Shown here in pieces: positions 1 through 64,000 of a stretch of 64,000 nt of DNA. The notes under the pieces were generated by a model. That model had not been told where the DNA came from and searched no databases. It worked only from the letters and a program-made list of their open reading frames with translations. Position 1 is the first letter of the stretch; every line of letters begins with the position of its first letter. The position numbers were made by a program, and so were the translations under genes. Source of the DNA: a virus; the IMG/VR virus record IMGVR_UViG_3300009553_000019, positions 88,627 to 152,626 of that record; one strand, written 5' to 3'.

Positions 1-1
1 G

Positions 2-1060
2 GATCCTAACGTTCAGAATATGCCACGACCAGAAAATGGCGGAACTCTTATTAAGAGTATGTTTATACCACCGGCTGGGTTCAAGCTTATAACTGCAGAT
101 TATTCTCAGATCGAGCTTAGAATAGCTGCACATGTTAGTAAAGAACCTGCCTGGATCTTAGCATTTAAAAATGACGAAGATTTGCATTCAGCGACTGCTA
201 AAACCTGTTTTAAGCTTGATTGTGATGTTGACGATGTAAAGAAGTTACATGCGCCAATTAGGACAAAAGCGAAGGGAGTTAACTTTGGGGTACTATACGG
301 TAGTACGGAGTATGGTCTAGCAGAAAGCCTTGGTATTTCTGTTGATGAGGCAAGGGAGTTCTTAGCCAACTACTTTAAAGGCTTGCCGACTCTAGCAAAC
401 TGGATTGACAGTACCCACAAGATGTCAGTCGAGTTGGGTTATGTTGTTAGCCCTATTGGTAGAAGAAGGCGATTGCCAGATGCACAGTTGTGGGTACCAC
501 CTAAGGTTTACAAACCACAAGGTGCCCCAAAGTGTTTTGGGGATACTAAAGAGAGTCCTTCAGTTCCATTGTTCAAAGAGCATTACAATCGTATTGATCT
601 TAAAGAGTCTCTACCAATGTTTCAAGAGACTTCGATATTTCAGCAGCAGACTAGCTCTTTAAGAAACAGGAAGTTTGAGAAGTGTCAAACCTGTCCATTG
701 ATTGGTCAGTGCATATTAGCAGTAGAGCAGAATCGACGGAAGAGAAAAGTCGATGAAGCTATGCGGCAGGGACCAAATGCAATCATCCAAGGTTTTGCTT
801 CTGACCTTGCCTGTAAAGCGTTTACTGACGTCATTGTTGAAGCTAAGCGTCATGAGATACCTTTGGTATTGAAATCTGAGGATGGTGATGGTATTCAACC
901 TGCATTGTTGGTTCATGACGACATAGGATTTTTCGCGGCAGATAGATATGTAGAACCAGCAACCAGGCTAATTAAAGACACCATGGAAAACGCATACCCA
1001 GAATGTCTCGTACCCTTGATAGCAGAACCAGCAGTATCTGAAAGATGGTCAGACAAATGA
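2..1060 (+). CDS. polA: DNA polymerase family A, C-terminal polymerase domain (5'-truncated by window)
   Basis: Frame open from window edge (DPNVQNMPR); motif A DYSQIELR, motif B RTKAKGVNFGVLYG, motif C LLVHDD; Cys-containing insert between RRRRLPD and NAIIQG. Confidence 0.95.
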   Translation, partial: DPNVQNMPRPENGGTLIKSMFIPPAGFKLITADYSQIELRIAAHVSKEPAWILAFKNDEDLHSATAKTCFKLDCDVDDVKKLHAPIRTKAKGVNFGVLYGSTEYGLAESLGISVDEAREFLANYFKGLPTLANWIDSTHKMSVELGYVVSPIGRRRRLPDAQLWVPPKVYKPQGAPKCFGDTKESPSVPLFKEHYNRIDLKESLPMFQETSIFQQQTSSLRNRKFEKCQTCPLIGQCILAVEQNRRKRKVDEAMRQGPNAIIQGFASDLACKAFTDVIVEAKRHEIPLVLKSEDGDGIQPALLVHDDIGFFAADRYVEPATRLIKDTMENAYPECLVPLIAEPAVSERWSDK

Positions 1061-1221
1061 TTAGAATGACTAGAGTTCGTTTAGAAGATTCAGTGATAAA
1101 GAAGCTTGATGCTCTGGTAAAGAAGCAAAATTTGTCATCGAATCTTGTCCAGAAATACCGCAAGCTAAAGATAACTCGATCAGATGTGACTAGATATTTG
1201 ATTGAATCAGGTTTAAAATGA
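1057..1221 (+). CDS. small ribbon-helix-helix-like DNA-binding protein (54 aa, not in ORF track)
   Basis: MIRMTRVRLEDSVIKKLDALVKK...ITRSDVTRYLIESGLK has an RHH pattern; ATGA overlaps with both neighbours. Confidence 0.65.
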   Translation: MIRMTRVRLEDSVIKKLDALVKKQNLSSNLVQKYRKLKITRSDVTRYLIESGLK

Positions 1222-1695
1222 TTGTTGGTATTACAGCTTCAAGACGGTTTAAATCAATTGACAGTCAATTGATTGATTCGAAAATTCTTGATTTGGTTAT
1301 TGCTCCTAACGTAAATGAGATAGTTTTTGGTGGTGCTAAAGGTGGGGATACAATAGCGCTTAAAGCAGCTTTGTTACATCGAGCTGGTTTATATCGACCT
1401 GGAGCTAAGCCATCGATACCAAAATTAGTGGTTATTGTCCCTGACGTGGTCAGGTCTCAACCACCAGAGACGTGGGCAATAACTGAACGAGCTGACGAGG
1501 TTGTTGAACTGCATTTGCCAATTATAAAAGATGATGGTTGGCTAGCATATCGTAAGCGTAATGAAGCTATAGTTGATCGCTGCAATCGGATGGTTGCATT
1601 TTGGACCGGTAGTTATTAATTCAGGTACTTACCAATGCATCCGTTACACAGAGAAACAGAACAAACCTGTTGAGGTGGTTCGATTACAACCCTGA
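1218..1695 (+). pseudogene. SLOG/DprA-Smf-like (YspA-type) protein split by an apparent +1 frameshift at ~1614-1620
   Basis: GGAKGGD, RNEAIVD and AFWTGS motifs; the expected C-terminus SGTYQCIRYTEKQNKPVEVV continues in the +1 frame at 1621-1695. Confidence 0.7.
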
Positions 1696-2366
1696 AGCCA
1701 AAACTTCGAAAAAAGTCTCGTAAGTGGCCAAAATCTACAGTAGCGAAGATTATCTATCTTTGGCTACAAAGAGTAGAACTAGCTGGTGAACCATTTCCGC
1801 TTACTTATGCCGAGTTGTCAAATAGGATTAAACTTGGACTACCATTAGTTTTCTCAACAATTATTGAACTTGAAACTGACGGGTTGGTTGGTAGGCGTCC
1901 TGATGGTGGGATCTATCCAATTAAAACACCTATTGGAGCAGTAATACCAATAGTTGAATTTCGTTGTCGTATTTGCGATTCACCAGAACATAATATTCTT
2001 ACCTGTCCAAAAGTTGTTGATAAGAAAAAAGCTAAGCAAGCCAGGCTCGAGGCAAAAGAGAAGGCTAAAGCAGAAGCTGATAGATTGAAGCAACAAAAGC
2101 TAGCAGATCGATTAGCAGCGAAGCAAGCTAAAGCAGAAGCTGATAGATTGAAGCAACAAAAGCTAGCAGATAGATTTGTGATTAAGGTAGACGACCAAAA
2201 TCCTGTTTTCCAGAAGAGCGGTAAGTATTGTGGTTACTGCGCAGGCCTCTGTGATAGGCGATCAAAGCCTTTTTGTAAAGGTTGTAAAGAACCTTACGCT
2301 GAACGTGGTAAAGAAGAGCTTGAAGTTTACAAAATGTCGAATATTGCATATTCAGCAGAGTCATGA
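1692..2366 (+). CDS. putative winged-helix DNA-binding protein with zinc knuckle, charged repeat and C-terminal Cys cluster
   Basis: Frame open upstream of 1815 to a CTG at 1692 that overlaps the upstream TGA; LTYAELSNRIKLG..ELETDGLV wHTH-like; CRICDSPEHNILTC; AKAEADRLKQQKLADR twice. Confidence 0.5.
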   Translation: MKPKLRKKSRKWPKSTVAKIIYLWLQRVELAGEPFPLTYAELSNRIKLGLPLVFSTIIELETDGLVGRRPDGGIYPIKTPIGAVIPIVEFRCRICDSPEHNILTCPKVVDKKKAKQARLEAKEKAKAEADRLKQQKLADRLAAKQAKAEADRLKQQKLADRFVIKVDDQNPVFQKSGKYCGYCAGLCDRRSKPFCKGCKEPYAERGKEELEVYKMSNIAYSAES

Positions 2367-2449
2367 AATCTACTGCTTTACAAGATTGAATTTGTTGTTG
2401 TTAATAAGATAGCAGATGAATCTGAACCTAAGGTAAAGACAGGTTAATA

Positions 2450-3061
2450 ATGCATTTTCACTATGATTCAGTGATAGTTGATATCGATGGGACACTAACT
2501 ATTGGAGAGAGGTTGGCAAGGAATGAACATTATGGCCAACACTCTGACTGCCCAGCTTGCCAGACAAATCTTTGTCTTAGAGGTTGTGGGAGAAACTTAG
2601 GGCCTTACGAAGAATGTTCATGTGACTTAGAACCCACTGATGCTTATGTAACTCAATCCAGGATTAGGTGGGATGAGTTTTACAAAGCAGCATCAGCTGA
2701 TAAACCACAAACAAAAGCTTTAGACTTTGTTACGACCCTACATGAAAATATTCGTAACTTTTACTATCTTACAGGTAGGCCAAGTGCTCAAGGTAGTGTG
2801 AATGTTCGACAGCTAACAGTGGATTGGCTAATTCAGCATGGTTTTCCTTTTGTTGGTGAGGATCGACTGTTGATGCGGCCAGTTGATTCGTATGGCAAAT
2901 CAAGTGAGGTTAAGAGGGAGATTTTAGTTCCCCTATTACCTCAACTTGGAAAGCATGTTTTAGCTATTGATGACGAGGATAACAACCTCAAGATGTTTCA
3001 CGAACTTGGCTTCACTACTATGAAGAGTCCTTATTGCTGGGAAAGAATTAGCTTGGTATAA
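2450..3061 (+). CDS. HAD-family phosphatase (polynucleotide kinase 3'-phosphatase-like) with Cys-rich insert
   Basis: DIDGTL, LTGRP, LLMRP, K and IDD HAD motifs. Confidence 0.85.
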   Translation: MHFHYDSVIVDIDGTLTIGERLARNEHYGQHSDCPACQTNLCLRGCGRNLGPYEECSCDLEPTDAYVTQSRIRWDEFYKAASADKPQTKALDFVTTLHENIRNFYYLTGRPSAQGSVNVRQLTVDWLIQHGFPFVGEDRLLMRPVDSYGKSSEVKREILVPLLPQLGKHVLAIDDEDNNLKMFHELGFTTMKSPYCWERISLV

Positions 3062-3074
3062 TAGCTAAGCTAGA

Positions 3075-4217
3075 ATGTTCCAAGCATCAGCAATTCGGTA
3101 CAGACCACAGAGATTTTCAGAAGTTTTAGGTCAAGCGGCTACTGTCAGAATACTACAAAACGCTGTTTGTGAAAACAGAATTGCAAACGCTTTTTTATTC
3201 TGTGGTCCTAGAGGGACTGGTAAAACATCTCTAGCTAGGTTGTTAGCTAAGGTTCTCAACTGCGACGATCTTCCAAGGCAGTTGAAAGAAGGGGTTAAAA
3301 AACCTGAGCCTTGTGGAACTTGCGGAGAATGTCAAGATCTAGTAAAGGGTGCCAGCACTGAAACGATTGAGATGGATGCAGCATCTCATCGAGGCATTGA
3401 CGATGCTAAGGCACTTCGTTCAATAGCTGATCAGATGCCAAAGCCAGGCAAGTGGCGTATTGTCATATTGGACGAATGTCACATGCTTACGAACGAAGCA
3501 CAAAACGCTTTACTAGCTCTATTTGAATCTCCACCAACTAGTTTTTTACCAATTCTTTGCACTACGGATCCACAACAGGTAAAACCTACAATTAAGTCTA
3601 GGTGTCAGACTTACAATATCAAACCCCTTCCACCAATCAATGTAGAAGAAAGTTTGAAGAGGATTTTTGCTGATGCTAAGCAACCTGTACAACAAGAGGT
3701 TGTAACATCGTTAGCAATTAGTTCTGAGGGTTCTTTAAGAGATGTGCAACAGGTAGCGGACCAGTTAATTGCTTGTGCTAATGGTGAGCTAATAGATTCT
3801 GAACTGTTTGAGGCAGTAACAGGTTACCCATCAATTCTGCTCTATAAACGAGTAGCTGGTGCTTTGATTGAGGGGATGTCTGATCCAGCCATCTGGTATG
3901 AAAGCGTTGATGAGTGGTGGAGAGAAGGGGTAAACTTCCACTCACTTTTCTATACAGTACTGACAACCTTAACTAGAGATTTTCGGATAGCTCTGGTCAG
4001 TAAGGGTAAATCAGCTCCGTGTGTACCTTATTGGAGTGGGATTCCCCACCAGGTGTTTGAAGATCGAATGACGTTGACTCATAACCATCTCGATGCTATG
4101 ATTCAATCTTGGGACGAGACTGTTAAGATGTTTGGAAAGGTTTCTGAACGAGCGGATATAGAGGGTTGGTTTATTAGAGCTTGGGATCAATGTAGATGGG
4201 AACAGAAACATGGATAA
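3075..4217 (+). CDS. dnaX: DNA polymerase III gamma/tau clamp-loader subunit
   Basis: RYRPQRFSEVLGQ, GPRGTGKTS, Zn module, EMDAAS, ILDECHML, SRCQ, GSLRD. Confidence 0.95.
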   Translation: MFQASAIRYRPQRFSEVLGQAATVRILQNAVCENRIANAFLFCGPRGTGKTSLARLLAKVLNCDDLPRQLKEGVKKPEPCGTCGECQDLVKGASTETIEMDAASHRGIDDAKALRSIADQMPKPGKWRIVILDECHMLTNEAQNALLALFESPPTSFLPILCTTDPQQVKPTIKSRCQTYNIKPLPPINVEESLKRIFADAKQPVQQEVVTSLAISSEGSLRDVQQVADQLIACANGELIDSELFEAVTGYPSILLYKRVAGALIEGMSDPAIWYESVDEWWREGVNFHSLFYTVLTTLTRDFRIALVSKGKSAPCVPYWSGIPHQVFEDRMTLTHNHLDAMIQSWDETVKMFGKVSERADIEGWFIRAWDQCRWEQKHG

Positions 4218-4521
4218 GCGGGATAAAGAGATTGTAATTCATTCAATTGGTGGGTTGGTTTTTGGGGTGTTTATTTCAAGTATCATATGGCATGGGTACG
4301 TTAGCAGTAACCAAATCACTCTGAATGGGAAAATCGATAGACAGAATTGGGAAATCGATTACTTGAAGGCGGAACTGACTTTCAAAAATGAAATTAAGTT
4401 TGCTCTTGACAACAACATTCTAGGGTTTTCATGTCACGTAAATGAATGCTCTGGTATTCTTAACGATAAGCCAGTAGCATGGAAATGTACTTCCGAATCT
4501 TGCAAATTTGAGTGCAAGTGA
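4210..4521 (+). CDS. hypothetical membrane-anchored protein
   Basis: N-terminal hydrophobic helix, short coiled coil, four C-terminal Cys. Confidence 0.5.
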   Translation: MDKRDKEIVIHSIGGLVFGVFISSIIWHGYVSSNQITLNGKIDRQNWEIDYLKAELTFKNEIKFALDNNILGFSCHVNECSGILNDKPVAWKCTSESCKFECK

Positions 4522-4710
4522 GTGCGTCTTCCAACCCCGCTTCAGATACGTTGCCCAGTCCCAGTTTGTCGATTTGAGTGGATGAGATGCAGGGGTGGGA
4601 CTCTGAAGAAATCTGGTGAGTTGGTCAGGAAGTACGTATGTCCTGCTTGTGGAGAAACAGAAATTGTGAAACGATTCGAAGCAGTTCCAAACTTTAAAAA
4701 GAGGTTGTGA
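4522..4710 (+). CDS. small zinc-ribbon protein
   Basis: CPVPVC...CPAC; abuts neighbouring genes. Confidence 0.5.
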   Translation: MRLPTPLQIRCPVPVCRFEWMRCRGGTLKKSGELVRKYVCPACGETEIVKRFEAVPNFKKRL

Positions 4711-4958
4711 TGTCAGATCAGAAACCAACTAGTTTAGATGATTACAAGGCGAAAAAAGAGCAGGAGCATGCTAATCGAGTCATTCAGCTGTTCAAGGATC
4801 ATCCTGAGCTAGCTAAAGAAGCTATCGTAGTATATGCACCAGAAGGTGGTGAAGGTGTAGTGTTAGCACCAGAGCATCTTGGTACAACTTTTGTTGTGGG
4901 TCTGCTAGAAGCAGCTAAGTTTGGTATTCTAGCATCTTCAATGCAAGATCCTACATGA
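4707..4958 (+). CDS. hypothetical protein
   Basis: ORF coupled to neighbours by overlapping stop/start. Confidence 0.55.
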   Translation: MMSDQKPTSLDDYKAKKEQEHANRVIQLFKDHPELAKEAIVVYAPEGGEGVVLAPEHLGTTFVVGLLEAAKFGILASSMQDPT

Positions 4959-5935
4959 GCATTACTCAAATCAAGATGGATATCTCCTCTCCAGAGGAGC
5001 AGACTTTAACCATTCTTCAGAATGGTGTTGAGATCCAATACAACATGGTTCAGCTTCTTAGGTTTAGGGAAAACCTAGTAGAAGAGATGGCCATGCATGC
5101 TTCTAATCAATCGTATTGGGAGCAATCCGCTATTGATCTTGAATTCAAGCGGATGGAGTTTGAGGAGAGTGGTTATGCAATCTGGTGGACGCATGCTAGA
5201 AGATATGCTAAGTATTATGCTACTGCAGCCAATCTAAAAGAAACGCTGGAATCAGTAAAAGACTGTGTCATCTCGTTGTTTAGCGAGAATGTTCCTGAAG
5301 ACGAGCGGCTAGTCCTAATTGAGGAATCGTTTCGAGGTTTCTTACTGGGAAAGCATGGCACACAAAAGAAGGTAGATGATTTTTACAGTGATGCTGAGAA
5401 TAGGCAAGTCTATGCTGATGACTTAGCAAAGTTTACTCAGCACGCTTTGATGTTTCAGAAAGAGGGTTGGAGTTACGAAAAGATCGAGGCTACAAAACGG
5501 AACCTGATGGAGATGGCTAAGCGGATGGGTAGGTTTGCATCAACCTACGGAGAGCGAGCTTTCAAGATGAAAGAAGTCGCTGATCATGACTTAGCTAAGT
5601 ATGGAAACATCAGTTCTCAGAATCAGTTGAGTAGGTACAATACTCAAGAGAGTAGGCCACCAAGTAGGGCTAGTCAGCCTCCAGCGGATTATAGCCCATT
5701 ACAACCTCTAGTAAATACCCCAACTGTAGTTTCAACACCATCTCAGAAAACTTTTTGTAACCTATGTGGTCAGCTTCAGTTTATGACCCCAGCTGGAATT
5801 ACATGCCCTAATGGTCATGGTGGGGCTGACTCTTATCCTGATCCTTTTCAACCAGACGAAAAAGCTACGAATAAACAAACCCCTCTTACGACAACTTCTA
5901 AACGTCGTATGAATATGCCAAAAGAAAACAAATAA
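4955..5935 (+). CDS. helical protein, possible UvsY-like recombination mediator, with C-terminal zinc ribbon
   Basis: L..EMA.HASNQSYW pattern and position upstream of SSB-like and recA genes; CNLC..CPNGH. Confidence 0.4.
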   Translation: MSITQIKMDISSPEEQTLTILQNGVEIQYNMVQLLRFRENLVEEMAMHASNQSYWEQSAIDLEFKRMEFEESGYAIWWTHARRYAKYYATAANLKETLESVKDCVISLFSENVPEDERLVLIEESFRGFLLGKHGTQKKVDDFYSDAENRQVYADDLAKFTQHALMFQKEGWSYEKIEATKRNLMEMAKRMGRFASTYGERAFKMKEVADHDLAKYGNISSQNQLSRYNTQESRPPSRASQPPADYSPLQPLVNTPTVVSTPSQKTFCNLCGQLQFMTPAGITCPNGHGGADSYPDPFQPDEKATNKQTPLTTTSKRRMNMPKENK

Positions 5936-5965
5936 GCCCAATAAGGCGAAAAGAGAGAAGAGACA

Positions 5966-7096
5966 ATGGGACGAACTATGAATATGCCTATCAAGGCAGA
6001 CGTTGAAGATCTTAACAAGCAAGGTGGGGGTGGAAGCCGTTCAGCTAGCATTCTTTACGCGCCTTTGCCAGTTGGGCAGCATGCCACCACCAAGGTTGGT
6101 AACAAAATCTTCTTTGGACTTTTTAGCCCAGCAAAGTGGAGTCTGTTTCAACAGGACAACCACATCCTAAAGAAGGGCGCATTACCCGATGGGCTATGGA
6201 CTTTTTATTTCAAGTTGGTGGGTCACTATGTAGATAGTACTGACTCACTCGGTAAGAATCGTTCACAGTTTATTCTCTGCCCTACAGAGACTAATAAGTA
6301 TTTGGTTGATGTTTTGAAGTATCAACCACTCTTTAAAGATGGTCGATGTCGCTATTGTGAAGAAAATAAAGCCTGGTGGGCAAAGTTCGAAAATCGTTGG
6401 GCAACATCAAAACTTGATGGTTCCGCTCTCAATCCTGATCGTTGGGGTTATGATAAAGACACCTATAAGAAGATTTTGTCACAAAATCCTGATTTGAATC
6501 AAATCAAGGATGAAGCAGGAAAGTGGCAAGCTGGACCACGATGGGTTTTCCAGGTTTTTGATATGGCTAAGTTAGCTCTTGAGCGCCCTTTTGATGAGGG
6601 TGAGAATCAAGTCGACTATCAGTTCTATCTTGGACCAAAGACTGTTTTTGAAGGGTTGAATAACCTAGCTGAAAACGGAATTGCATTTTACGATGCAGAT
6701 AAGCCTCAGCAAATACTTTTGACAAAAGACTGTACTGAAGGTGGTCCACGCCAGGCAAAGTATACTGTTTTGAATCTTGGTCCATTGCCAGTTAATCCTG
6801 AAGAAATGGCTTATCTTCAGGATGATAACTCACTACCAGACATGCCCTGGGGAGCTCCATTTTCTGAAGGCACTGTTCTTTGTGTTCAAAGCTATGATGA
6901 GATGGTGTCATTCAAGTTTGGGGTTCCAACTTCAAGTCATCTCACTGCTCCAACCCCTACACAGACAGTTCAAGGTAATTCGAATGTTCAAGTAGGTGGT
7001 TCAGTAACTGCAGTTGATCAACCAGCTGTTCAACCAGTGGCTAGTACAACTGCAGGTGCTCAACCAACTCGTCGTCGTGGTAACAATTCTTGGTGA
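5966..7096 (+). CDS. putative phage ssDNA-binding protein (gp32-like)
   Basis: H..C..CxxC Zn site, OB-like motifs (RWVFQVFD, LLTK..G..AKYTV), disordered tail, directly upstream of recA. Confidence 0.6.
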   Translation: MGRTMNMPIKADVEDLNKQGGGGSRSASILYAPLPVGQHATTKVGNKIFFGLFSPAKWSLFQQDNHILKKGALPDGLWTFYFKLVGHYVDSTDSLGKNRSQFILCPTETNKYLVDVLKYQPLFKDGRCRYCEENKAWWAKFENRWATSKLDGSALNPDRWGYDKDTYKKILSQNPDLNQIKDEAGKWQAGPRWVFQVFDMAKLALERPFDEGENQVDYQFYLGPKTVFEGLNNLAENGIAFYDADKPQQILLTKDCTEGGPRQAKYTVLNLGPLPVNPEEMAYLQDDNSLPDMPWGAPFSEGTVLCVQSYDEMVSFKFGVPTSSHLTAPTPTQTVQGNSNVQVGGSVTAVDQPAVQPVASTTAGAQPTRRRGNNSW

Positions 7097-7110
7097 GTTG
7101 AGGTAATAAC

Positions 7111-8226
7111 ATGGCTGCAGCTAAAGCTCCTATCATTAAGGTTCCAGATTTTCATGAACGTATTCTATCGATTACTAAGCATGTAGAATCTCAGGTGGAG
7201 GGAGCTTCGCTGCAGACTATGCACGGAGAGATCCCGAAGATTCCAGTGCTATCTTCGGGATCTCTTACTCTTGATAGATGTCTTGGAGTAGGTGGGTATC
7301 CGTTAGGCAGAATCGTAGAAGTGTTTGGTCCTTACAGTGCAGGTAAAACCACACTTACATTGCATGCTATAGCCTCAGCTATGAAGAGTGGTGGAATTGC
7401 TGCCTTCATTGATGCAGAGCATGCATTGGACATGACATATGCAAAAGCTCTAGGAGTTGATCCAGAGAAGTTGATTCTATGTCAACCTGACTTTGGTGAG
7501 CAGGGGTTGGCAGTCGTAGATCACCTTCTTGACACTGGAATGTTTAAGAAGGGTGACATCATTGTAGTAGATTCTGTGGCGGCTTTGACACCTAAAACCA
7601 TCATAGAGGGTGAGATTGATAAGCAAACGATGGCAGTAGCTGCTAGGATGATGTCCACTGCTATGGGTAAGCTTAAAGGAAAAGTAAGTCAGTCCGGTGT
7701 ACTACTTTACTTTACGAATCAAATTCGAGAAACTTTGAGCCAGTATGGCCCTGCTACTGATACTCCTGGTGGTGGTGCGCTGAAGTTCTATTCGTCGATT
7801 AGGGTAGAAATCAAGAAAGTCTCTACTGTAATGGTTGGTGTTCCTGGAACGAGTGAGCAGAAAGCGATCGCCAACATCACCAAGGTTAAAGTGGTAAAGA
7901 ATAAGGTAGCACCACCATTCATGGAAGCGGAACTCACTATTCGATATGGTGAAGGTGTTTCTAGATTCGATGAGATTATTGATGTTGGTTCCAAGTTTAA
8001 CGTGATTCAGAAGAATGGTAGCTTCTATAAGTTTGCAGGGCAAACTCTTGGACAAGGAAAAGAGACTGCTATGAGAAACTTGAAGAATGATCCTACACTA
8101 GCTGATGAACTTTTCAATCTGATTTCACATCGATCAGTAACAGGTGAATGTGATGACATCCCACCTAGAGCTAAGATCTGGACAAAAGATGTTGTGATTG
8201 ATACTACAGCGGAGTTACCATCATGA
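7111..8226 (+). CDS. recA: RecA recombinase
   Basis: SSGSLTLD, GPYSAGKTT, FIDAEHALD, VVDSVAAL, NQIRE, GGGALKFYSSIR, KNKVAPPF. Confidence 0.98.
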   Translation: MAAAKAPIIKVPDFHERILSITKHVESQVEGASLQTMHGEIPKIPVLSSGSLTLDRCLGVGGYPLGRIVEVFGPYSAGKTTLTLHAIASAMKSGGIAAFIDAEHALDMTYAKALGVDPEKLILCQPDFGEQGLAVVDHLLDTGMFKKGDIIVVDSVAALTPKTIIEGEIDKQTMAVAARMMSTAMGKLKGKVSQSGVLLYFTNQIRETLSQYGPATDTPGGGALKFYSSIRVEIKKVSTVMVGVPGTSEQKAIANITKVKVVKNKVAPPFMEAELTIRYGEGVSRFDEIIDVGSKFNVIQKNGSFYKFAGQTLGQGKETAMRNLKNDPTLADELFNLISHRSVTGECDDIPPRAKIWTKDVVIDTTAELPS

Positions 8227-8543
8227 AACAACCAATTGAGAACGACTTTTATAAAGATGACGATGGTAATCCAGCTGGTGGAACATCACATGCTTTTGGT
8301 ATCGCTATTGATTGGCAAGATGGCCCAGTAGCCGATTATCGACCTGAATCTGCTAATGGTGCTTTTGTGGAGACTTTGATTCAGATGGCAGTAGACAGGT
8401 TAACCTTCTACCAAACCTCAAAATTTTCGTGTGAAGAGAATGCCACTGCTATTTTGAATCTAAAGCTGGCGTTGGAAGCTTTAGATAAGCGTACTGCTAA
8501 TAATAGAAAAGCTAGGGGTGTAGAAGGAACACACATACCGTGA
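8223..8543 (+). CDS. tad1: Tad1-family anti-defence sponge protein (Thoeris/CBASS signal sequestration)
   Basis: WQDGP..NG...LI..AVDRL.FYQ.SKFSCEENA.AI..L..AL..L.KRT.NRKARGVEGTH matches the Tad1 pattern FQ.G..NG..DRL..FQ..F..RENA.A...LEEAL...R..R.V.GT. Confidence 0.75.
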   Translation: MKQPIENDFYKDDDGNPAGGTSHAFGIAIDWQDGPVADYRPESANGAFVETLIQMAVDRLTFYQTSKFSCEENATAILNLKLALEALDKRTANNRKARGVEGTHIP

Positions 8544-9709
8544 AGCAGATCTCGTTTGGGGTATTCACAGATATCCACTACGCGAATCCCTACGGAAGCG
8601 GGGTTACAGTAGAAGACGTAGCATCTGTTGAAAGACAGTTTACAAATCTCTGCATCGAGCGTAAGGTAGATTTCGCCATCTTTGCAGGTGATAGATTTTT
8701 AAGTCATACACCAGATGATGTTAGCCGTTTGCATGCGGATCGTGAGCAACGATATCGAAATGATTCTGGTATTGTAACATTTTCTGAGTTGGGCAATCAT
8801 GACTGGCAAGGAAAAACAGCCCATACTGGCCATAGCAATAGATTTGCAAAAGAATTGTGGCCAGATATCCATCAGAATTTGGTGATTATGGACACCCCTG
8901 GAACCTATACGCACGATAAAGTTCCAGACGTTCGAATACATGCACTGCCGGCTGGTTCAGAGTTTACTTGGGATTGTTACAAGATTCCAGGGCAACATAG
9001 CAAAACTGGCTGGGATATTTTGGTGTTTCATGATTTGTTAGCTGGCACTATCATTGATGTTCAGTCTCAGTTTAAGATGAACACTGGTATGAACAGGGAC
9101 TCACTTGACCATCCAGAGTTTGATTTGGTGTTGGGAGGAGATGTACACATTCCTCAAAAGATTGAATTCAAGTTTACTCGAGGTGGTTACATTGGTTCCT
9201 GCATTCAACAAAGCAGACGGGATAGAGGTGATAGTAGGGGTTTTGTTTTCTTTACTTTGGGTGAACGTGTTGACCATGTTGCTAGTATCACTAGTGAATT
9301 CGTTCCGAGTATCTGCCCACATTTTGTAGATGTTGAATGGGATGTTGGACTTAACAACCGATTTCCAACCTCTCAAGAAATTGAAGCAATAGTCCAAGCA
9401 TCTTATGGTGAGGGTTGTAAGGGGAATATTGTAGATTTGGTTTTTACAGGTCCTAGACTAGCTTTAGAGAAGATCCCAACCAACTACGCAAAGACTATGG
9501 AACTAGAGTTGCAAGCTAGACGAGTTAATCCACCGACTAAGGTTCAACCTGTTGTTCTAACAATGGGGTCTAATCTGACATTAACAAAAACCACATCACC
9601 GGAGCAAGATTTAGATGCTTTTGTCAAGTCTGGAAAGCAGAACTTGAACGGTTTAGATCTTGAGCGTGTGCTAGAAAAAGGCAACAAAGTATTGGAGCAG
9701 CTTCGATGA
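8540..9709 (+). CDS. sbcD: SbcD/Mre11-like metallophosphoesterase nuclease
   Basis: TDIH, AGDRF, GNHD, VFH, GDVH motifs; linked to an SbcC-like gene. Confidence 0.88.
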   Translation: MKQISFGVFTDIHYANPYGSGVTVEDVASVERQFTNLCIERKVDFAIFAGDRFLSHTPDDVSRLHADREQRYRNDSGIVTFSELGNHDWQGKTAHTGHSNRFAKELWPDIHQNLVIMDTPGTYTHDKVPDVRIHALPAGSEFTWDCYKIPGQHSKTGWDILVFHDLLAGTIIDVQSQFKMNTGMNRDSLDHPEFDLVLGGDVHIPQKIEFKFTRGGYIGSCIQQSRRDRGDSRGFVFFTLGERVDHVASITSEFVPSICPHFVDVEWDVGLNNRFPTSQEIEAIVQASYGEGCKGNIVDLVFTGPRLALEKIPTNYAKTMELELQARRVNPPTKVQPVVLTMGSNLTLTKTTSPEQDLDAFVKSGKQNLNGLDLERVLEKGNKVLEQLR

Positions 9710-9975
9710 GTAATGAAGGTTCTGTGATGTTGATTTCTGATGGAACCCCACGTGGTACTAAGCTGATTGTCAATGGTGTTTTAGTACCACTAATTCAAAA
9801 GATTGAATGGAAGGTTGAAGTTGATGGTCTAGCAACAGCAGTAGTAACCTTACTGAAGGTTCCTGTTGAGCTACAGCTTAGTCTAGATCAGGTTAAGTTG
9901 GTCGAATCTAGATCAGAGAATCCTCCAGACATTTCTCAACCAGATGCAACAACCAATAGGGATGATCGAACATGA
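9706..9975 (+). CDS. hypothetical protein
   Basis: Coupled ORF. Confidence 0.5.
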   Translation: MSNEGSVMLISDGTPRGTKLIVNGVLVPLIQKIEWKVEVDGLATAVVTLLKVPVELQLSLDQVKLVESRSENPPDISQPDATTNRDDRT

Positions 9976-10304
9976 CACCTGAAATGATACGAGAGGAGTA
10001 TCTAGACGAGCACAGGCGATGGCGTTGGGTGATGGCGAAACTTGCCTTTAAAGTTGAGACTTTCATTGCTAGAAACAACTTTGTTCGACATGCTGAACGA
10101 TCTAATAACCCTATAACTGCTCAAGAGCAGTTGAGTCATTTACTGTGGATGGGTTCAGAAGAGGGGTTAGCAGCTGCCGATAAGCCAACCAAAGCTATGA
10201 GATGGGCTTGCTGGATGCAGGGAGCGATGTGTATCTTGCGGGTCACCAATCTAGAAGAATGTAAACGATTGAACATGAGAAAGACGTGGGAGGAAAACCG
10301 ATGA
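9972..10304 (+). CDS. hypothetical protein
   Basis: Coupled ORF. Confidence 0.5.
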   Translation: MTPEMIREEYLDEHRRWRWVMAKLAFKVETFIARNNFVRHAERSNNPITAQEQLSHLLWMGSEEGLAAADKPTKAMRWACWMQGAMCILRVTNLEECKRLNMRKTWEENR

Positions 10305-10498
10305 AATGTTGGGATTATATTTGTTTGAAGGGTCATCAAAACGAAGTTTGCTTTGGTGAGCTAGATCCAAAACGGTATGAAGATACCATTCCTTGCCCTG
10401 AAGTAGGTGGCTGTGACGAGCTAGCCTCTAAGGTAAAAGTTTACAGCACACCTGCTGTAGGAACTACGGATGGTAAAGGCACTTATAAGGTTGATTGA
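10301..10498 (+). CDS. small FmdB-like zinc-ribbon protein
   Basis: WDYICLKGH...IPCPEVGGC; ATGA overlap at 10301. Confidence 0.5.
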   Translation: MKCWDYICLKGHQNEVCFGELDPKRYEDTIPCPEVGGCDELASKVKVYSTPAVGTTDGKGTYKVD

Positions 10499-12514
10499 GT
10501 GCTACAAATACATTCAGTAAATCCAACCGGGGTTGGCCCATATGGGTTTCATGAAACCATCTCATTAGATGATGGCGGATTGATCTGGCTTGAGGGTCAA
10601 AACCAAGACAAGGGTGGGTCTAACGGATCAGGAAAGACCTGGCTGTTAAACACCATTTCGATCTGTCTTTTTGGAAAGGTTGAAACTCAGGTTGGAACCG
10701 AAGTCTTAAAAGATGATGCCATCAACAACGTTTGGGGATCCGGTTGTTGTGCTAGAGTGGTTTTTACTAACAAAAATCAACAAATATGGAGAGTGACATT
10801 CTCTAGAAAGTGGAAGCAAGATCCACCGTATGAGAATGATTCACAATGTTACCCCTTTCATGGCAGTGATATTTATCTTGAGTGCTTCAATGGTGAAGAG
10901 TGGTTGGATAAACGTGAAGCTGAAATGCCAAAAACTGCAGCCAAGCTTCGCAATATTGTTGGTTGCAGTTATGAGCAGTATCTAACCACCACTTACCTGG
11001 CACAGGGTAAAGGGAAGCAGTTTATACAGGGATCACATGCACAGCGCATGGCGATCATGACTGATGTAACTGGGATAGATATCTGGGATAAGGCCGAAGC
11101 TCAGTATAAACTGGAAGCAGCTTCTTTAGAGAAGCAAATTCGAGATTTAGAACTGCAGATTGCATCGGTTAATGGTAAGATTTCTAGCACTTCAATACTT
11201 GAGGAAGGGGTATTGGCTAGCTTAAAATCTGGTCAAACTCAGCTAAAAGCCAATTTAGATGAACTTCTGTTAAACCAAACCTCGTTAGAAGCTGAACGTG
11301 TAACTAATCAGAAATGGTTGTACGAAAATCAGCTAGCTCAAAACCCGTACCCACAGCAGATTCAAAATCTACGTCAGTCAGGCAACGCTATAGCAAATGC
11401 TAGATCAGTTATTGAAGCCAGAATTAGAAACCACCCTTTGATCGAGCAGATCACCCACTCTGCAGTTTTGGGGTGGTTGGCAGCTAAGTCAGCTTATGAC
11501 AGCGCTTTAAATCAACCTGACAACTGCCCAGCCTGTAAACAACCTGTTCCTAAAATAGTCAATCTAGAAGAGCTAGAATTTTCGTTTTTAAAGGCTGAAC
11601 GGCTAGCTACTGCTTTTAGAATTAGGGATGGGGTTTGTGATGGCCTTGAACTTGCTGAAGCAAATGAAAAATGCATTCATGATCAAAAAGAAGTAGCTAG
11701 GCTAATTGCTGAGGCTGAAGCTAATAGTGTTAAGCATGATCAAGATCAAGAATCTCTGATAAAGAAAAGAGCAGAGATTGATGCACGAACCCTAGCTATT
11801 AACACGATTGTTAGCGAGATATCAAACAAGCGTGTAACTTTATCGAATCAATTAAATGAGATAGGCTTTAAAATATCACAGAATGATGTTCAGGTTAAAC
11901 AACTAGCTGAGTGGAATAACCAGTCATTAACATTGGTTAACCAACTGAATGACCTAAGGATGCATCGTGCTGAATGGGATTGGTTAAGCAAGGCATGCAG
12001 GTTAATCAAGAGCTACAAACTGGTTGGTGCAGTAGAGCGTCTTAACGAGTTGCTAGCAGAATCGTTAAAAGATCTTGATGGTAGCTTTAGTGTATACTGT
12101 AAGCCTTGGAGACCTAAACCTCAAGCTCTGAAGAAACCTGAACTGGATTGGCAACCTGACGACGTAATCCAGGATTTCACCGTGTTTGTCTCAGAAGGAG
12201 ATAAGAAAGAAGTCCCTCTGGGTCTGTACAGTGGTGGGGAAGTTAGTATCATAGCTCTCGCTTTTCTTGTAGCGTTTTGGAGATTGTCAAGTGAACTGGG
12301 ATCAGGTAGTAATCTACTAGCTCTAGACGAGACCTTTGGTGCTTTAGATTCGAGAAACTCTCAGATTGTTGCAAACTTCTTAGAGACGTTAAGAGGGACT
12401 GGAAAGACGGTTTTGGTGATTTCTCACGCACAAGTTATCGATCAAGTTAATTGGGATCAGCGTTGGGTAGTAAAGAAGCAAAATGGTATGTCGAATCTGG
12501 AGAAGGTTGTATGA
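10499..12514 (+). CDS. sbcC: SbcC/Rad50-like ABC ATPase
   Basis: Walker A NGSGKT, Q-loop YLAQG, coiled coil with zinc hook CPAC, YSGGE signature, LALDETFGALD, ISH. Confidence 0.93.
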   Translation: MLQIHSVNPTGVGPYGFHETISLDDGGLIWLEGQNQDKGGSNGSGKTWLLNTISICLFGKVETQVGTEVLKDDAINNVWGSGCCARVVFTNKNQQIWRVTFSRKWKQDPPYENDSQCYPFHGSDIYLECFNGEEWLDKREAEMPKTAAKLRNIVGCSYEQYLTTTYLAQGKGKQFIQGSHAQRMAIMTDVTGIDIWDKAEAQYKLEAASLEKQIRDLELQIASVNGKISSTSILEEGVLASLKSGQTQLKANLDELLLNQTSLEAERVTNQKWLYENQLAQNPYPQQIQNLRQSGNAIANARSVIEARIRNHPLIEQITHSAVLGWLAAKSAYDSALNQPDNCPACKQPVPKIVNLEELEFSFLKAERLATAFRIRDGVCDGLELAEANEKCIHDQKEVARLIAEAEANSVKHDQDQESLIKKRAEIDARTLAINTIVSEISNKRVTLSNQLNEIGFKISQNDVQVKQLAEWNNQSLTLVNQLNDLRMHRAEWDWLSKACRLIKSYKLVGAVERLNELLAESLKDLDGSFSVYCKPWRPKPQALKKPELDWQPDDVIQDFTVFVSEGDKKEVPLGLYSGGEVSIIALAFLVAFWRLSSELGSGSNLLALDETFGALDSRNSQIVANFLETLRGTGKTVLVISHAQVIDQVNWDQRWVVKKQNGMSNLEKVV

Positions 12515-13302
12515 CTGAAGAAGAAATCAAAAAGTTTTTTAAGTTTGTAGGTTTGCCTTGTGGTCCTCAATGTGAACGTTGCACGACAGAGTATGCATTC
12601 GAATACCTAGATGGTCCTGATGGCACTTCTTTTGCTTTCTCTAAGGTTACCGGTTCAAAAGTAATTCCTGATGTTCAAAAGACGATGATGTTGGCATGTA
12701 TCCAACTCAACTCAGAATACCCCTTTTCGTATTTATGTGAGTCTTGTGGATCATCGATACAATCTGGCATTGAACCTTCAAGTGAAGTACTAGAGAAGGT
12801 TCGAGTGTTTAAGCAAACATTACGAGAACAGGTTTCCGAGTTTCACAGATTAGGTGAACACCTTATCGCTAAGTCGCCTAGCATCCCTAATCAAGAAACA
12901 ATCTTGCTTAGAGCGGCCTTAGTCGCTGAAGAGGCTTTTGAATTACTAGATGCTTTGTTGCCAGGGCAAACGGGGTTACAAGGTAGGTTATCCAAGGCTA
13001 AAGCTAATCTTGATTTGCTTTTTAGCGAAATACGAGATGGTTTTGTAAGACAAACTGAACCACCAAACTTGATCGAGCTAGCAGATGCTTGTGCTGATTT
13101 AGATTATGTGGTCGAAGGTACTCGATTAACATTCGGCATCAATGGTAAACCAATTGCAGATGCAGTTCACTTAGCAAACTTAGCGAAGTTTGGACCCGGA
13201 TCATATAAGAAACCAAATGGTAAGATTGGCAAACCACCTGACTGGAAACCACCGGATATTGAAGCAGAGTTGATTAAGCAAGGTTGGGTAAAAGTATCAT
13301 GA
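12511..13302 (+). CDS. MazG/PRA-PH-like NTP pyrophosphohydrolase with N-terminal Zn domain
   Basis: VSEFH, LRAALVAEEAFEL, ELADACADLDYV, VHLANLAK, GKIGKPPDWKPP. Confidence 0.85.
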   Translation: MTEEEIKKFFKFVGLPCGPQCERCTTEYAFEYLDGPDGTSFAFSKVTGSKVIPDVQKTMMLACIQLNSEYPFSYLCESCGSSIQSGIEPSSEVLEKVRVFKQTLREQVSEFHRLGEHLIAKSPSIPNQETILLRAALVAEEAFELLDALLPGQTGLQGRLSKAKANLDLLFSEIRDGFVRQTEPPNLIELADACADLDYVVEGTRLTFGINGKPIADAVHLANLAKFGPGSYKKPNGKIGKPPDWKPPDIEAELIKQGWVKVS

Positions 13303-13883
13303 TTCTTAGTGATATCGATCTTAAGAATGAGCTGGAGTTAGTTAACTATGAGAACAACACTTACACGCAGTCTTTCATTGTAGGTGTTTTTAATGGGGTT
13401 GGCGAACCATTGATGCCAGAACAGATTCAGCCAGCGTCAATAGATCTTCGACTAGGCAAGACGTTTTTGGTTCCAAAACCTGATGCAACAACACATTTAG
13501 ACTTGAGAGAAGGAGTTCCAAACGATTACTATCAGCAAGTAGAATTAGCTGAAGGTGATTGTTTTGTTCTTCATCCTAACGAATTCGTGTTGGGAACGAC
13601 TCTAGAGTGGGTGAGAATGCCTAAGCATCTAGCAGCTTCTGTTGATGGTAGAAGCTCTATTGGAAGGTTAGGTGTTTGCGCACATGTAACCGCAGGATTC
13701 ATAGACCCAGGCTTCGAAGGGCAGATAACACTAGAGATGGTCAACTTTGGCAAAGTTGCAGTAAAACTTTGGCCTGGTTTCAGAGTTTGTCAGTTGGTCG
13801 TAAGTATGCTTTACACTGAGTGTTCAAAAGGCTATCAGGGAAGGTACCAAGGCCAAGTTGGTGCTACAGGAAGTAGAGTATGA
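13299..13883 (+). CDS. dcd: dCTP deaminase
   Basis: IQPASIDLRLG, GRSSIGRLG, TAGFIDPGFEGQITLE, YQGQ. Confidence 0.95.
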   Translation: MILSDIDLKNELELVNYENNTYTQSFIVGVFNGVGEPLMPEQIQPASIDLRLGKTFLVPKPDATTHLDLREGVPNDYYQQVELAEGDCFVLHPNEFVLGTTLEWVRMPKHLAASVDGRSSIGRLGVCAHVTAGFIDPGFEGQITLEMVNFGKVAVKLWPGFRVCQLVVSMLYTECSKGYQGRYQGQVGATGSRV

Positions 13884-14131
13884 GAAGGACTACTAACGCT
13901 AGCATGCTAGCTGCAGATAAAGCAGAAGCTGAGAAACCAGCTGTTAAACGATCTGGCTTAGTTCAGTTCTGTTTAGTCGGTATAGATGATGCAGTTTTAC
14001 TAGATGGCAGATTTAAAGATAAGCGAGTTTCAGAGCTTATCAATTCTGTTGAAGGTCGAGATTACTTAGGGGATATTTGGAATAGTTCCTCAGAAGAGCT
14101 TAGAGTTGTTTTGAGAAAGGTTTTTGCATGA
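13880..14131 (+). CDS. hypothetical protein
   Basis: Coupled ORF; GRFKDKRVSE..GRDYL motif. Confidence 0.5.
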   Translation: MRRTTNASMLAADKAEAEKPAVKRSGLVQFCLVGIDDAVLLDGRFKDKRVSELINSVEGRDYLGDIWNSSSEELRVVLRKVFA

Positions 14132-14835
14132 AGCTTATAGGGATTAGTGGCTTAGCTGGTAGTGGAAAAGATACCGTAGCAGATATCTTAGTCAAAGATT
14201 ATGGTTTTGTCAAGATTAGCCTTTCCGATGAGTTGAAACGAATTTGTAAATCTGTCTACGACTTTACTGACGAACAGCTATGGGGATCTTCTGAAAAACG
14301 AAGTGAGCCAGATCAGAGATATCCTCGAAAATGTTCAATGTTTGAGAATCAAAATGGTCGAGTTGTGCCATGTGAGTTATGTTCAGGTACTGGTGTTGTT
14401 TATTTAACCGCTAGACATGCACTTCAAACTTTAGGTACCGAATGGGGAAGGGATCTCTGTTTCCCAAAAACCTGGACAGAATTTTTATTTCGACAGGTTA
14501 GACAGCTTGAAGAAAATCCCCACCTAACCTATAATCAAAAGAAGGGTTTAATTGGTAAGACAAATCCTTTTACTGATCCGGTGAAGGGTGTAGTAGTTCC
14601 AGACCTGCGTTTTAAAAATGAAATCAATGAATTTGTTGCATATCCTGGAACATCACTGATACGAATTACGAGACCTGGTTCTGGTCTTCAAGGTGCTGCT
14701 GGATTGCATATTTCAGAACAACAAATGTCAGAGATACCCAACTCAGCTTTTTCATGTGTGTTGGACAATTCTGGTTCATTAGATGATCTCAAAGCAAAAG
14801 TTTACACCCTTTTAACGGAATCTTATGGAGATTAG
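14128..14835 (+). CDS. deoxynucleoside monophosphate kinase
   Basis: GISGLAGSGKDT, RHALQTLGTEWGR, DLRFKNE, HISE. Confidence 0.9.
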   Translation: MKLIGISGLAGSGKDTVADILVKDYGFVKISLSDELKRICKSVYDFTDEQLWGSSEKRSEPDQRYPRKCSMFENQNGRVVPCELCSGTGVVYLTARHALQTLGTEWGRDLCFPKTWTEFLFRQVRQLEENPHLTYNQKKGLIGKTNPFTDPVKGVVVPDLRFKNEINEFVAYPGTSLIRITRPGSGLQGAAGLHISEQQMSEIPNSAFSCVLDNSGSLDDLKAKVYTLLTESYGD

Positions 14836-15913
14836 GGTTAAGCAAGGAGTTACGAATTGGTTTGAATTTGCTATCGAACCTTTTCCTTATACCCGTCTTG
14901 TAAAGAATAGTCGCTGGACTTCTGGACCAGATAGCCAAGAGCAGAAGTATATCCAGTGGAAAGAAGACTTTAGAAACCTTTATGGAGCTCTTGATTACAA
15001 TGGTTATGAGTTTATCCCTTATCACGAACCATTATCGATTGGGGCCCTTTTTAGAGTAAGTACGAACTGGGCTGGTAAAGATGTCGACAATCTGGTCAAA
15101 GCAGTCTCGGACTGTCTCAACCCATCTCGTAGAAAAGACTACAGTGATTTAGCTACATTTGCTTGGGTTGACGATAAACAGATCAAATGCATCAACCAAG
15201 TAAAGAGTTATCAAGGCGATGGCTTGATCCAGTTTGGTATCACACCAATGTGGGGTCGAATAGATCCCATGATCAATTTTGTTGAAGGGCATGCAAACTG
15301 GGACGCAGATGGTTTGTGTAGCTTACAGACCTATATCTGCGAAAGCACTTTAAGCTATACCTGGCAGCTGCAGTTACAAGCTGGAGATAGACAGGTTCTT
15401 AATGAAAATTGGGACCCTACCTGTAGTGATCTTTACACCTTCTATGTCTGGCCACAACTGTATAAAGACCGTTACCAAGCCTTTTTAAGGCCTGAATCGA
15501 TCATCTTGTTACGATTGATTCAGTCAATCCCAAGAATGACTTTTGAGACTGGATTGAAGGTTTTACAAAACAGGTGGGGTCAAGTTCAAGAGGGTTGGGA
15601 AACTGGAAACGGTGCTCTCTGGAAATCTGATGGGCTTTCACAGGTTAAAGCCCAAGCGGTTTTGGATGCAGTGAGATCAGTAACTAAGGATCCGGTATCA
15701 TATTTCCAAGTTCTTCAATCAAATTTTAATCAGGTCATGTTCAACAAAACTGCGGAAGATATTTCACAGCAGTTCTCAATTCCGTGGGGTAGCGTTAGAG
15801 TAACTTTACGCGATATGAACCTTGACTGGAAATCTAAGAAATCTCCTGACATTATCCTGAACCTGTTTGAAGAGAGAGCTAATAAACGTGAGCAAGTCAA
15901 ATCTAAAGCCTGA
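14825..15913 (+). CDS. RusA-family Holliday junction resolvase fused to a RuvA-like region
   Basis: RusA motifs DVDNLVKAVSD and WVDDKQI; from MINFVEG onward the spacing resembles the RuvA OB fold plus two degenerate HhH motifs. Confidence 0.7.
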   Translation: MEIRVKQGVTNWFEFAIEPFPYTRLVKNSRWTSGPDSQEQKYIQWKEDFRNLYGALDYNGYEFIPYHEPLSIGALFRVSTNWAGKDVDNLVKAVSDCLNPSRRKDYSDLATFAWVDDKQIKCINQVKSYQGDGLIQFGITPMWGRIDPMINFVEGHANWDADGLCSLQTYICESTLSYTWQLQLQAGDRQVLNENWDPTCSDLYTFYVWPQLYKDRYQAFLRPESIILLRLIQSIPRMTFETGLKVLQNRWGQVQEGWETGNGALWKSDGLSQVKAQAVLDAVRSVTKDPVSYFQVLQSNFNQVMFNKTAEDISQQFSIPWGSVRVTLRDMNLDWKSKKSPDIILNLFEERANKREQVKSKA

Positions 15914-17117
15914 TGCTATCCCATTCAACTTTGAAACTGTTTTCGAGATTTCAGAGATCCAGGCTTACTGCAACGACTTTTGGATAGCTCAAGATGCAGC
16001 CAATAAAGAGCAAGGGCTGACTGTTACTCGTGAAGAGTTTGAAAGAGGGCCTAGCTCAAAACCCCACGATACTAAGTGGCATGCTTATCGTCAGTTGTTA
16101 GAAGATCTGTATCGACGAGAAATAGTCGAATCGACATATCCAGATACAGATGTTATCATGCTTGGAGATTTTTCGATTGAAGAGGCTGGAACTGAATTGT
16201 TAATGTTTGGTCAAGCTTACTTGATACCAGACTTTAAGTTTTCTGAGAGAGTGATACAGAAACTCTCATCTAGGGAAATGTCTGTCAAACATCGGACTGT
16301 TTCTCAGCAAGAGATCGATCAATCAGTTAACAAGGTTCTTGAATCTTTGTTAGCAAATCATAGTCTTGAACGAGAAAAGATTCACCCATTTGGCGCTGAA
16401 GTCCAAATTGAGGAAGGGGATTTGGTATTAGCAACTATTCGACCAACCATCAACGGCGAGATTTGGAAGGTGGGGGTTTTAGATCGCGGAAAGATGCGTA
16501 TCGTTCGAGGTGGTTTGCATCCAGAAGCTTTTAGAGAACAGTTGATTGGAAAGACAGTTGGCTCTCATAATGTATCATTTGTCCTGGATTCAAAGTTTGG
16601 CAGTGACGAAGGATCTACGGTTGAAACTACTGTAACTATCCATGCAATTCTATCGTACGTTTTGCCAGACTGGACTAATGATTTAGCTCAGAAATTTGGT
16701 AGTGAGACTGTTGATCAGTTAAAAGCCACAGTTAGAGCAAAGTGCGAATCTAATCTTAAGCAGCATTGGGAAGCTTCGGTGGTTACTGAGCTGTTTCCCC
16801 AGATTATGGATAACTCTGAATGTGGGGTTATTCCGATGGCTATGATTCTGACAAAAACTAAGGAATTATTAGATAATTGGTTAAAACGGTCTAAAGTAGA
16901 GGATCTCTACAAGGCATATAATGTAGCTTCTGAAAGAGAACTCATTGCTAGGCTGAAGTTAGAGGTTCAAGATGAGCTTTCTCATTACGTTTTGATGTGG
17001 AATTTAGGTAAAGTTCTTGGAGTCGAACGTAAGAAAGAAGAGAGCTTAGGAAACTCGAAAGCCTACATGCAGAGGGTTACAAGTAAGGTGGCTTCTTTGG
17101 TAGAGGTTGTTTCTTGA
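15888..17117 (+). CDS. tig: trigger factor-like chaperone
   Basis: EGDLVL.TI..TINGE, F.EQLIG, VTIHAI..VLPDWTNDLAQKFG.ETVDQLK..VR: trigger-factor FKBP and C-terminal domain pattern; about 410 aa. Confidence 0.75.
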   Translation: MSKSNLKPDAIPFNFETVFEISEIQAYCNDFWIAQDAANKEQGLTVTREEFERGPSSKPHDTKWHAYRQLLEDLYRREIVESTYPDTDVIMLGDFSIEEAGTELLMFGQAYLIPDFKFSERVIQKLSSREMSVKHRTVSQQEIDQSVNKVLESLLANHSLEREKIHPFGAEVQIEEGDLVLATIRPTINGEIWKVGVLDRGKMRIVRGGLHPEAFREQLIGKTVGSHNVSFVLDSKFGSDEGSTVETTVTIHAILSYVLPDWTNDLAQKFGSETVDQLKATVRAKCESNLKQHWEASVVTELFPQIMDNSECGVIPMAMILTKTKELLDNWLKRSKVEDLYKAYNVASERELIARLKLEVQDELSHYVLMWNLGKVLGVERKKEESLGNSKAYMQRVTSKVASLVEVVS

Positions 17118-17350
17118 CAATTCAAGACGATGCTGCTAATGTTTTAGCAAAGACTGAAACTACGATGAAAGATCGGGTAGCTGCAATAAAACAGCACTTG
17201 CATTCATTGGTTGATAAGATTGAGCTTAGCAATTTTCATCTTGTAGTGAATGGTGAACATTTACACGTTCAGTGGGATGCTAATATCCCACCAACCCTAT
17301 ACACCCTAACCAACCAGCTGGAAGCCCATCTCAAACCTCAAATCTGGTGA
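17114..17350 (+). CDS. hypothetical protein
   Basis: Coupled ORF (TTGA overlap). Confidence 0.45.
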   Translation: MTIQDDAANVLAKTETTMKDRVAAIKQHLHSLVDKIELSNFHLVVNGEHLHVQWDANIPPTLYTLTNQLEAHLKPQIW

Positions 17351-17957
17351 GCTTTCACCTGTAGTTCTTAAGCCAGGGGAATCACGGTTAGAGAGTGATT
17401 TATTCTGTCACACTTATGACTGTAAAACTCCGATCTGTTTTGATGGGGATGATTGCTTAACTCTGTACTGCCACCCCTGCAGAGCAGACCTTTCTTCGAA
17501 ATCTGTTCAAATTATTACTGAGTTTGGTCAACCACTTAATGAGATCTTAGAAGAGTCTTCTAACAGATTTTTTACTGCTCAGCAAATTGCTGATTATCTT
17601 TGTGTTAGCCAACCCACGCTATATGCGTGGATTAGAAAACACCTAGGCCTATCTTTTCGACAATTTAAGCGTAAATTTATCTGTGCAAAAAACGTTTGCA
17701 TAGTTGTTGATCATGGAGCTAACGACTATAGTTGGAAGTATACGATGGCAGATCGCATACATCAACAAAAAGGTTGTGTATGCTTTATAGAAGAATCAAC
17801 AACTTTAATGATGACTACGTTACCAGTATCAGAGTTGTCTGAAGTTTTAAAAGCTGAGGTTCCACTTGATAAAGAAACGGGTCTTAGACATATTCGATAC
17901 CCGGTTCGACTCCCCATCGTTAGAGGAACATCTGGTGGTTCCGGTAGTCGCTACTGA
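17310..17957 (+). CDS. Cys-rich HTH DNA-binding protein; true start unresolved
   Basis: Frame open 17310-17957 encoding FTAQQIADYLCVSQPTLYAWIRKHLGLSFRQFK (HTH), upstream of the first ATG at 17745. Confidence 0.55.
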   Translation, partial: PTSWKPISNLKSGELSPVVLKPGESRLESDLFCHTYDCKTPICFDGDDCLTLYCHPCRADLSSKSVQIITEFGQPLNEILEESSNRFFTAQQIADYLCVSQPTLYAWIRKHLGLSFRQFKRKFICAKNVCIVVDHGANDYSWKYTMADRIHQQKGCVCFIEESTTLMMTTLPVSELSEVLKAEVPLDKETGLRHIRYPVRLPIVRGTSGGSGSRY

Positions 17958-18294
17958 TTCTGAACAGGTTGCAAAACCCTCAACTAGGGGCGAATGTGCT
18001 AACATTATTCGCCCCTGTCCTTATGTTAGCTGCAGACATAATCTTTACCTTGAGGTTGACAAGAAAGGAGGGATTGTCGAAAGATTCTCTGACCCAAGCG
18101 AAGTGCCACCTAATCAAAGTTGTACGTTAGATATTGTAGATGAGTTTGGCATGTTAGACCCACCAGAAATAGGAAGGGTGATGGGTCTAACGCCCCACGC
18201 AGTTGGAGCTATTGAGGCTGCAGGATTAAGAAATTTACGAAGCTATCGAACTGCAACGAAGCTTTATAGGATAAGACGCAGCTGGGATAGTTAG
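17866..18294 (+). CDS. Zn-binding protein with sigma-70 region 4-like HTH
   Basis: TRGEC...RPCPYVSCRHNLYL...SCTLD, then EIGRVMGLT..AVGAIEAAGLRNLR. Confidence 0.7.
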   Translation: MIKKRVLDIFDTRFDSPSLEEHLVVPVVATDSEQVAKPSTRGECANIIRPCPYVSCRHNLYLEVDKKGGIVERFSDPSEVPPNQSCTLDIVDEFGMLDPPEIGRVMGLTPHAVGAIEAAGLRNLRSYRTATKLYRIRRSWDS

Positions 18295-18390
18295 AAATTT
18301 TCTCATAACTTCAGTTCTTCAGAGCTTACAACAATAGTCTAGAGTGTAGGGAAGATCATCCCTGTCTCTTTTCTTGTATCTGGAGTTAAG

Positions 18391-20070
18391 TTGAAGATGC
18401 GTCCGCTGAAACCCGTAGACGGAAATCCATCTCTGAGTGATGATGCGATTAAGCGAATCGCTGATCGTAAAAAAGTAGCTCAAGAAGAGGTACACTCTCC
18501 AGAAATGGATCAGGCTGTCGAAGCTCAAGCTGATGAACCAGTAGAGATTGAAGCTGAGACTGTCGTTGAGGCTAAGAAACTTGCTAAGAAGGCAGGTTTT
18601 GAACCAGTAGGGAGTGGGGTTTATAAAAAGGCTCACGACCTTTGGAACATGCACAAGAGTTCCGATGGTAAGTATGCTTTAGTGAGGTTGGCTGCTGAAC
18701 CTGATGTCTTTCCTGAAGATGAGGTTAAGGAAGCTCCAAACCCAATGGAAGGAAAGACTGCGAGTCGCCATCCAGTTGAGACCTCTTATAAAGAGACTCT
18801 TATTGCTACTGCTGGAGCTGAAACTGGCCTGACTGACCGATATGGGATTACAGTCAAGGTTGGGGATGTTGTTAGCTACACTTTAGGTGGCGAAGATGTT
18901 TCTGGCAGGGTGGCTAGTTACATGGGCAATGGGTTGAATATCCAGCTTGAAGGTCAGTTGGATAGTGGCGTTCCTGCCGACTTCGTTAGTGTTAATCGAC
19001 AGGCTAGGAAATTTGCTCAAGAAGATCCAGGCCATGATTCTTTAATCGATGATGCTCATTCCATCGATATGGTCAAGCCACGTCCTAACAAAGATGATAA
19101 AATGGCTGCCAAATTTGCAGAGCTTTTTTGGTCGTCTTACGGAGCTGAACTGGCCGATACAGTGGTTAGAAACCCACTTCCAGCTAGGACTATCGAAGGT
19201 CTTAATAAGTTAGCAACAGTTGATCTTAGCAAGATCGCATCCAGAGTCTCCAAGACTGCTAGTTGGGAAGCTCTCAACGAGTATGCAGGACAGGCTAAGA
19301 CTTCATCTGTTAAAGATCTGATTGTCAGTGGTCTAGCCATTCGACAAGCTTCGGTTGAGTTGAATCTTCCATTTAATGTTGCTTGGGAATGTAGAGACGT
19401 CATCTCGACTTTAAATAAGAAGGCTGCGAAAAGCTTATTTGATGGTTTGAGAGAAGCTGAAGCGTTGCATCCATCTGATCCAGTTGTAGCTCTTATGGTT
19501 AGAGAAGCTGGTTGGAAGAATGTTAAGAAAGCTTGCTTAGCCATTCAGAGCTTTAGGGATGGGTCTCTTGATGCAATGATTAAGAAAGCTGTTGATAGCT
19601 CTGCCAAGAGTTATTGGCAAGACTACTTTGGTGATTATGGGAATGCTTGGGTTCGTGACATCAAGAGAAAAGTTAAAGCTGATCTTAGCAGGGCTGTATT
19701 GAAGAAGCAAGGTCTTGATGATGCAGCTACAAAGTACTGGGAAGAGTACTTTGGCGATTATGGTAAGAACTTGGTTGACAATGTCGATAGAGCAGTTACT
19801 AAGACCAAGTCAGTAACTCCTGAGGGTCGTAAGGCAAGTGTTGATATGCCACTGCCCCAGCCAGTTCAGCGAATTGATATCTTCGCTAATGTGATTCCAC
19901 TTCTTGATGAGCAGGTAGGGAACAATAGAGTAGCGATGGTCGTTACTCCATCCGGTGTTCATCAGGTTTTGATTCGGAGAGGTTCTGCTCAGAAACGACA
20001 GTCTCACGAATCTAAGGCAAAAGCAATTGAAGCTTACCAGAAGGCAGTGTTTGCTTTCTGTGGACTTTAA
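18391..20070 (+). CDS. large hypothetical protein, probable head/virion-associated, [KR]xA-rich with YW..YFGDYG repeats
   Basis: 559 aa; many KTA/RQA/KKA motifs; YWQDYFGDYG and YWEEYFGDYG. Confidence 0.55.
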   Translation: MKMRPLKPVDGNPSLSDDAIKRIADRKKVAQEEVHSPEMDQAVEAQADEPVEIEAETVVEAKKLAKKAGFEPVGSGVYKKAHDLWNMHKSSDGKYALVRLAAEPDVFPEDEVKEAPNPMEGKTASRHPVETSYKETLIATAGAETGLTDRYGITVKVGDVVSYTLGGEDVSGRVASYMGNGLNIQLEGQLDSGVPADFVSVNRQARKFAQEDPGHDSLIDDAHSIDMVKPRPNKDDKMAAKFAELFWSSYGAELADTVVRNPLPARTIEGLNKLATVDLSKIASRVSKTASWEALNEYAGQAKTSSVKDLIVSGLAIRQASVELNLPFNVAWECRDVISTLNKKAAKSLFDGLREAEALHPSDPVVALMVREAGWKNVKKACLAIQSFRDGSLDAMIKKAVDSSAKSYWQDYFGDYGNAWVRDIKRKVKADLSRAVLKKQGLDDAATKYWEEYFGDYGKNLVDNVDRAVTKTKSVTPEGRKASVDMPLPQPVQRIDIFANVIPLLDEQVGNNRVAMVVTPSGVHQVLIRRGSAQKRQSHESKAKAIEAYQKAVFAFCGL

Positions 20071-20086
20071 ACTAAGGGTTAGATAA

Positions 20087-20707
20087 ATGGGACTCAATAT
20101 CCAAAACCTCACCAATCAAAACATATCATTTGAGGCAACCTCCTTTTCTGCTCAGGGTCATCATCTCACTGCTAGAGCTTTGATCCCTGCAGGACAGACT
20201 GTTGATGTTGCAACTTTCTTGCCAAAGGGGATGACTCATCAGCAACTTGCTCAATCACGACAAGTATTGGATGAGTTCAACCGAGTGGGTGGTCCTCGTT
20301 ATAACCTTGTACCAACTGGTGTTACAGCTGCTAAGCTTTTGAGCCAGTTAACTGCAAACTACAACTTGGGTGTTACCCAAACAACTGGTGCTGCAGTAAC
20401 AACCCCAGGTCTTTTCTTTGGTGCTGCGACCAGAGCTGGTCAAGCTACCAAGCTTCGAATCACTACAGTTAAGGCTATTGCTGTTGGTGAGTCCTTGAAT
20501 GTTACTACACTGAATCAAAACGGTGTTAACATTCTCCCATCGACCTTGACACTGCCAGCCTCTTCAACTGCTAGAAGTTTCGTTGAAGCTGTTTTGAACT
20601 CACCAGTATCTGATGGTGATGTGTTTGAAGGCATAATTACATACACTGCTGGTGGTGGTCCAACTATCGGTGCAGTTCGCTATGAGGTTATCATAGCTAC
20701 TCAGTAA
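20087..20707 (+). CDS. probable virion structural or decoration protein
   Basis: Thr/Gly/Ala/Val-rich, beta-type composition, in the large-protein block. Confidence 0.45.
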   Translation: MGLNIQNLTNQNISFEATSFSAQGHHLTARALIPAGQTVDVATFLPKGMTHQQLAQSRQVLDEFNRVGGPRYNLVPTGVTAAKLLSQLTANYNLGVTQTTGAAVTTPGLFFGAATRAGQATKLRITTVKAIAVGESLNVTTLNQNGVNILPSTLTLPASSTARSFVEAVLNSPVSDGDVFEGIITYTAGGGPTIGAVRYEVIIATQ

Positions 20708-20717
20708 TGGATCTCTG

Positions 20718-20924
20718 ATGAGTTCTAATCAAATAGCGGAGGCTGGACGAGGGTCTGCAGCCTCCGCTATTTGTAAAGATTGTGGTCCAGCCAGTTGCTT
20801 AGATGAAAACTGCTCTGGAACCTTGAAGCAAGTTTTAGGTTTGAAACCGATACAGTATCGGTGTACAAGTTGTAAGCAAGAGTTTTTACTCTCTAAGATT
20901 CTACGCGAAAGAAAGTTTCTGTAA
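20718..20924 (+). CDS. small zinc-finger protein
   Basis: CKDC..C..C..CTSC. Confidence 0.5.
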   Translation: MSSNQIAEAGRGSAASAICKDCGPASCLDENCSGTLKQVLGLKPIQYRCTSCKQEFLLSKILRERKFL

Positions 20925-20925
20925 T

Positions 20926-23900
20926 ATGCAAACCCGCAAGGCGCTGAAAAGACTTGGTGGAAAAGACACCGATCTGTTCATCTCAAATCCGGCAGCTTTG
21001 GAAAAGTTTAAAGCGGTAGCTGAAGCAGATGCTAGCAGAATCGAAGAACGTAAGGCTCAGAAATCGATCTCTCAGCCACATTTAGATGTATTGAAGAATC
21101 GAGTCTTAGCAACCATTGATAATGACTTCAATCCTAGTCTGCCAGTTGTTGGACGGTTTGATGCCTATCAGTCCGTTAAAAAACTAGTCAATGCAAGCTC
21201 TGATCATGGCGTTAAAGCCCTAGGTTATCAGCTTAGATCACTGTGGGAAGCTGATCCTACTGGTGTTTTAACTGCTGGTCAACTTACCAATTTGAAGAAG
21301 CATTATGCTCAGTCTTATGGTAAGACAGCAGCTGTTGACATTATCTCCAACGCTCTTCCAAAAGTTGGATTTGTTGAATTACCAGTTCAGAGATTAGCTG
21401 TGATGGCTAGTCGAATTAAAACTCAAGCTGATTTTGATGAAGCTTGCAGAATTGCTGGACTTGCTGGAAACCGTCCAGACCAGATCCGAAGCCGCCAATA
21501 CATCCTCGCCTTATTAAAGATGGGTGAGAATGTTCCAGAAGCTGGAGAGGTTACTGAGGGGAATCCAATGGAGGTTGAAGTGTCAGGTCAGCCTGAAGGT
21601 CAAGTTCCAGGAATTACCGAATCGAATGCTGCTGAACAACTCTCTAACAAGAGTGCTATGGACAGCAGAGTTAGAACCTCTAGGTTACCTTCTGCTAACC
21701 AGGTTGTCGAAGCTGCTCTTGATGCTCAAACGGTTAAGATCGCTGGTTGGACGTTAAGGGTTAATGACCAAGATATGGTTGTTATCCAATCACCAACAGG
21801 TGGGCAACGCCAAGCTCGCCTTAGCCTGATTGATAAGGTTGCTAGTGACTTTTTGAAGATGGCTCAGAGTGATCCAAACTTTGATCCAAAGGTTAATCAG
21901 CAACAGCCAGATGCGGTCAAAGGCATCGGAACTGGTGATGCAGAGTTAGGACCTGATTCTGACACTGAAGAGGGTTTTAAAGAGCCAAAGCCAATTCAGA
22001 AGCATCCAGCTCAAAGCCAGGCTGGAACGTCTACTGGAGTTGTTGGTAAGACTAGTCGTAAGACAGCTGCAGCTAGGCTTGAAGCTAGTTCAACTGCTCC
22101 AAAGTGGGCTGCCACGCCTCATCTTTGGACAATGGTTTATAACAAGCTGAAGTCTGCTGGAAAGCGGACTGACTATGTTTCAGTGTCTGCTAACTATAAG
22201 CTAGCATGCCAGTTTAATGCTAAGCCTTATAAGACTGCTGGTGGTGGGGAAACCTTAGGCCCAGACAGTGGACAGGAAGAGGGGTTTTCAGTTCCATCGG
22301 TAAGCCCGCAGAACATCAATCAGCCAAAGAATCAATCAGGTACTTCGTTACCTGATAAAGCTGATGCTGAAGAGCCTGATCATGGACAGGATCCAGTGCC
22401 TTGGGAGAATGTTAAGCCAAATCCCAAGCTGTCACAGTTGATGCCTGAAGCTGACATGCAGGAGACTGCTGGTGGTCCCGGTTCTGGGCGTAAAAAAGAG
22501 AGTCCAGGTGAACACCCAGCCATTGCTAAAGAGAAAAAGCTTGAACAGCAGAGAAACCATATCTGGAACAATCAGGTTGGAAATGGTACTCCATCTCAAG
22601 CTCTTTTTAAAGCAAATGATGCTTTGCGAGACCACCAAAAGATGATGCATGATCAGGGTATTAAGCAACACCCAGATCATCCTGCGGAAACTTTTGGTAA
22701 GGGAAAGTCAGAAGGGGTTCCAGGTCTCTCTAGTACTGCTCCATTTAGTCATCAACCAAGTCCCGATCTAGGTAAGCCTAAGCCATCGACTGGACCAGTC
22801 GGGCCTCAACTGCCTACGCCAAACATTGATGAGATGCTTCAGGGTGATCCACCTAAGCCATCGACTGGGGTTCCAGGACTATCTAGTACTGCTCCATTTA
22901 GTCCTGGAGTTCAGAAACCTGGGTTGGGAATGCCATCTGATCCTGGTGCACAAAGTTTAGTAAATCCTGATCATCAATGGGATCCAGAAAAAGGTCAGTA
23001 TGCTCCAAAACCTGATATGGAGCCTGAAGCTGACAAGCATGATGACATCGAGAACCTGGAAGATCAAGCTATCAACCAGCTCCAAACAACTCAGAGCTTG
23101 GAGAAGGAAGTCAATGCGGACATTGTTGATAGCTTCGTGGCATCTCTTGATCCAGCTGAAGGTTATCGTCAAGCAAAAGCTAATCGTCCAAGTCGAGATC
23201 TTTTAGCAGGGATTGGCGATGAGAATGGCTGGTTAATGCGTCAGGCTCAGAGCTTGATTGATAACAAGCAAGTCTTCACTTCTGATCGAAACGACATCGA
23301 CCAAGATGGGGAAGCTGAAGTTCGTGAAGATGGCAAGATGGCATTTACTTTTAAGTTTGATGCCAATCTGAACCCACCAACTCAGAGAGAGCTTCAAACA
23401 TATGTTAACAGCTTTACGGGTAATCGCTCTGCTTTTATTGTTGAAGCACATCAGATCGAAGGAAACCACGCCTTCGCATTAATTCGTCAAGCTGAAGACG
23501 ATGAGATGGAACCTGATGATGATGAAAAAAGAGCTGCAATTCGTTGGGCTGCTGGTAAACAATCTCAAGAGATGAACATCCCACAGGCTGTACCAAGTTC
23601 TGGTGCAGATAATTCTGGAGGGATGTCTAACTCAGTTGAAAGCCAAATGGGAGCTAACGCCTGCATGGCTTGCAACGGATCAAACCTACAAGATGTCGGA
23701 TCTGGAATTCAATGCCAAGATTGTGGAATGATGCATGATGCTCCAGAGCAACTTCCTCAGTTAGACGTTGGCAACAACCCACAGGGAATGGGTGCTGACT
23801 ATAATGGGGCCATCCTGAATCGTGAGAGTCAAGAGAATGATAATGCAGGTCCACAACAGGATAACCCATTATCAAATGAGTTGCAGCCATACGAAGAAGA

Positions 23901-24303
23901 TGAGTTAGAGCAGCGTATGCAAACAACTCCTCCCAACAATCAAACCTACGCTTCAAAGACAGCAGCTACTCTGTCTGAAGAATGGGGAGATGGTGGGAAC
24001 TATGGCCGTCATTTAGAAGCAGATGATGCTCAAGATGTTCATCAACTCCATCGTTACATGAATGGAGAAGTCCCTGATTGGAGCCATCGCCAAATGACTC
24101 CAACAGCTCCAGGTATGACTCCACCACCGGCTCCAATGGAAACTGAATCACAAGTTCAGCCTGGAGCTGTTGGTAATCCGATGAAAGCCCCAGAACCTGT
24201 TCCTCCCAAGCTGGAACCAGAACCTGAAGTTCAGACAGCTCAAAGCCAAACTGGTGGACAGTACCTAGATCAAGACCTTGCTGCTTCTGTTGGAGGAATG
24301 TGA
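20926..24303 (+). CDS. 1125-aa largely disordered protein, probable head/internal protein, [KR]xA-rich
   Basis: P/G/Q/E-rich; internal repeats GVPGLSSTAPFS x2, PKPSTG x2, LGPDS..EEGF x2; AGGPGSGRKK; zinc ribbon CMAC..CQDC. Confidence 0.55.
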   Translation: MQTRKALKRLGGKDTDLFISNPAALEKFKAVAEADASRIEERKAQKSISQPHLDVLKNRVLATIDNDFNPSLPVVGRFDAYQSVKKLVNASSDHGVKALGYQLRSLWEADPTGVLTAGQLTNLKKHYAQSYGKTAAVDIISNALPKVGFVELPVQRLAVMASRIKTQADFDEACRIAGLAGNRPDQIRSRQYILALLKMGENVPEAGEVTEGNPMEVEVSGQPEGQVPGITESNAAEQLSNKSAMDSRVRTSRLPSANQVVEAALDAQTVKIAGWTLRVNDQDMVVIQSPTGGQRQARLSLIDKVASDFLKMAQSDPNFDPKVNQQQPDAVKGIGTGDAELGPDSDTEEGFKEPKPIQKHPAQSQAGTSTGVVGKTSRKTAAARLEASSTAPKWAATPHLWTMVYNKLKSAGKRTDYVSVSANYKLACQFNAKPYKTAGGGETLGPDSGQEEGFSVPSVSPQNINQPKNQSGTSLPDKADAEEPDHGQDPVPWENVKPNPKLSQLMPEADMQETAGGPGSGRKKESPGEHPAIAKEKKLEQQRNHIWNNQVGNGTPSQALFKANDALRDHQKMMHDQGIKQHPDHPAETFGKGKSEGVPGLSSTAPFSHQPSPDLGKPKPSTGPVGPQLPTPNIDEMLQGDPPKPSTGVPGLSSTAPFSPGVQKPGLGMPSDPGAQSLVNPDHQWDPEKGQYAPKPDMEPEADKHDDIENLEDQAINQLQTTQSLEKEVNADIVDSFVASLDPAEGYRQAKANRPSRDLLAGIGDENGWLMRQAQSLIDNKQVFTSDRNDIDQDGEAEVREDGKMAFTFKFDANLNPPTQRELQTYVNSFTGNRSAFIVEAHQIEGNHAFALIRQAEDDEMEPDDDEKRAAIRWAAGKQSQEMNIPQAVPSSGADNSGGMSNSVESQMGANACMACNGSNLQDVGSGIQCQDCGMMHDAPEQLPQLDVGNNPQGMGADYNGAILNRESQENDNAGPQQDNPLSNELQPYEEDELEQRMQTTPPNNQTYASKTAATLSEEWGDGGNYGRHLEADDAQDVHQLHRYMNGEVPDWSHRQMTPTAPGMTPPPAPMETESQVQPGAVGNPMKAPEPVPPKLEPEPEVQTAQSQTGGQYLDQDLAASVGGM

Positions 24304-25061
24304 TGAGCGAAACTAGTTTCAAAATTCGAAATCTGTCAGGAGGGATCCTTACCTTCGAACTTATGCCAATGGAGCCAGTTCCTGAAGGTACTCCACAGTG
24401 GAGAGTTAAACGCTTAGCCAGATCAGGCATCCATTTCAAGATGGGAGTTGGGGCTGTCGTTGATCTGATGGCTCCTCCTTGGAATCTTGAATGGGAAAAT
24501 GCTGTCAACCAACCTAACGTTCAGTCATACATGAATCGTGGATGGCTGAAGCACGAACCAGACGAGGTTGAGACTGAATCAGGTGAAGAGAATCAAGAGT
24601 ATCTTCCAACACTTGAGGAGTTTGTAGCTGCTGGATACAAGGCTGAAAATTACGAAACCTTTATTCAGAATCGGTCTAAACCTTCTTCAGAAGAGCCAAG
24701 CAATACTATTAACAGTGAGGTTGAACCTATTGTTAATGACGGGTCTACAGAGACTACTGAAGAAGATTCTGATGAGGATGCAGATCAGGTAGGATCTAGC
24801 CAGACTGAGTCGATTAGCTCTGATCCCGTTGAGAAATCTTCAGAAGAGATCTCTAATGAACCTGAAGATGAATCAAATGACCCATCTCCAGAAGCAGATC
24901 CAGAAGAGTTGCTTTCCATAAAAGGAATCGGAAAAGCAATGAAAGCTAAGATTCAGAAGAAGTACAATATCGACACTGTCTCAGCTCTTAAGGCTGCTAT
25001 TGCTGATGGGACAGTTACAGAGACTTCTTTAATCTCTTTGTTCCCTCCTTCTGAAGGTTGA
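24300..25061 (+). CDS. acidic protein with C-terminal helix-hairpin-helix
   Basis: E/D/S-rich linker; ELLSIKGIGKAMKAKI HhH motif. Confidence 0.6.
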   Translation: MMSETSFKIRNLSGGILTFELMPMEPVPEGTPQWRVKRLARSGIHFKMGVGAVVDLMAPPWNLEWENAVNQPNVQSYMNRGWLKHEPDEVETESGEENQEYLPTLEEFVAAGYKAENYETFIQNRSKPSSEEPSNTINSEVEPIVNDGSTETTEEDSDEDADQVGSSQTESISSDPVEKSSEEISNEPEDESNDPSPEADPEELLSIKGIGKAMKAKIQKKYNIDTVSALKAAIADGTVTETSLISLFPPSEG

Positions 25062-25141
25062 TGGATTTACAACGTAATAGTTGAGGCGGTAAACTATATT
25101 GAGAGACTGACTCTCAAAACCTGCAAAGGAAAAAATCTACC

Positions 25142-25762
25142 ATGAAAACGACGATAAAAACTCTTCTTCCAATCCTGCTGCTACTTGCTCTGTTCTGCAC
25201 ACCACGAACTGCCTCCGCCCAAACGTGGTGTTTCCGATACATGTCCAGCGAGTATTTCGAGTTCCATACGCTGAACCAATGGTCGGTTTGGAACAACTCA
25301 TTTGGTAGCGTAGCGGAAAGCACTCGGATGAGTTACCCGGCTGGAGGAACGTCGGCGTCTTTTTACATCTCTCAGTTTGATCCACCAGAAGCGTTCATCG
25401 TGATCGACCACCCGTACGATGCTCATTTTGGTGCCCCACAACAAGCTTCCCACCAGGTTGGATGTCCATTCGATTTCATCAAGCCAGTTGGTAAACCTAA
25501 ATACTGCGCGATGGCAGCTTACGTCCATGCTGACTCCCATGTGAAGGGAAGCATCCAGATGTTGGACTCGAACTACTTCTATCAGTATGTAGAGAGTTTC
25601 GATATACCACCAACCCCAGCCGGTCAGTGGCACTTCGTTGGGACACCAGCGATACAAAACTGCACTCAGAATATGATCGCTCGAGTCGAATTGGACAAGC
25701 CAGGCGAATATCAGGAAAACCGCGCGTACGTCGATTTCGTCTCCGTCACTTGGTGGTATTGA
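25142..25762 (+). CDS. secreted beta-rich protein with Sec signal peptide
   Basis: MKTTIKTLLPILLLLALFCTPRTASA-Q signal peptide; AAAGGA RBS; more C/G-ending codons than neighbours. Confidence 0.7.
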   Translation: MKTTIKTLLPILLLLALFCTPRTASAQTWCFRYMSSEYFEFHTLNQWSVWNNSFGSVAESTRMSYPAGGTSASFYISQFDPPEAFIVIDHPYDAHFGAPQQASHQVGCPFDFIKPVGKPKYCAMAAYVHADSHVKGSIQMLDSNYFYQYVESFDIPPTPAGQWHFVGTPAIQNCTQNMIARVELDKPGEYQENRAYVDFVSVTWWY

Positions 25763-25783
25763 GTTCAGATTACTCTTTCAATT

Positions 25784-26059
25784 ATGAAACTCATACCAAC
25801 ACTACTGTTGCTAGTTGGCTGCTCTGGTTCAATCGACGAAACCAGATCCTACGCTGGCAGCCCATTTGAATCTAGCAACCATTCTACTCCCATTGAAAAC
25901 ATCACGTGTACCACTTCCGTTTTGGACGATGACTGCTCGATAGAACAAAGCGTCGTCCGTTGTACTAGCGAGATCGAACGACCCGACACTCAGTACTGCA
26001 CTGGACCGATCGATCGACCTAACCAAATAATTGGTCGTGTTTGGTGCTGTGATCGATGA
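25784..26059 (+). CDS. small Cys-rich lipoprotein
   Basis: MKLIPTLLLLVG-C lipobox; six further Cys ending in WCC. Confidence 0.65.
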   Translation: MKLIPTLLLLVGCSGSIDETRSYAGSPFESSNHSTPIENITCTTSVLDDDCSIEQSVVRCTSEIERPDTQYCTGPIDRPNQIIGRVWCCDR

Positions 26060-27561
26060 TTGAAGATCACTTCTCAAACCGTTCACTGAAGATTCTAGCA
26101 TTTAAGACTAGAGTTTCAGTGAGGATTGGAAGTGGCAAGCTTTACTGTGAAGTAGCTAACAGCCCAGTGGAATCGACCATCGGGCTGCAAAAGCATGCCT
26201 TGCTTAAGGATGGGCAAGGCATGCTTTTTCCCTTTACACCACCAAGGTACACAGAGTTTCATATGGGAAAGGTTGCATTTCCCATTGATATTGTGTTTAT
26301 TGGTGCTGATCGTAAAGTTGCAAAGATTGTTGCTAACATCCAACCTGGAACAAAAGGGCATTGGGGCTGTAATAACACTGCCTTTGTAGTTGAAGCTAAG
26401 GGTGGTTGGGCTGCTAACCACTCAGTAACTGAAGGTTTAATGGTAGAGCTTAACCCTTTTGAAGATGAAGATAAAGAGGGAGCTGCTACCTCCGATGTAT
26501 TAAGAACCATCACTGAAGCATCAGTTAAAGCAGAGATCAATAGAGCTATCAGACTTGGTCAGATTCCTGCTTTAGATCGCTTTGCAAACTTATCAGATAT
26601 TGATAAGAAGGTTGTAGCTGTTCATAGTCTTGATTCGGCTAAAAGCTTACTCTCTAAGTATGATGAGAACCCAGGTTTCTATAGGGTGATAATCTCTCGT
26701 ATGATTCGAGAAGCTAGCAAGCACAGTCAGATCAAGCTAGATGATGTAATTCTGCCAATCCAGACTGGATATGAATGTCCTTGCTGCAAGCATCCTAACT
26801 GTGACTTACATGGTAGAAGCCAAAAGGCAGCCCAACAGATTGTCTTGATGTTGACACCTGAACTCATGCAACAGCTTCAGTTAGGGATGGATCCCTTTCA
26901 GAGCATGAGTCCAAATGTTCAGTCTGCTTTTGAACGAATTAGCAAGCTGCTTGAAGCCAATGTGGATGATTCCAAGCTTGCTTCTGCTTGGAAAGAAGCT
27001 CAGGGAAGCTTAGATTTTTGGGAGCGTGATGCTCTTGTTAGATCTTTGCATGATAGCGGGTTTAAGAGAGCTATTGGTTTGCTAAAGATTGCTCAAGAGC
27101 ATGGAAAAGTTACTCTTACAGATCGTAGAAACCCTGGGGCAGTAAACCATATCTCTCCAGAGACTAAGTACAGTAGCAACCAGATTCCCGCAGATATTCC
27201 AGGTGTTGGAGATGCTGCTGACTTTTCTAACTGGGATCAATCAACTGGTTACGATCAGTCTAATCCACAGTTCTTAAATGAGGATGGGCCTGGATACCGG
27301 CCTGGTTCAAAGCAGGCTGGTGGCGGGATTCATCCAGGCGACCGAGTAAAAGTTACCCAAGCTGTTGATGGGTTACAGGATGATGATGCTGGAGTCGCAG
27401 AAGAAGTCCAAGAAGGGGTTATCCTCGTTCGTTTAGACGGTGGAGAAACTCGATGGATTTCTGATAAAGTTCTTAGTGTTGAAAAGAGTAAAGATGACAT
27501 CCTTTCGGACGATAAAGAAAAAGGCAAGTCGTCTGGTGGATGGCATGGGTGGGGTCATTAA
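26056..27561 (+). CDS. DUF192-domain protein with [KR]xA-delimited C-terminal modules
   Basis: CEVANS..GLQ..L..GQGMLFPF..FHMGKVAFPIDIVFI..FVVEAKGGW is DUF192; SH3-like C-terminus. Confidence 0.75.
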   Translation: MIEDHFSNRSLKILAFKTRVSVRIGSGKLYCEVANSPVESTIGLQKHALLKDGQGMLFPFTPPRYTEFHMGKVAFPIDIVFIGADRKVAKIVANIQPGTKGHWGCNNTAFVVEAKGGWAANHSVTEGLMVELNPFEDEDKEGAATSDVLRTITEASVKAEINRAIRLGQIPALDRFANLSDIDKKVVAVHSLDSAKSLLSKYDENPGFYRVIISRMIREASKHSQIKLDDVILPIQTGYECPCCKHPNCDLHGRSQKAAQQIVLMLTPELMQQLQLGMDPFQSMSPNVQSAFERISKLLEANVDDSKLASAWKEAQGSLDFWERDALVRSLHDSGFKRAIGLLKIAQEHGKVTLTDRRNPGAVNHISPETKYSSNQIPADIPGVGDAADFSNWDQSTGYDQSNPQFLNEDGPGYRPGSKQAGGGIHPGDRVKVTQAVDGLQDDDAGVAEEVQEGVILVRLDGGETRWISDKVLSVEKSKDDILSDDKEKGKSSGGWHGWGH

Positions 27562-30170
27562 TGTCAACCAAAGCTAATGAAGCTGCTAGACAAGCTATTA
27601 GCAGATCAGCTAACAGTGCATGGGATTTCTCTAAAAATCAACTAGAGTCTTCTCAACCAAAGACGTTGAGAGCTGTAGTTGCAACTGCTATTGACAAGAC
27701 TAGGAAGTTGTTAGCAACGTTTGAGATTCCAATTCCTCCAGATATACGCTATGCAAATATCAAGAGTACCAAAGTTGCTAACAAAGGCGGGCAACAGGTA
27801 GTAGAAGATGGTTGCGTAATGCTTGTAGCTAACTTCACAACTCTCAGTGGCGTTAGAAACAGTATAGATATCCCCGTTGAGATTCGTAATGGCCAGGTTG
27901 TAGATCCTGGTGTGATGATTCATGATGGCAGTCTAAAAGTGATTAGCCCCTCATCAATTTTGGACATAGTGAAGGCTGGAACCTTCAAGCAGTTTACAAG
28001 TCCTCGACATACTTTTTCAGCCCCAATGACTCATGATGAGCTACAGCGTTACCATCAGGTAGAGAAAAAGATGAACATTCAGCCTAGAATCAACCCAGGT
28101 TTATTTTCTGCCTCTAAAAACGCTAGCTTACTAAGAGCTGCAGTAAAGGGTGAGGGAGCTCTTGAGCTTGCAAAACAAGCTGATGAACAGCCCAGCGATT
28201 TTAGAGATATTGAAGACGGTGTTAGAGCTCTGCCAGATACTGAGACTCCACCTAAATGTCCAGATTGTGATTCGTTAACAGTTTTTGCTGACTATGACGA
28301 TGATCAGTTCGAATGTGCTACCTGTGGTAAGGTTGGTAACATGGAGTCATTCTGTAAGCAAGCTAACCAGCCAGCTTCAGCATCACTCAAGCTAAAGAGT
28401 AGCCCACCAACTACTAAAGGTGATCGAATCTGGCTTGAAATTTCTTGGGATCCAGAACAGACTGAAGATATGTCTGTTGGCAATATCAAACAGCAGATTC
28501 GAAGCTATGTTTTGAGGCTTGCTAACAACAAAGAACATCGGGATCTAGGAACGATTTCTGGTAACAGCATCTTTGAAGAGCTTGATGTTACAAAGGGCAA
28601 GGCTACTGTCAGCTTCAAATCATCTGAAGTTGCTTCGCCACAAGATTCGAGTGCTAGGGTTGAAGGTTCAAAGCAAGCTAAGGCTCAGCCAATCACTCCA
28701 CAAGAGATAAAGCCTGGGATGGACATCCTCATTGATGAGATGGGGCTGGGTGGGTATTGGACTCCACTTCATGTTACATCGATTGAACCCTACGGTGGTA
28801 GCTGGATTCTCAACCATGGCGAAACAATCATTGACGAACAAAGCTTGATTGTTAAGGACGCTAACAAAAAGGTTGCTGAAAGTTCAACTTGCGATTGTGG
28901 CGATGCTAAGTCTGAACATGAAAATGGCACTGACCATTGCAATGTTCCTGGTTGTGCTTGTCCAACGTTCAAAGCTGATGACGGTCCACATCATGAAGGT
29001 GCTAAGCAAGCTGCAATTGCCCCTAGCAATGATGATATGATCGACCCAGCCGAGAGAGATATTTCAGACGATTTCAAAGTTGGTGATGAAGTAAAGCTGG
29101 AAAAAGGGCAGTTGTTGAGAACTAGAGGTGGTGGTCAATCACAGCTAGAAAAGGGTGAAAAAGGTAAGGTTGTTGGAGATGTCTACGGAGATGGTGTCTC
29201 TCTAGAAGTTGAGTTTGAAGCTGGTACCTTCATTATTCCTAAGCAACACCTGAAGACTGCTGGTGGACCTGGTAGTGGCCGTAAGAAGAAAAATTCACCT
29301 GTTCAAGGCCCTGTTCAGAAAGATAAAGTACCTCAGAGTGATCCACCCCAGTCATCACCTGGTGTTTCGGATAAAGCATCTTTGAGTCCAGATTCTGCAT
29401 ATATGTTACAATGTATTAAGAACGTTAATTTTAGGGTTCCAGCTGATTCTAACTCACCAAGAATAAAAGAACTTGCAGCTAAAGGTCTCATTGAAGTAGA
29501 CGATGATGGTTATTATAAAGCAGTGAGTGGTAACCAACCTTGGTGGGGAGTTGAACCAAGTGGTCCTGAAAAGTCTGATGAACCTTCTAATACTGTCCAC
29601 CCACCTGATCCTGATTTTGTTCCAACACCTGCCAACCAAGGTGTGGACATGGGCGAGGCCTCTAGAGCTCATAGTGACGATGAGGGAGATGCATCCTATA
29701 ATTTCTTTTCTAAGCATTTTCCTGTCGGGACACAAATTAGCCATCCAGATTATGGCACAGGTGTTGTTACAGATACAAAGCATAGGGGTCCAATCATTGA
29801 TTGGAATGGTAGTGGTGAGCCAGAAACGCATGATTTAAATAGTCATGAAACACCTGAAGATATGGTAAACGAAATGGGCGAATTTACTCTGCATCGTCCC
29901 CCACAAAACGGTGGTAATCCTAAACAAAGTAAAAAAACTGCCAGTAATGAGGCTGACGAAGCTGACGAGTACAATCTGCCTGTAATGCCAGCTCCAGAAG
30001 AGCCAGAATTAAAACAGGCTGCCAGTATCCCTCAAATCATCAACGAACTGAAGAACTTGAGAGAAGCTGGCTATCCCGTAATTGATGTTGTTATACGCGC
30101 TAAACACCAGTATGGCAAACTAGGTGAGCAGGCTTTGAAGATCGCGAAAGCTCAGGGAGTTTTACAATAA
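27561..30170 (+). CDS. multidomain [KR]xA-rich protein, probable head/internal polyprotein
   Basis: Small modules (zinc ribbon, CxC..H..C..CxC, SH3-like) separated by KQA/KTA/KVA; KTAGGPGSGRKK. Confidence 0.55.
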   Translation: MSTKANEAARQAISRSANSAWDFSKNQLESSQPKTLRAVVATAIDKTRKLLATFEIPIPPDIRYANIKSTKVANKGGQQVVEDGCVMLVANFTTLSGVRNSIDIPVEIRNGQVVDPGVMIHDGSLKVISPSSILDIVKAGTFKQFTSPRHTFSAPMTHDELQRYHQVEKKMNIQPRINPGLFSASKNASLLRAAVKGEGALELAKQADEQPSDFRDIEDGVRALPDTETPPKCPDCDSLTVFADYDDDQFECATCGKVGNMESFCKQANQPASASLKLKSSPPTTKGDRIWLEISWDPEQTEDMSVGNIKQQIRSYVLRLANNKEHRDLGTISGNSIFEELDVTKGKATVSFKSSEVASPQDSSARVEGSKQAKAQPITPQEIKPGMDILIDEMGLGGYWTPLHVTSIEPYGGSWILNHGETIIDEQSLIVKDANKKVAESSTCDCGDAKSEHENGTDHCNVPGCACPTFKADDGPHHEGAKQAAIAPSNDDMIDPAERDISDDFKVGDEVKLEKGQLLRTRGGGQSQLEKGEKGKVVGDVYGDGVSLEVEFEAGTFIIPKQHLKTAGGPGSGRKKKNSPVQGPVQKDKVPQSDPPQSSPGVSDKASLSPDSAYMLQCIKNVNFRVPADSNSPRIKELAAKGLIEVDDDGYYKAVSGNQPWWGVEPSGPEKSDEPSNTVHPPDPDFVPTPANQGVDMGEASRAHSDDEGDASYNFFSKHFPVGTQISHPDYGTGVVTDTKHRGPIIDWNGSGEPETHDLNSHETPEDMVNEMGEFTLHRPPQNGGNPKQSKKTASNEADEADEYNLPVMPAPEEPELKQAASIPQIINELKNLREAGYPVIDVVIRAKHQYGKLGEQALKIAKAQGVLQ

Positions 30171-30176
30171 AGGTTC

Positions 30177-30596
30177 TTCTTTCTGCGTGGCAACGTAGCC
30201 ACAGAAAGAGCATCAAATGGAGATTAACGAAAGAGTTCTCAAGGTTGGAGATCTGGTCATCTTTATCGATGAACACAGGCAATTTCATAACGCTTTAGTT
30301 ACGATTTGGCATGGTTCAAAAGATGGGGACACTATCGGAGGTTATCGTGAGAAATGGACTGCCGCTGACGCAATTCCATGTATCAATTTAGTCTTTACAA
30401 CTGGATCAGAAGACAAGACTGATCCTTATGGAAGACAAATCGAACGAAAAACCTCTGTAGGTCATGGTTCAAAACAAACTCCAGCAAACCTTGGAAACTG
30501 CTTCATCTGGCCTGATGAAGTTTAGTTAAAATCAACTTGGTCTTGATACCGATGAGGCGTCAATAAGGCTGAGGTTTCGATGCCACGCAGAAAGAA
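30177..30596. repeat. perfect 16-bp inverted repeat (TTCTTTCTGCGTGGCA 30177-30192 / TGCCACGCAGAAAGAA 30581-30596) flanking a 102-aa gene
   Basis: Read directly from the sequence. Confidence 0.9.
30217..30525 (+). CDS. hypothetical SH3-like phage protein
   Basis: VGDLVIF..ALVT..INLVF..W pattern. Confidence 0.6.
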   Translation: MEINERVLKVGDLVIFIDEHRQFHNALVTIWHGSKDGDTIGGYREKWTAADAIPCINLVFTTGSEDKTDPYGRQIERKTSVGHGSKQTPANLGNCFIWPDEV

Positions 30597-30602
30597 AAAA
30601 CA

Positions 30603-30842
30603 ATGAAAACTGTTAGAGCAAAGTTTATCTGTACTAAGTCTGAAGATCCTGGTCCTGCAGGACATAAGACAGTTATCCTTCATCCTGTATACAGTACAGA
30701 TCCAGAGTCAGAGAACAAGAGATTTTGGGATGCAACGCCAAATGGTGAATTGCGCATGTACCTGACAAACCCAAGTCTCAAAGATCATTTTCAGATTGGC
30801 AAACAGTACTACCTAGACATTATCGAGGCTGATAATGAATAA
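30603..30842 (+). CDS. conserved small phage protein
   Basis: VRAKF.C..ENKRFWDATPNGEL.M..NP..F..GK.YYLD motif. Confidence 0.65.
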   Translation: MKTVRAKFICTKSEDPGPAGHKTVILHPVYSTDPESENKRFWDATPNGELRMYLTNPSLKDHFQIGKQYYLDIIEADNE

Positions 30843-31686
30843 GAAAGGTCCTGGAAAAGGTTCTGGCCAAGGGCAGCCACCAGCTAACCCATTGGGAGTC
30901 GGACTCAACGATCTCAAGATGATCAAGTCTGACTATCGTTGTAAGGTATGTCAGCTGGCGCATTGGGATTGGCCAATGTTTGTCAAAATCCACGAGATGC
31001 GGATTCTTGAGAAGAAGAGCTTTGAGGCTTTACGTTTGTACGTTTGGGAACGCATTGATAAGTACAATAGCGATCCATCAAATGCTATTAAACGCGACAA
31101 GATGTCCGATACCTCGTTCACTGGACATTTCAAGAATCACGTTCCAGCCTCAGTTGAGGCTGCTAGCGCTATTCAAAAAGTGTTAGGAACTGGTAACCAA
31201 AACGGTGCTGATTCTGGTAACATGTTGGTTACCACTCTTCAGTATGCATTAAATGCTAACGTTGATGACTTTCAAGCATTCCATGGAATTGCTGAACGTC
31301 TGCTAGCTAGATTTAATCAGCTAGACAAGCAATTTGGTGTTGATAAGCCTCTTGAAGGAAAAGAGGTTCAAGAGTTTAAAGGCATTGCAGAATCAGCTGC
31401 CAAGCTTTATGAGGCATCAATTAAGATGCGAAATCAAGAGCGTTTGATGGCAACTGCAATCAGCTCTTGTCTTGATGTCTATACAATGGGAGCATTGCAA
31501 GACATACTCAAGGGATTCGACGAGATTATGCTAGACATCAAGAGCGCTATTGCTAAGGGTGGAGCTGGCAATCCTGGTATGCCTGCAATTATTGAGCATC
31601 GATTCAAAACCATACTAGCTAATGCTATGACGGGTAATGCAAAAGTTGCACTTGATTCTGTGAAGCTTCAGTTTAAGATGGCGTAA
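30835..31686 (+). CDS. Zn/HTH plus helical protein, possibly terminase small subunit-like
   Basis: RCKVCQ...HFKNH N-terminal module followed by a long helical region. Confidence 0.35.
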   Translation: MNKKGPGKGSGQGQPPANPLGVGLNDLKMIKSDYRCKVCQLAHWDWPMFVKIHEMRILEKKSFEALRLYVWERIDKYNSDPSNAIKRDKMSDTSFTGHFKNHVPASVEAASAIQKVLGTGNQNGADSGNMLVTTLQYALNANVDDFQAFHGIAERLLARFNQLDKQFGVDKPLEGKEVQEFKGIAESAAKLYEASIKMRNQERLMATAISSCLDVYTMGALQDILKGFDEIMLDIKSAIAKGGAGNPGMPAIIEHRFKTILANAMTGNAKVALDSVKLQFKMA

Positions 31687-32295
31687 ATGACACGTGAACA
31701 GAAGCTACTCTTGTTTAAAGAGTATGCTCCAATGGCTAAGAGATTAGCCAAATCTTGGATGAAGCGACTTCCAAGTTCAATACAGATAGAAGATCTTGAA
31801 TCAGCTGCTATGATGGGGCTTTGGGACGCTATCAATCGAAAAGGTGGCGTTGATTACCTAGAAAACCTAATAGCTGTCAGAATTAGGGGTTCAATTATCG
31901 ATGAACTTAGACGGCAAGATTGGCTAAAAAGAAGACAGCGAACTTCTTACTTGAAGGGGAAGGGGATAAGATCTCTAACCCAGGTTGGTATATACGACCC
32001 AGCAGCGTTTGAAGACTTTGAAATAAATTCGAATCTTCAACTGTATCGTTTAGAATTTGAGCCTGACGCTGATGACTTTAGTGAAGAGGTTAGGTTTCTA
32101 TTTAGAGAAGCTGTCAAAGAGTTGCCAAAAAGAGAACAGCTTATCATTGGTGGTATTTTACAAGGTGATACACTAAAAACAATCTCAAAGAGATTGAAAT
32201 TATCAGAACCAAGAATCTGCCAGCTAAAAACAAAGATACTAAAAAAGCTTCGAGATAGTCGACATCTCAAGACATTGGTTAGAGACGATTTATAG
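31687..32295 (+). CDS. RNA polymerase sigma factor, FliA/WhiG-like
   Basis: EDLESAAMMGLWDAI, RIRGSIIDELRRQDW, LPKREQ..TLKTISKRLKLSEPRICQL. Confidence 0.88.
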   Translation: MTREQKLLLFKEYAPMAKRLAKSWMKRLPSSIQIEDLESAAMMGLWDAINRKGGVDYLENLIAVRIRGSIIDELRRQDWLKRRQRTSYLKGKGIRSLTQVGIYDPAAFEDFEINSNLQLYRLEFEPDADDFSEEVRFLFREAVKELPKREQLIIGGILQGDTLKTISKRLKLSEPRICQLKTKILKKLRDSRHLKTLVRDDL

Positions 32296-32345
32296 CGTCT
32301 AAGGTTGCTTTTTTTAGAAACCTTAGACGCTATTGTTTTGTTTGA
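32292..32345 (+). terminator. intrinsic terminator-like hairpin
   Basis: 15-bp perfect stem ATAGCGTCTAAGGTT / AACCTTAGACGCTAT followed by a T-rich tract, right after the sigma gene. Confidence 0.75.
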
Positions 32346-32556
32346 TTGGTAGAATCTGATAAGTGGTTAACATTAAGCGACTAGTCACTATCATCGTTAA
32401 TGACCCAATCAACCCAGTGCTAATTGGACTGGTATTGGGAGCATTGTTTATGGTTTGTCTAGAGACGTTTCGTTGACCTTCTAAAGCTAAGTATCAAGCA
32501 GACTTTCAACTCTTTTTAAAGTCGGTTTTACCATGACTACGAAGTTGGGTATCTAA

Positions 32557-32850
32557 ATGTCTGAAGCAAGAAAATCAACTGCAAGACTTTTTGGCTATGA
32601 TGGAGAATCTGGTGATCCAGTCATCATGAGAAATCAAGATGGGGTTGAGTCGTTACAGATTGTTCAGGCAGTAGTTGACGGAGAGCCACTAACAAAAGAG
32701 TTTGTTAGCATCAAAGAAAGGGAAGGTGACCCTGATCTTTATGATGTAGAGACTATTTACGACCCAGCAAGAGATGGACCAGCTATGGTTAATAGCCCTA
32801 GTTTTAAGTCTGGCTGGGATCGTACCTTTGGAAGGAATCAGTCTAACTGA
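32557..32850 (+). CDS. conserved hypothetical protein
   Basis: C-terminal GPAMVNSPSFKSGWDRTFG motif, of a type I associate with myxobacterial hypotheticals. Confidence 0.55.
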   Translation: MSEARKSTARLFGYDGESGDPVIMRNQDGVESLQIVQAVVDGEPLTKEFVSIKEREGDPDLYDVETIYDPARDGPAMVNSPSFKSGWDRTFGRNQSN

Positions 32851-34043
32851 TGGCTCACAATCAAGTTAGACATGTAGCCGTTTATCCCTGCGTTGTTTGT
32901 TCAACGATGCTTGAAGCTAGGGATGGAAACCAATGCTATGAATGTGGTGAGTGGTTGTGTCAAGAATGCAGAGATTCTAAAAAGCATGTTTGTGAGCCAA
33001 AAGGTTTAACACCGAAATACTGGGATGGTCTTATGAAGCTTCTCAGAGAATCTCCAACTATAGTTGATACTACATCTGATTTTGAAATAAAGGAACTGCC
33101 ATGAAATATGAGAAAGATTCGTTTTTAATCGTTAAGAAGCAAGTTGTCAGTGCTGGAATTTACACTGAAAGAAAGCTTTTGTATGCTAAGATTGGGGAGG
33201 ATTTCGTTAGAGTAAATTTTGCTGAAATTTTGTCTACAAAAGTTGCAGCTGAACAGCGGCTTAAAGCCTCAACTGCAGGAAAATCTCTGGAAGAACGTTG
33301 GAAGGTTAGCTACCACTCCAATAGTATGGAGCCCATACTTGTCAAGTATAGACCATCCACTCGGAGATTTGTAGACAGTAGGGGGTTTAAGGTAGCTTCT
33401 CAGTTGTTTCAAACAGAAGTTGAAGCTGCTCAAGCGCTACTGAACTATCAAGTTAGTAAATTCGATGAAGCACGATACGAGATTAAGAAGTACTCAAAAG
33501 GTGTTACTGTTGCAAAAAGGAAATTAGATGTCGCAAAAAAGAAAGCTGCGAAAGTCAGTAATAAAGTCGTCAAATCAGAGTCAGCTTAAGTCAGGAAAGC
33601 TGCCAATAACCATCACAACAGCTAAAGGGATCTACAAAGCTTGCGTATGCTTGATCAAGAACAGAGATGAAAATGGTAGGCCTAAAGATCTACACTTCAT
33701 CGCTGACGATAAGACGATTACCCTAGAAGGTGGGGAAGAGTTTGTGATTGGTTATTTCCCTGAAGATGTCATCTCAAAGAAAGATTGAATGATGGCAGGA
33801 CTTAAGTCGATCTCTCTAAACGTTGAGGCTGCTGAGGAGCTAGCACTCATCAGTTCAGTAGATGATTCGGTTTGGTTGGTTATCTCCTTCAAGTGGTATG
33901 ACTTGGCTACCTTAGTTTGGTGGATTCTGACACCCTCTACTAAGCGTGCAACGATTGTATTGACTCTTCATGGTGGAGAGAAAATTCGTGCCAAATGTGT
34001 TCGAATTGCTAATAGACATGCTCGTATTCGTGGGTTTGTGTAA
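32850..34043 (+). CDS. four coupled small hypothetical genes (32850-33104 Zn finger, 33101-33589, ~33528-33788, 33789-34043)
   Basis: Contiguous ORFs with overlapping or abutting stop/start. Confidence 0.5.
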
Positions 34044-34058
34044 AAAGAAAGATTGATA

Positions 34059-35051
34059 ATGCCTCAACGACCAAATGTAGAAGCTGCTGACGAAATCCTT
34101 AACCTGTACTTCCCTGTTCTTGACCATGGTTTCGTAGCCTTGGTTGACTACATGGGTGGCGATGCTTCTGTAATCAGAGCAGCTAGAACCAGCTATGGAG
34201 CAGGGACAAAACGATCTACAGAAGATCGAGCTCTTGCTAGATATTTGCAACGACATCGCCATACGACTCCATCAGAAATGACTGAGATTGTTGTTCACAT
34301 GGGGCTGCCAATTTTCGTTGCTAGGCAGCTGGTTAGGCATCGAACAGCATCGCTTAACGAATACTCAGGTCGCTACAGCAAAATGCCTATGCTGTTCTAT
34401 CGTCCTGATCAAGAGCATCTTCAGCTTCAGTCAAAGACTAACAAGCAAGGAAGGGCTGGTGTAGTTGATGATGGGACATTTCATCGATGTGAATCTCAGT
34501 GGAAATCGAACGAAGAAAATGCTAAGAGCTACTATTCAAACCAACTAAGTTATGATGTTTCTCGTGAGTTGGCGAGAATTGATCTTCCACTTTCAACCTA
34601 CACTTACTGGTATTGGAAGATGGATTTGCACAACCTGCTTCACTTTCTAGGCTTACGGTTAGATAGTCATGCCCAGTATGAGATTAGAGCTTTTTCGAAT
34701 GTTCTAGCAGGAATCGTTCAAAGGATTGCTCCTGATACCTTCGAAGCCTGGCTGGAGTATGAGTTTTGTGGCGAGCGTATGAGCTACACTGAAATGGAGA
34801 TGCTTCGACAGATGCTTGTTGTATCAGTCCCTGATCAATTTCCTAACGCCCAACAACTAGTACAAATGTCAACAAACAAAGATCTAGTTTCGGTTATGCC
34901 TGGATTATCTAATCGAGAAGTAGGGGAGTTTTTGAAGAAGTTCCAGCCCCGGACAAAGCCTGATTTTAGCCTAGACTTGAGTACTGGTAAAGATGCCTCA
35001 TTCTTTGAAGAGAAGATCCTTGCTGCAGTTCCAGCAGAAGATCTGACTTAG
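34059..35051 (+). CDS. thyX: flavin-dependent thymidylate synthase
   Basis: VLDHGFVALVD, RAARTSY, RHRTASLNEYSGRY, ELARIDLP, HAQYEIR. Confidence 0.97.
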   Translation: MPQRPNVEAADEILNLYFPVLDHGFVALVDYMGGDASVIRAARTSYGAGTKRSTEDRALARYLQRHRHTTPSEMTEIVVHMGLPIFVARQLVRHRTASLNEYSGRYSKMPMLFYRPDQEHLQLQSKTNKQGRAGVVDDGTFHRCESQWKSNEENAKSYYSNQLSYDVSRELARIDLPLSTYTYWYWKMDLHNLLHFLGLRLDSHAQYEIRAFSNVLAGIVQRIAPDTFEAWLEYEFCGERMSYTEMEMLRQMLVVSVPDQFPNAQQLVQMSTNKDLVSVMPGLSNREVGEFLKKFQPRTKPDFSLDLSTGKDASFFEEKILAAVPAEDLT

Positions 35052-35083
35052 CATTCAATCGTCTGGTATTCTTAAACCTAACA

Positions 35084-35728
35084 ATGCTTGATTATCGTCA
35101 ACGTGCTAAGACCCCACTCAATAAAATAGCTAAGACGATTGAACGTCTTTCAAAAGACGAAGAGCAAGTGTTGTTAGCAAAATGGCAGATAAAGAAGGAT
35201 ATCAAGGCTAGGAACGATTTGATCACAGCTCACTTACCACAGATTTTGCAGATCTGTGGTAAGTACGTTTCTAAGAGTCGTCTATCAATGGACGCTCTTG
35301 TTGGAGCTGCCACTGAGGGTTATATCGTTGCTTGTGATAAGTTTGATCGAAGCAGAGATGTTAGGTTTGTAACCTACGCTTCTCTCTGGGCAAAAGCCAA
35401 GATTATCGTAGTTATTCGAGACTTCAAGTTTCAAGGCTTGAATGGTAAACATGTTAATAACCATTTCTTCTTAGATTTTGATCATGAAGACTTCCAGTTT
35501 GAAGCCAAGTCTCAACCCTCTTATGAGGATCTGGAATCTTTGGCTTCGATTAAAGATGCTATTCCAAAATTGCCTGCAAGAGAGCGTTTTGTAATTGAGA
35601 AGCTTTATTACGATGATAGTATCAAAACCAACGAGGACCTAGCTGCCGTGATGGGGATTAGTAGAGAACGCGTTAGGCAGTTGAAGGAACGAGCTCTAAA
35701 CTCTCTGTCAGTTCTTTTAGATACATGA
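35084..35728 (+). CDS. sigma-70 family sigma factor (RpoH/RpoD-like regions 2 and 4)
   Basis: ARNDLITAHL, KFDRSRDVRFVTYASLW, LPARERFVI..MGISRERVRQLKERAL. Confidence 0.88.
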   Translation: MLDYRQRAKTPLNKIAKTIERLSKDEEQVLLAKWQIKKDIKARNDLITAHLPQILQICGKYVSKSRLSMDALVGAATEGYIVACDKFDRSRDVRFVTYASLWAKAKIIVVIRDFKFQGLNGKHVNNHFFLDFDHEDFQFEAKSQPSYEDLESLASIKDAIPKLPARERFVIEKLYYDDSIKTNEDLAAVMGISRERVRQLKERALNSLSVLLDT

Positions 35729-36909
35729 CCAACGATCATGTTCCAGTCTTGCTAGAAGTTGGCGACGTAGTAAAGTACAAGTATCGACATGTGGTAGCCA
35801 TGTCTCCACATGGAGGAGCATTAAGGAAAGTGCTTCATACTCAGCATGGTGAGATTATTCAAACATTTGGAAATGTCACCGTTAAGGTTCAATGGACGAC
35901 TGGAGAACCTCGCTACGAGAAGGTTGCTAACTTACGTTTGTTTAAACGAAATCATGTTGTGCTAGCAATGAAGGATTGGTAAATGACGAAACCTGCGGAA
36001 ATATGGGTTAATTTCGACAGTAATGGAGCGCCACTCTATGCATATGCTTCAGAGAAAGAGGGGGTCGATGGAGCAGGGCCAAGCTTTCCTGTTACACGAT
36101 ATATACTTCCTGTCATACCAGCTGGAGCTGTAGAGGACGCTCTGAAGTTCTTCAATCGACTCGTGAAGGATCAAAAGAGAATAGGGCTAGGGGTCGTCTA
36201 TGCCATCGAAGCTAGAGACTACACCGTAGCTTCAGCTGCGACCAGAGCTGGTAGGTTAGCACTTTGGGCAGAATTTGAAGCTGAACTGGATGGGTTCCAT
36301 GCTCAAAGCATCGAGGCTAAGTATGCGATCCTGTGTGACGTGATCAAGAAATTCCGCGCCAAGTTTAGCACTACAGTGGGGAAGTTTGAACAGTGCGATG
36401 GAAGGGTGAGGTAGGGTGATGGCCTGGGTATTTTACACCGGATTTGTGGGTGGATTCTTGATTGGGTTCTTGGTAGCATGGGTTGGAAAAATGAAATCAA
36501 CTCAGTATACAGTAATCGCTGCTGATAGTGTTGTTAGAGGACAGTTAGATCAAGAGATTAGAAGAGCGAATATCGCTGAGGAACGGGTTCGGTTAGCTCG
36601 CAAAGCGCTAGACGACTTTCCAAAAGCGTAAATTACGAAGAAAGTTTGGAAATGAACAACGACGAACTACAGGACTTGAAAGACACTTTAGAGTTGGTGG
36701 AAGCTGAGCTTTACCTCATCAATGCAAGACTTCGATTGGTAGGTAGTGGTTTGGTAATCGGAGATGCTGTAGTTGATGTCATATCAGTTGAAAAACGGTT
36801 TTTAACCCTCAGAGAGAAATACCTGTATAAGCAGAAAGAGAAGATAGAGAAACAACTCAAAGCAGAGACAGAACGAAGAGATTGGGAACTTAGGACTCAA
36901 CAAAGGTAA
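35725..36909 (+). CDS. four small hypothetical genes (35725-35982, 35983-36414, 36416-36631, 36646-36909)
   Basis: Contiguous ORFs; 36416-36631 has a TM helix plus coiled coil. Confidence 0.5.
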
Positions 36910-36915
36910 AAGACA

Positions 36916-38076
36916 ATGCAAGACTTAGAACAAAAAATCAAATCGTTAGCAGCTAGAGGTAATGGTCGAAAGTCAATCGCCAACTTCCTAGGAATTACGG
37001 AGTACCAAGTCAGGAAGGTTTTGAAGGCAAAGACCTCACAAAGACAACCTAAGAAAAAGAGAGCTTTCAAGAGGAAACCACTAGAGCAGATGACCCATGC
37101 TTTCTTAGTGGTTGATGGTTCTGGATCAATGTCAGGGTTGAGAAATGCAGCTTTGAAAGCTCTCAATACTACCATCTATTCGATAAAAGAAAACGCCAAG
37201 AAGACAAAGCAGAAGACAACTATCAGTCTTCTATGGTTTGGTGTAGGGGCAGGAGGGATCAGACCAGAATTCTTTAGAGTTCCTAGTGACGAGGTCGGTG
37301 TAGTTCTTTACTACCCGACTGAAGGAATGACTCCGCTTTATGATGGGATTGGAGAAGCAATCACCCAGCTGAAAACGATTGGGGATTCTCCAAACGTCTC
37401 GTATCTAGTTATCACCATTACTGATGGTCACGAGAATAACTCTTATCGTTATGTAAGAAGTATTCATGAGATGATGCATAACTGCCAAGTTACTGATCGT
37501 TGGACATTTGCGTTTCAAGTCCCGGTTGGGCAGAAAGAAGCAGTTGCTAGGGAATTGAAGATCCCTTCGGGAAACATAACTGAATGGGAACAGACAACTG
37601 AAGGCGTTGCTAACGTTACTGTTCAAACTGTAGTAGGTGTGTCATCTTACTTTAAGGGTAGATCGGCTGGTGAGTCCTCAACAAAGAAGTTTTTCGTTGA
37701 AGCTGGAGATCTTAGTAAAACAGAAGTAAAGCAGGCCCTGACTGATATACGGTCAAAGGTAAAGGTCTTGCAAGTCAAGCGGGAAGTAGAGATTAGAAGC
37801 TTTGTCGAGCATTGCCTAGGCAATTATGAAAAAGGCTCTGCTTACTATCAACTGACTAAGCCAGAGAAGGTTCAGAGCTACAAGAACATCCTGCTAATGC
37901 GAAAGAGAGATAAGGCAATCTATGGTGGAGTTCAAGCAAAATCTCTGCTCAACTTTCCGCCTGGAGATGTCAAAGTCGTTCCTGGCAATCATGGAGATTG
38001 GGATATCTTCGTACAGAGTACTAGTGTAAATCGTAAACTGGTTCGAGGTACTCAGTTGCTGGTGGTAAACCTATAA
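36916..38076 (+). CDS. von Willebrand factor A domain protein with N-terminal HTH
   Basis: MIDAS DGSGS, TPLYD, ITDGHEN; RKSIANFLGITEYQVRKVL HTH. Confidence 0.88.
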   Translation: MQDLEQKIKSLAARGNGRKSIANFLGITEYQVRKVLKAKTSQRQPKKKRAFKRKPLEQMTHAFLVVDGSGSMSGLRNAALKALNTTIYSIKENAKKTKQKTTISLLWFGVGAGGIRPEFFRVPSDEVGVVLYYPTEGMTPLYDGIGEAITQLKTIGDSPNVSYLVITITDGHENNSYRYVRSIHEMMHNCQVTDRWTFAFQVPVGQKEAVARELKIPSGNITEWEQTTEGVANVTVQTVVGVSSYFKGRSAGESSTKKFFVEAGDLSKTEVKQALTDIRSKVKVLQVKREVEIRSFVEHCLGNYEKGSAYYQLTKPEKVQSYKNILLMRKRDKAIYGGVQAKSLLNFPPGDVKVVPGNHGDWDIFVQSTSVNRKLVRGTQLLVVNL

Positions 38077-38263
38077 ATGAGAGCATATTACTGGCTCGTA
38101 TTTTTTCGTAGCAAAGCTACAAATCAGTGGGCAGGACCATTCATATTCTCAACGATAAAAGCAGCCAGAGTATGGCTGGAGAAGTTAGCTGAAAGAAGAA
38201 TCTCAACTAAAGATCATAAGATTGTGAAGTATAAAAGAGCTTGAAGCTAGTTAGTTGCGCTAA

Positions 38264-38324
38264 GTTAAACCTGTCATTAGTAAGTTGTAGCTACAGCCAA
38301 GCTAATAGTTCTTATGACAGGTTT
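38264..38324. repeat. dispersed intergenic palindromic element (core ATGACAGGTTT); further copies near 42135, 49935 and 59481
   Basis: 38264-38284 is the exact reverse complement of 59481-59501; second arm at 38314-38324. Confidence 0.8.
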
Positions 38325-38360
38325 CTCTACTTGTTATAGCAGTGTTTAGAGAGGTAAAAG

Positions 38361-40392
38361 ATGTTGAAGACTTATGCAATTTATTTTCGTCGTATCGGAT
38401 CACCTGCAGAACCATTAAAAGAGCCTATTGGTGACTGGAGGCCAATTGAATGTAGTTTCAGTAGAGAAGTAATTGAAATGAATCTGCAGCGGATATGGAG
38501 AGCATGGTCACACGATCCAAAATCCTGCCCTTATGAATATTTGCTAGCAGAGTTTTCAAAAGATCGGGATGAAGGACCTGTGCGATCACCACAGTATAAC
38601 AGCCAACCTACATATGGACCAACAGGGTCTAATTGGGTTGATGAAGCTAAGGGTGCTAATGGCCCATCAGAGACCACGAGTGATGGAGGACCAAAGCTGA
38701 GAACAGCGTTTAAGATATACAGAGCACCTGAACCACTTCCGCTTGGAGCTAAGGTTAGGGTTATTACCAACGATGGCTTACCAGTAACGCTAAGACCTGT
38801 TTTGAGTGTTATTGATTCCAAGTACAGAGGTGAGGTTGGAATTATTGGTATTGTTAACTTTGGTGGTCACTATCTGATTATCGATGGAGAATCTGCTGGT
38901 GGTTATGCGTCAGCAGTAGAATTGCTTGAATACCCATTAGAAGTTGCAAATACAGACGGTGAACAAAAGCAGGAATATTGTTTATGTGGTTCGAAGGCAG
39001 TGACAAGAGCTGGCCTATGTGAATCTTGCTTCTTAGGTTAAAGATGAGCAAATACGAAGGCCCTGATCCACCATCAGGATATGCTCCAGGTATATTTGAT
39101 GTAGTTAAAGCTAAGACAACTACTGACCAGGAATGGTTAGATGGCTTCCATCTTTATTGCTTCCAACTGCGAATCATCAGAAGCTGGGAAGAGACGTTGC
39201 TAGCATGGATTTTAAACAGAACGTGAAGACTTGTTGCGTATGCAAAAACAGTTATGGTGAACGTCATGTTGGTCATCATGTAGAGCAACCTACTGGACTA
39301 GTTGAATGGTACTGCTCAAAAGAATGCGCTAGAGGAGAGGTAAAAGTGATCCATATTGTCGGTAGACCCTTGCGGGTTCAAGGCGTCATGAGACAAGTCT
39401 GCTCATGGTGTGGAGAGAAGCTAATCGATTATGACTTAGAATGCATTGCAACCTCTGACGGAGCAGACCCTGGATTCTGGAGTGAGGGAGACTTACTTGA
39501 AGTGTCAGGGACAAATCCCGTCAGCTATGTAGTGGTCCAACATCAGGATGGAGCTGCCTTGCCAGCTGGCAGTTGTGCCCTACGACCACTAAGAGCTGTA
39601 AGATGAACGATGACTGGTTGATATACGCTATCAGCTTAGTCTGGAGCATAAGTGGATTTGTTAGTGAGATGCATAAGGGATGCGTAGTCTGCTCACTAAT
39701 CTGTTTTGCTTGGACAACACTGACAATTCAATGCTGGGCAGGATTGGCAAAAAGATGATAACCAGACTGAAGAACAAGGTAAGAATTGATTGTAGATTTG
39801 CTAAGGGATATGGCTCTAACGATGAGTGGTATGGGCATATCTTTTATAGAAACCGGACAATAGAGAAGAAGACGTTTCATAGTTGCTGCAGCCAAGCTGT
39901 CTGGCTAGATCGTGTTAGGCGTAAGTATCGAAAGCTATCTGAAGAGCAGCTAAAAGCGCTGATAAAGGATGCAAAGCAAGCGTTTCCTATCTGTGACCAA
40001 TGCCTAAAGCCAATGGTTAATGGTTATGTCTACCAGGGAAATTTGCAACGTTGCAAAACTTGCAGTGATACAACCCCGTATCTTGAAGTTGATGAGGCGA
40101 CAAAGACTCGTGCTAAAAAGCGTGAAGAAGCTTACCTGGCAATGAGGTACCAATGAGCGACAATGACTGGGTGATGATGCATAAGAAGGTTCCAATGAGG
40201 CTAATTGATCTCCGCACTGCTGTAGGCAACCCAGTAGCTGTAGTAGAAATACCTGATGTAGAAGATGAGAACTTGCCAAAGATAATCGTCTGGAACCATT
40301 GGTGCTTTGCAAAGAGTGCTACATTTAATCCCCTAGATCATCCAAACGATCAACCTTGGTTCTACTTTGAGGTTACAGCAGTATGGGTTTAA
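38361..40392 (+). CDS. cluster of small hypothetical genes (38361-39041, ~39044-39226, ~39205-39606, ~39603-39758, ~39755-40156, 40153-40392), several Cys-rich
   Basis: Coupled ORFs on the + strand. Confidence 0.5.
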
Positions 40393-41537
40393 GTGAGATA
40401 TGCCAATCGATTTTGCTAAGAGCAAATAAAAAGATAGCTATGCTAATTGAATGGGGATCATTTATTGCGTATTTCTTATGGGCGTTGATAGTCTTTAAAA
40501 GATTGATGCTAGAAGGTTTGGTAGGGCACTGTCTTTTAGATCTTTTTGCCTTCTGTCTGTTATTGACAAGCTGGTTAGAAACGTAACGTCGAACTTGGTC
40601 CAAAAAGTCCCTGTAGTTCCCTGTAGACTCAAGCCAAGCGTTATACGAAGTTTGACTAAGGAGTTAACAAAGTGGTTAACAGAGATGCTCCTGTAGCCAG
40701 TCTGTAGCTGACTTCCAATTTGTTAGGAACGATCCACGGAACTGCGTCAATGGTTAGAGGAGAGACAAAGAGGATTTCTACGTAGATGCAATTATGCATT
40801 CCATCACAACAAATCCACACCTGAGAAAGAGAAGATGGACGAGAGCTTCACAACGTCTTCATCTATGTCTTAAGCTATAGTAATAGTACTAAGTGATAAG
40901 TAGTAGCTATCGTAGGTTGTTAGTTGGTTAGGAGTTATTGTCCAACATCACTAACCAACTTCCTTCGTAATTAAAGAGCCCTGTTAGGTAGATTCGACGT
41001 AGTAAAATCGTCTTTTGGTTTAGTAACCGTGTTGATTAATGGTTCCTTGTAGGAGCTAGACTGTTTCGTGGGGTTGGACGTTGTTAGAAATTGGAGCTGC
41101 TAGCAAGGTTAAAGGGTGTTTGAAAGCTTGATTAGAGACTTTCGATAATGGTTATAGGTTGTAAAAATTGGTAAAGAAATGGTTAGTAGGGGTTGGGGAG
41201 ACGATAACCCACCGGCAGCTTAAGAAAACTACACGACAACTCAGCGTCCAATGCATTTCCAACCATTGCTCCATACCGAAATACCTACTAAACTCCGTTA
41301 AAACCAGGGTTGGAGAATTTCTCAACCAAGCAAAATTCACGTCACAAATTTTCATACAAACTGTGACTAATTCCAGTTTGCTTCCAACTATCTACAAAAT
41401 TTAACCTACATATAACACTGCTAACGTTGTAACTATTTCCGTCATGTCTATTGAAATGCTTGTATACATCATTAAATTTAGCTTATAGCGCTTGTTAGAA
41501 GCTAAGATTCAGCAACCTACAACATGGAGACAGGACA
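40393..41537. other. largest non-coding gap, hairpin-rich with local G-to-C skew inversion (origin, genome terminus or ncRNA candidate)
   Basis: No convincing ORF; stems e.g. 40922-40931/40951-40960; G/T-rich before ~41200 and C/A-rich after. Confidence 0.45.
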
Positions 41538-41804
41538 ATGGCAACCGCGGAAGAACAGCAACTATTCGCCAAGTACAGCAAAGCATGCGACGACCGTAGC
41601 AAGGCTCTAGACACGTATGGACAACACTCTAACGAATGGCTTCGAGCGGACATCGAAGTTAAGAGGTGTCAACGCCAACTACGTATGGCTTTGAACAAAC
41701 CAAAGCTTTCGTATCCGCTGACGTTAGTTAACGACGGAGGCTTGATGGTCGAGGAGGAAGAGCCTCCAACAGTACGACGTCCAGGGCTAGTTCAGAATGG
41801 CTGA
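41538..41804 (+). CDS. hypothetical protein
   Basis: GGAGA/AGGA RBS; followed by a coupled coiled-coil ORF at 41797-41976. Confidence 0.6.
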   Translation: MATAEEQQLFAKYSKACDDRSKALDTYGQHSNEWLRADIEVKRCQRQLRMALNKPKLSYPLTLVNDGGLMVEEEEPPTVRRPGLVQNG

Positions 41805-42311
41805 ACTTTCTGCTGGAGAGCGTGATTCGTTAGTAGCTCAAGTCAAATGGCTAGAGGAAGAGAACCAAAGGCTACTAGCTGAGGTTCAGCGTTTAACGTC
41901 GTTGGTAGCAGAGACTTCAGCCTTAGGTGAACTGCTCTGTGACGAGCTAGAAACGTTGAAGAAAGGCCAGCAATGACGCTATTGCTAGCAGTAAAGATTC
42001 TAGCAATCTCATTTGTTGTCAGTACTGTCGCAAGCTTTATTCGTGAGTGGGTAAAGCTATGAAACAGTCCTTGTAGAACTCCACAGAGACGCTAAACGGA
42101 AATATAAGCATCGTTAGCTTGTGGAGCATAACTATAAACCAGTCATTAGTAGGTTTATGACATGGCTCTTAATATAGTTATGCTATGTTGTTTAACAACT
42201 GTTAAAGACTGAAACAGCTTTTAATAGCTGGAAAACGTTTGAGTCCGTTCTTAGTCCGTTTTTACACCTATGTTAATTTTGACTGCTACAAAAAGATTTT
42301 GGAGTCAACTC

Positions 42312-42349
42312 TTGATTCGTTAGAAGATCATTATTATGATGTTTGTATG
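42312..42349 (+). promoter_or_regulatory. conserved promoter motif, copy 1
   Basis: TTGATT-17-TATGAT-GTTTGT-ATG; 23-mer ATCATTATTATGATGTTTGTATG; starts a 36-aa ORF at 42347-42457. Confidence 0.8.
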
Positions 42350-42469
42350 GCAGATTTGAAGGTAAGTAGGTATTACAGAGCATTTTCATACGGATTGGAC
42401 ACTCAGGGTCGAGTTCGCGTATTTCTGTCTATTACCTACGATCGACCAAAACTCTGAGCGGAGAAGTCA

Positions 42470-43464
42470 ATGGCAAAGAAGACCAAATCGATTTTTGACG
42501 TCCCGACGAGCGCTCTGCTAGTCTCATTCATAGGCCGAGGAGAAGTTCTAGTCTGCCTCAAATCCGTTGAGAAGGAGTTCGTAGCAGAGGTGTTCACAGA
42601 AGAGTATGGACGAGATATCGAAGACTATGACCGTACTGAACATGGGCTACAAGCAATGTTCAAGACTTTGGTCGATATTCATCGAAACAGCTAAACATCA
42701 TGGACAACCCTGACGAGCTAGTTGTATTGCGTTACAAACCGTACCCAGGAGAAAAGCAAAGGCACTACGTTGGAGAGCCTGGCTGCTGGGTGGTATCCGA
42801 CCTCAAGCGGGTAATGATTAGAACCCGCAAAGAGTTTTTAGAAACTGTTCTGGAACCAGCTTGGAGCCATTTGGAAATGGTTCCAGTCTCAGAGCTAGAA
42901 GCTCAAGGTCATGCGTTGTCTATTGGGATAAAGATGGCTAAGAAGAAACGCTACGAGTTTACAGGTTGTGTTACGATCACTGTTCGTACCGTAGTTTATG
43001 CTAAGGATGAAGCCGAAGCTAGGAAGCTGATTAAGGATCGTGGCAACACGTCAGGTCTTGTTGAGCGAGGACACGAGACGGAGGAGTGGGTTACTAGTGA
43101 AGAGCTAGATGGGGAGGTTCAGAATCAAACCCTCGTATTCAGCCAAGGTGATGATCATGATGACCACGACGATGAGAACTCTGAGTAGGTTCTTAGCGTA
43201 GCTTGAAGCTGGGGCAAAATGATCAAGCTAGAAGATCTACAACCAGATCAGATTCGTAAAGCTATTCTGAATCAGTTGTCTACCGATGAATGGCAGACTG
43301 AAACACATATCTTCAATAGCGTTATGCACACTCTTGAAATAGCACCCACAAAAGAGATTGCGAAGCTACGTTTAGCTATCCGCTATCTGAGTTACAAAGG
43401 AAAGGTGGTCATTCATGCTCCCTTACATTCCGATGGTATAGTTCGTTGGCGTAGAGTGGGTTGA
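42470..43464 (+). CDS. small hypothetical genes (42470-42694, 42700-43188, 43219-43464 wHTH-like)
   Basis: ORF track; plausible RBS for 42470. Confidence 0.5.
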
Positions 43465-43865
43465 GAGTCAGGTCGTCGTCTGACTCAGAATGGGGTTTCA
43501 AGCTCCGGTGATGCTTGAAATGACGCTGAGCCAAAATTGACAGTGGGTTGAGAGTCAGGTCTACAAAACGCAACCAAACACCTAAAAACTTTCAACCCGC
43601 ATACAAACATCTTAGTATAGCAACGTTAGGTTAGAAGTCTTGCTAGAAATCTGACAAACGAAGGCTTTCAACCTGTATACAAGCATCTTAGTAATCAGGT
43701 TCACGACCTAGATTCACAACCAAAGCTATAAACCCCTCCGTTTTAACAGCCCTATTAAAACCAACCCCGAACGTACGCGAAAAACTCTAACAAAAGAACC
43801 TGCATTTCAAGAACAGTCCAACCCACTGTCAACATCCTTACCAGCATATTCTCAACCATACAGCT
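43455..43865. repeat. cluster of direct and inverted repeats with core TCAACC in a non-coding gap
   Basis: 20-bp direct repeat 43455/43542; 29-bp direct repeat (3 mismatches) 43589/43665; 14-bp inverted repeat 43537-43550/43819-43832. Confidence 0.85.
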
Positions 43866-44059
43866 AAAATAACCAAGTTGGGCTAGAAACATAAGGTATA
43901 ATCAGATGAAGGACGTTAACAATGTTTCCTAGCGTTTCGTATGCAGATAAACCATACATGTCGGGTGGACAGCTTGGGATGTTTCTTTTTGGTCTTATAA
44001 TCTTTGGGTTTGTAATTGGTTGGTATGCTAGAAAATTGCTTTATCGCTGAAAGTGAAAA

Positions 44060-44500
44060 ATGACTCCACAAGAGCTGTATAACAACCTAGTGAAAGATCT
44101 AGCAATTCTCGAAAAGAATATTGGTAGTACTACAACAAGCAAGTGGGACGAATCGGAGAAGGCGTTAGATAGGGTTCAAGATTATGGTAAGTCACTATTC
44201 GCTCTAGCAGAAAGTAAACTTACGGTAGGAAGCAATTTCGCTATCGGAAGTAAGGTGTATCCTGGCTTGGGAAAGTTGGTTGAAGAAGCGGGAGAGGTTC
44301 TTCAAGTCATAGGTAAGTTGATGGGGACCTACGGAGCCGAGCAGCACTGGGATGGAACCAATCTACGAACCAGGCTTGAAGAAGAGTTAGCAGATTTGAT
44401 GGCTGCTAACTTATTTGTAACAGAGGTTAATAAGCTTTCTGTATCTGATCGTCTTATTAAGAAACTCGACCTATTTAGGAAGTGGCACAAAGAATCATGA
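44060..44500 (+). CDS. MazG-like NTP pyrophosphohydrolase domain protein
   Basis: KLVEEAGEVLQVIGK...LEEELADL. Confidence 0.7.
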   Translation: MTPQELYNNLVKDLAILEKNIGSTTTSKWDESEKALDRVQDYGKSLFALAESKLTVGSNFAIGSKVYPGLGKLVEEAGEVLQVIGKLMGTYGAEQHWDGTNLRTRLEEELADLMAANLFVTEVNKLSVSDRLIKKLDLFRKWHKES

Positions 44501-44779
44501 CCTTAGTGTTGAAGATCTGTCCGAAGTGTCAAAAGCGAAAAGCAGACAACTGGGAATCGTTCGTAGCTGACATAAACAATAGTTGCTTTGCGCAGAGTGG
44601 TATGATAATGCCATTGCAGCTTTGCAAGGACAGACAGCAAACATTGCTAATGAGCTTAGCAAGGACAGGATTTCTTTCAACCTTAGAACTTGCTTTGAAT
44701 CTTGGCTATAAAGAGACAGAAGCTGAAGCACGCAAAGCATTAGCTCTGTTAGATGCTATGGACACCAACTAGAGGAATT

Positions 44780-45126
44780 ATGAAAGCATCAGAAATTCTT
44801 CGCAAAGCAAGAGAGTTACCATTCACCAAAGGAACTTACGCCAGAGATTCAAGTGGCCAACCTGTAGGAATTATGAACTCTGACGCAGTATGCTTTTGCA
44901 CCATTGGAGCAGTAGCTAGAGTATCTGGAAAGTTTTATAGAAACGAGGCCAAGCCAGGACCCTATGAGCTAGCACTAGATGCATTACGAGATTCGATTCC
45001 GAAGCGGATTGTTAGTAAAAACCACCATCAATAGCAAACACTAGTGATACACTACCAGAGCAGAAGCGCTTAGAGTGGTTTGACAAAGCTATAGAACTAG
45101 CAGAAAAGAGTGAAATCGATGTCTGA
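44780..45126 (+). pseudogene. hypothetical phage protein interrupted by an apparent -1 frameshift in the A5 run at 45017-45021
   Basis: FTKGTYARD..CFCTIGA N-terminal part; plausible C-terminus LEWFDKAIELAE in the alternative frame. Confidence 0.55.
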
Positions 45127-46163
45127 GAAATACAAACTCCTTGGAATTGAAACCGGTAGGATTCAAAGCAAGTTACCAACCATTCACCGGAACATTGATT
45201 TTGACGATATTAAATCTAAGCAGACCTCAGCTAAACTGGTAAAACAAACGTACCAAATTGTCATCTACACAGTGTTGGATGAATCGGAACCCAACACAAA
45301 AAACCTGGCCGAGCATTTAATCGAATGCGAACCTCACAGTGCTTTTGACCTGGTAGAGGCGGTTCCCGTAACTTCACTGGAAATGGTTGACAAAGACTGG
45401 AGAAACTCTCAACCATACGGGGTTGATGATGGCACTGTAGCAACGATCCTTGAAGAGCTCAACAAAGACTAACAATGGATACTGTTTACTACAACGCCAA
45501 GCGTTTAGGAATTACGATGTCAAAAAAGATCGTTAGAACTCTGAAATTCACACCTGGAGTTGAATGCGACATTATTGGGTCTACAGATATTCCATTAACT
45601 GCTCACCGACAAAGGCTATCAGCGTATGAAACACTTTTCGAATCTATTCCCAACGGGAAAGCTTTGATTATTTCTTGTAGCGATTCCACCATGAAGAAAA
45701 TCATGAATGCGTTACGAGGCAGAGTTGCTTCAGCTACTCGATATGATGATAAAACTGTTAGGATGATCTGGAAACTATGAACAGCGACAAGCTAGTGAAG
45801 CTACGTCAAGCAGCTACTGATGCTACACCAGGATCTAGAACCATAATTGGTAACATTATCTGGGTTAACCACTTACCTTTAGTTAGATCACCGTCAACCA
45901 TACCAGGACTTGGTCGTGAGGATTTTCCAGGTGTAGTCTGGGTTACACCAGCAGATCGAGATTTTGTAGCAGCCTGTGATAGGGAAACTATTCTCGATCT
46001 GCTTGATCGGGTTGATACTTTGCAAAGGATGTTGGCAGAAGCAACACTAACAATTGCAAGGCTTGAGCATGGAGATGATGTGACAAAATTTCAACCTCTA
46101 GCTGAAGGCCATTGGGTAGGAAAAGAACCAAACGTTCAAAAGATTCCAAAGCCTGATACTTGA
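45119..46163 (+). CDS. three small hypothetical genes (45119-45472, 45475-45780, 45777-46163 Ead/Ea22-like)
   Basis: LRQAATDATPG..DRDFVAAC.RETILDLLD is typical of Ead/Ea22-like proteins. Confidence 0.55.
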
Positions 46164-46196
46164 AATGTAGCAAATCATTATTATGATGTTTGTATG
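46160..46196 (+). promoter_or_regulatory. conserved promoter motif, copy 2
   Basis: TTGAAA-16-TATGAT-GTTTGT-ATG (start of 46194-46490). Confidence 0.8.
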
Positions 46197-47373
46197 GAAG
46201 ACAATGAAGTTAATTACACAATAGCAGGATTTCAGTATTTGCTGGAATGCGAGATGGCAACTTACGAGCATTTGAAAATGAACAAACGCTCTAGCAAGAA
46301 TGAAATCAAACGACACGAATCTATCATTACGAAAACTTTCTACAATCATCGTGGTGTGTTTGCGAAACTTACGAACTCTGGTTCCAAACCAGCTGGCTAT
46401 AACGCCTGCCCAAGAGTCGATGACATTTTGAACCAGGCTTCGAAAACATCCCTTAAAGAAGCGCTGGAAGAGTACTTCAAACAAAAATGAAAGTTCGAGT
46501 AATTTTTACACAATCTACAAGTAAAACTGCAGACGGCAGACTAACTCTTAGTTCTTTTCCAACAGCCAGAGTTGCCGAAGTTATCAAACGTTTTGACGAA
46601 CTTGGCCAGAAGATTACTGAACCAAGTTCATTTGATACAAACGATCTGAAGAGCTGCATCCTTACTTTTGAGGATGATGAAGAAGAGACTGAGTACGAGT
46701 TTGAGAAACTCAGTGGCAAGTGGGTTGAGACTACTACGAAAGAAGTAGTGACTATCTACTACAAGTTTGAGGATTAATGTTAACAACGTTAGTCATAGTA
46801 CTTGGAATCACTACAGTCGTATGGTTACTTTACGGACTCATAAGAGGAGCAAACTGAATGGAATTCAAAGCATCACCCGCCAACAGTAACCCCACAAACC
46901 CTAATGCACTTTGCATCAACTGTGGATGTATTCGTCTATCGCATAGGTTAAGAGGTTACACCATCAAGGGTGAAATGCTTCTTTGCGAGAAAGATTCGAA
47001 GGCTCTCAACCAAGAAGAGATTGAAGCAATCATCAAGCTTGATTCCGAAAGACCAGAATGGTATCATGAAGCGCTGTCAGCTGGCTGGAAACCACCAGAA
47101 GCTAAACAGGAATTACCCATTGAGCTAGAAGAGGCGGTAAATTGGGTTTGTGGTAGTGCAGGAAATGCAATTGCAAGAGGGAATTCTAAAAAGTGGGATG
47201 CTGCAGTTGCTGTTATCAAACAGGCTTTAGGTATAAAGAGTCAGGTCTGCAAAACTTGCAACGATACCCGAAAAGTAACTTGCGCTTTATGTAGAGGAGA
47301 TTGGGACAACGGTCGTATGTCTTGCATGCGATGCGATCATGGCGAAGTCGAATGCTCAACTTGCTCAAAATAA
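46194..47373 (+). CDS. small hypothetical genes (46194-46490, 46487-46777, 46858-47373 with DnaJ-like CxxC repeats)
   Basis: ORF track. Confidence 0.5.
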
Positions 47374-47383
47374 AGTACTTGAC

Positions 47384-47420
47384 TTGAAACTCCACAGATC
47401 ATTATTATGATGTTTGTATG
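47384..47420 (+). promoter_or_regulatory. conserved promoter motif, copy 3
   Basis: TTGAAA-16-TATGAT-GTTTGT-ATG; starts a 59-aa ORF at 47418-47597 missing from the track. Confidence 0.8.
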
Positions 47421-47593
47421 GACAAGAAACAATTCACAGTCTCTTTCAAAGTGGTTGGAACTCTCAGCAGAATCCTAGATGCTTCAAACGAACGTCTAGC
47501 AGCTGAAGAAGCAATTCGACTTTACGACGAAGATCCAGAAGCTGGTTGGGAACTGGAATGGGAAACCGACGGAGAACCCCGTGTTGAGGAGTC

Positions 47594-48535
47594 ATGAAAA
47601 AGTTAAACTGGGTTTCTTTAACTGATACAGACACAGATGCTTTGATGGCAAGGGCTATCTCAACTACTGAGATGTATACAGACACTGGTGACTGGAAGTT
47701 GATTAGCATTCTACCAACAAAATATGCCAAGTCTCAAACAGGCCATACTCGTCGATTAATCTCCGTGCAGATCATTCTGGAAGCTACTCGTGAAACGTAA
47801 GAAGTATCCAGATAACCCAGCTCAGCTAGAGCTGTTTTTACCACCAAAAGGGAAACGAGTTCGTAAAAGAAAACCAACCGTTAACCAACCAGAGCTGATT
47901 AAGAAGTTTGCTAGAAGCAATCCTGAGTATACCTACAAGCGATATGAAAACCGAACAGAAGTGGAGCTGAAACGAACGCTGAACAGGTTGCTTTCACAAA
48001 AGAGTCGTATGCAATTTGGACATCGTCTAAATGCTGGATTGGCTACAAGTAAGTATGCTTATGAGTTACAACAGAAACGAATCTACATAAACATCTGTCT
48101 TCGAATTGAAAAGATTGAGAGACTTCTGAAAGAGGGAATATGGAAGCAAAATACCAACAGTGGATCTCAGAAAACGTAAAAGAGTACAAAGATGCTTATG
48201 GCCAGTGTCATAAGGTAACTTCAGCCATGAAGGAAGTTTTTCCTGAACTTACAGTAGTAAAAGGTCATTACTTTTGTGCTTGGGGAGATCGAGATCACTG
48301 TTGGTTAACAGCACCTGATGGTACCATTGTCGATCCAACCGTAATTCAGTTTCCAGGTCTGGGGGAGTATAAACCGTGGAACCCTGGAGATGAAGTTCGG
48401 GTTGGACGTTGTATGAATTGTGGTGATGATATTTGGAGGGCAGTTCAGTCGCTGACTGGAGACCCAGGTGGAAGCACTATTGTTTGTAGCAAAGAATGTG
48501 AAGATGAGTTGTCAGCAGCTTGGGATGGAAAGTAA
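47594..48535 (+). CDS. small hypothetical genes (47594-47800, 47790-48179, 48140-48535 with a transglutaminase-like C..H..D triad)
   Basis: GQCH..DHCWL..IVDPT pattern in 48140-48535. Confidence 0.5.
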
Positions 48536-48536
48536 C

Positions 48537-48989
48537 ATGAACAAAATCGAAACTATTGAAGAAGTTGAGACTCGTCACATAAAGAAAGTGATGCTGCAGT
48601 TGGGTGGGAATATGTCCCAAGCTGCAAAAGCTCTAGGAATTGATCGTCGAACCATCTATCGTAAGGTCAACTCATATACGAAAAAAGATCTTTCAGCAGA
48701 GAGTTCAGTTGAGGAACTTCCAAAGACGTTTGAAGATCTGGAAATTCGAATCAGCAACCTGGAATTTAGAAACAGTAATCTAGTAGCAGTCAATGATCAC
48801 CTCCGTCAAGAGTATGCAAAGCAGACTAGGTATCTTGAACGATTAAAAGATCTTCTTCGAGAAGCCAATGAACAAATCTTTGAACTAGGCAAGCAACTTG
48901 GCGAACCTGAAGAAGAGTTTACACCATACCAAATTGAACCAAAATGGGATGAAGTACCAACCCCTACGTTTTTGTCGGAGATTCTGTAA
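48537..48989 (+). CDS. Fis-type HTH plus coiled-coil protein
   Basis: TIEEVETRHIKKVMLQLGGNMSQAAKALGIDRRTIYRKV is the HTH_8 of sigma54 activators. Confidence 0.85.
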   Translation: MNKIETIEEVETRHIKKVMLQLGGNMSQAAKALGIDRRTIYRKVNSYTKKDLSAESSVEELPKTFEDLEIRISNLEFRNSNLVAVNDHLRQEYAKQTRYLERLKDLLREANEQIFELGKQLGEPEEEFTPYQIEPKWDEVPTPTFLSEIL

Positions 48990-49390
48990 TGCCTGAATTT
49001 AGGAGTGATGCAGAGTTTCTAGCGCATATGCACAAGTATTACCCTAAATCTGAGAATTGGCAAACGGTTGAGGATGTAGCTTCTAGTGTTCAACTCATGA
49101 CAGGTTTGGTTGAGACACATTTGTACTGGAGATTCGCAGAGATCTTTGGTTGGGAACCAGAGAAGCACAATACTGATTTCTATGACAGAAGTGCTGAAAT
49201 TCATGGCATGCCGGAGGGGTTTGTAGTAACCGATGGTATGCGGAAAGCTATGGGAGACCTAGGGTTTCAGAGGTTTTGGTTGCATATTGATCATGAACAT
49301 CGAAGGATGCCAGGTGAACAGTATCACGTAACCATTCAAGAGATCAAAACTGGCTAATGGTATACTTATAGGTGATTTTCATTCTAGCCC

Positions 49391-49427
49391 TTGATTAACT
49401 CATAATCATTATTATGATGTTTGTATG
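49391..49427 (+). promoter_or_regulatory. conserved promoter motif, copy 4
   Basis: TTGATT-16-TATGAT-GTTTGT-ATG (start of 49425-49664). Confidence 0.8.
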
Positions 49428-49983
49428 AAACAATCAACCATTCAAGATATTCGAAACATCAAGTGGGTTGGTAATCACGCTAGTGATGCTAAGAATTTTG
49501 ATACGGTAGAGAAGTTCATCGTCCAAAAAGATCCTGATTTAGATATGCAGGAAATGATAGAAGCCCTGACTATTAAGTTTAGAGACGGGATGGGAATCCC
49601 TGAAGAGTGTTCCGAAGTAGATGTTTTTGAGTATCTGGAAGCAATTCGATCAGGTTGCAGCTAATGATAACCCGATACGAAGACCCAATTGCTAAGCTGA
49701 GAAATCTACAAGCTGAATATGCAAAAGCTCTCAGCAAGACTAAAGACCCATTGAAAGCTCTCGAGCACATATATTTGCTAGGAGTCGTTGATGGTGAGGG
49801 TAGGTTAGTTGGGTTGATGCAACACTTGAACAGGGCAGAAGAGAATTACCAAGCTGGAAGGTCTGGTAAACCCATGCCAATCCATCCTAATCTAGAACAA
49901 GCTAATAGTATCACTACAGAGACTAGAACTTAGGTAATGACAGGTTTACAAACTGTCTGATTAGTTTTAGCCTCAATTCTTTT

Positions 49984-50057
49984 GTCTCAGTAACTCAGTT
50001 GGATAGAGTACGGGGTTTCTAACCCTGAAGTCGTAGGTTCGAGTCCTACCTGAGACG
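49984..50057 (+). tRNA. tRNA-Arg (anticodon UCU), CCA not encoded
   Basis: Acceptor GTCTCAG/CTGAGAC, D stem ACTC/GAGT, anticodon arm CGGGG-TTTCTAA-CCCTG, T arm GTAGG-TTCGAGT-CCTAC. Confidence 0.95.
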
Positions 50058-50211
50058 CAAATCAAAAACTGAAAAGGGAAGAATCAATGTCAATTAACGT
50101 GAAGCTTTCAAAGCCTGATGAAGTTGCAACCAAAATCTGGAAAGAGGGCTTTTTGGTTGGGATGTTCTTTGGAACTGTTATTGTTGGTATCATTGTACTG
50201 TTGGTAGTTGG

Positions 50212-51035
50212 ATGAAAAAGATTTACAAGTATAAGTTAACAAGCAAAGACTTAGAGCTAGAACTTCCAGCAGGTGCAAAAATACTACAAGCGAAATTTGC
50301 AACTGATGGTTCGCTTTGTCTCTGGGCAGTTGTCACACCTGGTTCAGAAACTGTTCATAGGTATTTTAAGGTGCTGCATACTAACGACGAAGTTGATGAT
50401 GATCTTCAATACATCAACTCGGCTAGCAATGCTTCAGGTTTCAACACAGTCCATGTCTTTGAAGTGATGATCTGATGGATACCGGAAACCGAGTTCGGGA
50501 TCGTTTCAATAAGAGGATGGGTTATGTTAGGCAACCAGGTCAGTCTCCAGATTTAGTTATAGTGCAATGGGATGGTGAGTTGAAACCTTCTATTGTAGAG
50601 AAAGATAGACTGGAATTGATTCCAAAGGTTAAGAAGTCGTGATTTTCTGTTGTCCAAACTGTGATTTTGATCAAGAGTTCTCAACCCCATTCAAATCGAT
50701 TAGAGTTGGTGATATGCTTAGTTGCACGAACTGCACAACTAAGTTGGTAGTTCGTTCGTCAACTGCTACTGATGTAAAAGTGCAGAAGTATGTAGCTCCA
50801 ATGATTATCACTGACAAGGTAAAGAAATATGGCTAAATCTGATGTTGTCGAAAGCGTTGCGAAAAGTCTCTACAATAAGTTTTGGGAATTTAGCGGGTGG
50901 AGAACTTTGAAAGGTAGTAGAGCTTTAGAGTGGGAGGACTCTAAACTTCCTGAAGAGGTCAAGGACAGGTGGAGAGCAGTTGCTAAACATGTAAGGACTT
51001 ATTCTGATTATGAAGTCAGTCTGAAGAAAGAGTAA
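50212..51035 (+). CDS. small hypothetical genes (50212-50475, ~50475-50642, 50639-50836 Zn ribbon, 50829-51035)
   Basis: Coupled ORFs; KKIYKY.L..LPAGAKIL..LWA.V..HVFE is a common phage family pattern. Confidence 0.55.
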
Positions 51036-51036
51036 T

Positions 51037-52167
51037 ATGGCACAAACAAAAGCGTTTCAAAAGTTGATCCATAGTGATGCTATGGAAGCTATTCGTAACT
51101 TGTCAGTTCCAGTTGAAGGACTAGCAGAAGTCATTCAAGATCATTGGACTTTTGACCTCTACAGTAGGAAGCCTGGTCCAGCTTATCTAGAAGATGGGGT
51201 TATCAAACCTACCGATCTGGATCTGGTGTGCTTCTTGTCAGCTTTAGCTGATCGAAATGCGGTTATCAATCTTCCTTCTTACACCAGCAAGAGAGCAAAG
51301 ACGATTAGAGAAGGCGAGACTGTTATCTCTAATAAGAACCGTCATGGGAAGGTTATTGGTTTGAATGCTAATAAGGCAGTTCTTTCCTTCTCAATCCGGA
51401 TTGAAGATATGAACGTTATGTCTTCTGATGGTCTGGGTTCAGAAGAGATTGGAGCTCCACGAAACTTTATGATTGTGGACTTGGATGGAGAGTTCTACTC
51501 AGGTTGGAAAACAATCGAATTTGTCCCTACTGCTAAGGAGAATGATTTCCTAAATGATAAGCAGCTTTGGACAGGCAATTCAATCTATTTTGAGAACTTT
51601 GTCCATCCAATGCGTTGGACATCATTCTTTGGGCAATACTTTTTCGTAACAAAAGCATTGATTAACCGTCTTGAACAGGATTTGACTTACACAAATCTCT
51701 GTATCCAGCAATTGCTGAAAAATGGAATCAAATTTCCTACCAGCGGTGATGGTTCTAAAAAGGAATGGCCAGCATCAACCAAGGGTGAGAGTAAGTCAAT
51801 TTCAGTTAAGACTTGCGAGGTAGAGGTTGACATCCCTTGGACTGGATCTTATGTTCACCCATCTAAGATTGAGAATTCTCAAGAAAATCTAGTTCGCCTG
51901 GATAAGTTAGCACACAAGATCAAGCACAAGCAACTTCCAGCTCTAAGGTTTGCTACCAGAGCAACTGAGTTAGCGTTTTTTAAGAATGGTGGGGTTACCA
52001 CTAACTTTCCTACTTGGATTAAGGGAGCTAGCTGGGAGACAGATTACGTTCAGCCAGGAAAGCGAACTGAATGGAATCGGCTTATGCTAACTCAGAGATT
52101 CCCTTTTGAAAAGGGATTTGCAATTCGTTATCGTGAATTTGAGAAGAGTGAAAGGGTTGCTGTCTAG
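51037..52167 (+). CDS. hypothetical protein (376 aa)
   Basis: Long ORF with no motif recognised. Confidence 0.7.
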   Translation: MAQTKAFQKLIHSDAMEAIRNLSVPVEGLAEVIQDHWTFDLYSRKPGPAYLEDGVIKPTDLDLVCFLSALADRNAVINLPSYTSKRAKTIREGETVISNKNRHGKVIGLNANKAVLSFSIRIEDMNVMSSDGLGSEEIGAPRNFMIVDLDGEFYSGWKTIEFVPTAKENDFLNDKQLWTGNSIYFENFVHPMRWTSFFGQYFFVTKALINRLEQDLTYTNLCIQQLLKNGIKFPTSGDGSKKEWPASTKGESKSISVKTCEVEVDIPWTGSYVHPSKIENSQENLVRLDKLAHKIKHKQLPALRFATRATELAFFKNGGVTTNFPTWIKGASWETDYVQPGKRTEWNRLMLTQRFPFEKGFAIRYREFEKSERVAV

Positions 52168-52787
52168 TGAAAATCAAGGTCGTTAGAAAATATACACATC
52201 GTTGGCAAGATCTACAAAATGGTCAGATTGTAGAAAAATCTGAACCTAGAGAGCAAGTCCTTTTCAAAGGCAGTGAAGCAGCTTTCAATCAGTGGCAGAA
52301 AACCAACCAGCTTAGGGCTACTGACGAAGTGATTAAGAACTTCAAAGGTGCAAAAGTAGACCACGGTTCTCGAACGAAGCTGACTATCGGAGGTATTGAT
52401 GGAATCGATGATCATTGACACAAAGAAAGTCATCGATTCTGATGACTGGGTAATTGCAGAAGCTGGTGGGGTTGCTTACATAGGGAAACTAGCTTTTGGA
52501 GTCGACGACGCCATTCTGGGCTTTGATAACAATAAGATGATCCAGCTGTCCCCAGTCTTCGAGCTTTACAAGGGACTTCACCCACAACAAAACGGGACGT
52601 TGGGGAAGTTTATTCAGATCATGGCACTTGGTTTGTGTCTTGATACTGCAAGAATCTGCATTCGTCCAACGACATTAACCTTTCTTAATTCTCTTTCTAA
52701 AGAAGATGTTCGGGAGTACGAAAACATACTTCGAGATGTTGTAAACAGGATTACTCAAGCTAGGGCAAAGCGTTCAGGTATTATAGC

Positions 52788-53456
52788 GTGATGTTAACAG
52801 AAGCTGAGAAAATTGCTAACGCTGCAAGAAAAGTACGTCGACAGGCTTTAAAAGAGATTTACGCTAAAGCTGATGCAAAGGCAAAGCCTGATGGGACTTT
52901 CTTTGGGTGGTATGGCATTATCTGTAGTTCTGCAGCTGAATGCCGAGTAGGCCTAAAGCTAAAAACCTACGCTGAAATGCTCGGCATGGGAGATTTGGTT
53001 GATCACTACCTAATTCCAAACCAGTTGGAGTTAGTTCGGAATTCAGATGGATCTGAACGGTGGAAGTCAGAACGTCTGTTTGCTGGATATCTTCTGTGTA
53101 AGCTTAAACTAACTCCAGATCTGAAGAATTTGATCTGCGCGATTCCAGGTGTAGTTGGATTTGTCACAGATCGAACTGGAATGAAACCTCAACTAGTTTC
53201 ACAAAGAGAGGTCGACTGTGCCATATCATTGATGTATCAGTCAGTGACTGGCCAGATGAAGAAGAAACAGAGAACTGATTTGGTAGTTGATCAATGGGTT
53301 GTAATTAAAGGTGGCCCATTTGAGAATTTCAAAGGTCAGATTAAGCGTATTGCTGATGGTAGATTGATGGTACAGCTATCGCTTTTTGGTCGTATTACTA
53401 CAGTGTCTTTTGACCAATCAATAATCGCTCCTGACCCATTAGCAGGGAAAGTGTAA
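52788..53456 (+). CDS. nusG: NusG-family transcription elongation/antitermination factor
   Basis: NGN domain WYGI..S.AE, LFAGYLL, IPGVVGFV, P..VSQRE; KOW domain VVIKGGPFENFKGQI..V.LSLFGRITTV. Confidence 0.92.
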   Translation: MMLTEAEKIANAARKVRRQALKEIYAKADAKAKPDGTFFGWYGIICSSAAECRVGLKLKTYAEMLGMGDLVDHYLIPNQLELVRNSDGSERWKSERLFAGYLLCKLKLTPDLKNLICAIPGVVGFVTDRTGMKPQLVSQREVDCAISLMYQSVTGQMKKKQRTDLVVDQWVVIKGGPFENFKGQIKRIADGRLMVQLSLFGRITTVSFDQSIIAPDPLAGKV

Positions 53457-54031
53457 TGCGTCGATTCTTTTTACTTCTAGCTATTCTTTTGCTTCCAGCC
53501 AATGCCTTTTCTAATCGTCAAACATTAGAAGAATCGTTGCGAACAATTCCAGAAAAGTACGGTTCCAAAAAAGAACCTGTGGTTAGTGGGGTTGAATTTG
53601 CAAAGGCATTGATGCAGATCAAAGGAGTTAGTAGAGAGTGGGCAGCTTTGCTATCTGCAGTAGGTATCCATGAGTCAGCGCTCTCCGAAAGAATTCGGTT
53701 AGGCTTGTATCACGATTGTAATGGACCAGCTGACAGATGTGAGGGTGACGCTTATAGAGATAAGGATGGAGTTCTAAGACACAAAGCGTGGGGGTTGTGG
53801 CAACTTCATCAAAATCTTACGAACGATCAGGAATGGGGTTCTACTGAGCTTCAAATTCAAGCTAGAGCAGCTTCCAGAATGCTTCGAGGCGCTTACTATC
53901 GATGTAAGAATAGTGGAGTTCCCCATCCACTAGGGACGATTAGGGCTTTCGCAGGTCGTTCCTGTACGATGCCATTCCCAGGTGAGAGTAAACGCGTAGT
54001 GACTTACAACAGGATTCTAAGTCAGCTGTAA
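53456..54031 (+). CDS. secreted lysozyme/SLT-like protein
   Basis: Signal peptide ending ANA; IHES..AWGLWQL lysozyme-like motif. Confidence 0.6.
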   Translation: MRRFFLLLAILLLPANAFSNRQTLEESLRTIPEKYGSKKEPVVSGVEFAKALMQIKGVSREWAALLSAVGIHESALSERIRLGLYHDCNGPADRCEGDAYRDKDGVLRHKAWGLWQLHQNLTNDQEWGSTELQIQARAASRMLRGAYYRCKNSGVPHPLGTIRAFAGRSCTMPFPGESKRVVTYNRILSQL

Positions 54032-54076
54032 ATCTGACGTAGTAGCTGGTATTATAGGTTCTGAAAGGTTCAAATT

Positions 54077-54508
54077 ATGTCTACGAAAAAGAAGAAGAAA
54101 GTTGCATCTAGGGGTAAGGTTGTAGCCGCTCTGAAGTCTGCACCGAAACGAAAGACAGCTAAATCAGTCAGAGCTCCGAGACCTTCTCGGAAGAAGGTCC
54201 CACCCAGCGAGAATATCGTTAGGTTGAAGACTTCCTCTTTTGATTGGATGGTTGGTCGATCAACTCAACGGGGTATCTCAATTAAGTCGATCAATATCGT
54301 TCGAAAGCCTTCGAAGGGGGCTTTGAATGAGTATTTCGAAGCTCTTACAGCAGATGGAAAGTCGAAGCACTATTTCTCCATTGATGCTACACAACCTGGT
54401 GGGGTTTCTAGCAAGGTCCTTATTCCTGCCAAAGATGTTGTAGGTCTTACGGTTTCTGGAAAAGAGTATCAAGTAGCTTCTGATACTAGTTACAACCATC
54501 GTCGCTGA
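54077..54508 (+). CDS. protein with highly basic histone-H1-like N-terminal tail
   Basis: MSTKKKKKVASRGK..APKRKTAKSVRAPRPSRKK. Confidence 0.55.
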   Translation: MSTKKKKKVASRGKVVAALKSAPKRKTAKSVRAPRPSRKKVPPSENIVRLKTSSFDWMVGRSTQRGISIKSINIVRKPSKGALNEYFEALTADGKSKHYFSIDATQPGGVSSKVLIPAKDVVGLTVSGKEYQVASDTSYNHRR

Positions 54509-54527
54509 TTCATACTTTTCGATACGG

Positions 54528-54560
54528 TTAGCTGCATCTTAAACTAGTAGATGCAGCTAA
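54528..54560. terminator. intergenic hairpin
   Basis: 12-bp perfect stem TTAGCTGCATCT / AGATGCAGCTAA; weak U tract. Confidence 0.5.
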
Positions 54561-54578
54561 ACCAATGTTTAGGTCTAT

Positions 54579-55407
54579 ATGAGTGAAGTCCCCGATAACA
54601 TCACTAGGTTGTTGCGTAAGACTTACCCTAGTTCATATACGGTTGATTCGTTGGCAGCCCAGCTAAAATATACTTCAGCACAGGTTTCAGAAGCTGTTAA
54701 TAAGCTGTTGACTTATAAGATGATTGTCGCCATCGAATCAACAATTGATAATGGTTCTGGTGTTCAGATTCCTGTTGTTGGAGCCCCTGTCCAATACAGA
54801 GCAACTTTTTCGAGTAATTTGTGAGTAAGGTAGTAGCGATCAGACACAGTACTGTTGTCTGGGTTACTGGTACCATGACCATTGATGGTCGACATTTAAC
54901 ATTGAATCTTTCTTGTAGTCGTTGCTTAGTCACCTGGAATTACAAGAGATTTTGTGGTAATATTAATTCTGTAAAAGAGAAAGCCTTGACTGTGTTTGGT
55001 ATGGAACATACCAAGTGCATTGCAAAATGAACGTCCAGAGAATCTTACTGTCGTGGAAAGAAGAGTTTGTTCAAGTTGGGTGGTTAGCAGATTTCCATCC
55101 CATGCTAGAGATTTATGAACCAATCGATTTAGGCGATGGCCGTTCTTATCAGTTGCGCTACGCTAAGACTTACGGGGCTAGTTTTTGGAGACCAGAACTA
55201 GAAGAGATGGAACCAAGACTAGGAGAGCTAGATTCAAAGCCAGGTGGAGTGGGTATCTATGCTGAGTGGCTTAAAAGGCAATGCTTCAAGGTTGGTGATC
55301 AAGATCTTAGAATAGCAGATGCTTCAATTAGGGGGTTGGGTGTTAGTAGATTCCTGTTTAATGAGATCACTTTCAGCTATTCATCAGCTGTTGGAACCAA
55401 GCAATAA
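54579..55407 (+). CDS. small genes (54579-54824 wHTH-like, 54821-55030, ~55027-55407)
   Basis: YTVDSLAAQLKYTSAQVSEAVNKL wHTH pattern. Confidence 0.5.
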
Positions 55408-55462
55408 CATAGGTTGTTAGTTAAGTTTAGCTTAGTATGCAATACAGAAAAGAGATTGACTA

Positions 55463-56269
55463 ATGTGGGAACTATACGGTGTAGATGTTTCTAACTATCA
55501 GTCGACAACAGGTCCAGGCGGAAAGTCATATGACGAATTAGCCAGGACATGTAAGTTCGCCATGGTAAGACTCTCTTATGGCACCTACAAAGATCCAGCT
55601 GCGGTTCAACACTTCAAAAACTTTAGAGCGGTTGGAATCCAGGTTGGTGGGTACCATTTCTTTCGTTCAACCCAATCAGTAGCTGATCAACTTACTGTTT
55701 TTAATGCTCAAGCTGCAGATTGTGGGTACCTGCCAGGTGATATTGCCCCTTCTTTAGATATTGAAGATGACCCAAGAGTTGCTACTGTTAGTCCGAGTTG
55801 GGTTCCCCAACTGAGGGAGTTTATGGCTTGCTTGCTTTCTACTTACGGAGAGGCAATGCCTTATCTTACTCAGTATGCTTATAACATACTGTTAAAGCCT
55901 TCTTTTATTTTAGTCAGACCTTTGTGGGTGCCTTATTGGGTTAACTCATCTAACCCAGCATCTCCTGGTGGAGTTACTCCAGCGATTTGGCAAAGAAGAG
56001 TTGGGCCATACGTTTTTAATGGCGAGGGCGGAGTGTTCAAACCCCAGTTAATAGATCAAAATGTAGCACACAATGTGTTACCACTAGCTCGAACAGTAGC
56101 TAAAATGCCCGTTGTTGTACCACATACTGATACCCCACCACTGCATACTGAAGAAGACCTCTGGAAGAATCGTTTGGATAGCATCACTAACGATGCTTGG
56201 AGCCAGTTAAATTTGAAGCTAGAGCCAGATGATTACGAAACTTACGATGGGGATGGAAAGGTCAAGTAA
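55463..56269 (+). CDS. GH25 lysozyme (probable endolysin)
   Basis: GVDVSNYQ, GGYHFF, LDIED, LWVPYW, IWQ, IDQN. Confidence 0.92.
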   Translation: MWELYGVDVSNYQSTTGPGGKSYDELARTCKFAMVRLSYGTYKDPAAVQHFKNFRAVGIQVGGYHFFRSTQSVADQLTVFNAQAADCGYLPGDIAPSLDIEDDPRVATVSPSWVPQLREFMACLLSTYGEAMPYLTQYAYNILLKPSFILVRPLWVPYWVNSSNPASPGGVTPAIWQRRVGPYVFNGEGGVFKPQLIDQNVAHNVLPLARTVAKMPVVVPHTDTPPLHTEEDLWKNRLDSITNDAWSQLNLKLEPDDYETYDGDGKVK

Positions 56270-56287
56270 GAATCTTGTTTTCAGTAC

Positions 56288-56324
56288 TTGATTAGTTGAA
56301 GATCATTATTATGATGTTTGTATG
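56288..56324 (+). promoter_or_regulatory. conserved promoter motif, copy 5 (heads the nadV operon)
   Basis: TTGATT-16-TATGAT-GTTTGT-ATG (start of 56322-56513). Confidence 0.8.
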
Positions 56325-56733
56325 GAAAAGAAAATCGTCCGACACATCATTCAAATCACAAATGATGATGGTGAGTGGGGAGATTACGCTCCAGGATCAG
56401 TTGCTCGATTAGATTTGGAGTCTACTATCAGCATTGCAAAAGCACTAAAGCCTGATAGGAGACGTATGCGAGTAGTTACTCTGACTGAAACAGCATCAAC
56501 AGAGGTTGAGTGATTAACCTATCTGAAAGATTTGCTAGCGATCGATTCAAAGTGATCGCAACCTTTCCAGATGGTGTTCCAGTCAAAGTCTGTTCTAGTG
56601 AGGAGGGTTTTACATTCTGCGAAGCTTGTAGAGTTTTAGAACATGCTGCTAAGTTTTACGTTGGTATGAGATTGCAAATTGTACCTGATTTTGAAGTTGT
56701 TGAAGGTTTGGTAGAATTAACCCAGGAGTTGAA

Positions 56734-58182
56734 ATGAGAAGTTGGAATTCACGTACTGTTCAGTTGAAAGAAGATCTGCCCTACAACCTGCTGACTGACA
56801 CTGATAGTTACAAGTTCAGCCACCCTGGTTTGTATCCCGACGGTACGACCAGTATGCAAAGTCATCTTATCGCACGTGGTGGTGAGTTTGATACCTGTAC
56901 ATTAGCAGGGCTTCAGTACATTCTTCATAAGTATCTAGCAAAGCCAATCACGCTAGATATGATTGAAGAGGCTGAAAGCTTTGCTGGAAAGCATGGTGAG
57001 CCTTTCAACAAGGAAGACTGGCTCTATGTTATGAAAAAGTATGGCTACCTTCCAGTCAGGATTCGCGCTATTCCTGAAGGGTTGGTAGTACCAGTAAAGT
57101 CAGTACTAGCTACGGTAGAGTCGATGGTTGAAGATGCTCGGTGTTTCTGGATCGTATCCTGGATCGAAGATATCCTCGAGCGCTTGTGGTACCCTAGCAC
57201 AATTGCAACTACCAGCAGGGAATCAAAGAAGATCATCAAAGAGTATCTCGATCTTTCTTCTGATGATCCAGAGGCTGAAATTGGGTTTAAGCTTCATGAC
57301 TTTGGTGCTAGGGGTGTTGCCACTCTAGAGCAGGCTAGAATCGGTGGAGCAGCGCATCTTTTTAGCTTCTTCGGTTCAGATACCGTAGAAGGTATTCGAC
57401 ATGCTAATCACTATTACGATTGTGAAATGGCAGGTTTTTCAATTCCTGCAACAGAACATTCTGTAATGGCTATGTGGGGTGCTAATCATGAGATTAGCTG
57501 TTGCGAGAATTTCATTCGTAAGATGTTGATTGAACGCCAGGTTCCAGCAGGATCTCCAAAGTTTGCAGCTTGCGTTAGCGATACTTATAACGTGTTTGAG
57601 ATGTTTAAAGCTTGGACTCATCCCTTCTTACTCGATCTGATCAAACAATCAGGTGGGACTCTAGTTGCTAGACCAGATTCAGGTAACCCGCTAACGGTTC
57701 TTCCAACTTTGTTTGAGATTCTTCAATCAAGGCTGCCAATTACTATCAATAGTAAGGGTTATAAGCTGTTGCCATCTTACTTCAGGATGATTCAGGGTGA
57801 TGGCATTGATATGCAATCAACCAGAGCTATTTGTAAAACTCTGACTGACCTGAAGTGGTCGATCTCAAATATTGCCTTTGGTTCGGGTGGGGGTTTGCTT
57901 CAAAAGGTAAACCGAGATACTCAGATGATCGCTTTTAAGAACAACCATGCTATCATTAATGGCAAATCAGTTGCTGTTAGAAAGAATCCTATCACAGACA
58001 GTGGTAAGGCTAGCTTGGGCGGTCGTTTAGATCTAGCGCTGATTGATGGCGTTTACAAAAATGTTGTGCTAGATCTTGGTGTTGATAAACATCCCCAATC
58101 GGTTATGAATACTGTCTTTGAGATGGGTGATGTTATGTACCACACTACTATGGACGCTTGTCGGCAGAGGATGGCGCTGTAA
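56734..58182 (+). CDS. nadV: nicotinamide phosphoribosyltransferase
   Basis: TDSYKFSH, LWYPSTIAT, LHDFGARG, SIPATEHS, VSDTYN, ARPDSG, IQGDG, FGSGGGLLQKVNRDT. Confidence 0.95.
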   Translation: MRSWNSRTVQLKEDLPYNLLTDTDSYKFSHPGLYPDGTTSMQSHLIARGGEFDTCTLAGLQYILHKYLAKPITLDMIEEAESFAGKHGEPFNKEDWLYVMKKYGYLPVRIRAIPEGLVVPVKSVLATVESMVEDARCFWIVSWIEDILERLWYPSTIATTSRESKKIIKEYLDLSSDDPEAEIGFKLHDFGARGVATLEQARIGGAAHLFSFFGSDTVEGIRHANHYYDCEMAGFSIPATEHSVMAMWGANHEISCCENFIRKMLIERQVPAGSPKFAACVSDTYNVFEMFKAWTHPFLLDLIKQSGGTLVARPDSGNPLTVLPTLFEILQSRLPITINSKGYKLLPSYFRMIQGDGIDMQSTRAICKTLTDLKWSISNIAFGSGGGLLQKVNRDTQMIAFKNNHAIINGKSVAVRKNPITDSGKASLGGRLDLALIDGVYKNVVLDLGVDKHPQSVMNTVFEMGDVMYHTTMDACRQRMAL

Positions 58183-58303
58183 TGAAAATTCCAAAAGAGG
58201 TTACTGCCAGATTTGTAAACGAAGATACTCGATTTGTTATCAGTGGTATTAAATGCTCTACTGATGATGGTTTAGCAGATTTCACTATTAAGATTGAGCG
58301 AGA

Positions 58304-59458
58304 ATGATGGACTGGGGAGTTAAGAGTTCGATTAAAAGGCTGTTGGTTGATCAGCCCAAGGCCAAACTATACCTAGCCTTAGCAGGGTCGGGGATAGGAA
58401 CACTATTGAAGATACAGGAAATTCCCGGAGTATCTCAAGTTCTTCATGGTGCTAGGTTGATTTATGGCAAAGAGGATATGACAAACTTCTTGGGTTTTGA
58501 AGTAACTCAAGCAGTGTCAGAAAATACCTCAATCTACCTAGCGATGGAAGCATATACACAAGCGGCCGTCAATCACTCCACTATGCCAATAGGTATTGGT
58601 TTGACAACTGCTATTGCTAGTAATCGAGAGCATAAGGGTAAGCTAAGAGGTCATGCTACCATTATCTCTGACAAGCTAATGTGTACATGCGAATTTACCC
58701 TCCAACCAGGTGTTGGAGAGAATGCCCGAAGGCAGCACAACGATACCATAGATCTCGTTCTTGAAGGTCTGCTTCAGTCTACGGTGTCTAAAGAAACCAC
58801 CTCTTATCCTGTAGTCACTAATTGCTCTGAAAAAGCCTTGAGGCTGTTTTTAGAGATGGGCTATTTTGGTTCAAATGGGTTTAGGGGTAATTCAGAGCGG
58901 AATGGACCACCTGATGCAGTTATCTTTCCAGGTTCGTTCAACCCGGTTCACGACACCCATTTGCAGATGGCTAAATCGGTGTCTGAAGAGTTGCGAAAAC
59001 CTGTAGTACTCTTGGTTAGCACTGACCCACCACACAAATCACAGCAACCAGTAACAAACTTTCTTCGAATTGTCAACACCGTCCGTAAGTGGAACTCTTC
59101 GTATATTGGTCCAGCTGGACAGCTTCATGTTAAATTTCATACAGGTCTGCCTTTGTTTGTTGACAAAGCTAGGTTTTTTTCAGATCAGCAATTTATTGTA
59201 GGTGCTGATACTCTTGACAGGTTGCTCGATTCAAAATGGGGTCTACCAACGTGGGAAGTAATTAACAGGCTGAAGAATTCTAGAACGCAGCTTATCGTGT
59301 TTGATCGTATTTTAGAAGATGATTCTGTTTTGATGCTTCGTGATGTTCTAGATCAGTATCGAATCTGGCCTTATGCGAAGAGTAATTTTAGACAGGTTCC
59401 ACATACTCCTTCAAAGATCAGTTCTTCTGGGTTGAGAGCTGAAATAGCCAAGCTATAA
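58304..59458 (+). CDS. CinA/PncC-like domain fused to a NadD-like nucleotidyltransferase
   Basis: IPGVSQVL..Y..FLG..AVSE..LAMEA CinA-like; FPGSFNPVHDTH, FIVGADT and ISSS NadD-like. Confidence 0.8.
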   Translation: MMDWGVKSSIKRLLVDQPKAKLYLALAGSGIGTLLKIQEIPGVSQVLHGARLIYGKEDMTNFLGFEVTQAVSENTSIYLAMEAYTQAAVNHSTMPIGIGLTTAIASNREHKGKLRGHATIISDKLMCTCEFTLQPGVGENARRQHNDTIDLVLEGLLQSTVSKETTSYPVVTNCSEKALRLFLEMGYFGSNGFRGNSERNGPPDAVIFPGSFNPVHDTHLQMAKSVSEELRKPVVLLVSTDPPHKSQQPVTNFLRIVNTVRKWNSSYIGPAGQLHVKFHTGLPLFVDKARFFSDQQFIVGADTLDRLLDSKWGLPTWEVINRLKNSRTQLIVFDRILEDDSVLMLRDVLDQYRIWPYAKSNFRQVPHTPSKISSSGLRAEIAKL

Positions 59459-59536
59459 TGTATCAAGAACAATCTGAAACCTTACTAATGACAGGTTTAA
59501 CAACTGGTTATTAGTCAATTTGTTGAAGATTAGTAC

Positions 59537-59574
59537 TTGATTTAGGTTCTAATCATTATTATGATGTTTGTATG
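59537..59574 (+). promoter_or_regulatory. conserved promoter motif, copy 6 (heads Nudix/phosphatase genes)
   Basis: TTGATT-17-TATGAT-GTTTGT-ATG; starts a 59-aa ORF at 59572-59751. Confidence 0.8.
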
Positions 59575-59760
59575 GACGAAGAACAAGTAAAGCGGTTGAC
59601 AGAGATACGAGATTCTGCGATGAGGAGTTGGATCAACCTAAGGTTTGATCGTGGTTCTGATTATGAAAAAGCTGTAGCTTATGCAAAAATCGAAATGATC
59701 GAAAACATTGCACACATTTTTGGTGTTGAGCTAAAACCCTACTCTCCTTGAAGGTTCTTT

Positions 59761-60243
59761 ATGTCACATACCTACGAATATCCTAGACCTGCTTTAACTG
59801 TCGATGCCATAGTTGTACACCAAAAACAATCTGGTGGTTACAAGATTTTGTTGATCGAACGTCTGCATGACCCATTTAAGGGATGCAAAGCGTTGCCTGG
59901 CGGGTTTGTCAACAGCGGTGAATCGACTGAGGAAGCAGTATGTCGAGAGCTTCGAGAAGAAACCACGCTAGACTTTAAGCTAGAGCAGTTCAAAGAAGTT
60001 GGCGTGTTTAGTAAACCAGGTCGAGATCCAAGAGGGTGGGTTGTTAGTGTAGCTTATCTAGCTGAAGTCGAAGAAGAATTTGCAGTAGAGGGATGCGACG
60101 ATGCTGCTTCTGCTAAGTGGTATGAACTGCCCCGCTGTTCTTTTTCATTGGATCAATTAGCTTATGATCTTCTGGAAATGAACCTAGCTTTCGATCACCG
60201 GATGATTATTCTCAAAGCGTTTGAGGTGATGCTTCGTGGATGA
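59761..60243 (+). CDS. Nudix hydrolase, ADP-ribose pyrophosphatase/NrtR-type
   Basis: YPRPALTVD, LPGGFV..GE...A..RELREET, RDPRGW, DDA, LAFDH. Confidence 0.92.
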   Translation: MSHTYEYPRPALTVDAIVVHQKQSGGYKILLIERLHDPFKGCKALPGGFVNSGESTEEAVCRELREETTLDFKLEQFKEVGVFSKPGRDPRGWVVSVAYLAEVEEEFAVEGCDDAASAKWYELPRCSFSLDQLAYDLLEMNLAFDHRMIILKAFEVMLRG

Positions 60244-60895
60244 TTGGTTGAAAGATTTTGAGGAGATGTTTCCTGAGCACTATAACTTGTCAAAAAAGAA
60301 CAAGTCTAGGTCTAAGAAAGTAGCTTATTTCCAACAAATATCGACTTCAGAAGACGATCCACTAAGAGTTGACTGGATCGATGAGGCTACGATTGATTAC
60401 GTTGGTGGGTTGGGGATTACCATCCTACCGGGTCGGAAAGACAGCGGGATGGGACTGTTTAGGTATAAGAGGGATCTGATCCAAGACATTCGTCAGCTGA
60501 AGCAAGACGGAGTCAATACTCTCGTAAGCCTTGTTGAGGGTGAAGAAATAAAATGGGCAGTGAAGACTAGAGCTGTCGAATTCTTTAACCAAATCAGAAA
60601 AGTAGGGATTAATCCGGTTTGGTACCCAATCATTGACATGCATGCTCCTCACCCGAAGAATATTCGACCTGTTATCCAGCAATTGGTACAACAGATTCGT
60701 AGTGGGAAGAAGGTCGTAGTTCATTGCAGAGGAGGGTTAGGTCGAGCTGGAACTGTTGTTGGAGCAATATTGATAGAGATGGGCTACGATCCAGATTTTT
60801 CTGTTGATGCTGTTAGAGGTGCTAGGCCTGGTGCTATTCAAACTCAAAGTCAAGAAAAGTTTCTTGACAAATACTGGGACCTCTGCTGCAAGTAA
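60236..60895 (+). CDS. dual-specificity/CDKN3-like cysteine phosphatase
   Basis: VHCRGGLGRAG P-loop; RPGAIQT..Q. Confidence 0.9.
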   Translation: MDDWLKDFEEMFPEHYNLSKKNKSRSKKVAYFQQISTSEDDPLRVDWIDEATIDYVGGLGITILPGRKDSGMGLFRYKRDLIQDIRQLKQDGVNTLVSLVEGEEIKWAVKTRAVEFFNQIRKVGINPVWYPIIDMHAPHPKNIRPVIQQLVQQIRSGKKVVVHCRGGLGRAGTVVGAILIEMGYDPDFSVDAVRGARPGAIQTQSQEKFLDKYWDLCCK

Positions 60896-60944
60896 GCTGT
60901 TAGAATCGTCGTAATCTAACTTATCATTTGAGTCAAGGGAAATC

Positions 60945-63074
60945 TTGACTCAAATTGACGAAATCTTTGCAAAGCTTCAGAAGTCAATTGAAGGTATTGC
61001 TAGTCAAGGTTATGTTAGTGACGAATACCTAAGCGAAGGCATAGATCTTCGACAACGTGCTCCAAATGCTATTCAGTGGGTTTCAAGACCAGAGTTCTTG
61101 AATGTCCCTAGCATTTTCAAGCATGTTCGTCAATACCAGATAATCAGAGACTACTTCCAGCTGCGATGCCCGTGTTGTAATTACGGTAAATCGGACTGCT
61201 GGGGTAAAACAGAAGAAGAGCTCAAAGCCGAAATATTGCTTGAGTGGAACAACGCAGCTGGACAGGAGATTTGTCCAAGCTGTGGTATGTCACGTACCGA
61301 ACTCTTTGCAGAAGATGCTATTGTAGAGTTCGATACTCTGATTGGTGTAGCAGGAATGCGTTCTGGTAAGTCAGTCATGGCTGGACTTATTGGAACCTTC
61401 ATGCGTCATGTGCTCATTACAATGGGCATTCAAAAACGAGGTCGACTGCACAACCTGTTGGAATTACTTCCAACGCAGAATCTGGAAATGGCTTTCGTTG
61501 CTACGACAGCAACACAAGCCATGCAGACGATTTGGGTTAATTTTTACGAGCAATGCAAGGGGTCTCCTTGGCTGAAGGCATATGTTAAGTGGGTGAAGCA
61601 AAAGGAGGCTAAGCAGGTTTGTCCCGAAGGAATGAGGCCTTGGGAGTATAAAGAGCTTGAAGACCAGATAGAAGATGGTTATTTGATGCTCAACTGCGTC
61701 AGTCTTAACAGCAACTCAGCTGGTATGGCTGGTCGTACGAGAGTTGCTTTCTTCATCGACGAGTTATCAAGATTTGGTCTTGGTGATAGTAAGATGGGAG
61801 CAGATGAGGTCTGGGCAGTGTTTGAGCACAGTCTCAAGACTGTCAAAGGTGCTCGTAAGAGGCTTGATATCAAAGAACCTTGGTTGGGTAGTGCTATCGC
61901 AATTAGCTCTCCAATGAGTATTAGCGATAAGACTATGATCCTCTATAAGCAGTCTGAAAGAATGAAAGGGATGATGGGTTTCAAATACTCAACATGGACT
62001 TTCAATCCGACTCTAACTAGAGAAGACTTTGATGTTGAGTATGATAGAGACCCTCTACTAGCAGAACGGGATTTCGGCGCTAATCCACCAAATGCTACAA
62101 ACCCACTAATTCTAGATCCAGTAAGGTTTTGGAGCTCAGTTGATAAGACTGCAGTGCCTACAGCTAAGTTTAGGACTTCTTACCCTGTCGATAAGTCCGG
62201 TAGGGAGTATGTTGGTGTTGAGCTAGATGAGGCTACTTTTGATCGTGGCAGACCTCTGTACATATTTGGAGATGCTGGCAGTACTTTCGACCAATTTGCT
62301 TTGGTGGCTTGCTCATGTATGTGGATGCCTGCCTTCTCTGAGACTACTTATGAGCTGAGAAAACGTTCTCAAGAAGCAAGGCACTTAGGTGGAACACATC
62401 CTGAAGGAAATGAGCATTTAGCAGGTGGGACATACATCAAACCTTTTGATGCTAATCAAGAAGGGGAGATGACTTTGGTAACAATTCATGAATGGTCAAT
62501 GAGAATTGTTCCTGAAATGAATAGACCTGTTTGGTTTGAATCTGTACTCGATATCTTGCGGAAGCTAAGTAAATATCGAGTCATTGCCCAGGTTGCATTC
62601 GATCGATGGAACAGTGAGTCTACTATTCAGACTCTTAGCAACATGGGCATTGCTACTCAGTTGATCAACCTACAGATGACTGATTATGTCAAGGCTGTTC
62701 AAGATGCTATGGTTGGCAGGTTGAAGTTACTACCACCTGCAGAAAAGGATCATCTAAGCATTGACGATATGGGAAGAATACAGCTTGGATCTGCTGTTCC
62801 TTCAATGACTGCTGAAGGTGTTACTTTGTATGAACTCTTGAAACTGGAGCGGGACAAAGACTTAAGAAAAGTTTTTAACCCACTGAAGGGTAAAGTTCGT
62901 GGACAGGACAGCGATGACTTAGCTGCTTGCTTAGTTGGAGCTCATCGTTTAATTCAAGAGAGTATTGGTAAGACTGTTCGAGGTTATAACGGAAAAGAGA
63001 TGGGCAAGGCCAAGGAAATTGGTGGAGCAGCTAATTTTGTTGGTAGGATAGCTAGATCTCGCTGGGGTAGTTAA
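60945..63074 (+). CDS. terL: terminase large subunit with N-terminal zinc-finger insert
   Basis: Walker [13 protein letters not shown], Walker B FFIDE, ISSP, RDFGA; nuclease DAG..DQFAL, FDRWNS, DSDDLA. Confidence 0.88.
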
Positions 63075-64000
63075 TGGCAACGGCAAGAATTGTACTAATA
63101 GGTCAACCTCTCAATCCATTGCCAGAACATGGTCCATGGTCGCATGGTGATTATCTTGTTGACCCTGATGGAAATATTTTAGGAATTGCGACTGCTACAG
63201 TAGGCCCACAGGGTGCTACTGGACCAAGAGGAGCTACTGGACTTCAAGGCCCACAGGGTGTAACGGGTGCTACTGGACCAACGGGTCCAGCTGGAGCAAC
63301 TGGAGCTCAGGGTATTCAAGGACCACCTGGAAATATTGGTAGCACAGGTATACAAGGTGTTACGGGAGCTGGTGTAACGGGTCCACAAGGCGTAACGGGA
63401 GCTACTGGCCCAACTGGAGCAGCTGGTGTTACAGGGGCAACTGGACCTGCTGGACAACCGGGGATTACAGGCGTACAAGGTCCCCAGGGAGCAACTGGAC
63501 TTCGAGGTGCTACAGGCGTTCAGGGTCCAATGGGAGTTGGAACTGGATCTACGGGACCTCAAGGAGCTACAGGTAGCCCAGGGGCGACTGGACCAGCTGG
63601 AGCAACAGGACCTCAAGGAGCTACGGGGGTTCAGGGCGTAACAGGAACTACGGGTCCTGCTGGAGTGACTGGTCCAACAGGGCCAAGAGGGTCTACGGGT
63701 GCTACTGGAACTCAAGGGGTTACAGGTGCTACTGGACCAACAGGACCTCAAGGCGCTACTGGTCAACAAGGACCAACAGGTCCAGCAGGTGCGACTGGTG
63801 TTCAGGGACCAACTGGACCAACAGGACCAGCAGGGCAAACTGGGGTTACTGGTCCTCAGGGTAATCCAGGTGTAACAGGATCTACAGGACCTCAAGGCAA
63901 TGCTGGTGTAACAGGGCCTACTGGACCAGCTGGGGTTCAGGGCGTAACAGGTCCCACAGGCCCAGCTGGGGTTCAGGGCGTAACAGGTCCCACAGGCCCA
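63074..64000 (+). CDS. collagen-like Gly-X-Y repeat protein (fibre or decoration), truncated by window end
   Basis: [12 protein letters not shown]... then near-continuous [12 protein letters not shown] triplets; 36-bp tandem repeat 63926-63997; no stop. Confidence 0.9.

Follow-up and report, generated by a model that had tools for sequence, protein, structure and literature searches.

A [K/R]-x-Ala motif concentrated in four large proteins of an uncultivated phage is a candidate cleavage signal of head maturation

At its maturational and release sites, (V/L/I)-x-A-S, herpesvirus assemblin (S21) cleaves between Ala and Ser, and phage prohead proteases share the assemblin fold. For HK97, we take the cleavage point of gp5 to be Lys103/Ser104. 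In T4 and in jumbo phages of the phiKZ/SPN3US type, the prohead proteases gp21 (L/I-x-E) and gp175/gp245 (S/A/G-x-E), respectively, process head, scaffold and internal or ejection proteins (see PMC5694885, PMC7411985, PMC10052503). For polyvalent proteins of phages and conjugative elements, it has been proposed that they are packaged, delivered, and split into separate functional units (Iyer et al., 2017; PMC5512222).

The window analysed here is a stretch of 64,000 nucleotides (positions 88,627 to 152,626 of IMG/VR record IMGVR_UViG_3300009553_000019) from an uncultivated ~200-kb phage, in which four large orphan proteins, A-D, carry a [KR]xA motif (Table 1). A preliminary description of this DNA had reported these ORFs, and all four were present with the sizes and positions given there, although its term "giant" overstates lengths of 501-1125 aa. 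It had also interpreted them as protease-processed polyproteins, a reading that our sequence comparisons partly support; we think it probable, though by no means certain, that a prohead serine protease cleaves A-D at [KR]-x-A, probably on the C-terminal side of Ala. The contig ends 0.9 kb past the large terminase gene and is estimated by CheckV to be ~80% complete; because it is cut there, the head module (portal, MuF, protease, scaffold, and MCP) is missing, and portal, MCP, PF04586, and PF03420 had no match on this truncated contig. A 200,475-bp contig on record carries identical proteins. Searches of Pfam, PHROGs, and NCBIfam with A-D returned DUF192 and weak zinc-ribbon matches only; protein A, which contains an internal YW(Q/E)(D/E)YFGDYG repeat, had no match in any of the three. 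The DUF192 domain (PF02643), which the preliminary description had placed in this block, was confirmed in protein C (75.2 bits against a gathering cut-off of 27, E = 4.5e-21) and also matched PDB 3m7a (E = 1.4e-10).

Table 1. Positions of the features discussed, numbered from the first nucleotide of the window.
Feature	Position	Strand	Remarks
Protein A, 559 aa	18391..20070	+	[KR]xA-richest ORF of the contig
Protein B, 1125 aa	20926..24303	+	N-terminal ~200 aa conserved, long P/Q/G-rich middle, acidic tail
T-A-GGPGSGRKK, copy 1	22465..22497	+	protein B residues 514-524
Protein C, 501 aa	26056..27561	+	DUF192 (31-131), helical/Cys-rich middle, C-terminal SH3-like segment after S-K-Q-A
Protein D, 876 aa	27540..30170	+	gene callers start at 27561 (869 aa)
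Protein D border motifs	28173..30020	+	KQA 212 (28173), KQA 273 (28356), KQA 378 (28671), KQA 489 (29004), KTA 572 (29253), KTA 799 (29934), KQA 825 (30012)
T-A-GGPGSGRKK, copy 2	29256..29288	+	protein D residues 573-583
Large terminase	60945..63074	+	36% identity to Rctr197k_044, 56% to G001 h63878

Expected motif counts were computed from the composition of each protein itself, and the abundance of motifs noted in the preliminary description persisted as an excess after this correction. Pooled, A-D contain 80 [KR]xA motifs against 31 expected (observed/expected: A, 26/9.0; B, 24/10.3; C, 12/4.5; D, 18/7.4) and occupy ranks 1-4 among 190 ORFs, with protein A first (Poisson P = 3e-6), while the remainder of the 152.6-kb contig shows no excess (361/347). 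The narrower form [KR][TQ]A occurs 21 times in A-D against 3.0 expected, compared with 44 against 34 across the remaining ~45,000 aa, and no tripeptide is more over-represented in A-D than RQA and KTA. Could such an enrichment be a functionless by-product of composition or shared ancestry, arising from Lys/Ala-rich helices and low-complexity tracts? Some sites do lie in Lys/Ala-rich stretches (e.g., K-K-L-A-K-K-A), and the looser reverse motif A-x-[KR] is mildly raised in A-D (1.34x). However, none of 5000 composition-preserving residue shuffles reached the observed count of either [KR]xA (80 vs. 31.3 +/- 5.0; z ~10) or [KR][TQ]A (21 vs. 3.0 +/- 1.7), and the reverse A[TQ][KR] (1.0x) and the substituted [KR][TQ]G (0.4x) and [DE][TQ]A (1.0x) stayed flat. 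Moreover, A-D are mutually unrelated yet all enriched, whereas their neighbors are not, and the motif is kept at the same domain borders in ~150 metagenomic homologues clustered at 50% identity. This explanation is therefore largely refuted, and we consider it very improbable. The motifs of known proteases were at expectation as well (T4-type [LI]xE, 0.96x; phiKZ-type [SAG]xE, 1.08x).

Since the 21 [KR][TQ]A sites are encoded by 16 distinct 9-nt codon strings, the signal lies at the level of the peptide. The residue that follows is Ser, Ala, or Gly at 12 of these sites, compared with a background of 25% (P = 0.0016), a preference for small residues that fits a cut after Ala. In A and B, a hydrophobic residue occupies the middle position of many motifs, which may be no more than parts of helices.

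The motif is also retained among relatives. Protein D is built of a conserved N-domain, a zinc ribbon, a middle domain, a Cys/His module, an SH3-like domain, a disordered region, and a C-terminal helical domain, and has 322 representative homologues. In alignment A1, K273/A275, K489/A491, and K572 are invariant. Across homologues, motifs are most frequent where the SH3-like domain ends, where the C-terminal domain begins, and on both flanks of the middle domain; [KR]xA closes 56% of 93 SH3-like domains and opens about 80% of 62 C-terminal domains. Motif density reaches 10.7 per 1000 aa in residues 1-50 against a background of 1.2 in the folded core of the N-domain, although the Arg/Ala-rich N-terminal helix of these homologues (R-L-A-R-R-A-R-R-L-A) could inflate the count for structural reasons. 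The protein A homologue of the related phage G001 (h7029) has 18 motifs against 8.7 expected, and of 19 aligned motifs, 8 keep their position. The N-terminal domain of protein B recurs in Rctr197k_034, P0152-P0163, L012, L011, and L009; its R-x-A at residues 4-6 is retained by homologues, and the 12 B homologues show a 1.77-fold excess of [KR]xA. Enrichment is weaker in distant relatives (1.5-2.2x), where the preference for Thr or Gln fades. No cultured phage was found with these families; PaBG and phage G lack DUF192 and the N-domain of protein D.

The preliminary description had placed the motifs of protein D at the borders of small modules. In an AlphaFold model (mf8094a066cc4) of this 876-aa protein, residues 41-180, 281-363, 497-575, 632-661, and 830-871 form confident domains, and all seven [KR][TQ]A motifs lie at the edges of domains or in linkers of low confidence, in line with that description. 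K78-V-A80 lies within a confident beta-hairpin, and so does the Y-S-G-x-[KR]-x-A conserved in the D family; the first of the supposed SH3-like modules (about 390-440) was modeled with low confidence. Residues 497-575 matched solved SH3-type domains (VIA-align Z 7-9.1, rmsd 1.1-2.5 over 52-60 residues; Foldseek probability 1.00, E about 0.01), which assigns the modeled segment to an SH3-like fold, an assignment of fold that does not imply function.

The hairpin site is one of several observations that would suit a conserved but non-proteolytic short linear motif or structural element, i.e., a domain cap or helix end, or a docking signal that would direct proteins to scaffold, capsid interior, or portal during assembly without cleavage. 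The motif is often part of the domain profile itself, with V-P-x-x-x-L-K-x-A ending the SH3-like fold and K-Q-A starting the C-terminal domain, and a stand-alone 146-aa SH3-like protein (P0052) carries L-K-T-A-S-K-T-A after its domain. We nevertheless regard this alternative as unlikely, since tandem or redundant copies (R-N-A-K-T-A, R-E-A-R-Q-A) and site turnover typify cleavage sites rather than structural caps, the motif also occurs in disordered linkers away from any domain (K-K-T-A at residue 799 of the protein D model), and small residues are preferred at the position after it.

Protease, portal, and MCP are all absent from the contig itself, so that the link from the motif to the head rests on relatives at 35-60% identity that retain a head module, namely G001 (complete, 183 kb) and Virus Rctr197k. 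The preliminary description had pointed to capsid and scaffold N-termini and to a prohead protease as the places to look, and in both genomes the motif crowds the capsid extension, the scaffold, the portal N-terminus, and the N-terminus of a prohead-protease-like protein. When the ORFs of G001 were ranked by [KR]xA, a scaffold-like protein beside the MCP came top (21 vs. 9.7), followed by the homologues of A and B; overall, homologues of A, B, and D rank beside capsid, scaffold, portal, and protease for motif concentration. The N-terminal extension of the MCP carries 7 motifs in G001 and 6 in Rctr197k, whereas the HK97-like core carries 3 and 1, respectively. Tandem motifs (R-T-A-E-N-R-E-A, R-E-A-R-Q-A) lie 6-10 residues before the point at which the extension-less MCP of phage G begins to align, i.e., at the junction of extension and core. 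There are 4 motifs within the first 90 aa of the portal, and of the 95 G001 ORFs that reach 200 aa, those with the most motifs in the first 100 aa include the B homologue, MCP, portal, A homologue, candidate protease, and D homologue. The N-termini of MCP, portal, and candidate protease give modest statistics when taken singly (P about 0.01-0.03). In G001, Rctr197k, and the four window proteins, a single short motif is common to MCP propeptide, scaffold, portal, candidate protease, and candidate substrates at a statistically supported level. A common assembly or targeting signal without cleavage would also fit motifs in MCP extension, scaffold, and portal, but the tandem copy sits at the expected place of a maturation cleavage. 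Because the relatives' capsid propeptide, scaffold, portal, and candidate prohead protease all bear the same motif, it is most likely a new head-maturation cleavage signal.

The candidate protease of G001 (h80745) is encoded between the portal/MuF and scaffold/MCP genes, where Rctr197k also has a candidate. It had no Pfam match of its own but matches phage G gp19 (E = 5e-22), whose gene lies between those for the phage G portal and MCP. Its sequence includes a His that is invariant as well as F-S-M-G-C, a serine motif, and E-x-S-x-V-x-x-P-A-D; the Atlas clusters closest to it are Peptidase_S78, S77, and S80, and its structural TM scores to a "prohead core protein protease" cluster are 0.68/0.71. 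The first 35 aa hold F-K-T-A, R-T-A, and E-K-T-A, which are kept in about 30 homologues, and structural matches to prohead proteases start at about residue 27-35.

Under the interpretation that we favor, a head-maturation protease would recognize [K/R]-x-Ala, with Thr or Gln preferred in the middle position in this phage and its close relatives and hydrophobic or basic residues also accepted, and would probably cut after Ala; the ~48 kb missing from our contig presumably encodes the same enzyme. During head assembly, with A-D in the prohead, it would trim away segments at N-termini and split the multi-domain proteins within their linkers into pieces of about domain size, and the same protease would remove the N-terminal extension of the MCP and shred the scaffold. 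The pieces may then stay inside as internal or ejected head proteins, or leave as expelled scaffold fragments do. Packaging and release of DUF192 and the other small modules as cargo, as the preliminary description envisaged, is putative.

Cleavage might instead take place outside the head, in the infected cell or after delivery, and be carried out by another enzyme, such as the DUF192 partner, an unrecognized autoprotease, or a host protease. Such a scheme would resemble the peptidase self-release proposed for polyvalent proteins (PMC5512222). It draws on gene context: in five settings (our contig, the P0002 contig, Rctr197k, L009, and L012), the gene of the D family is immediately preceded by a DUF192 gene, and the block of this phage and of G001 is located outside the head module, 25-30 kb from the terminase gene and amid genes of replication and nucleotide metabolism. 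However, no peptidase family was detected in A-D with Pfam, PHROGs, or NCBIfam, the literature reports no protease activity for DUF192, and the crowding of motifs in the MCP extension, scaffold, portal, and protease N-termini of the relatives would be left unexplained. We therefore consider cleavage of this kind improbable.

The preliminary description had also noted that B and D share T-A-GGPGSGRKK, which is correct; the two copies differ by synonymous nucleotide changes, and GGPGSGRKK is a real conserved peptide. The case for its proposed role as a neo-N-terminal tag is weak, since of 7 distinct copies of GGPGSG identified, 6 are preceded by E-[TQ]-A or A-T-A and not by [KR]-T-A. As a broader and distinctly more speculative possibility, a clade of uncultivated 150-200-kb Rctr197k-like phages may use a [K/R]-x-Ala protease and load punctuated polyproteins into the head, where cutting at every linker would yield mini-proteins for delivery, with [EQ]-A-[ED]-M-x-E-[TQ]-A-GGPGSGRKK as a second signal. 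If this were true, [K/R]-x-Ala would be a previously undescribed prohead-protease specificity, the zinc ribbons, SH3-like domains, DUF192, and helical caps would be modules freed for delivery to the host, and the longer peptide would be a specialized processing or targeting signal.

The comparison with polyvalent proteins is mixed. Like them, A-D are large, multi-domain, and encoded near virion genes, and in relatives the block is linked to Ferritin and InPase proteins of polyvalent type. Virion or packaging genes adjoin the block in three relatives (directly upstream of the large terminase gene in Rctr197k, L012, and L009) but not in this phage or G001. None of the hallmark polyvalent domains (MPTase, MuF, ART, InPase, DarB-type, etc.) was found in A-D with Pfam, PHROGs, or NCBIfam, whereas InPase, Ferritin, and MuF occur in neighboring or head-module proteins of the relatives; processing is here proposed to rely on a separate prohead protease acting at a repeated linker motif, not on an in-built metallopeptidase. 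With HK97, the relatives share an MCP N-terminal extension (about 115-160 aa) before an HK97-like core, similar to the gp5 delta domain, and a candidate protease whose serine motif aligns with Ser114 of gp4; the residues at the gp5 (L028) cleavage point are F-N-K-S-L-G, however, in place of the tandem [KR]-x-A. The likeness to assemblin lies in a predicted P1 Ala followed by a small residue and in a candidate protease that its Atlas hits to S77, S78, and S80 would place in the same structural clan. Differences from assemblin are a basic P3, an [VLI]-x-A count that matches expectation (0.97x), and a Cys-rich, zinc-ribbon-like insertion directly after the catalytic Ser of the candidate. As in T4 and phiKZ, one short motif extends over capsid propeptide, scaffold, portal, the candidate protease, and a number of large proteins other than the capsid, many motifs lie in N-terminal segments, and the candidate protease gene lies between those of portal and MCP. 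Unlike in those phages, the motif is basic at its start and ends in Ala rather than Glu, the putative substrates belong to new families that are in neither Pfam nor PHROGs, and the predicted cleavage would delimit many small folded modules per polypeptide, not only N-terminal propeptides.

When expected counts were computed from the composition of each protein, the abundance of [K/R]-x-A tripeptides first remarked upon in four large proteins of the window (A to D; see the table) proved real. These proteins ranked 1 to 4 of 190 ORFs for [KR]xA by Poisson P; the rest of the contig held 361 motifs vs. 347 expected, and the small ORFs between A and D were not enriched. The sharper form, [KR][TQ]A, occurred 21 times in A to D vs. 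3.0 expected, RQA and KTA were their two most over-represented tripeptides, and none of 5000 within-protein shuffles matched the observed count of either form. Controls showed the signal to be directional and specific, with the reverse A[TQ][KR] at 1.0x, [KR][TQ]G at 0.4x and [DE][TQ]A at 1.0x of expectation, and with the T4-type [LI]xE and phiKZ-type [SAG]xE protease motifs at 0.96x and 1.08x, respectively. Since 16 different codon strings encode the 21 [KR][TQ]A sites, the motif is a feature of the peptide, and a DNA-level motif is ruled out. The residue following the motif Ala was Ser, Ala or Gly at 12 of these sites (25% background; P = 0.0016). Assemblin cleaves after Ala and, by this analogy and given the small residue that comes next, the cut probably falls after the motif Ala.

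Features of the window and the candidate protease of the relative G001
Feature	Coordinates	Strand	Details
Trigger-factor-like protein	15867-17117	+	TIGR00115, E 1.3e-21 (under curated cut-off); Pfam Trigger_C, E 4.8e-5
Protein A, 559 aa	18391-20070	+	[KR]xA 26 observed, 9.0 expected
Repeat in A, residues ~398-470	19580-19830
Protein B, 1125 aa	20926-24303	+	[KR]xA 24 observed, 10.3 expected
T-A-GGPGSGRKK in B	22465-22497
253-aa protein	24300-25061	+	long acidic Ser/Glu-rich middle; C-terminal helix-hairpin-helix (weak Pfam HHH)
206-aa protein	25142-25762	+	typical N-terminal signal peptide (hydrophobic core, T-P-R-T-A, S-A-Q)
Protein C, 501 aa	26056-27561	+	[KR]xA 12 observed, 4.5 expected
Protein D, 876 aa	27540-30170	+	[KR]xA 18 observed, 7.4 expected
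T-A-GGPGSGRKK in D	29256-29288
NAMPT-type nicotinamide phosphoribosyltransferase, then cytidylyltransferase-like (NMNAT-like) protein	56734-59458	+
Large terminase, 709 aa	60945-63074	+	BLAST with PaBG and phage G proteins
Large terminase plus the collagen-repeat ORF after it	60945-64000		collagen-repeat ORF runs off contig end
Candidate protease, 309 aa	G001 L022:745-1674		between MuF-like and scaffold-like genes

Among representatives at 50% identity, D had 322 matches, which share its N-domain and, for the most part, the SH3-like domain and the C-terminal helical domain; the inserts vary. In 149 D homologues we counted 365 [KR][TQ]A vs. 90.7 expected, with densities per 1000 aa of 10.7 for residues 1-50, 1.2 for the folded core (equal to background) and ~3.5 for the remainder; the N-termini carry tandem copies, e.g., R-L-A-R-R-A and R-N-A-K-T-A. 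[KR]xA terminated 56% of 93 SH3-like domains, began ~80% of 62 C-terminal domains, and lay 12-16 residues past the middle domain in 15 of 18 cases. B homologues were enriched 1.77x. Relative to the homologues in G001, a complete 183-kb relative, 24 motifs kept their positions, whereas the rate at which other Lys, Arg and Ala residues are conserved would predict ~12. Both the enrichment and the Thr/Gln preference weakened in distant relatives, and no cultured phage was found to carry the A to D families.

Structure prediction covered D only, as an AlphaFold model built from 74 aligned sequences, with confident domains at residues 41-180, 281-363, 497-575 (SH3-like), 632-661 and 830-871. The proposal that the motifs border small modules in D was borne out for those at 212, 273, 378, 489, 572, 799 and 825, each of which lies either at the end of a domain or in a linker modelled with low confidence. 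The conserved K78-V-A80 sits within a beta-hairpin, and the first module described as SH3-like was not confident. Some motifs may be structural. The fold of the N-domain (41-180) resembled only generic cystatin/NTF2-like arrangements (VIA-align Z <=7.8; Atlas TM <=0.41), with no match in PDB sequence or Atlas feature searches. Phage G gp7 was rejected as a relative of D; its BFVD match was weak (E 7e-4, TM 0.09) and D-family profiles missed it. Searches of A to D against Pfam, PHROGs and NCBIfam returned only DUF192, in C, and weak zinc-ribbon matches. The DUF192 partner could conceivably play some part in processing; a literature search on DUF192 found no functional study. In A, the repeat reads K-S-Y-W-Q-D-Y-F-G-D-Y-G and then T-K-Y-W-E-E-Y-F-G-D-Y-G, and its unit also occurs within Rctr197k_036 and as stand-alone ~100-aa proteins (Rctr197k_033; metagenomic contigs L012, 9231-9536, and L011, 9205-9516).

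The T-A-GGPGSGRKK peptide common to B and D is likewise genuine and conserved, in close relatives only, where 5 distinct proteins (including the metagenomic homologues P0002, P0152 and P0065) together hold 7 distinct copies of GGPGSG. The copies share an ~18-aa linear consensus, [EQ]-A-[ED]-M-x-E-[TQ]-A-GGPGSG-[RQP], which falls in disordered parts of the B- and D-family members; the peptide is absent from G001 and Virus Rctr197k, a second relative. Recent duplication of the two window copies is out, given synonymous differences that include a TCT/AGT serine switch. Since a basic residue stands three positions ahead of the Gly run in D alone, where H-L-K appears to have been joined to T-A-G-G through a deletion, the suggested role as a neo-N-terminal tag is unsupported.

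The source contig (IMG/VR; linear, 152,626 bp, ~80% complete by estimate) has nearly all genes on the + strand, and the window is its final 64 kb. Genes for replication and nucleotide metabolism (PolA, clamp loader, RecA, SbcCD, MazG-like, dCTP deaminase and dNMP kinase) lie 5' of the A to D block, and sigma factor, ThyX, GH25 lysozyme, NAMPT and large terminase genes lie 3' of it. The trigger-factor-like gene, just 5' of the block and conserved in G001 (h4985), may encode a chaperone that assists the large, disordered products of nearby genes. Within the block, the 253-aa ORF overlaps the stop of B by 4 nt, and the 206-aa protein is predicted to be secreted or periplasmic and is not motif-enriched. 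The NAMPT and NMNAT-like genes form a phage NAD salvage pair. Searches with PF03237, PF04586, PF03420 and PF05065 gave zero matches in this contig or Rctr197k; with Pfam profiles having failed, terminase, portal and major capsid protein (MCP) genes were located by BLAST with PaBG and phage G proteins. The whole contig contained no portal or major capsid gene. Since it ends 0.9 kb past the large terminase, and a 200,475-bp contig on record encodes proteins identical to B and D, the head module is absent from the data, not from the phage. The contig starts with a collagen-like fibre gene and ends within the collagen-repeat ORF, and an assembly break in collagen repeats has probably cost a head module of ~48 kb.

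The block had no megablast match in the phage collection, and tblastn matched only Virus Rctr197k (KX853510) and one faecal phage. In Rctr197k the block comprises genes 033-043, immediately 5' of terminase, an order repeated in metagenomic contigs L012 and L009. G001 is syntenic with our contig at 35-60% identity, and its head genes run terminase, three large proteins (one with Ferritin and InPase domains), portal, MuF-like, 309-aa, 628-aa scaffold-like and MCP. The preliminary description had proposed looking for the same motif at the N-termini of capsid and scaffold proteins; our contig lacks these, and relatives supplied them. The top G001 ORF for [KR]xA was the scaffold-like protein (21 vs. 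9.7 expected), followed by the A and B homologues. The N-terminal extensions of the MCPs carry 7 motifs in G001 and 6 in Rctr197k, whereas their HK97-like cores carry 3 and 1, and in both a tandem motif stands just upstream of the residue where alignment with the extension-less MCP of phage G starts. The portal has four motifs within residues 1-90. For motifs in residues 1-100, the B homologue, MCP, portal, A homologue, 309-aa protein and D homologue all lay near the top of 95 G001 ORFs, and single head-protein N-termini were modest when tested one by one (P 0.01-0.03).

The 309-aa protein is our candidate prohead protease. It corresponds to the N-terminal third of Rctr197k_047, and it matched phage G gp19 (E 5e-22), whose gene sits somewhere between those for portal and MCP in that phage. 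In Rctr197k, the candidate and the scaffold-like region are fused as a single 998-aa protein. One His, an S-M-G-C motif and E-x-S-x-V-x-x-(P/G)-A-D are invariant; hhalign placed the candidate Ser on HK97 gp4 Ser114, in a local alignment to a single HK97 sequence with an overall probability of 0.2%. The candidate had no Pfam protease match, and its profile found nothing among PDB sequences. ESM Atlas feature matches were clusters with Peptidase_S78, S77 and S80, and the best Atlas structural match was a 'prohead core protein protease' cluster (TM 0.68/0.71, 228 residues). Since residues 1-35 contain F-K-T-A, R-T-A and E-K-T-A, kept in about 30 homologues, and structural matches begin directly past them, the candidate looks to trim itself there. 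A Cys-rich, zinc-ribbon-like insertion (C-x-C-x4-C-x2-C ... C-x-H) directly follows the putative catalytic Ser in G001, Rctr197k_047 and phage G gp19.

In the simplest account, which we favor with moderate confidence, the prohead protease of this clade recognizes [KR]-x-A, and A to D are among its substrates. Both cleavage and packaging of A to D are inferred; the products would either remain inside the head, to serve as internal or ejected proteins, or be lost like scaffold fragments. Knowing the specificity of a prohead protease is key to telling which proteins a phage packages and how these mature; to our knowledge, such specificities have been worked out for T4, phiKZ/SPN3US, HK97 and only a few other phages. 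If true, [KR]-x-A would allow the termini of mature capsid proteins, the scaffolds and the candidate internal or ejected proteins to be predicted from sequence alone throughout a large phage group, all of it uncultivated, with hundreds of 50%-identity clusters, and it suggests a phage route for delivering many small domains from few genes. T4 and phiKZ/SPN3US, with their processed head and ejection proteins, are similar in concept to the cleavage predicted here, and so are the polyvalent proteins that Iyer et al. described (PMC5512222). The motif, the substrate families and the module-by-module punctuation of the proposed system differ from all of these.
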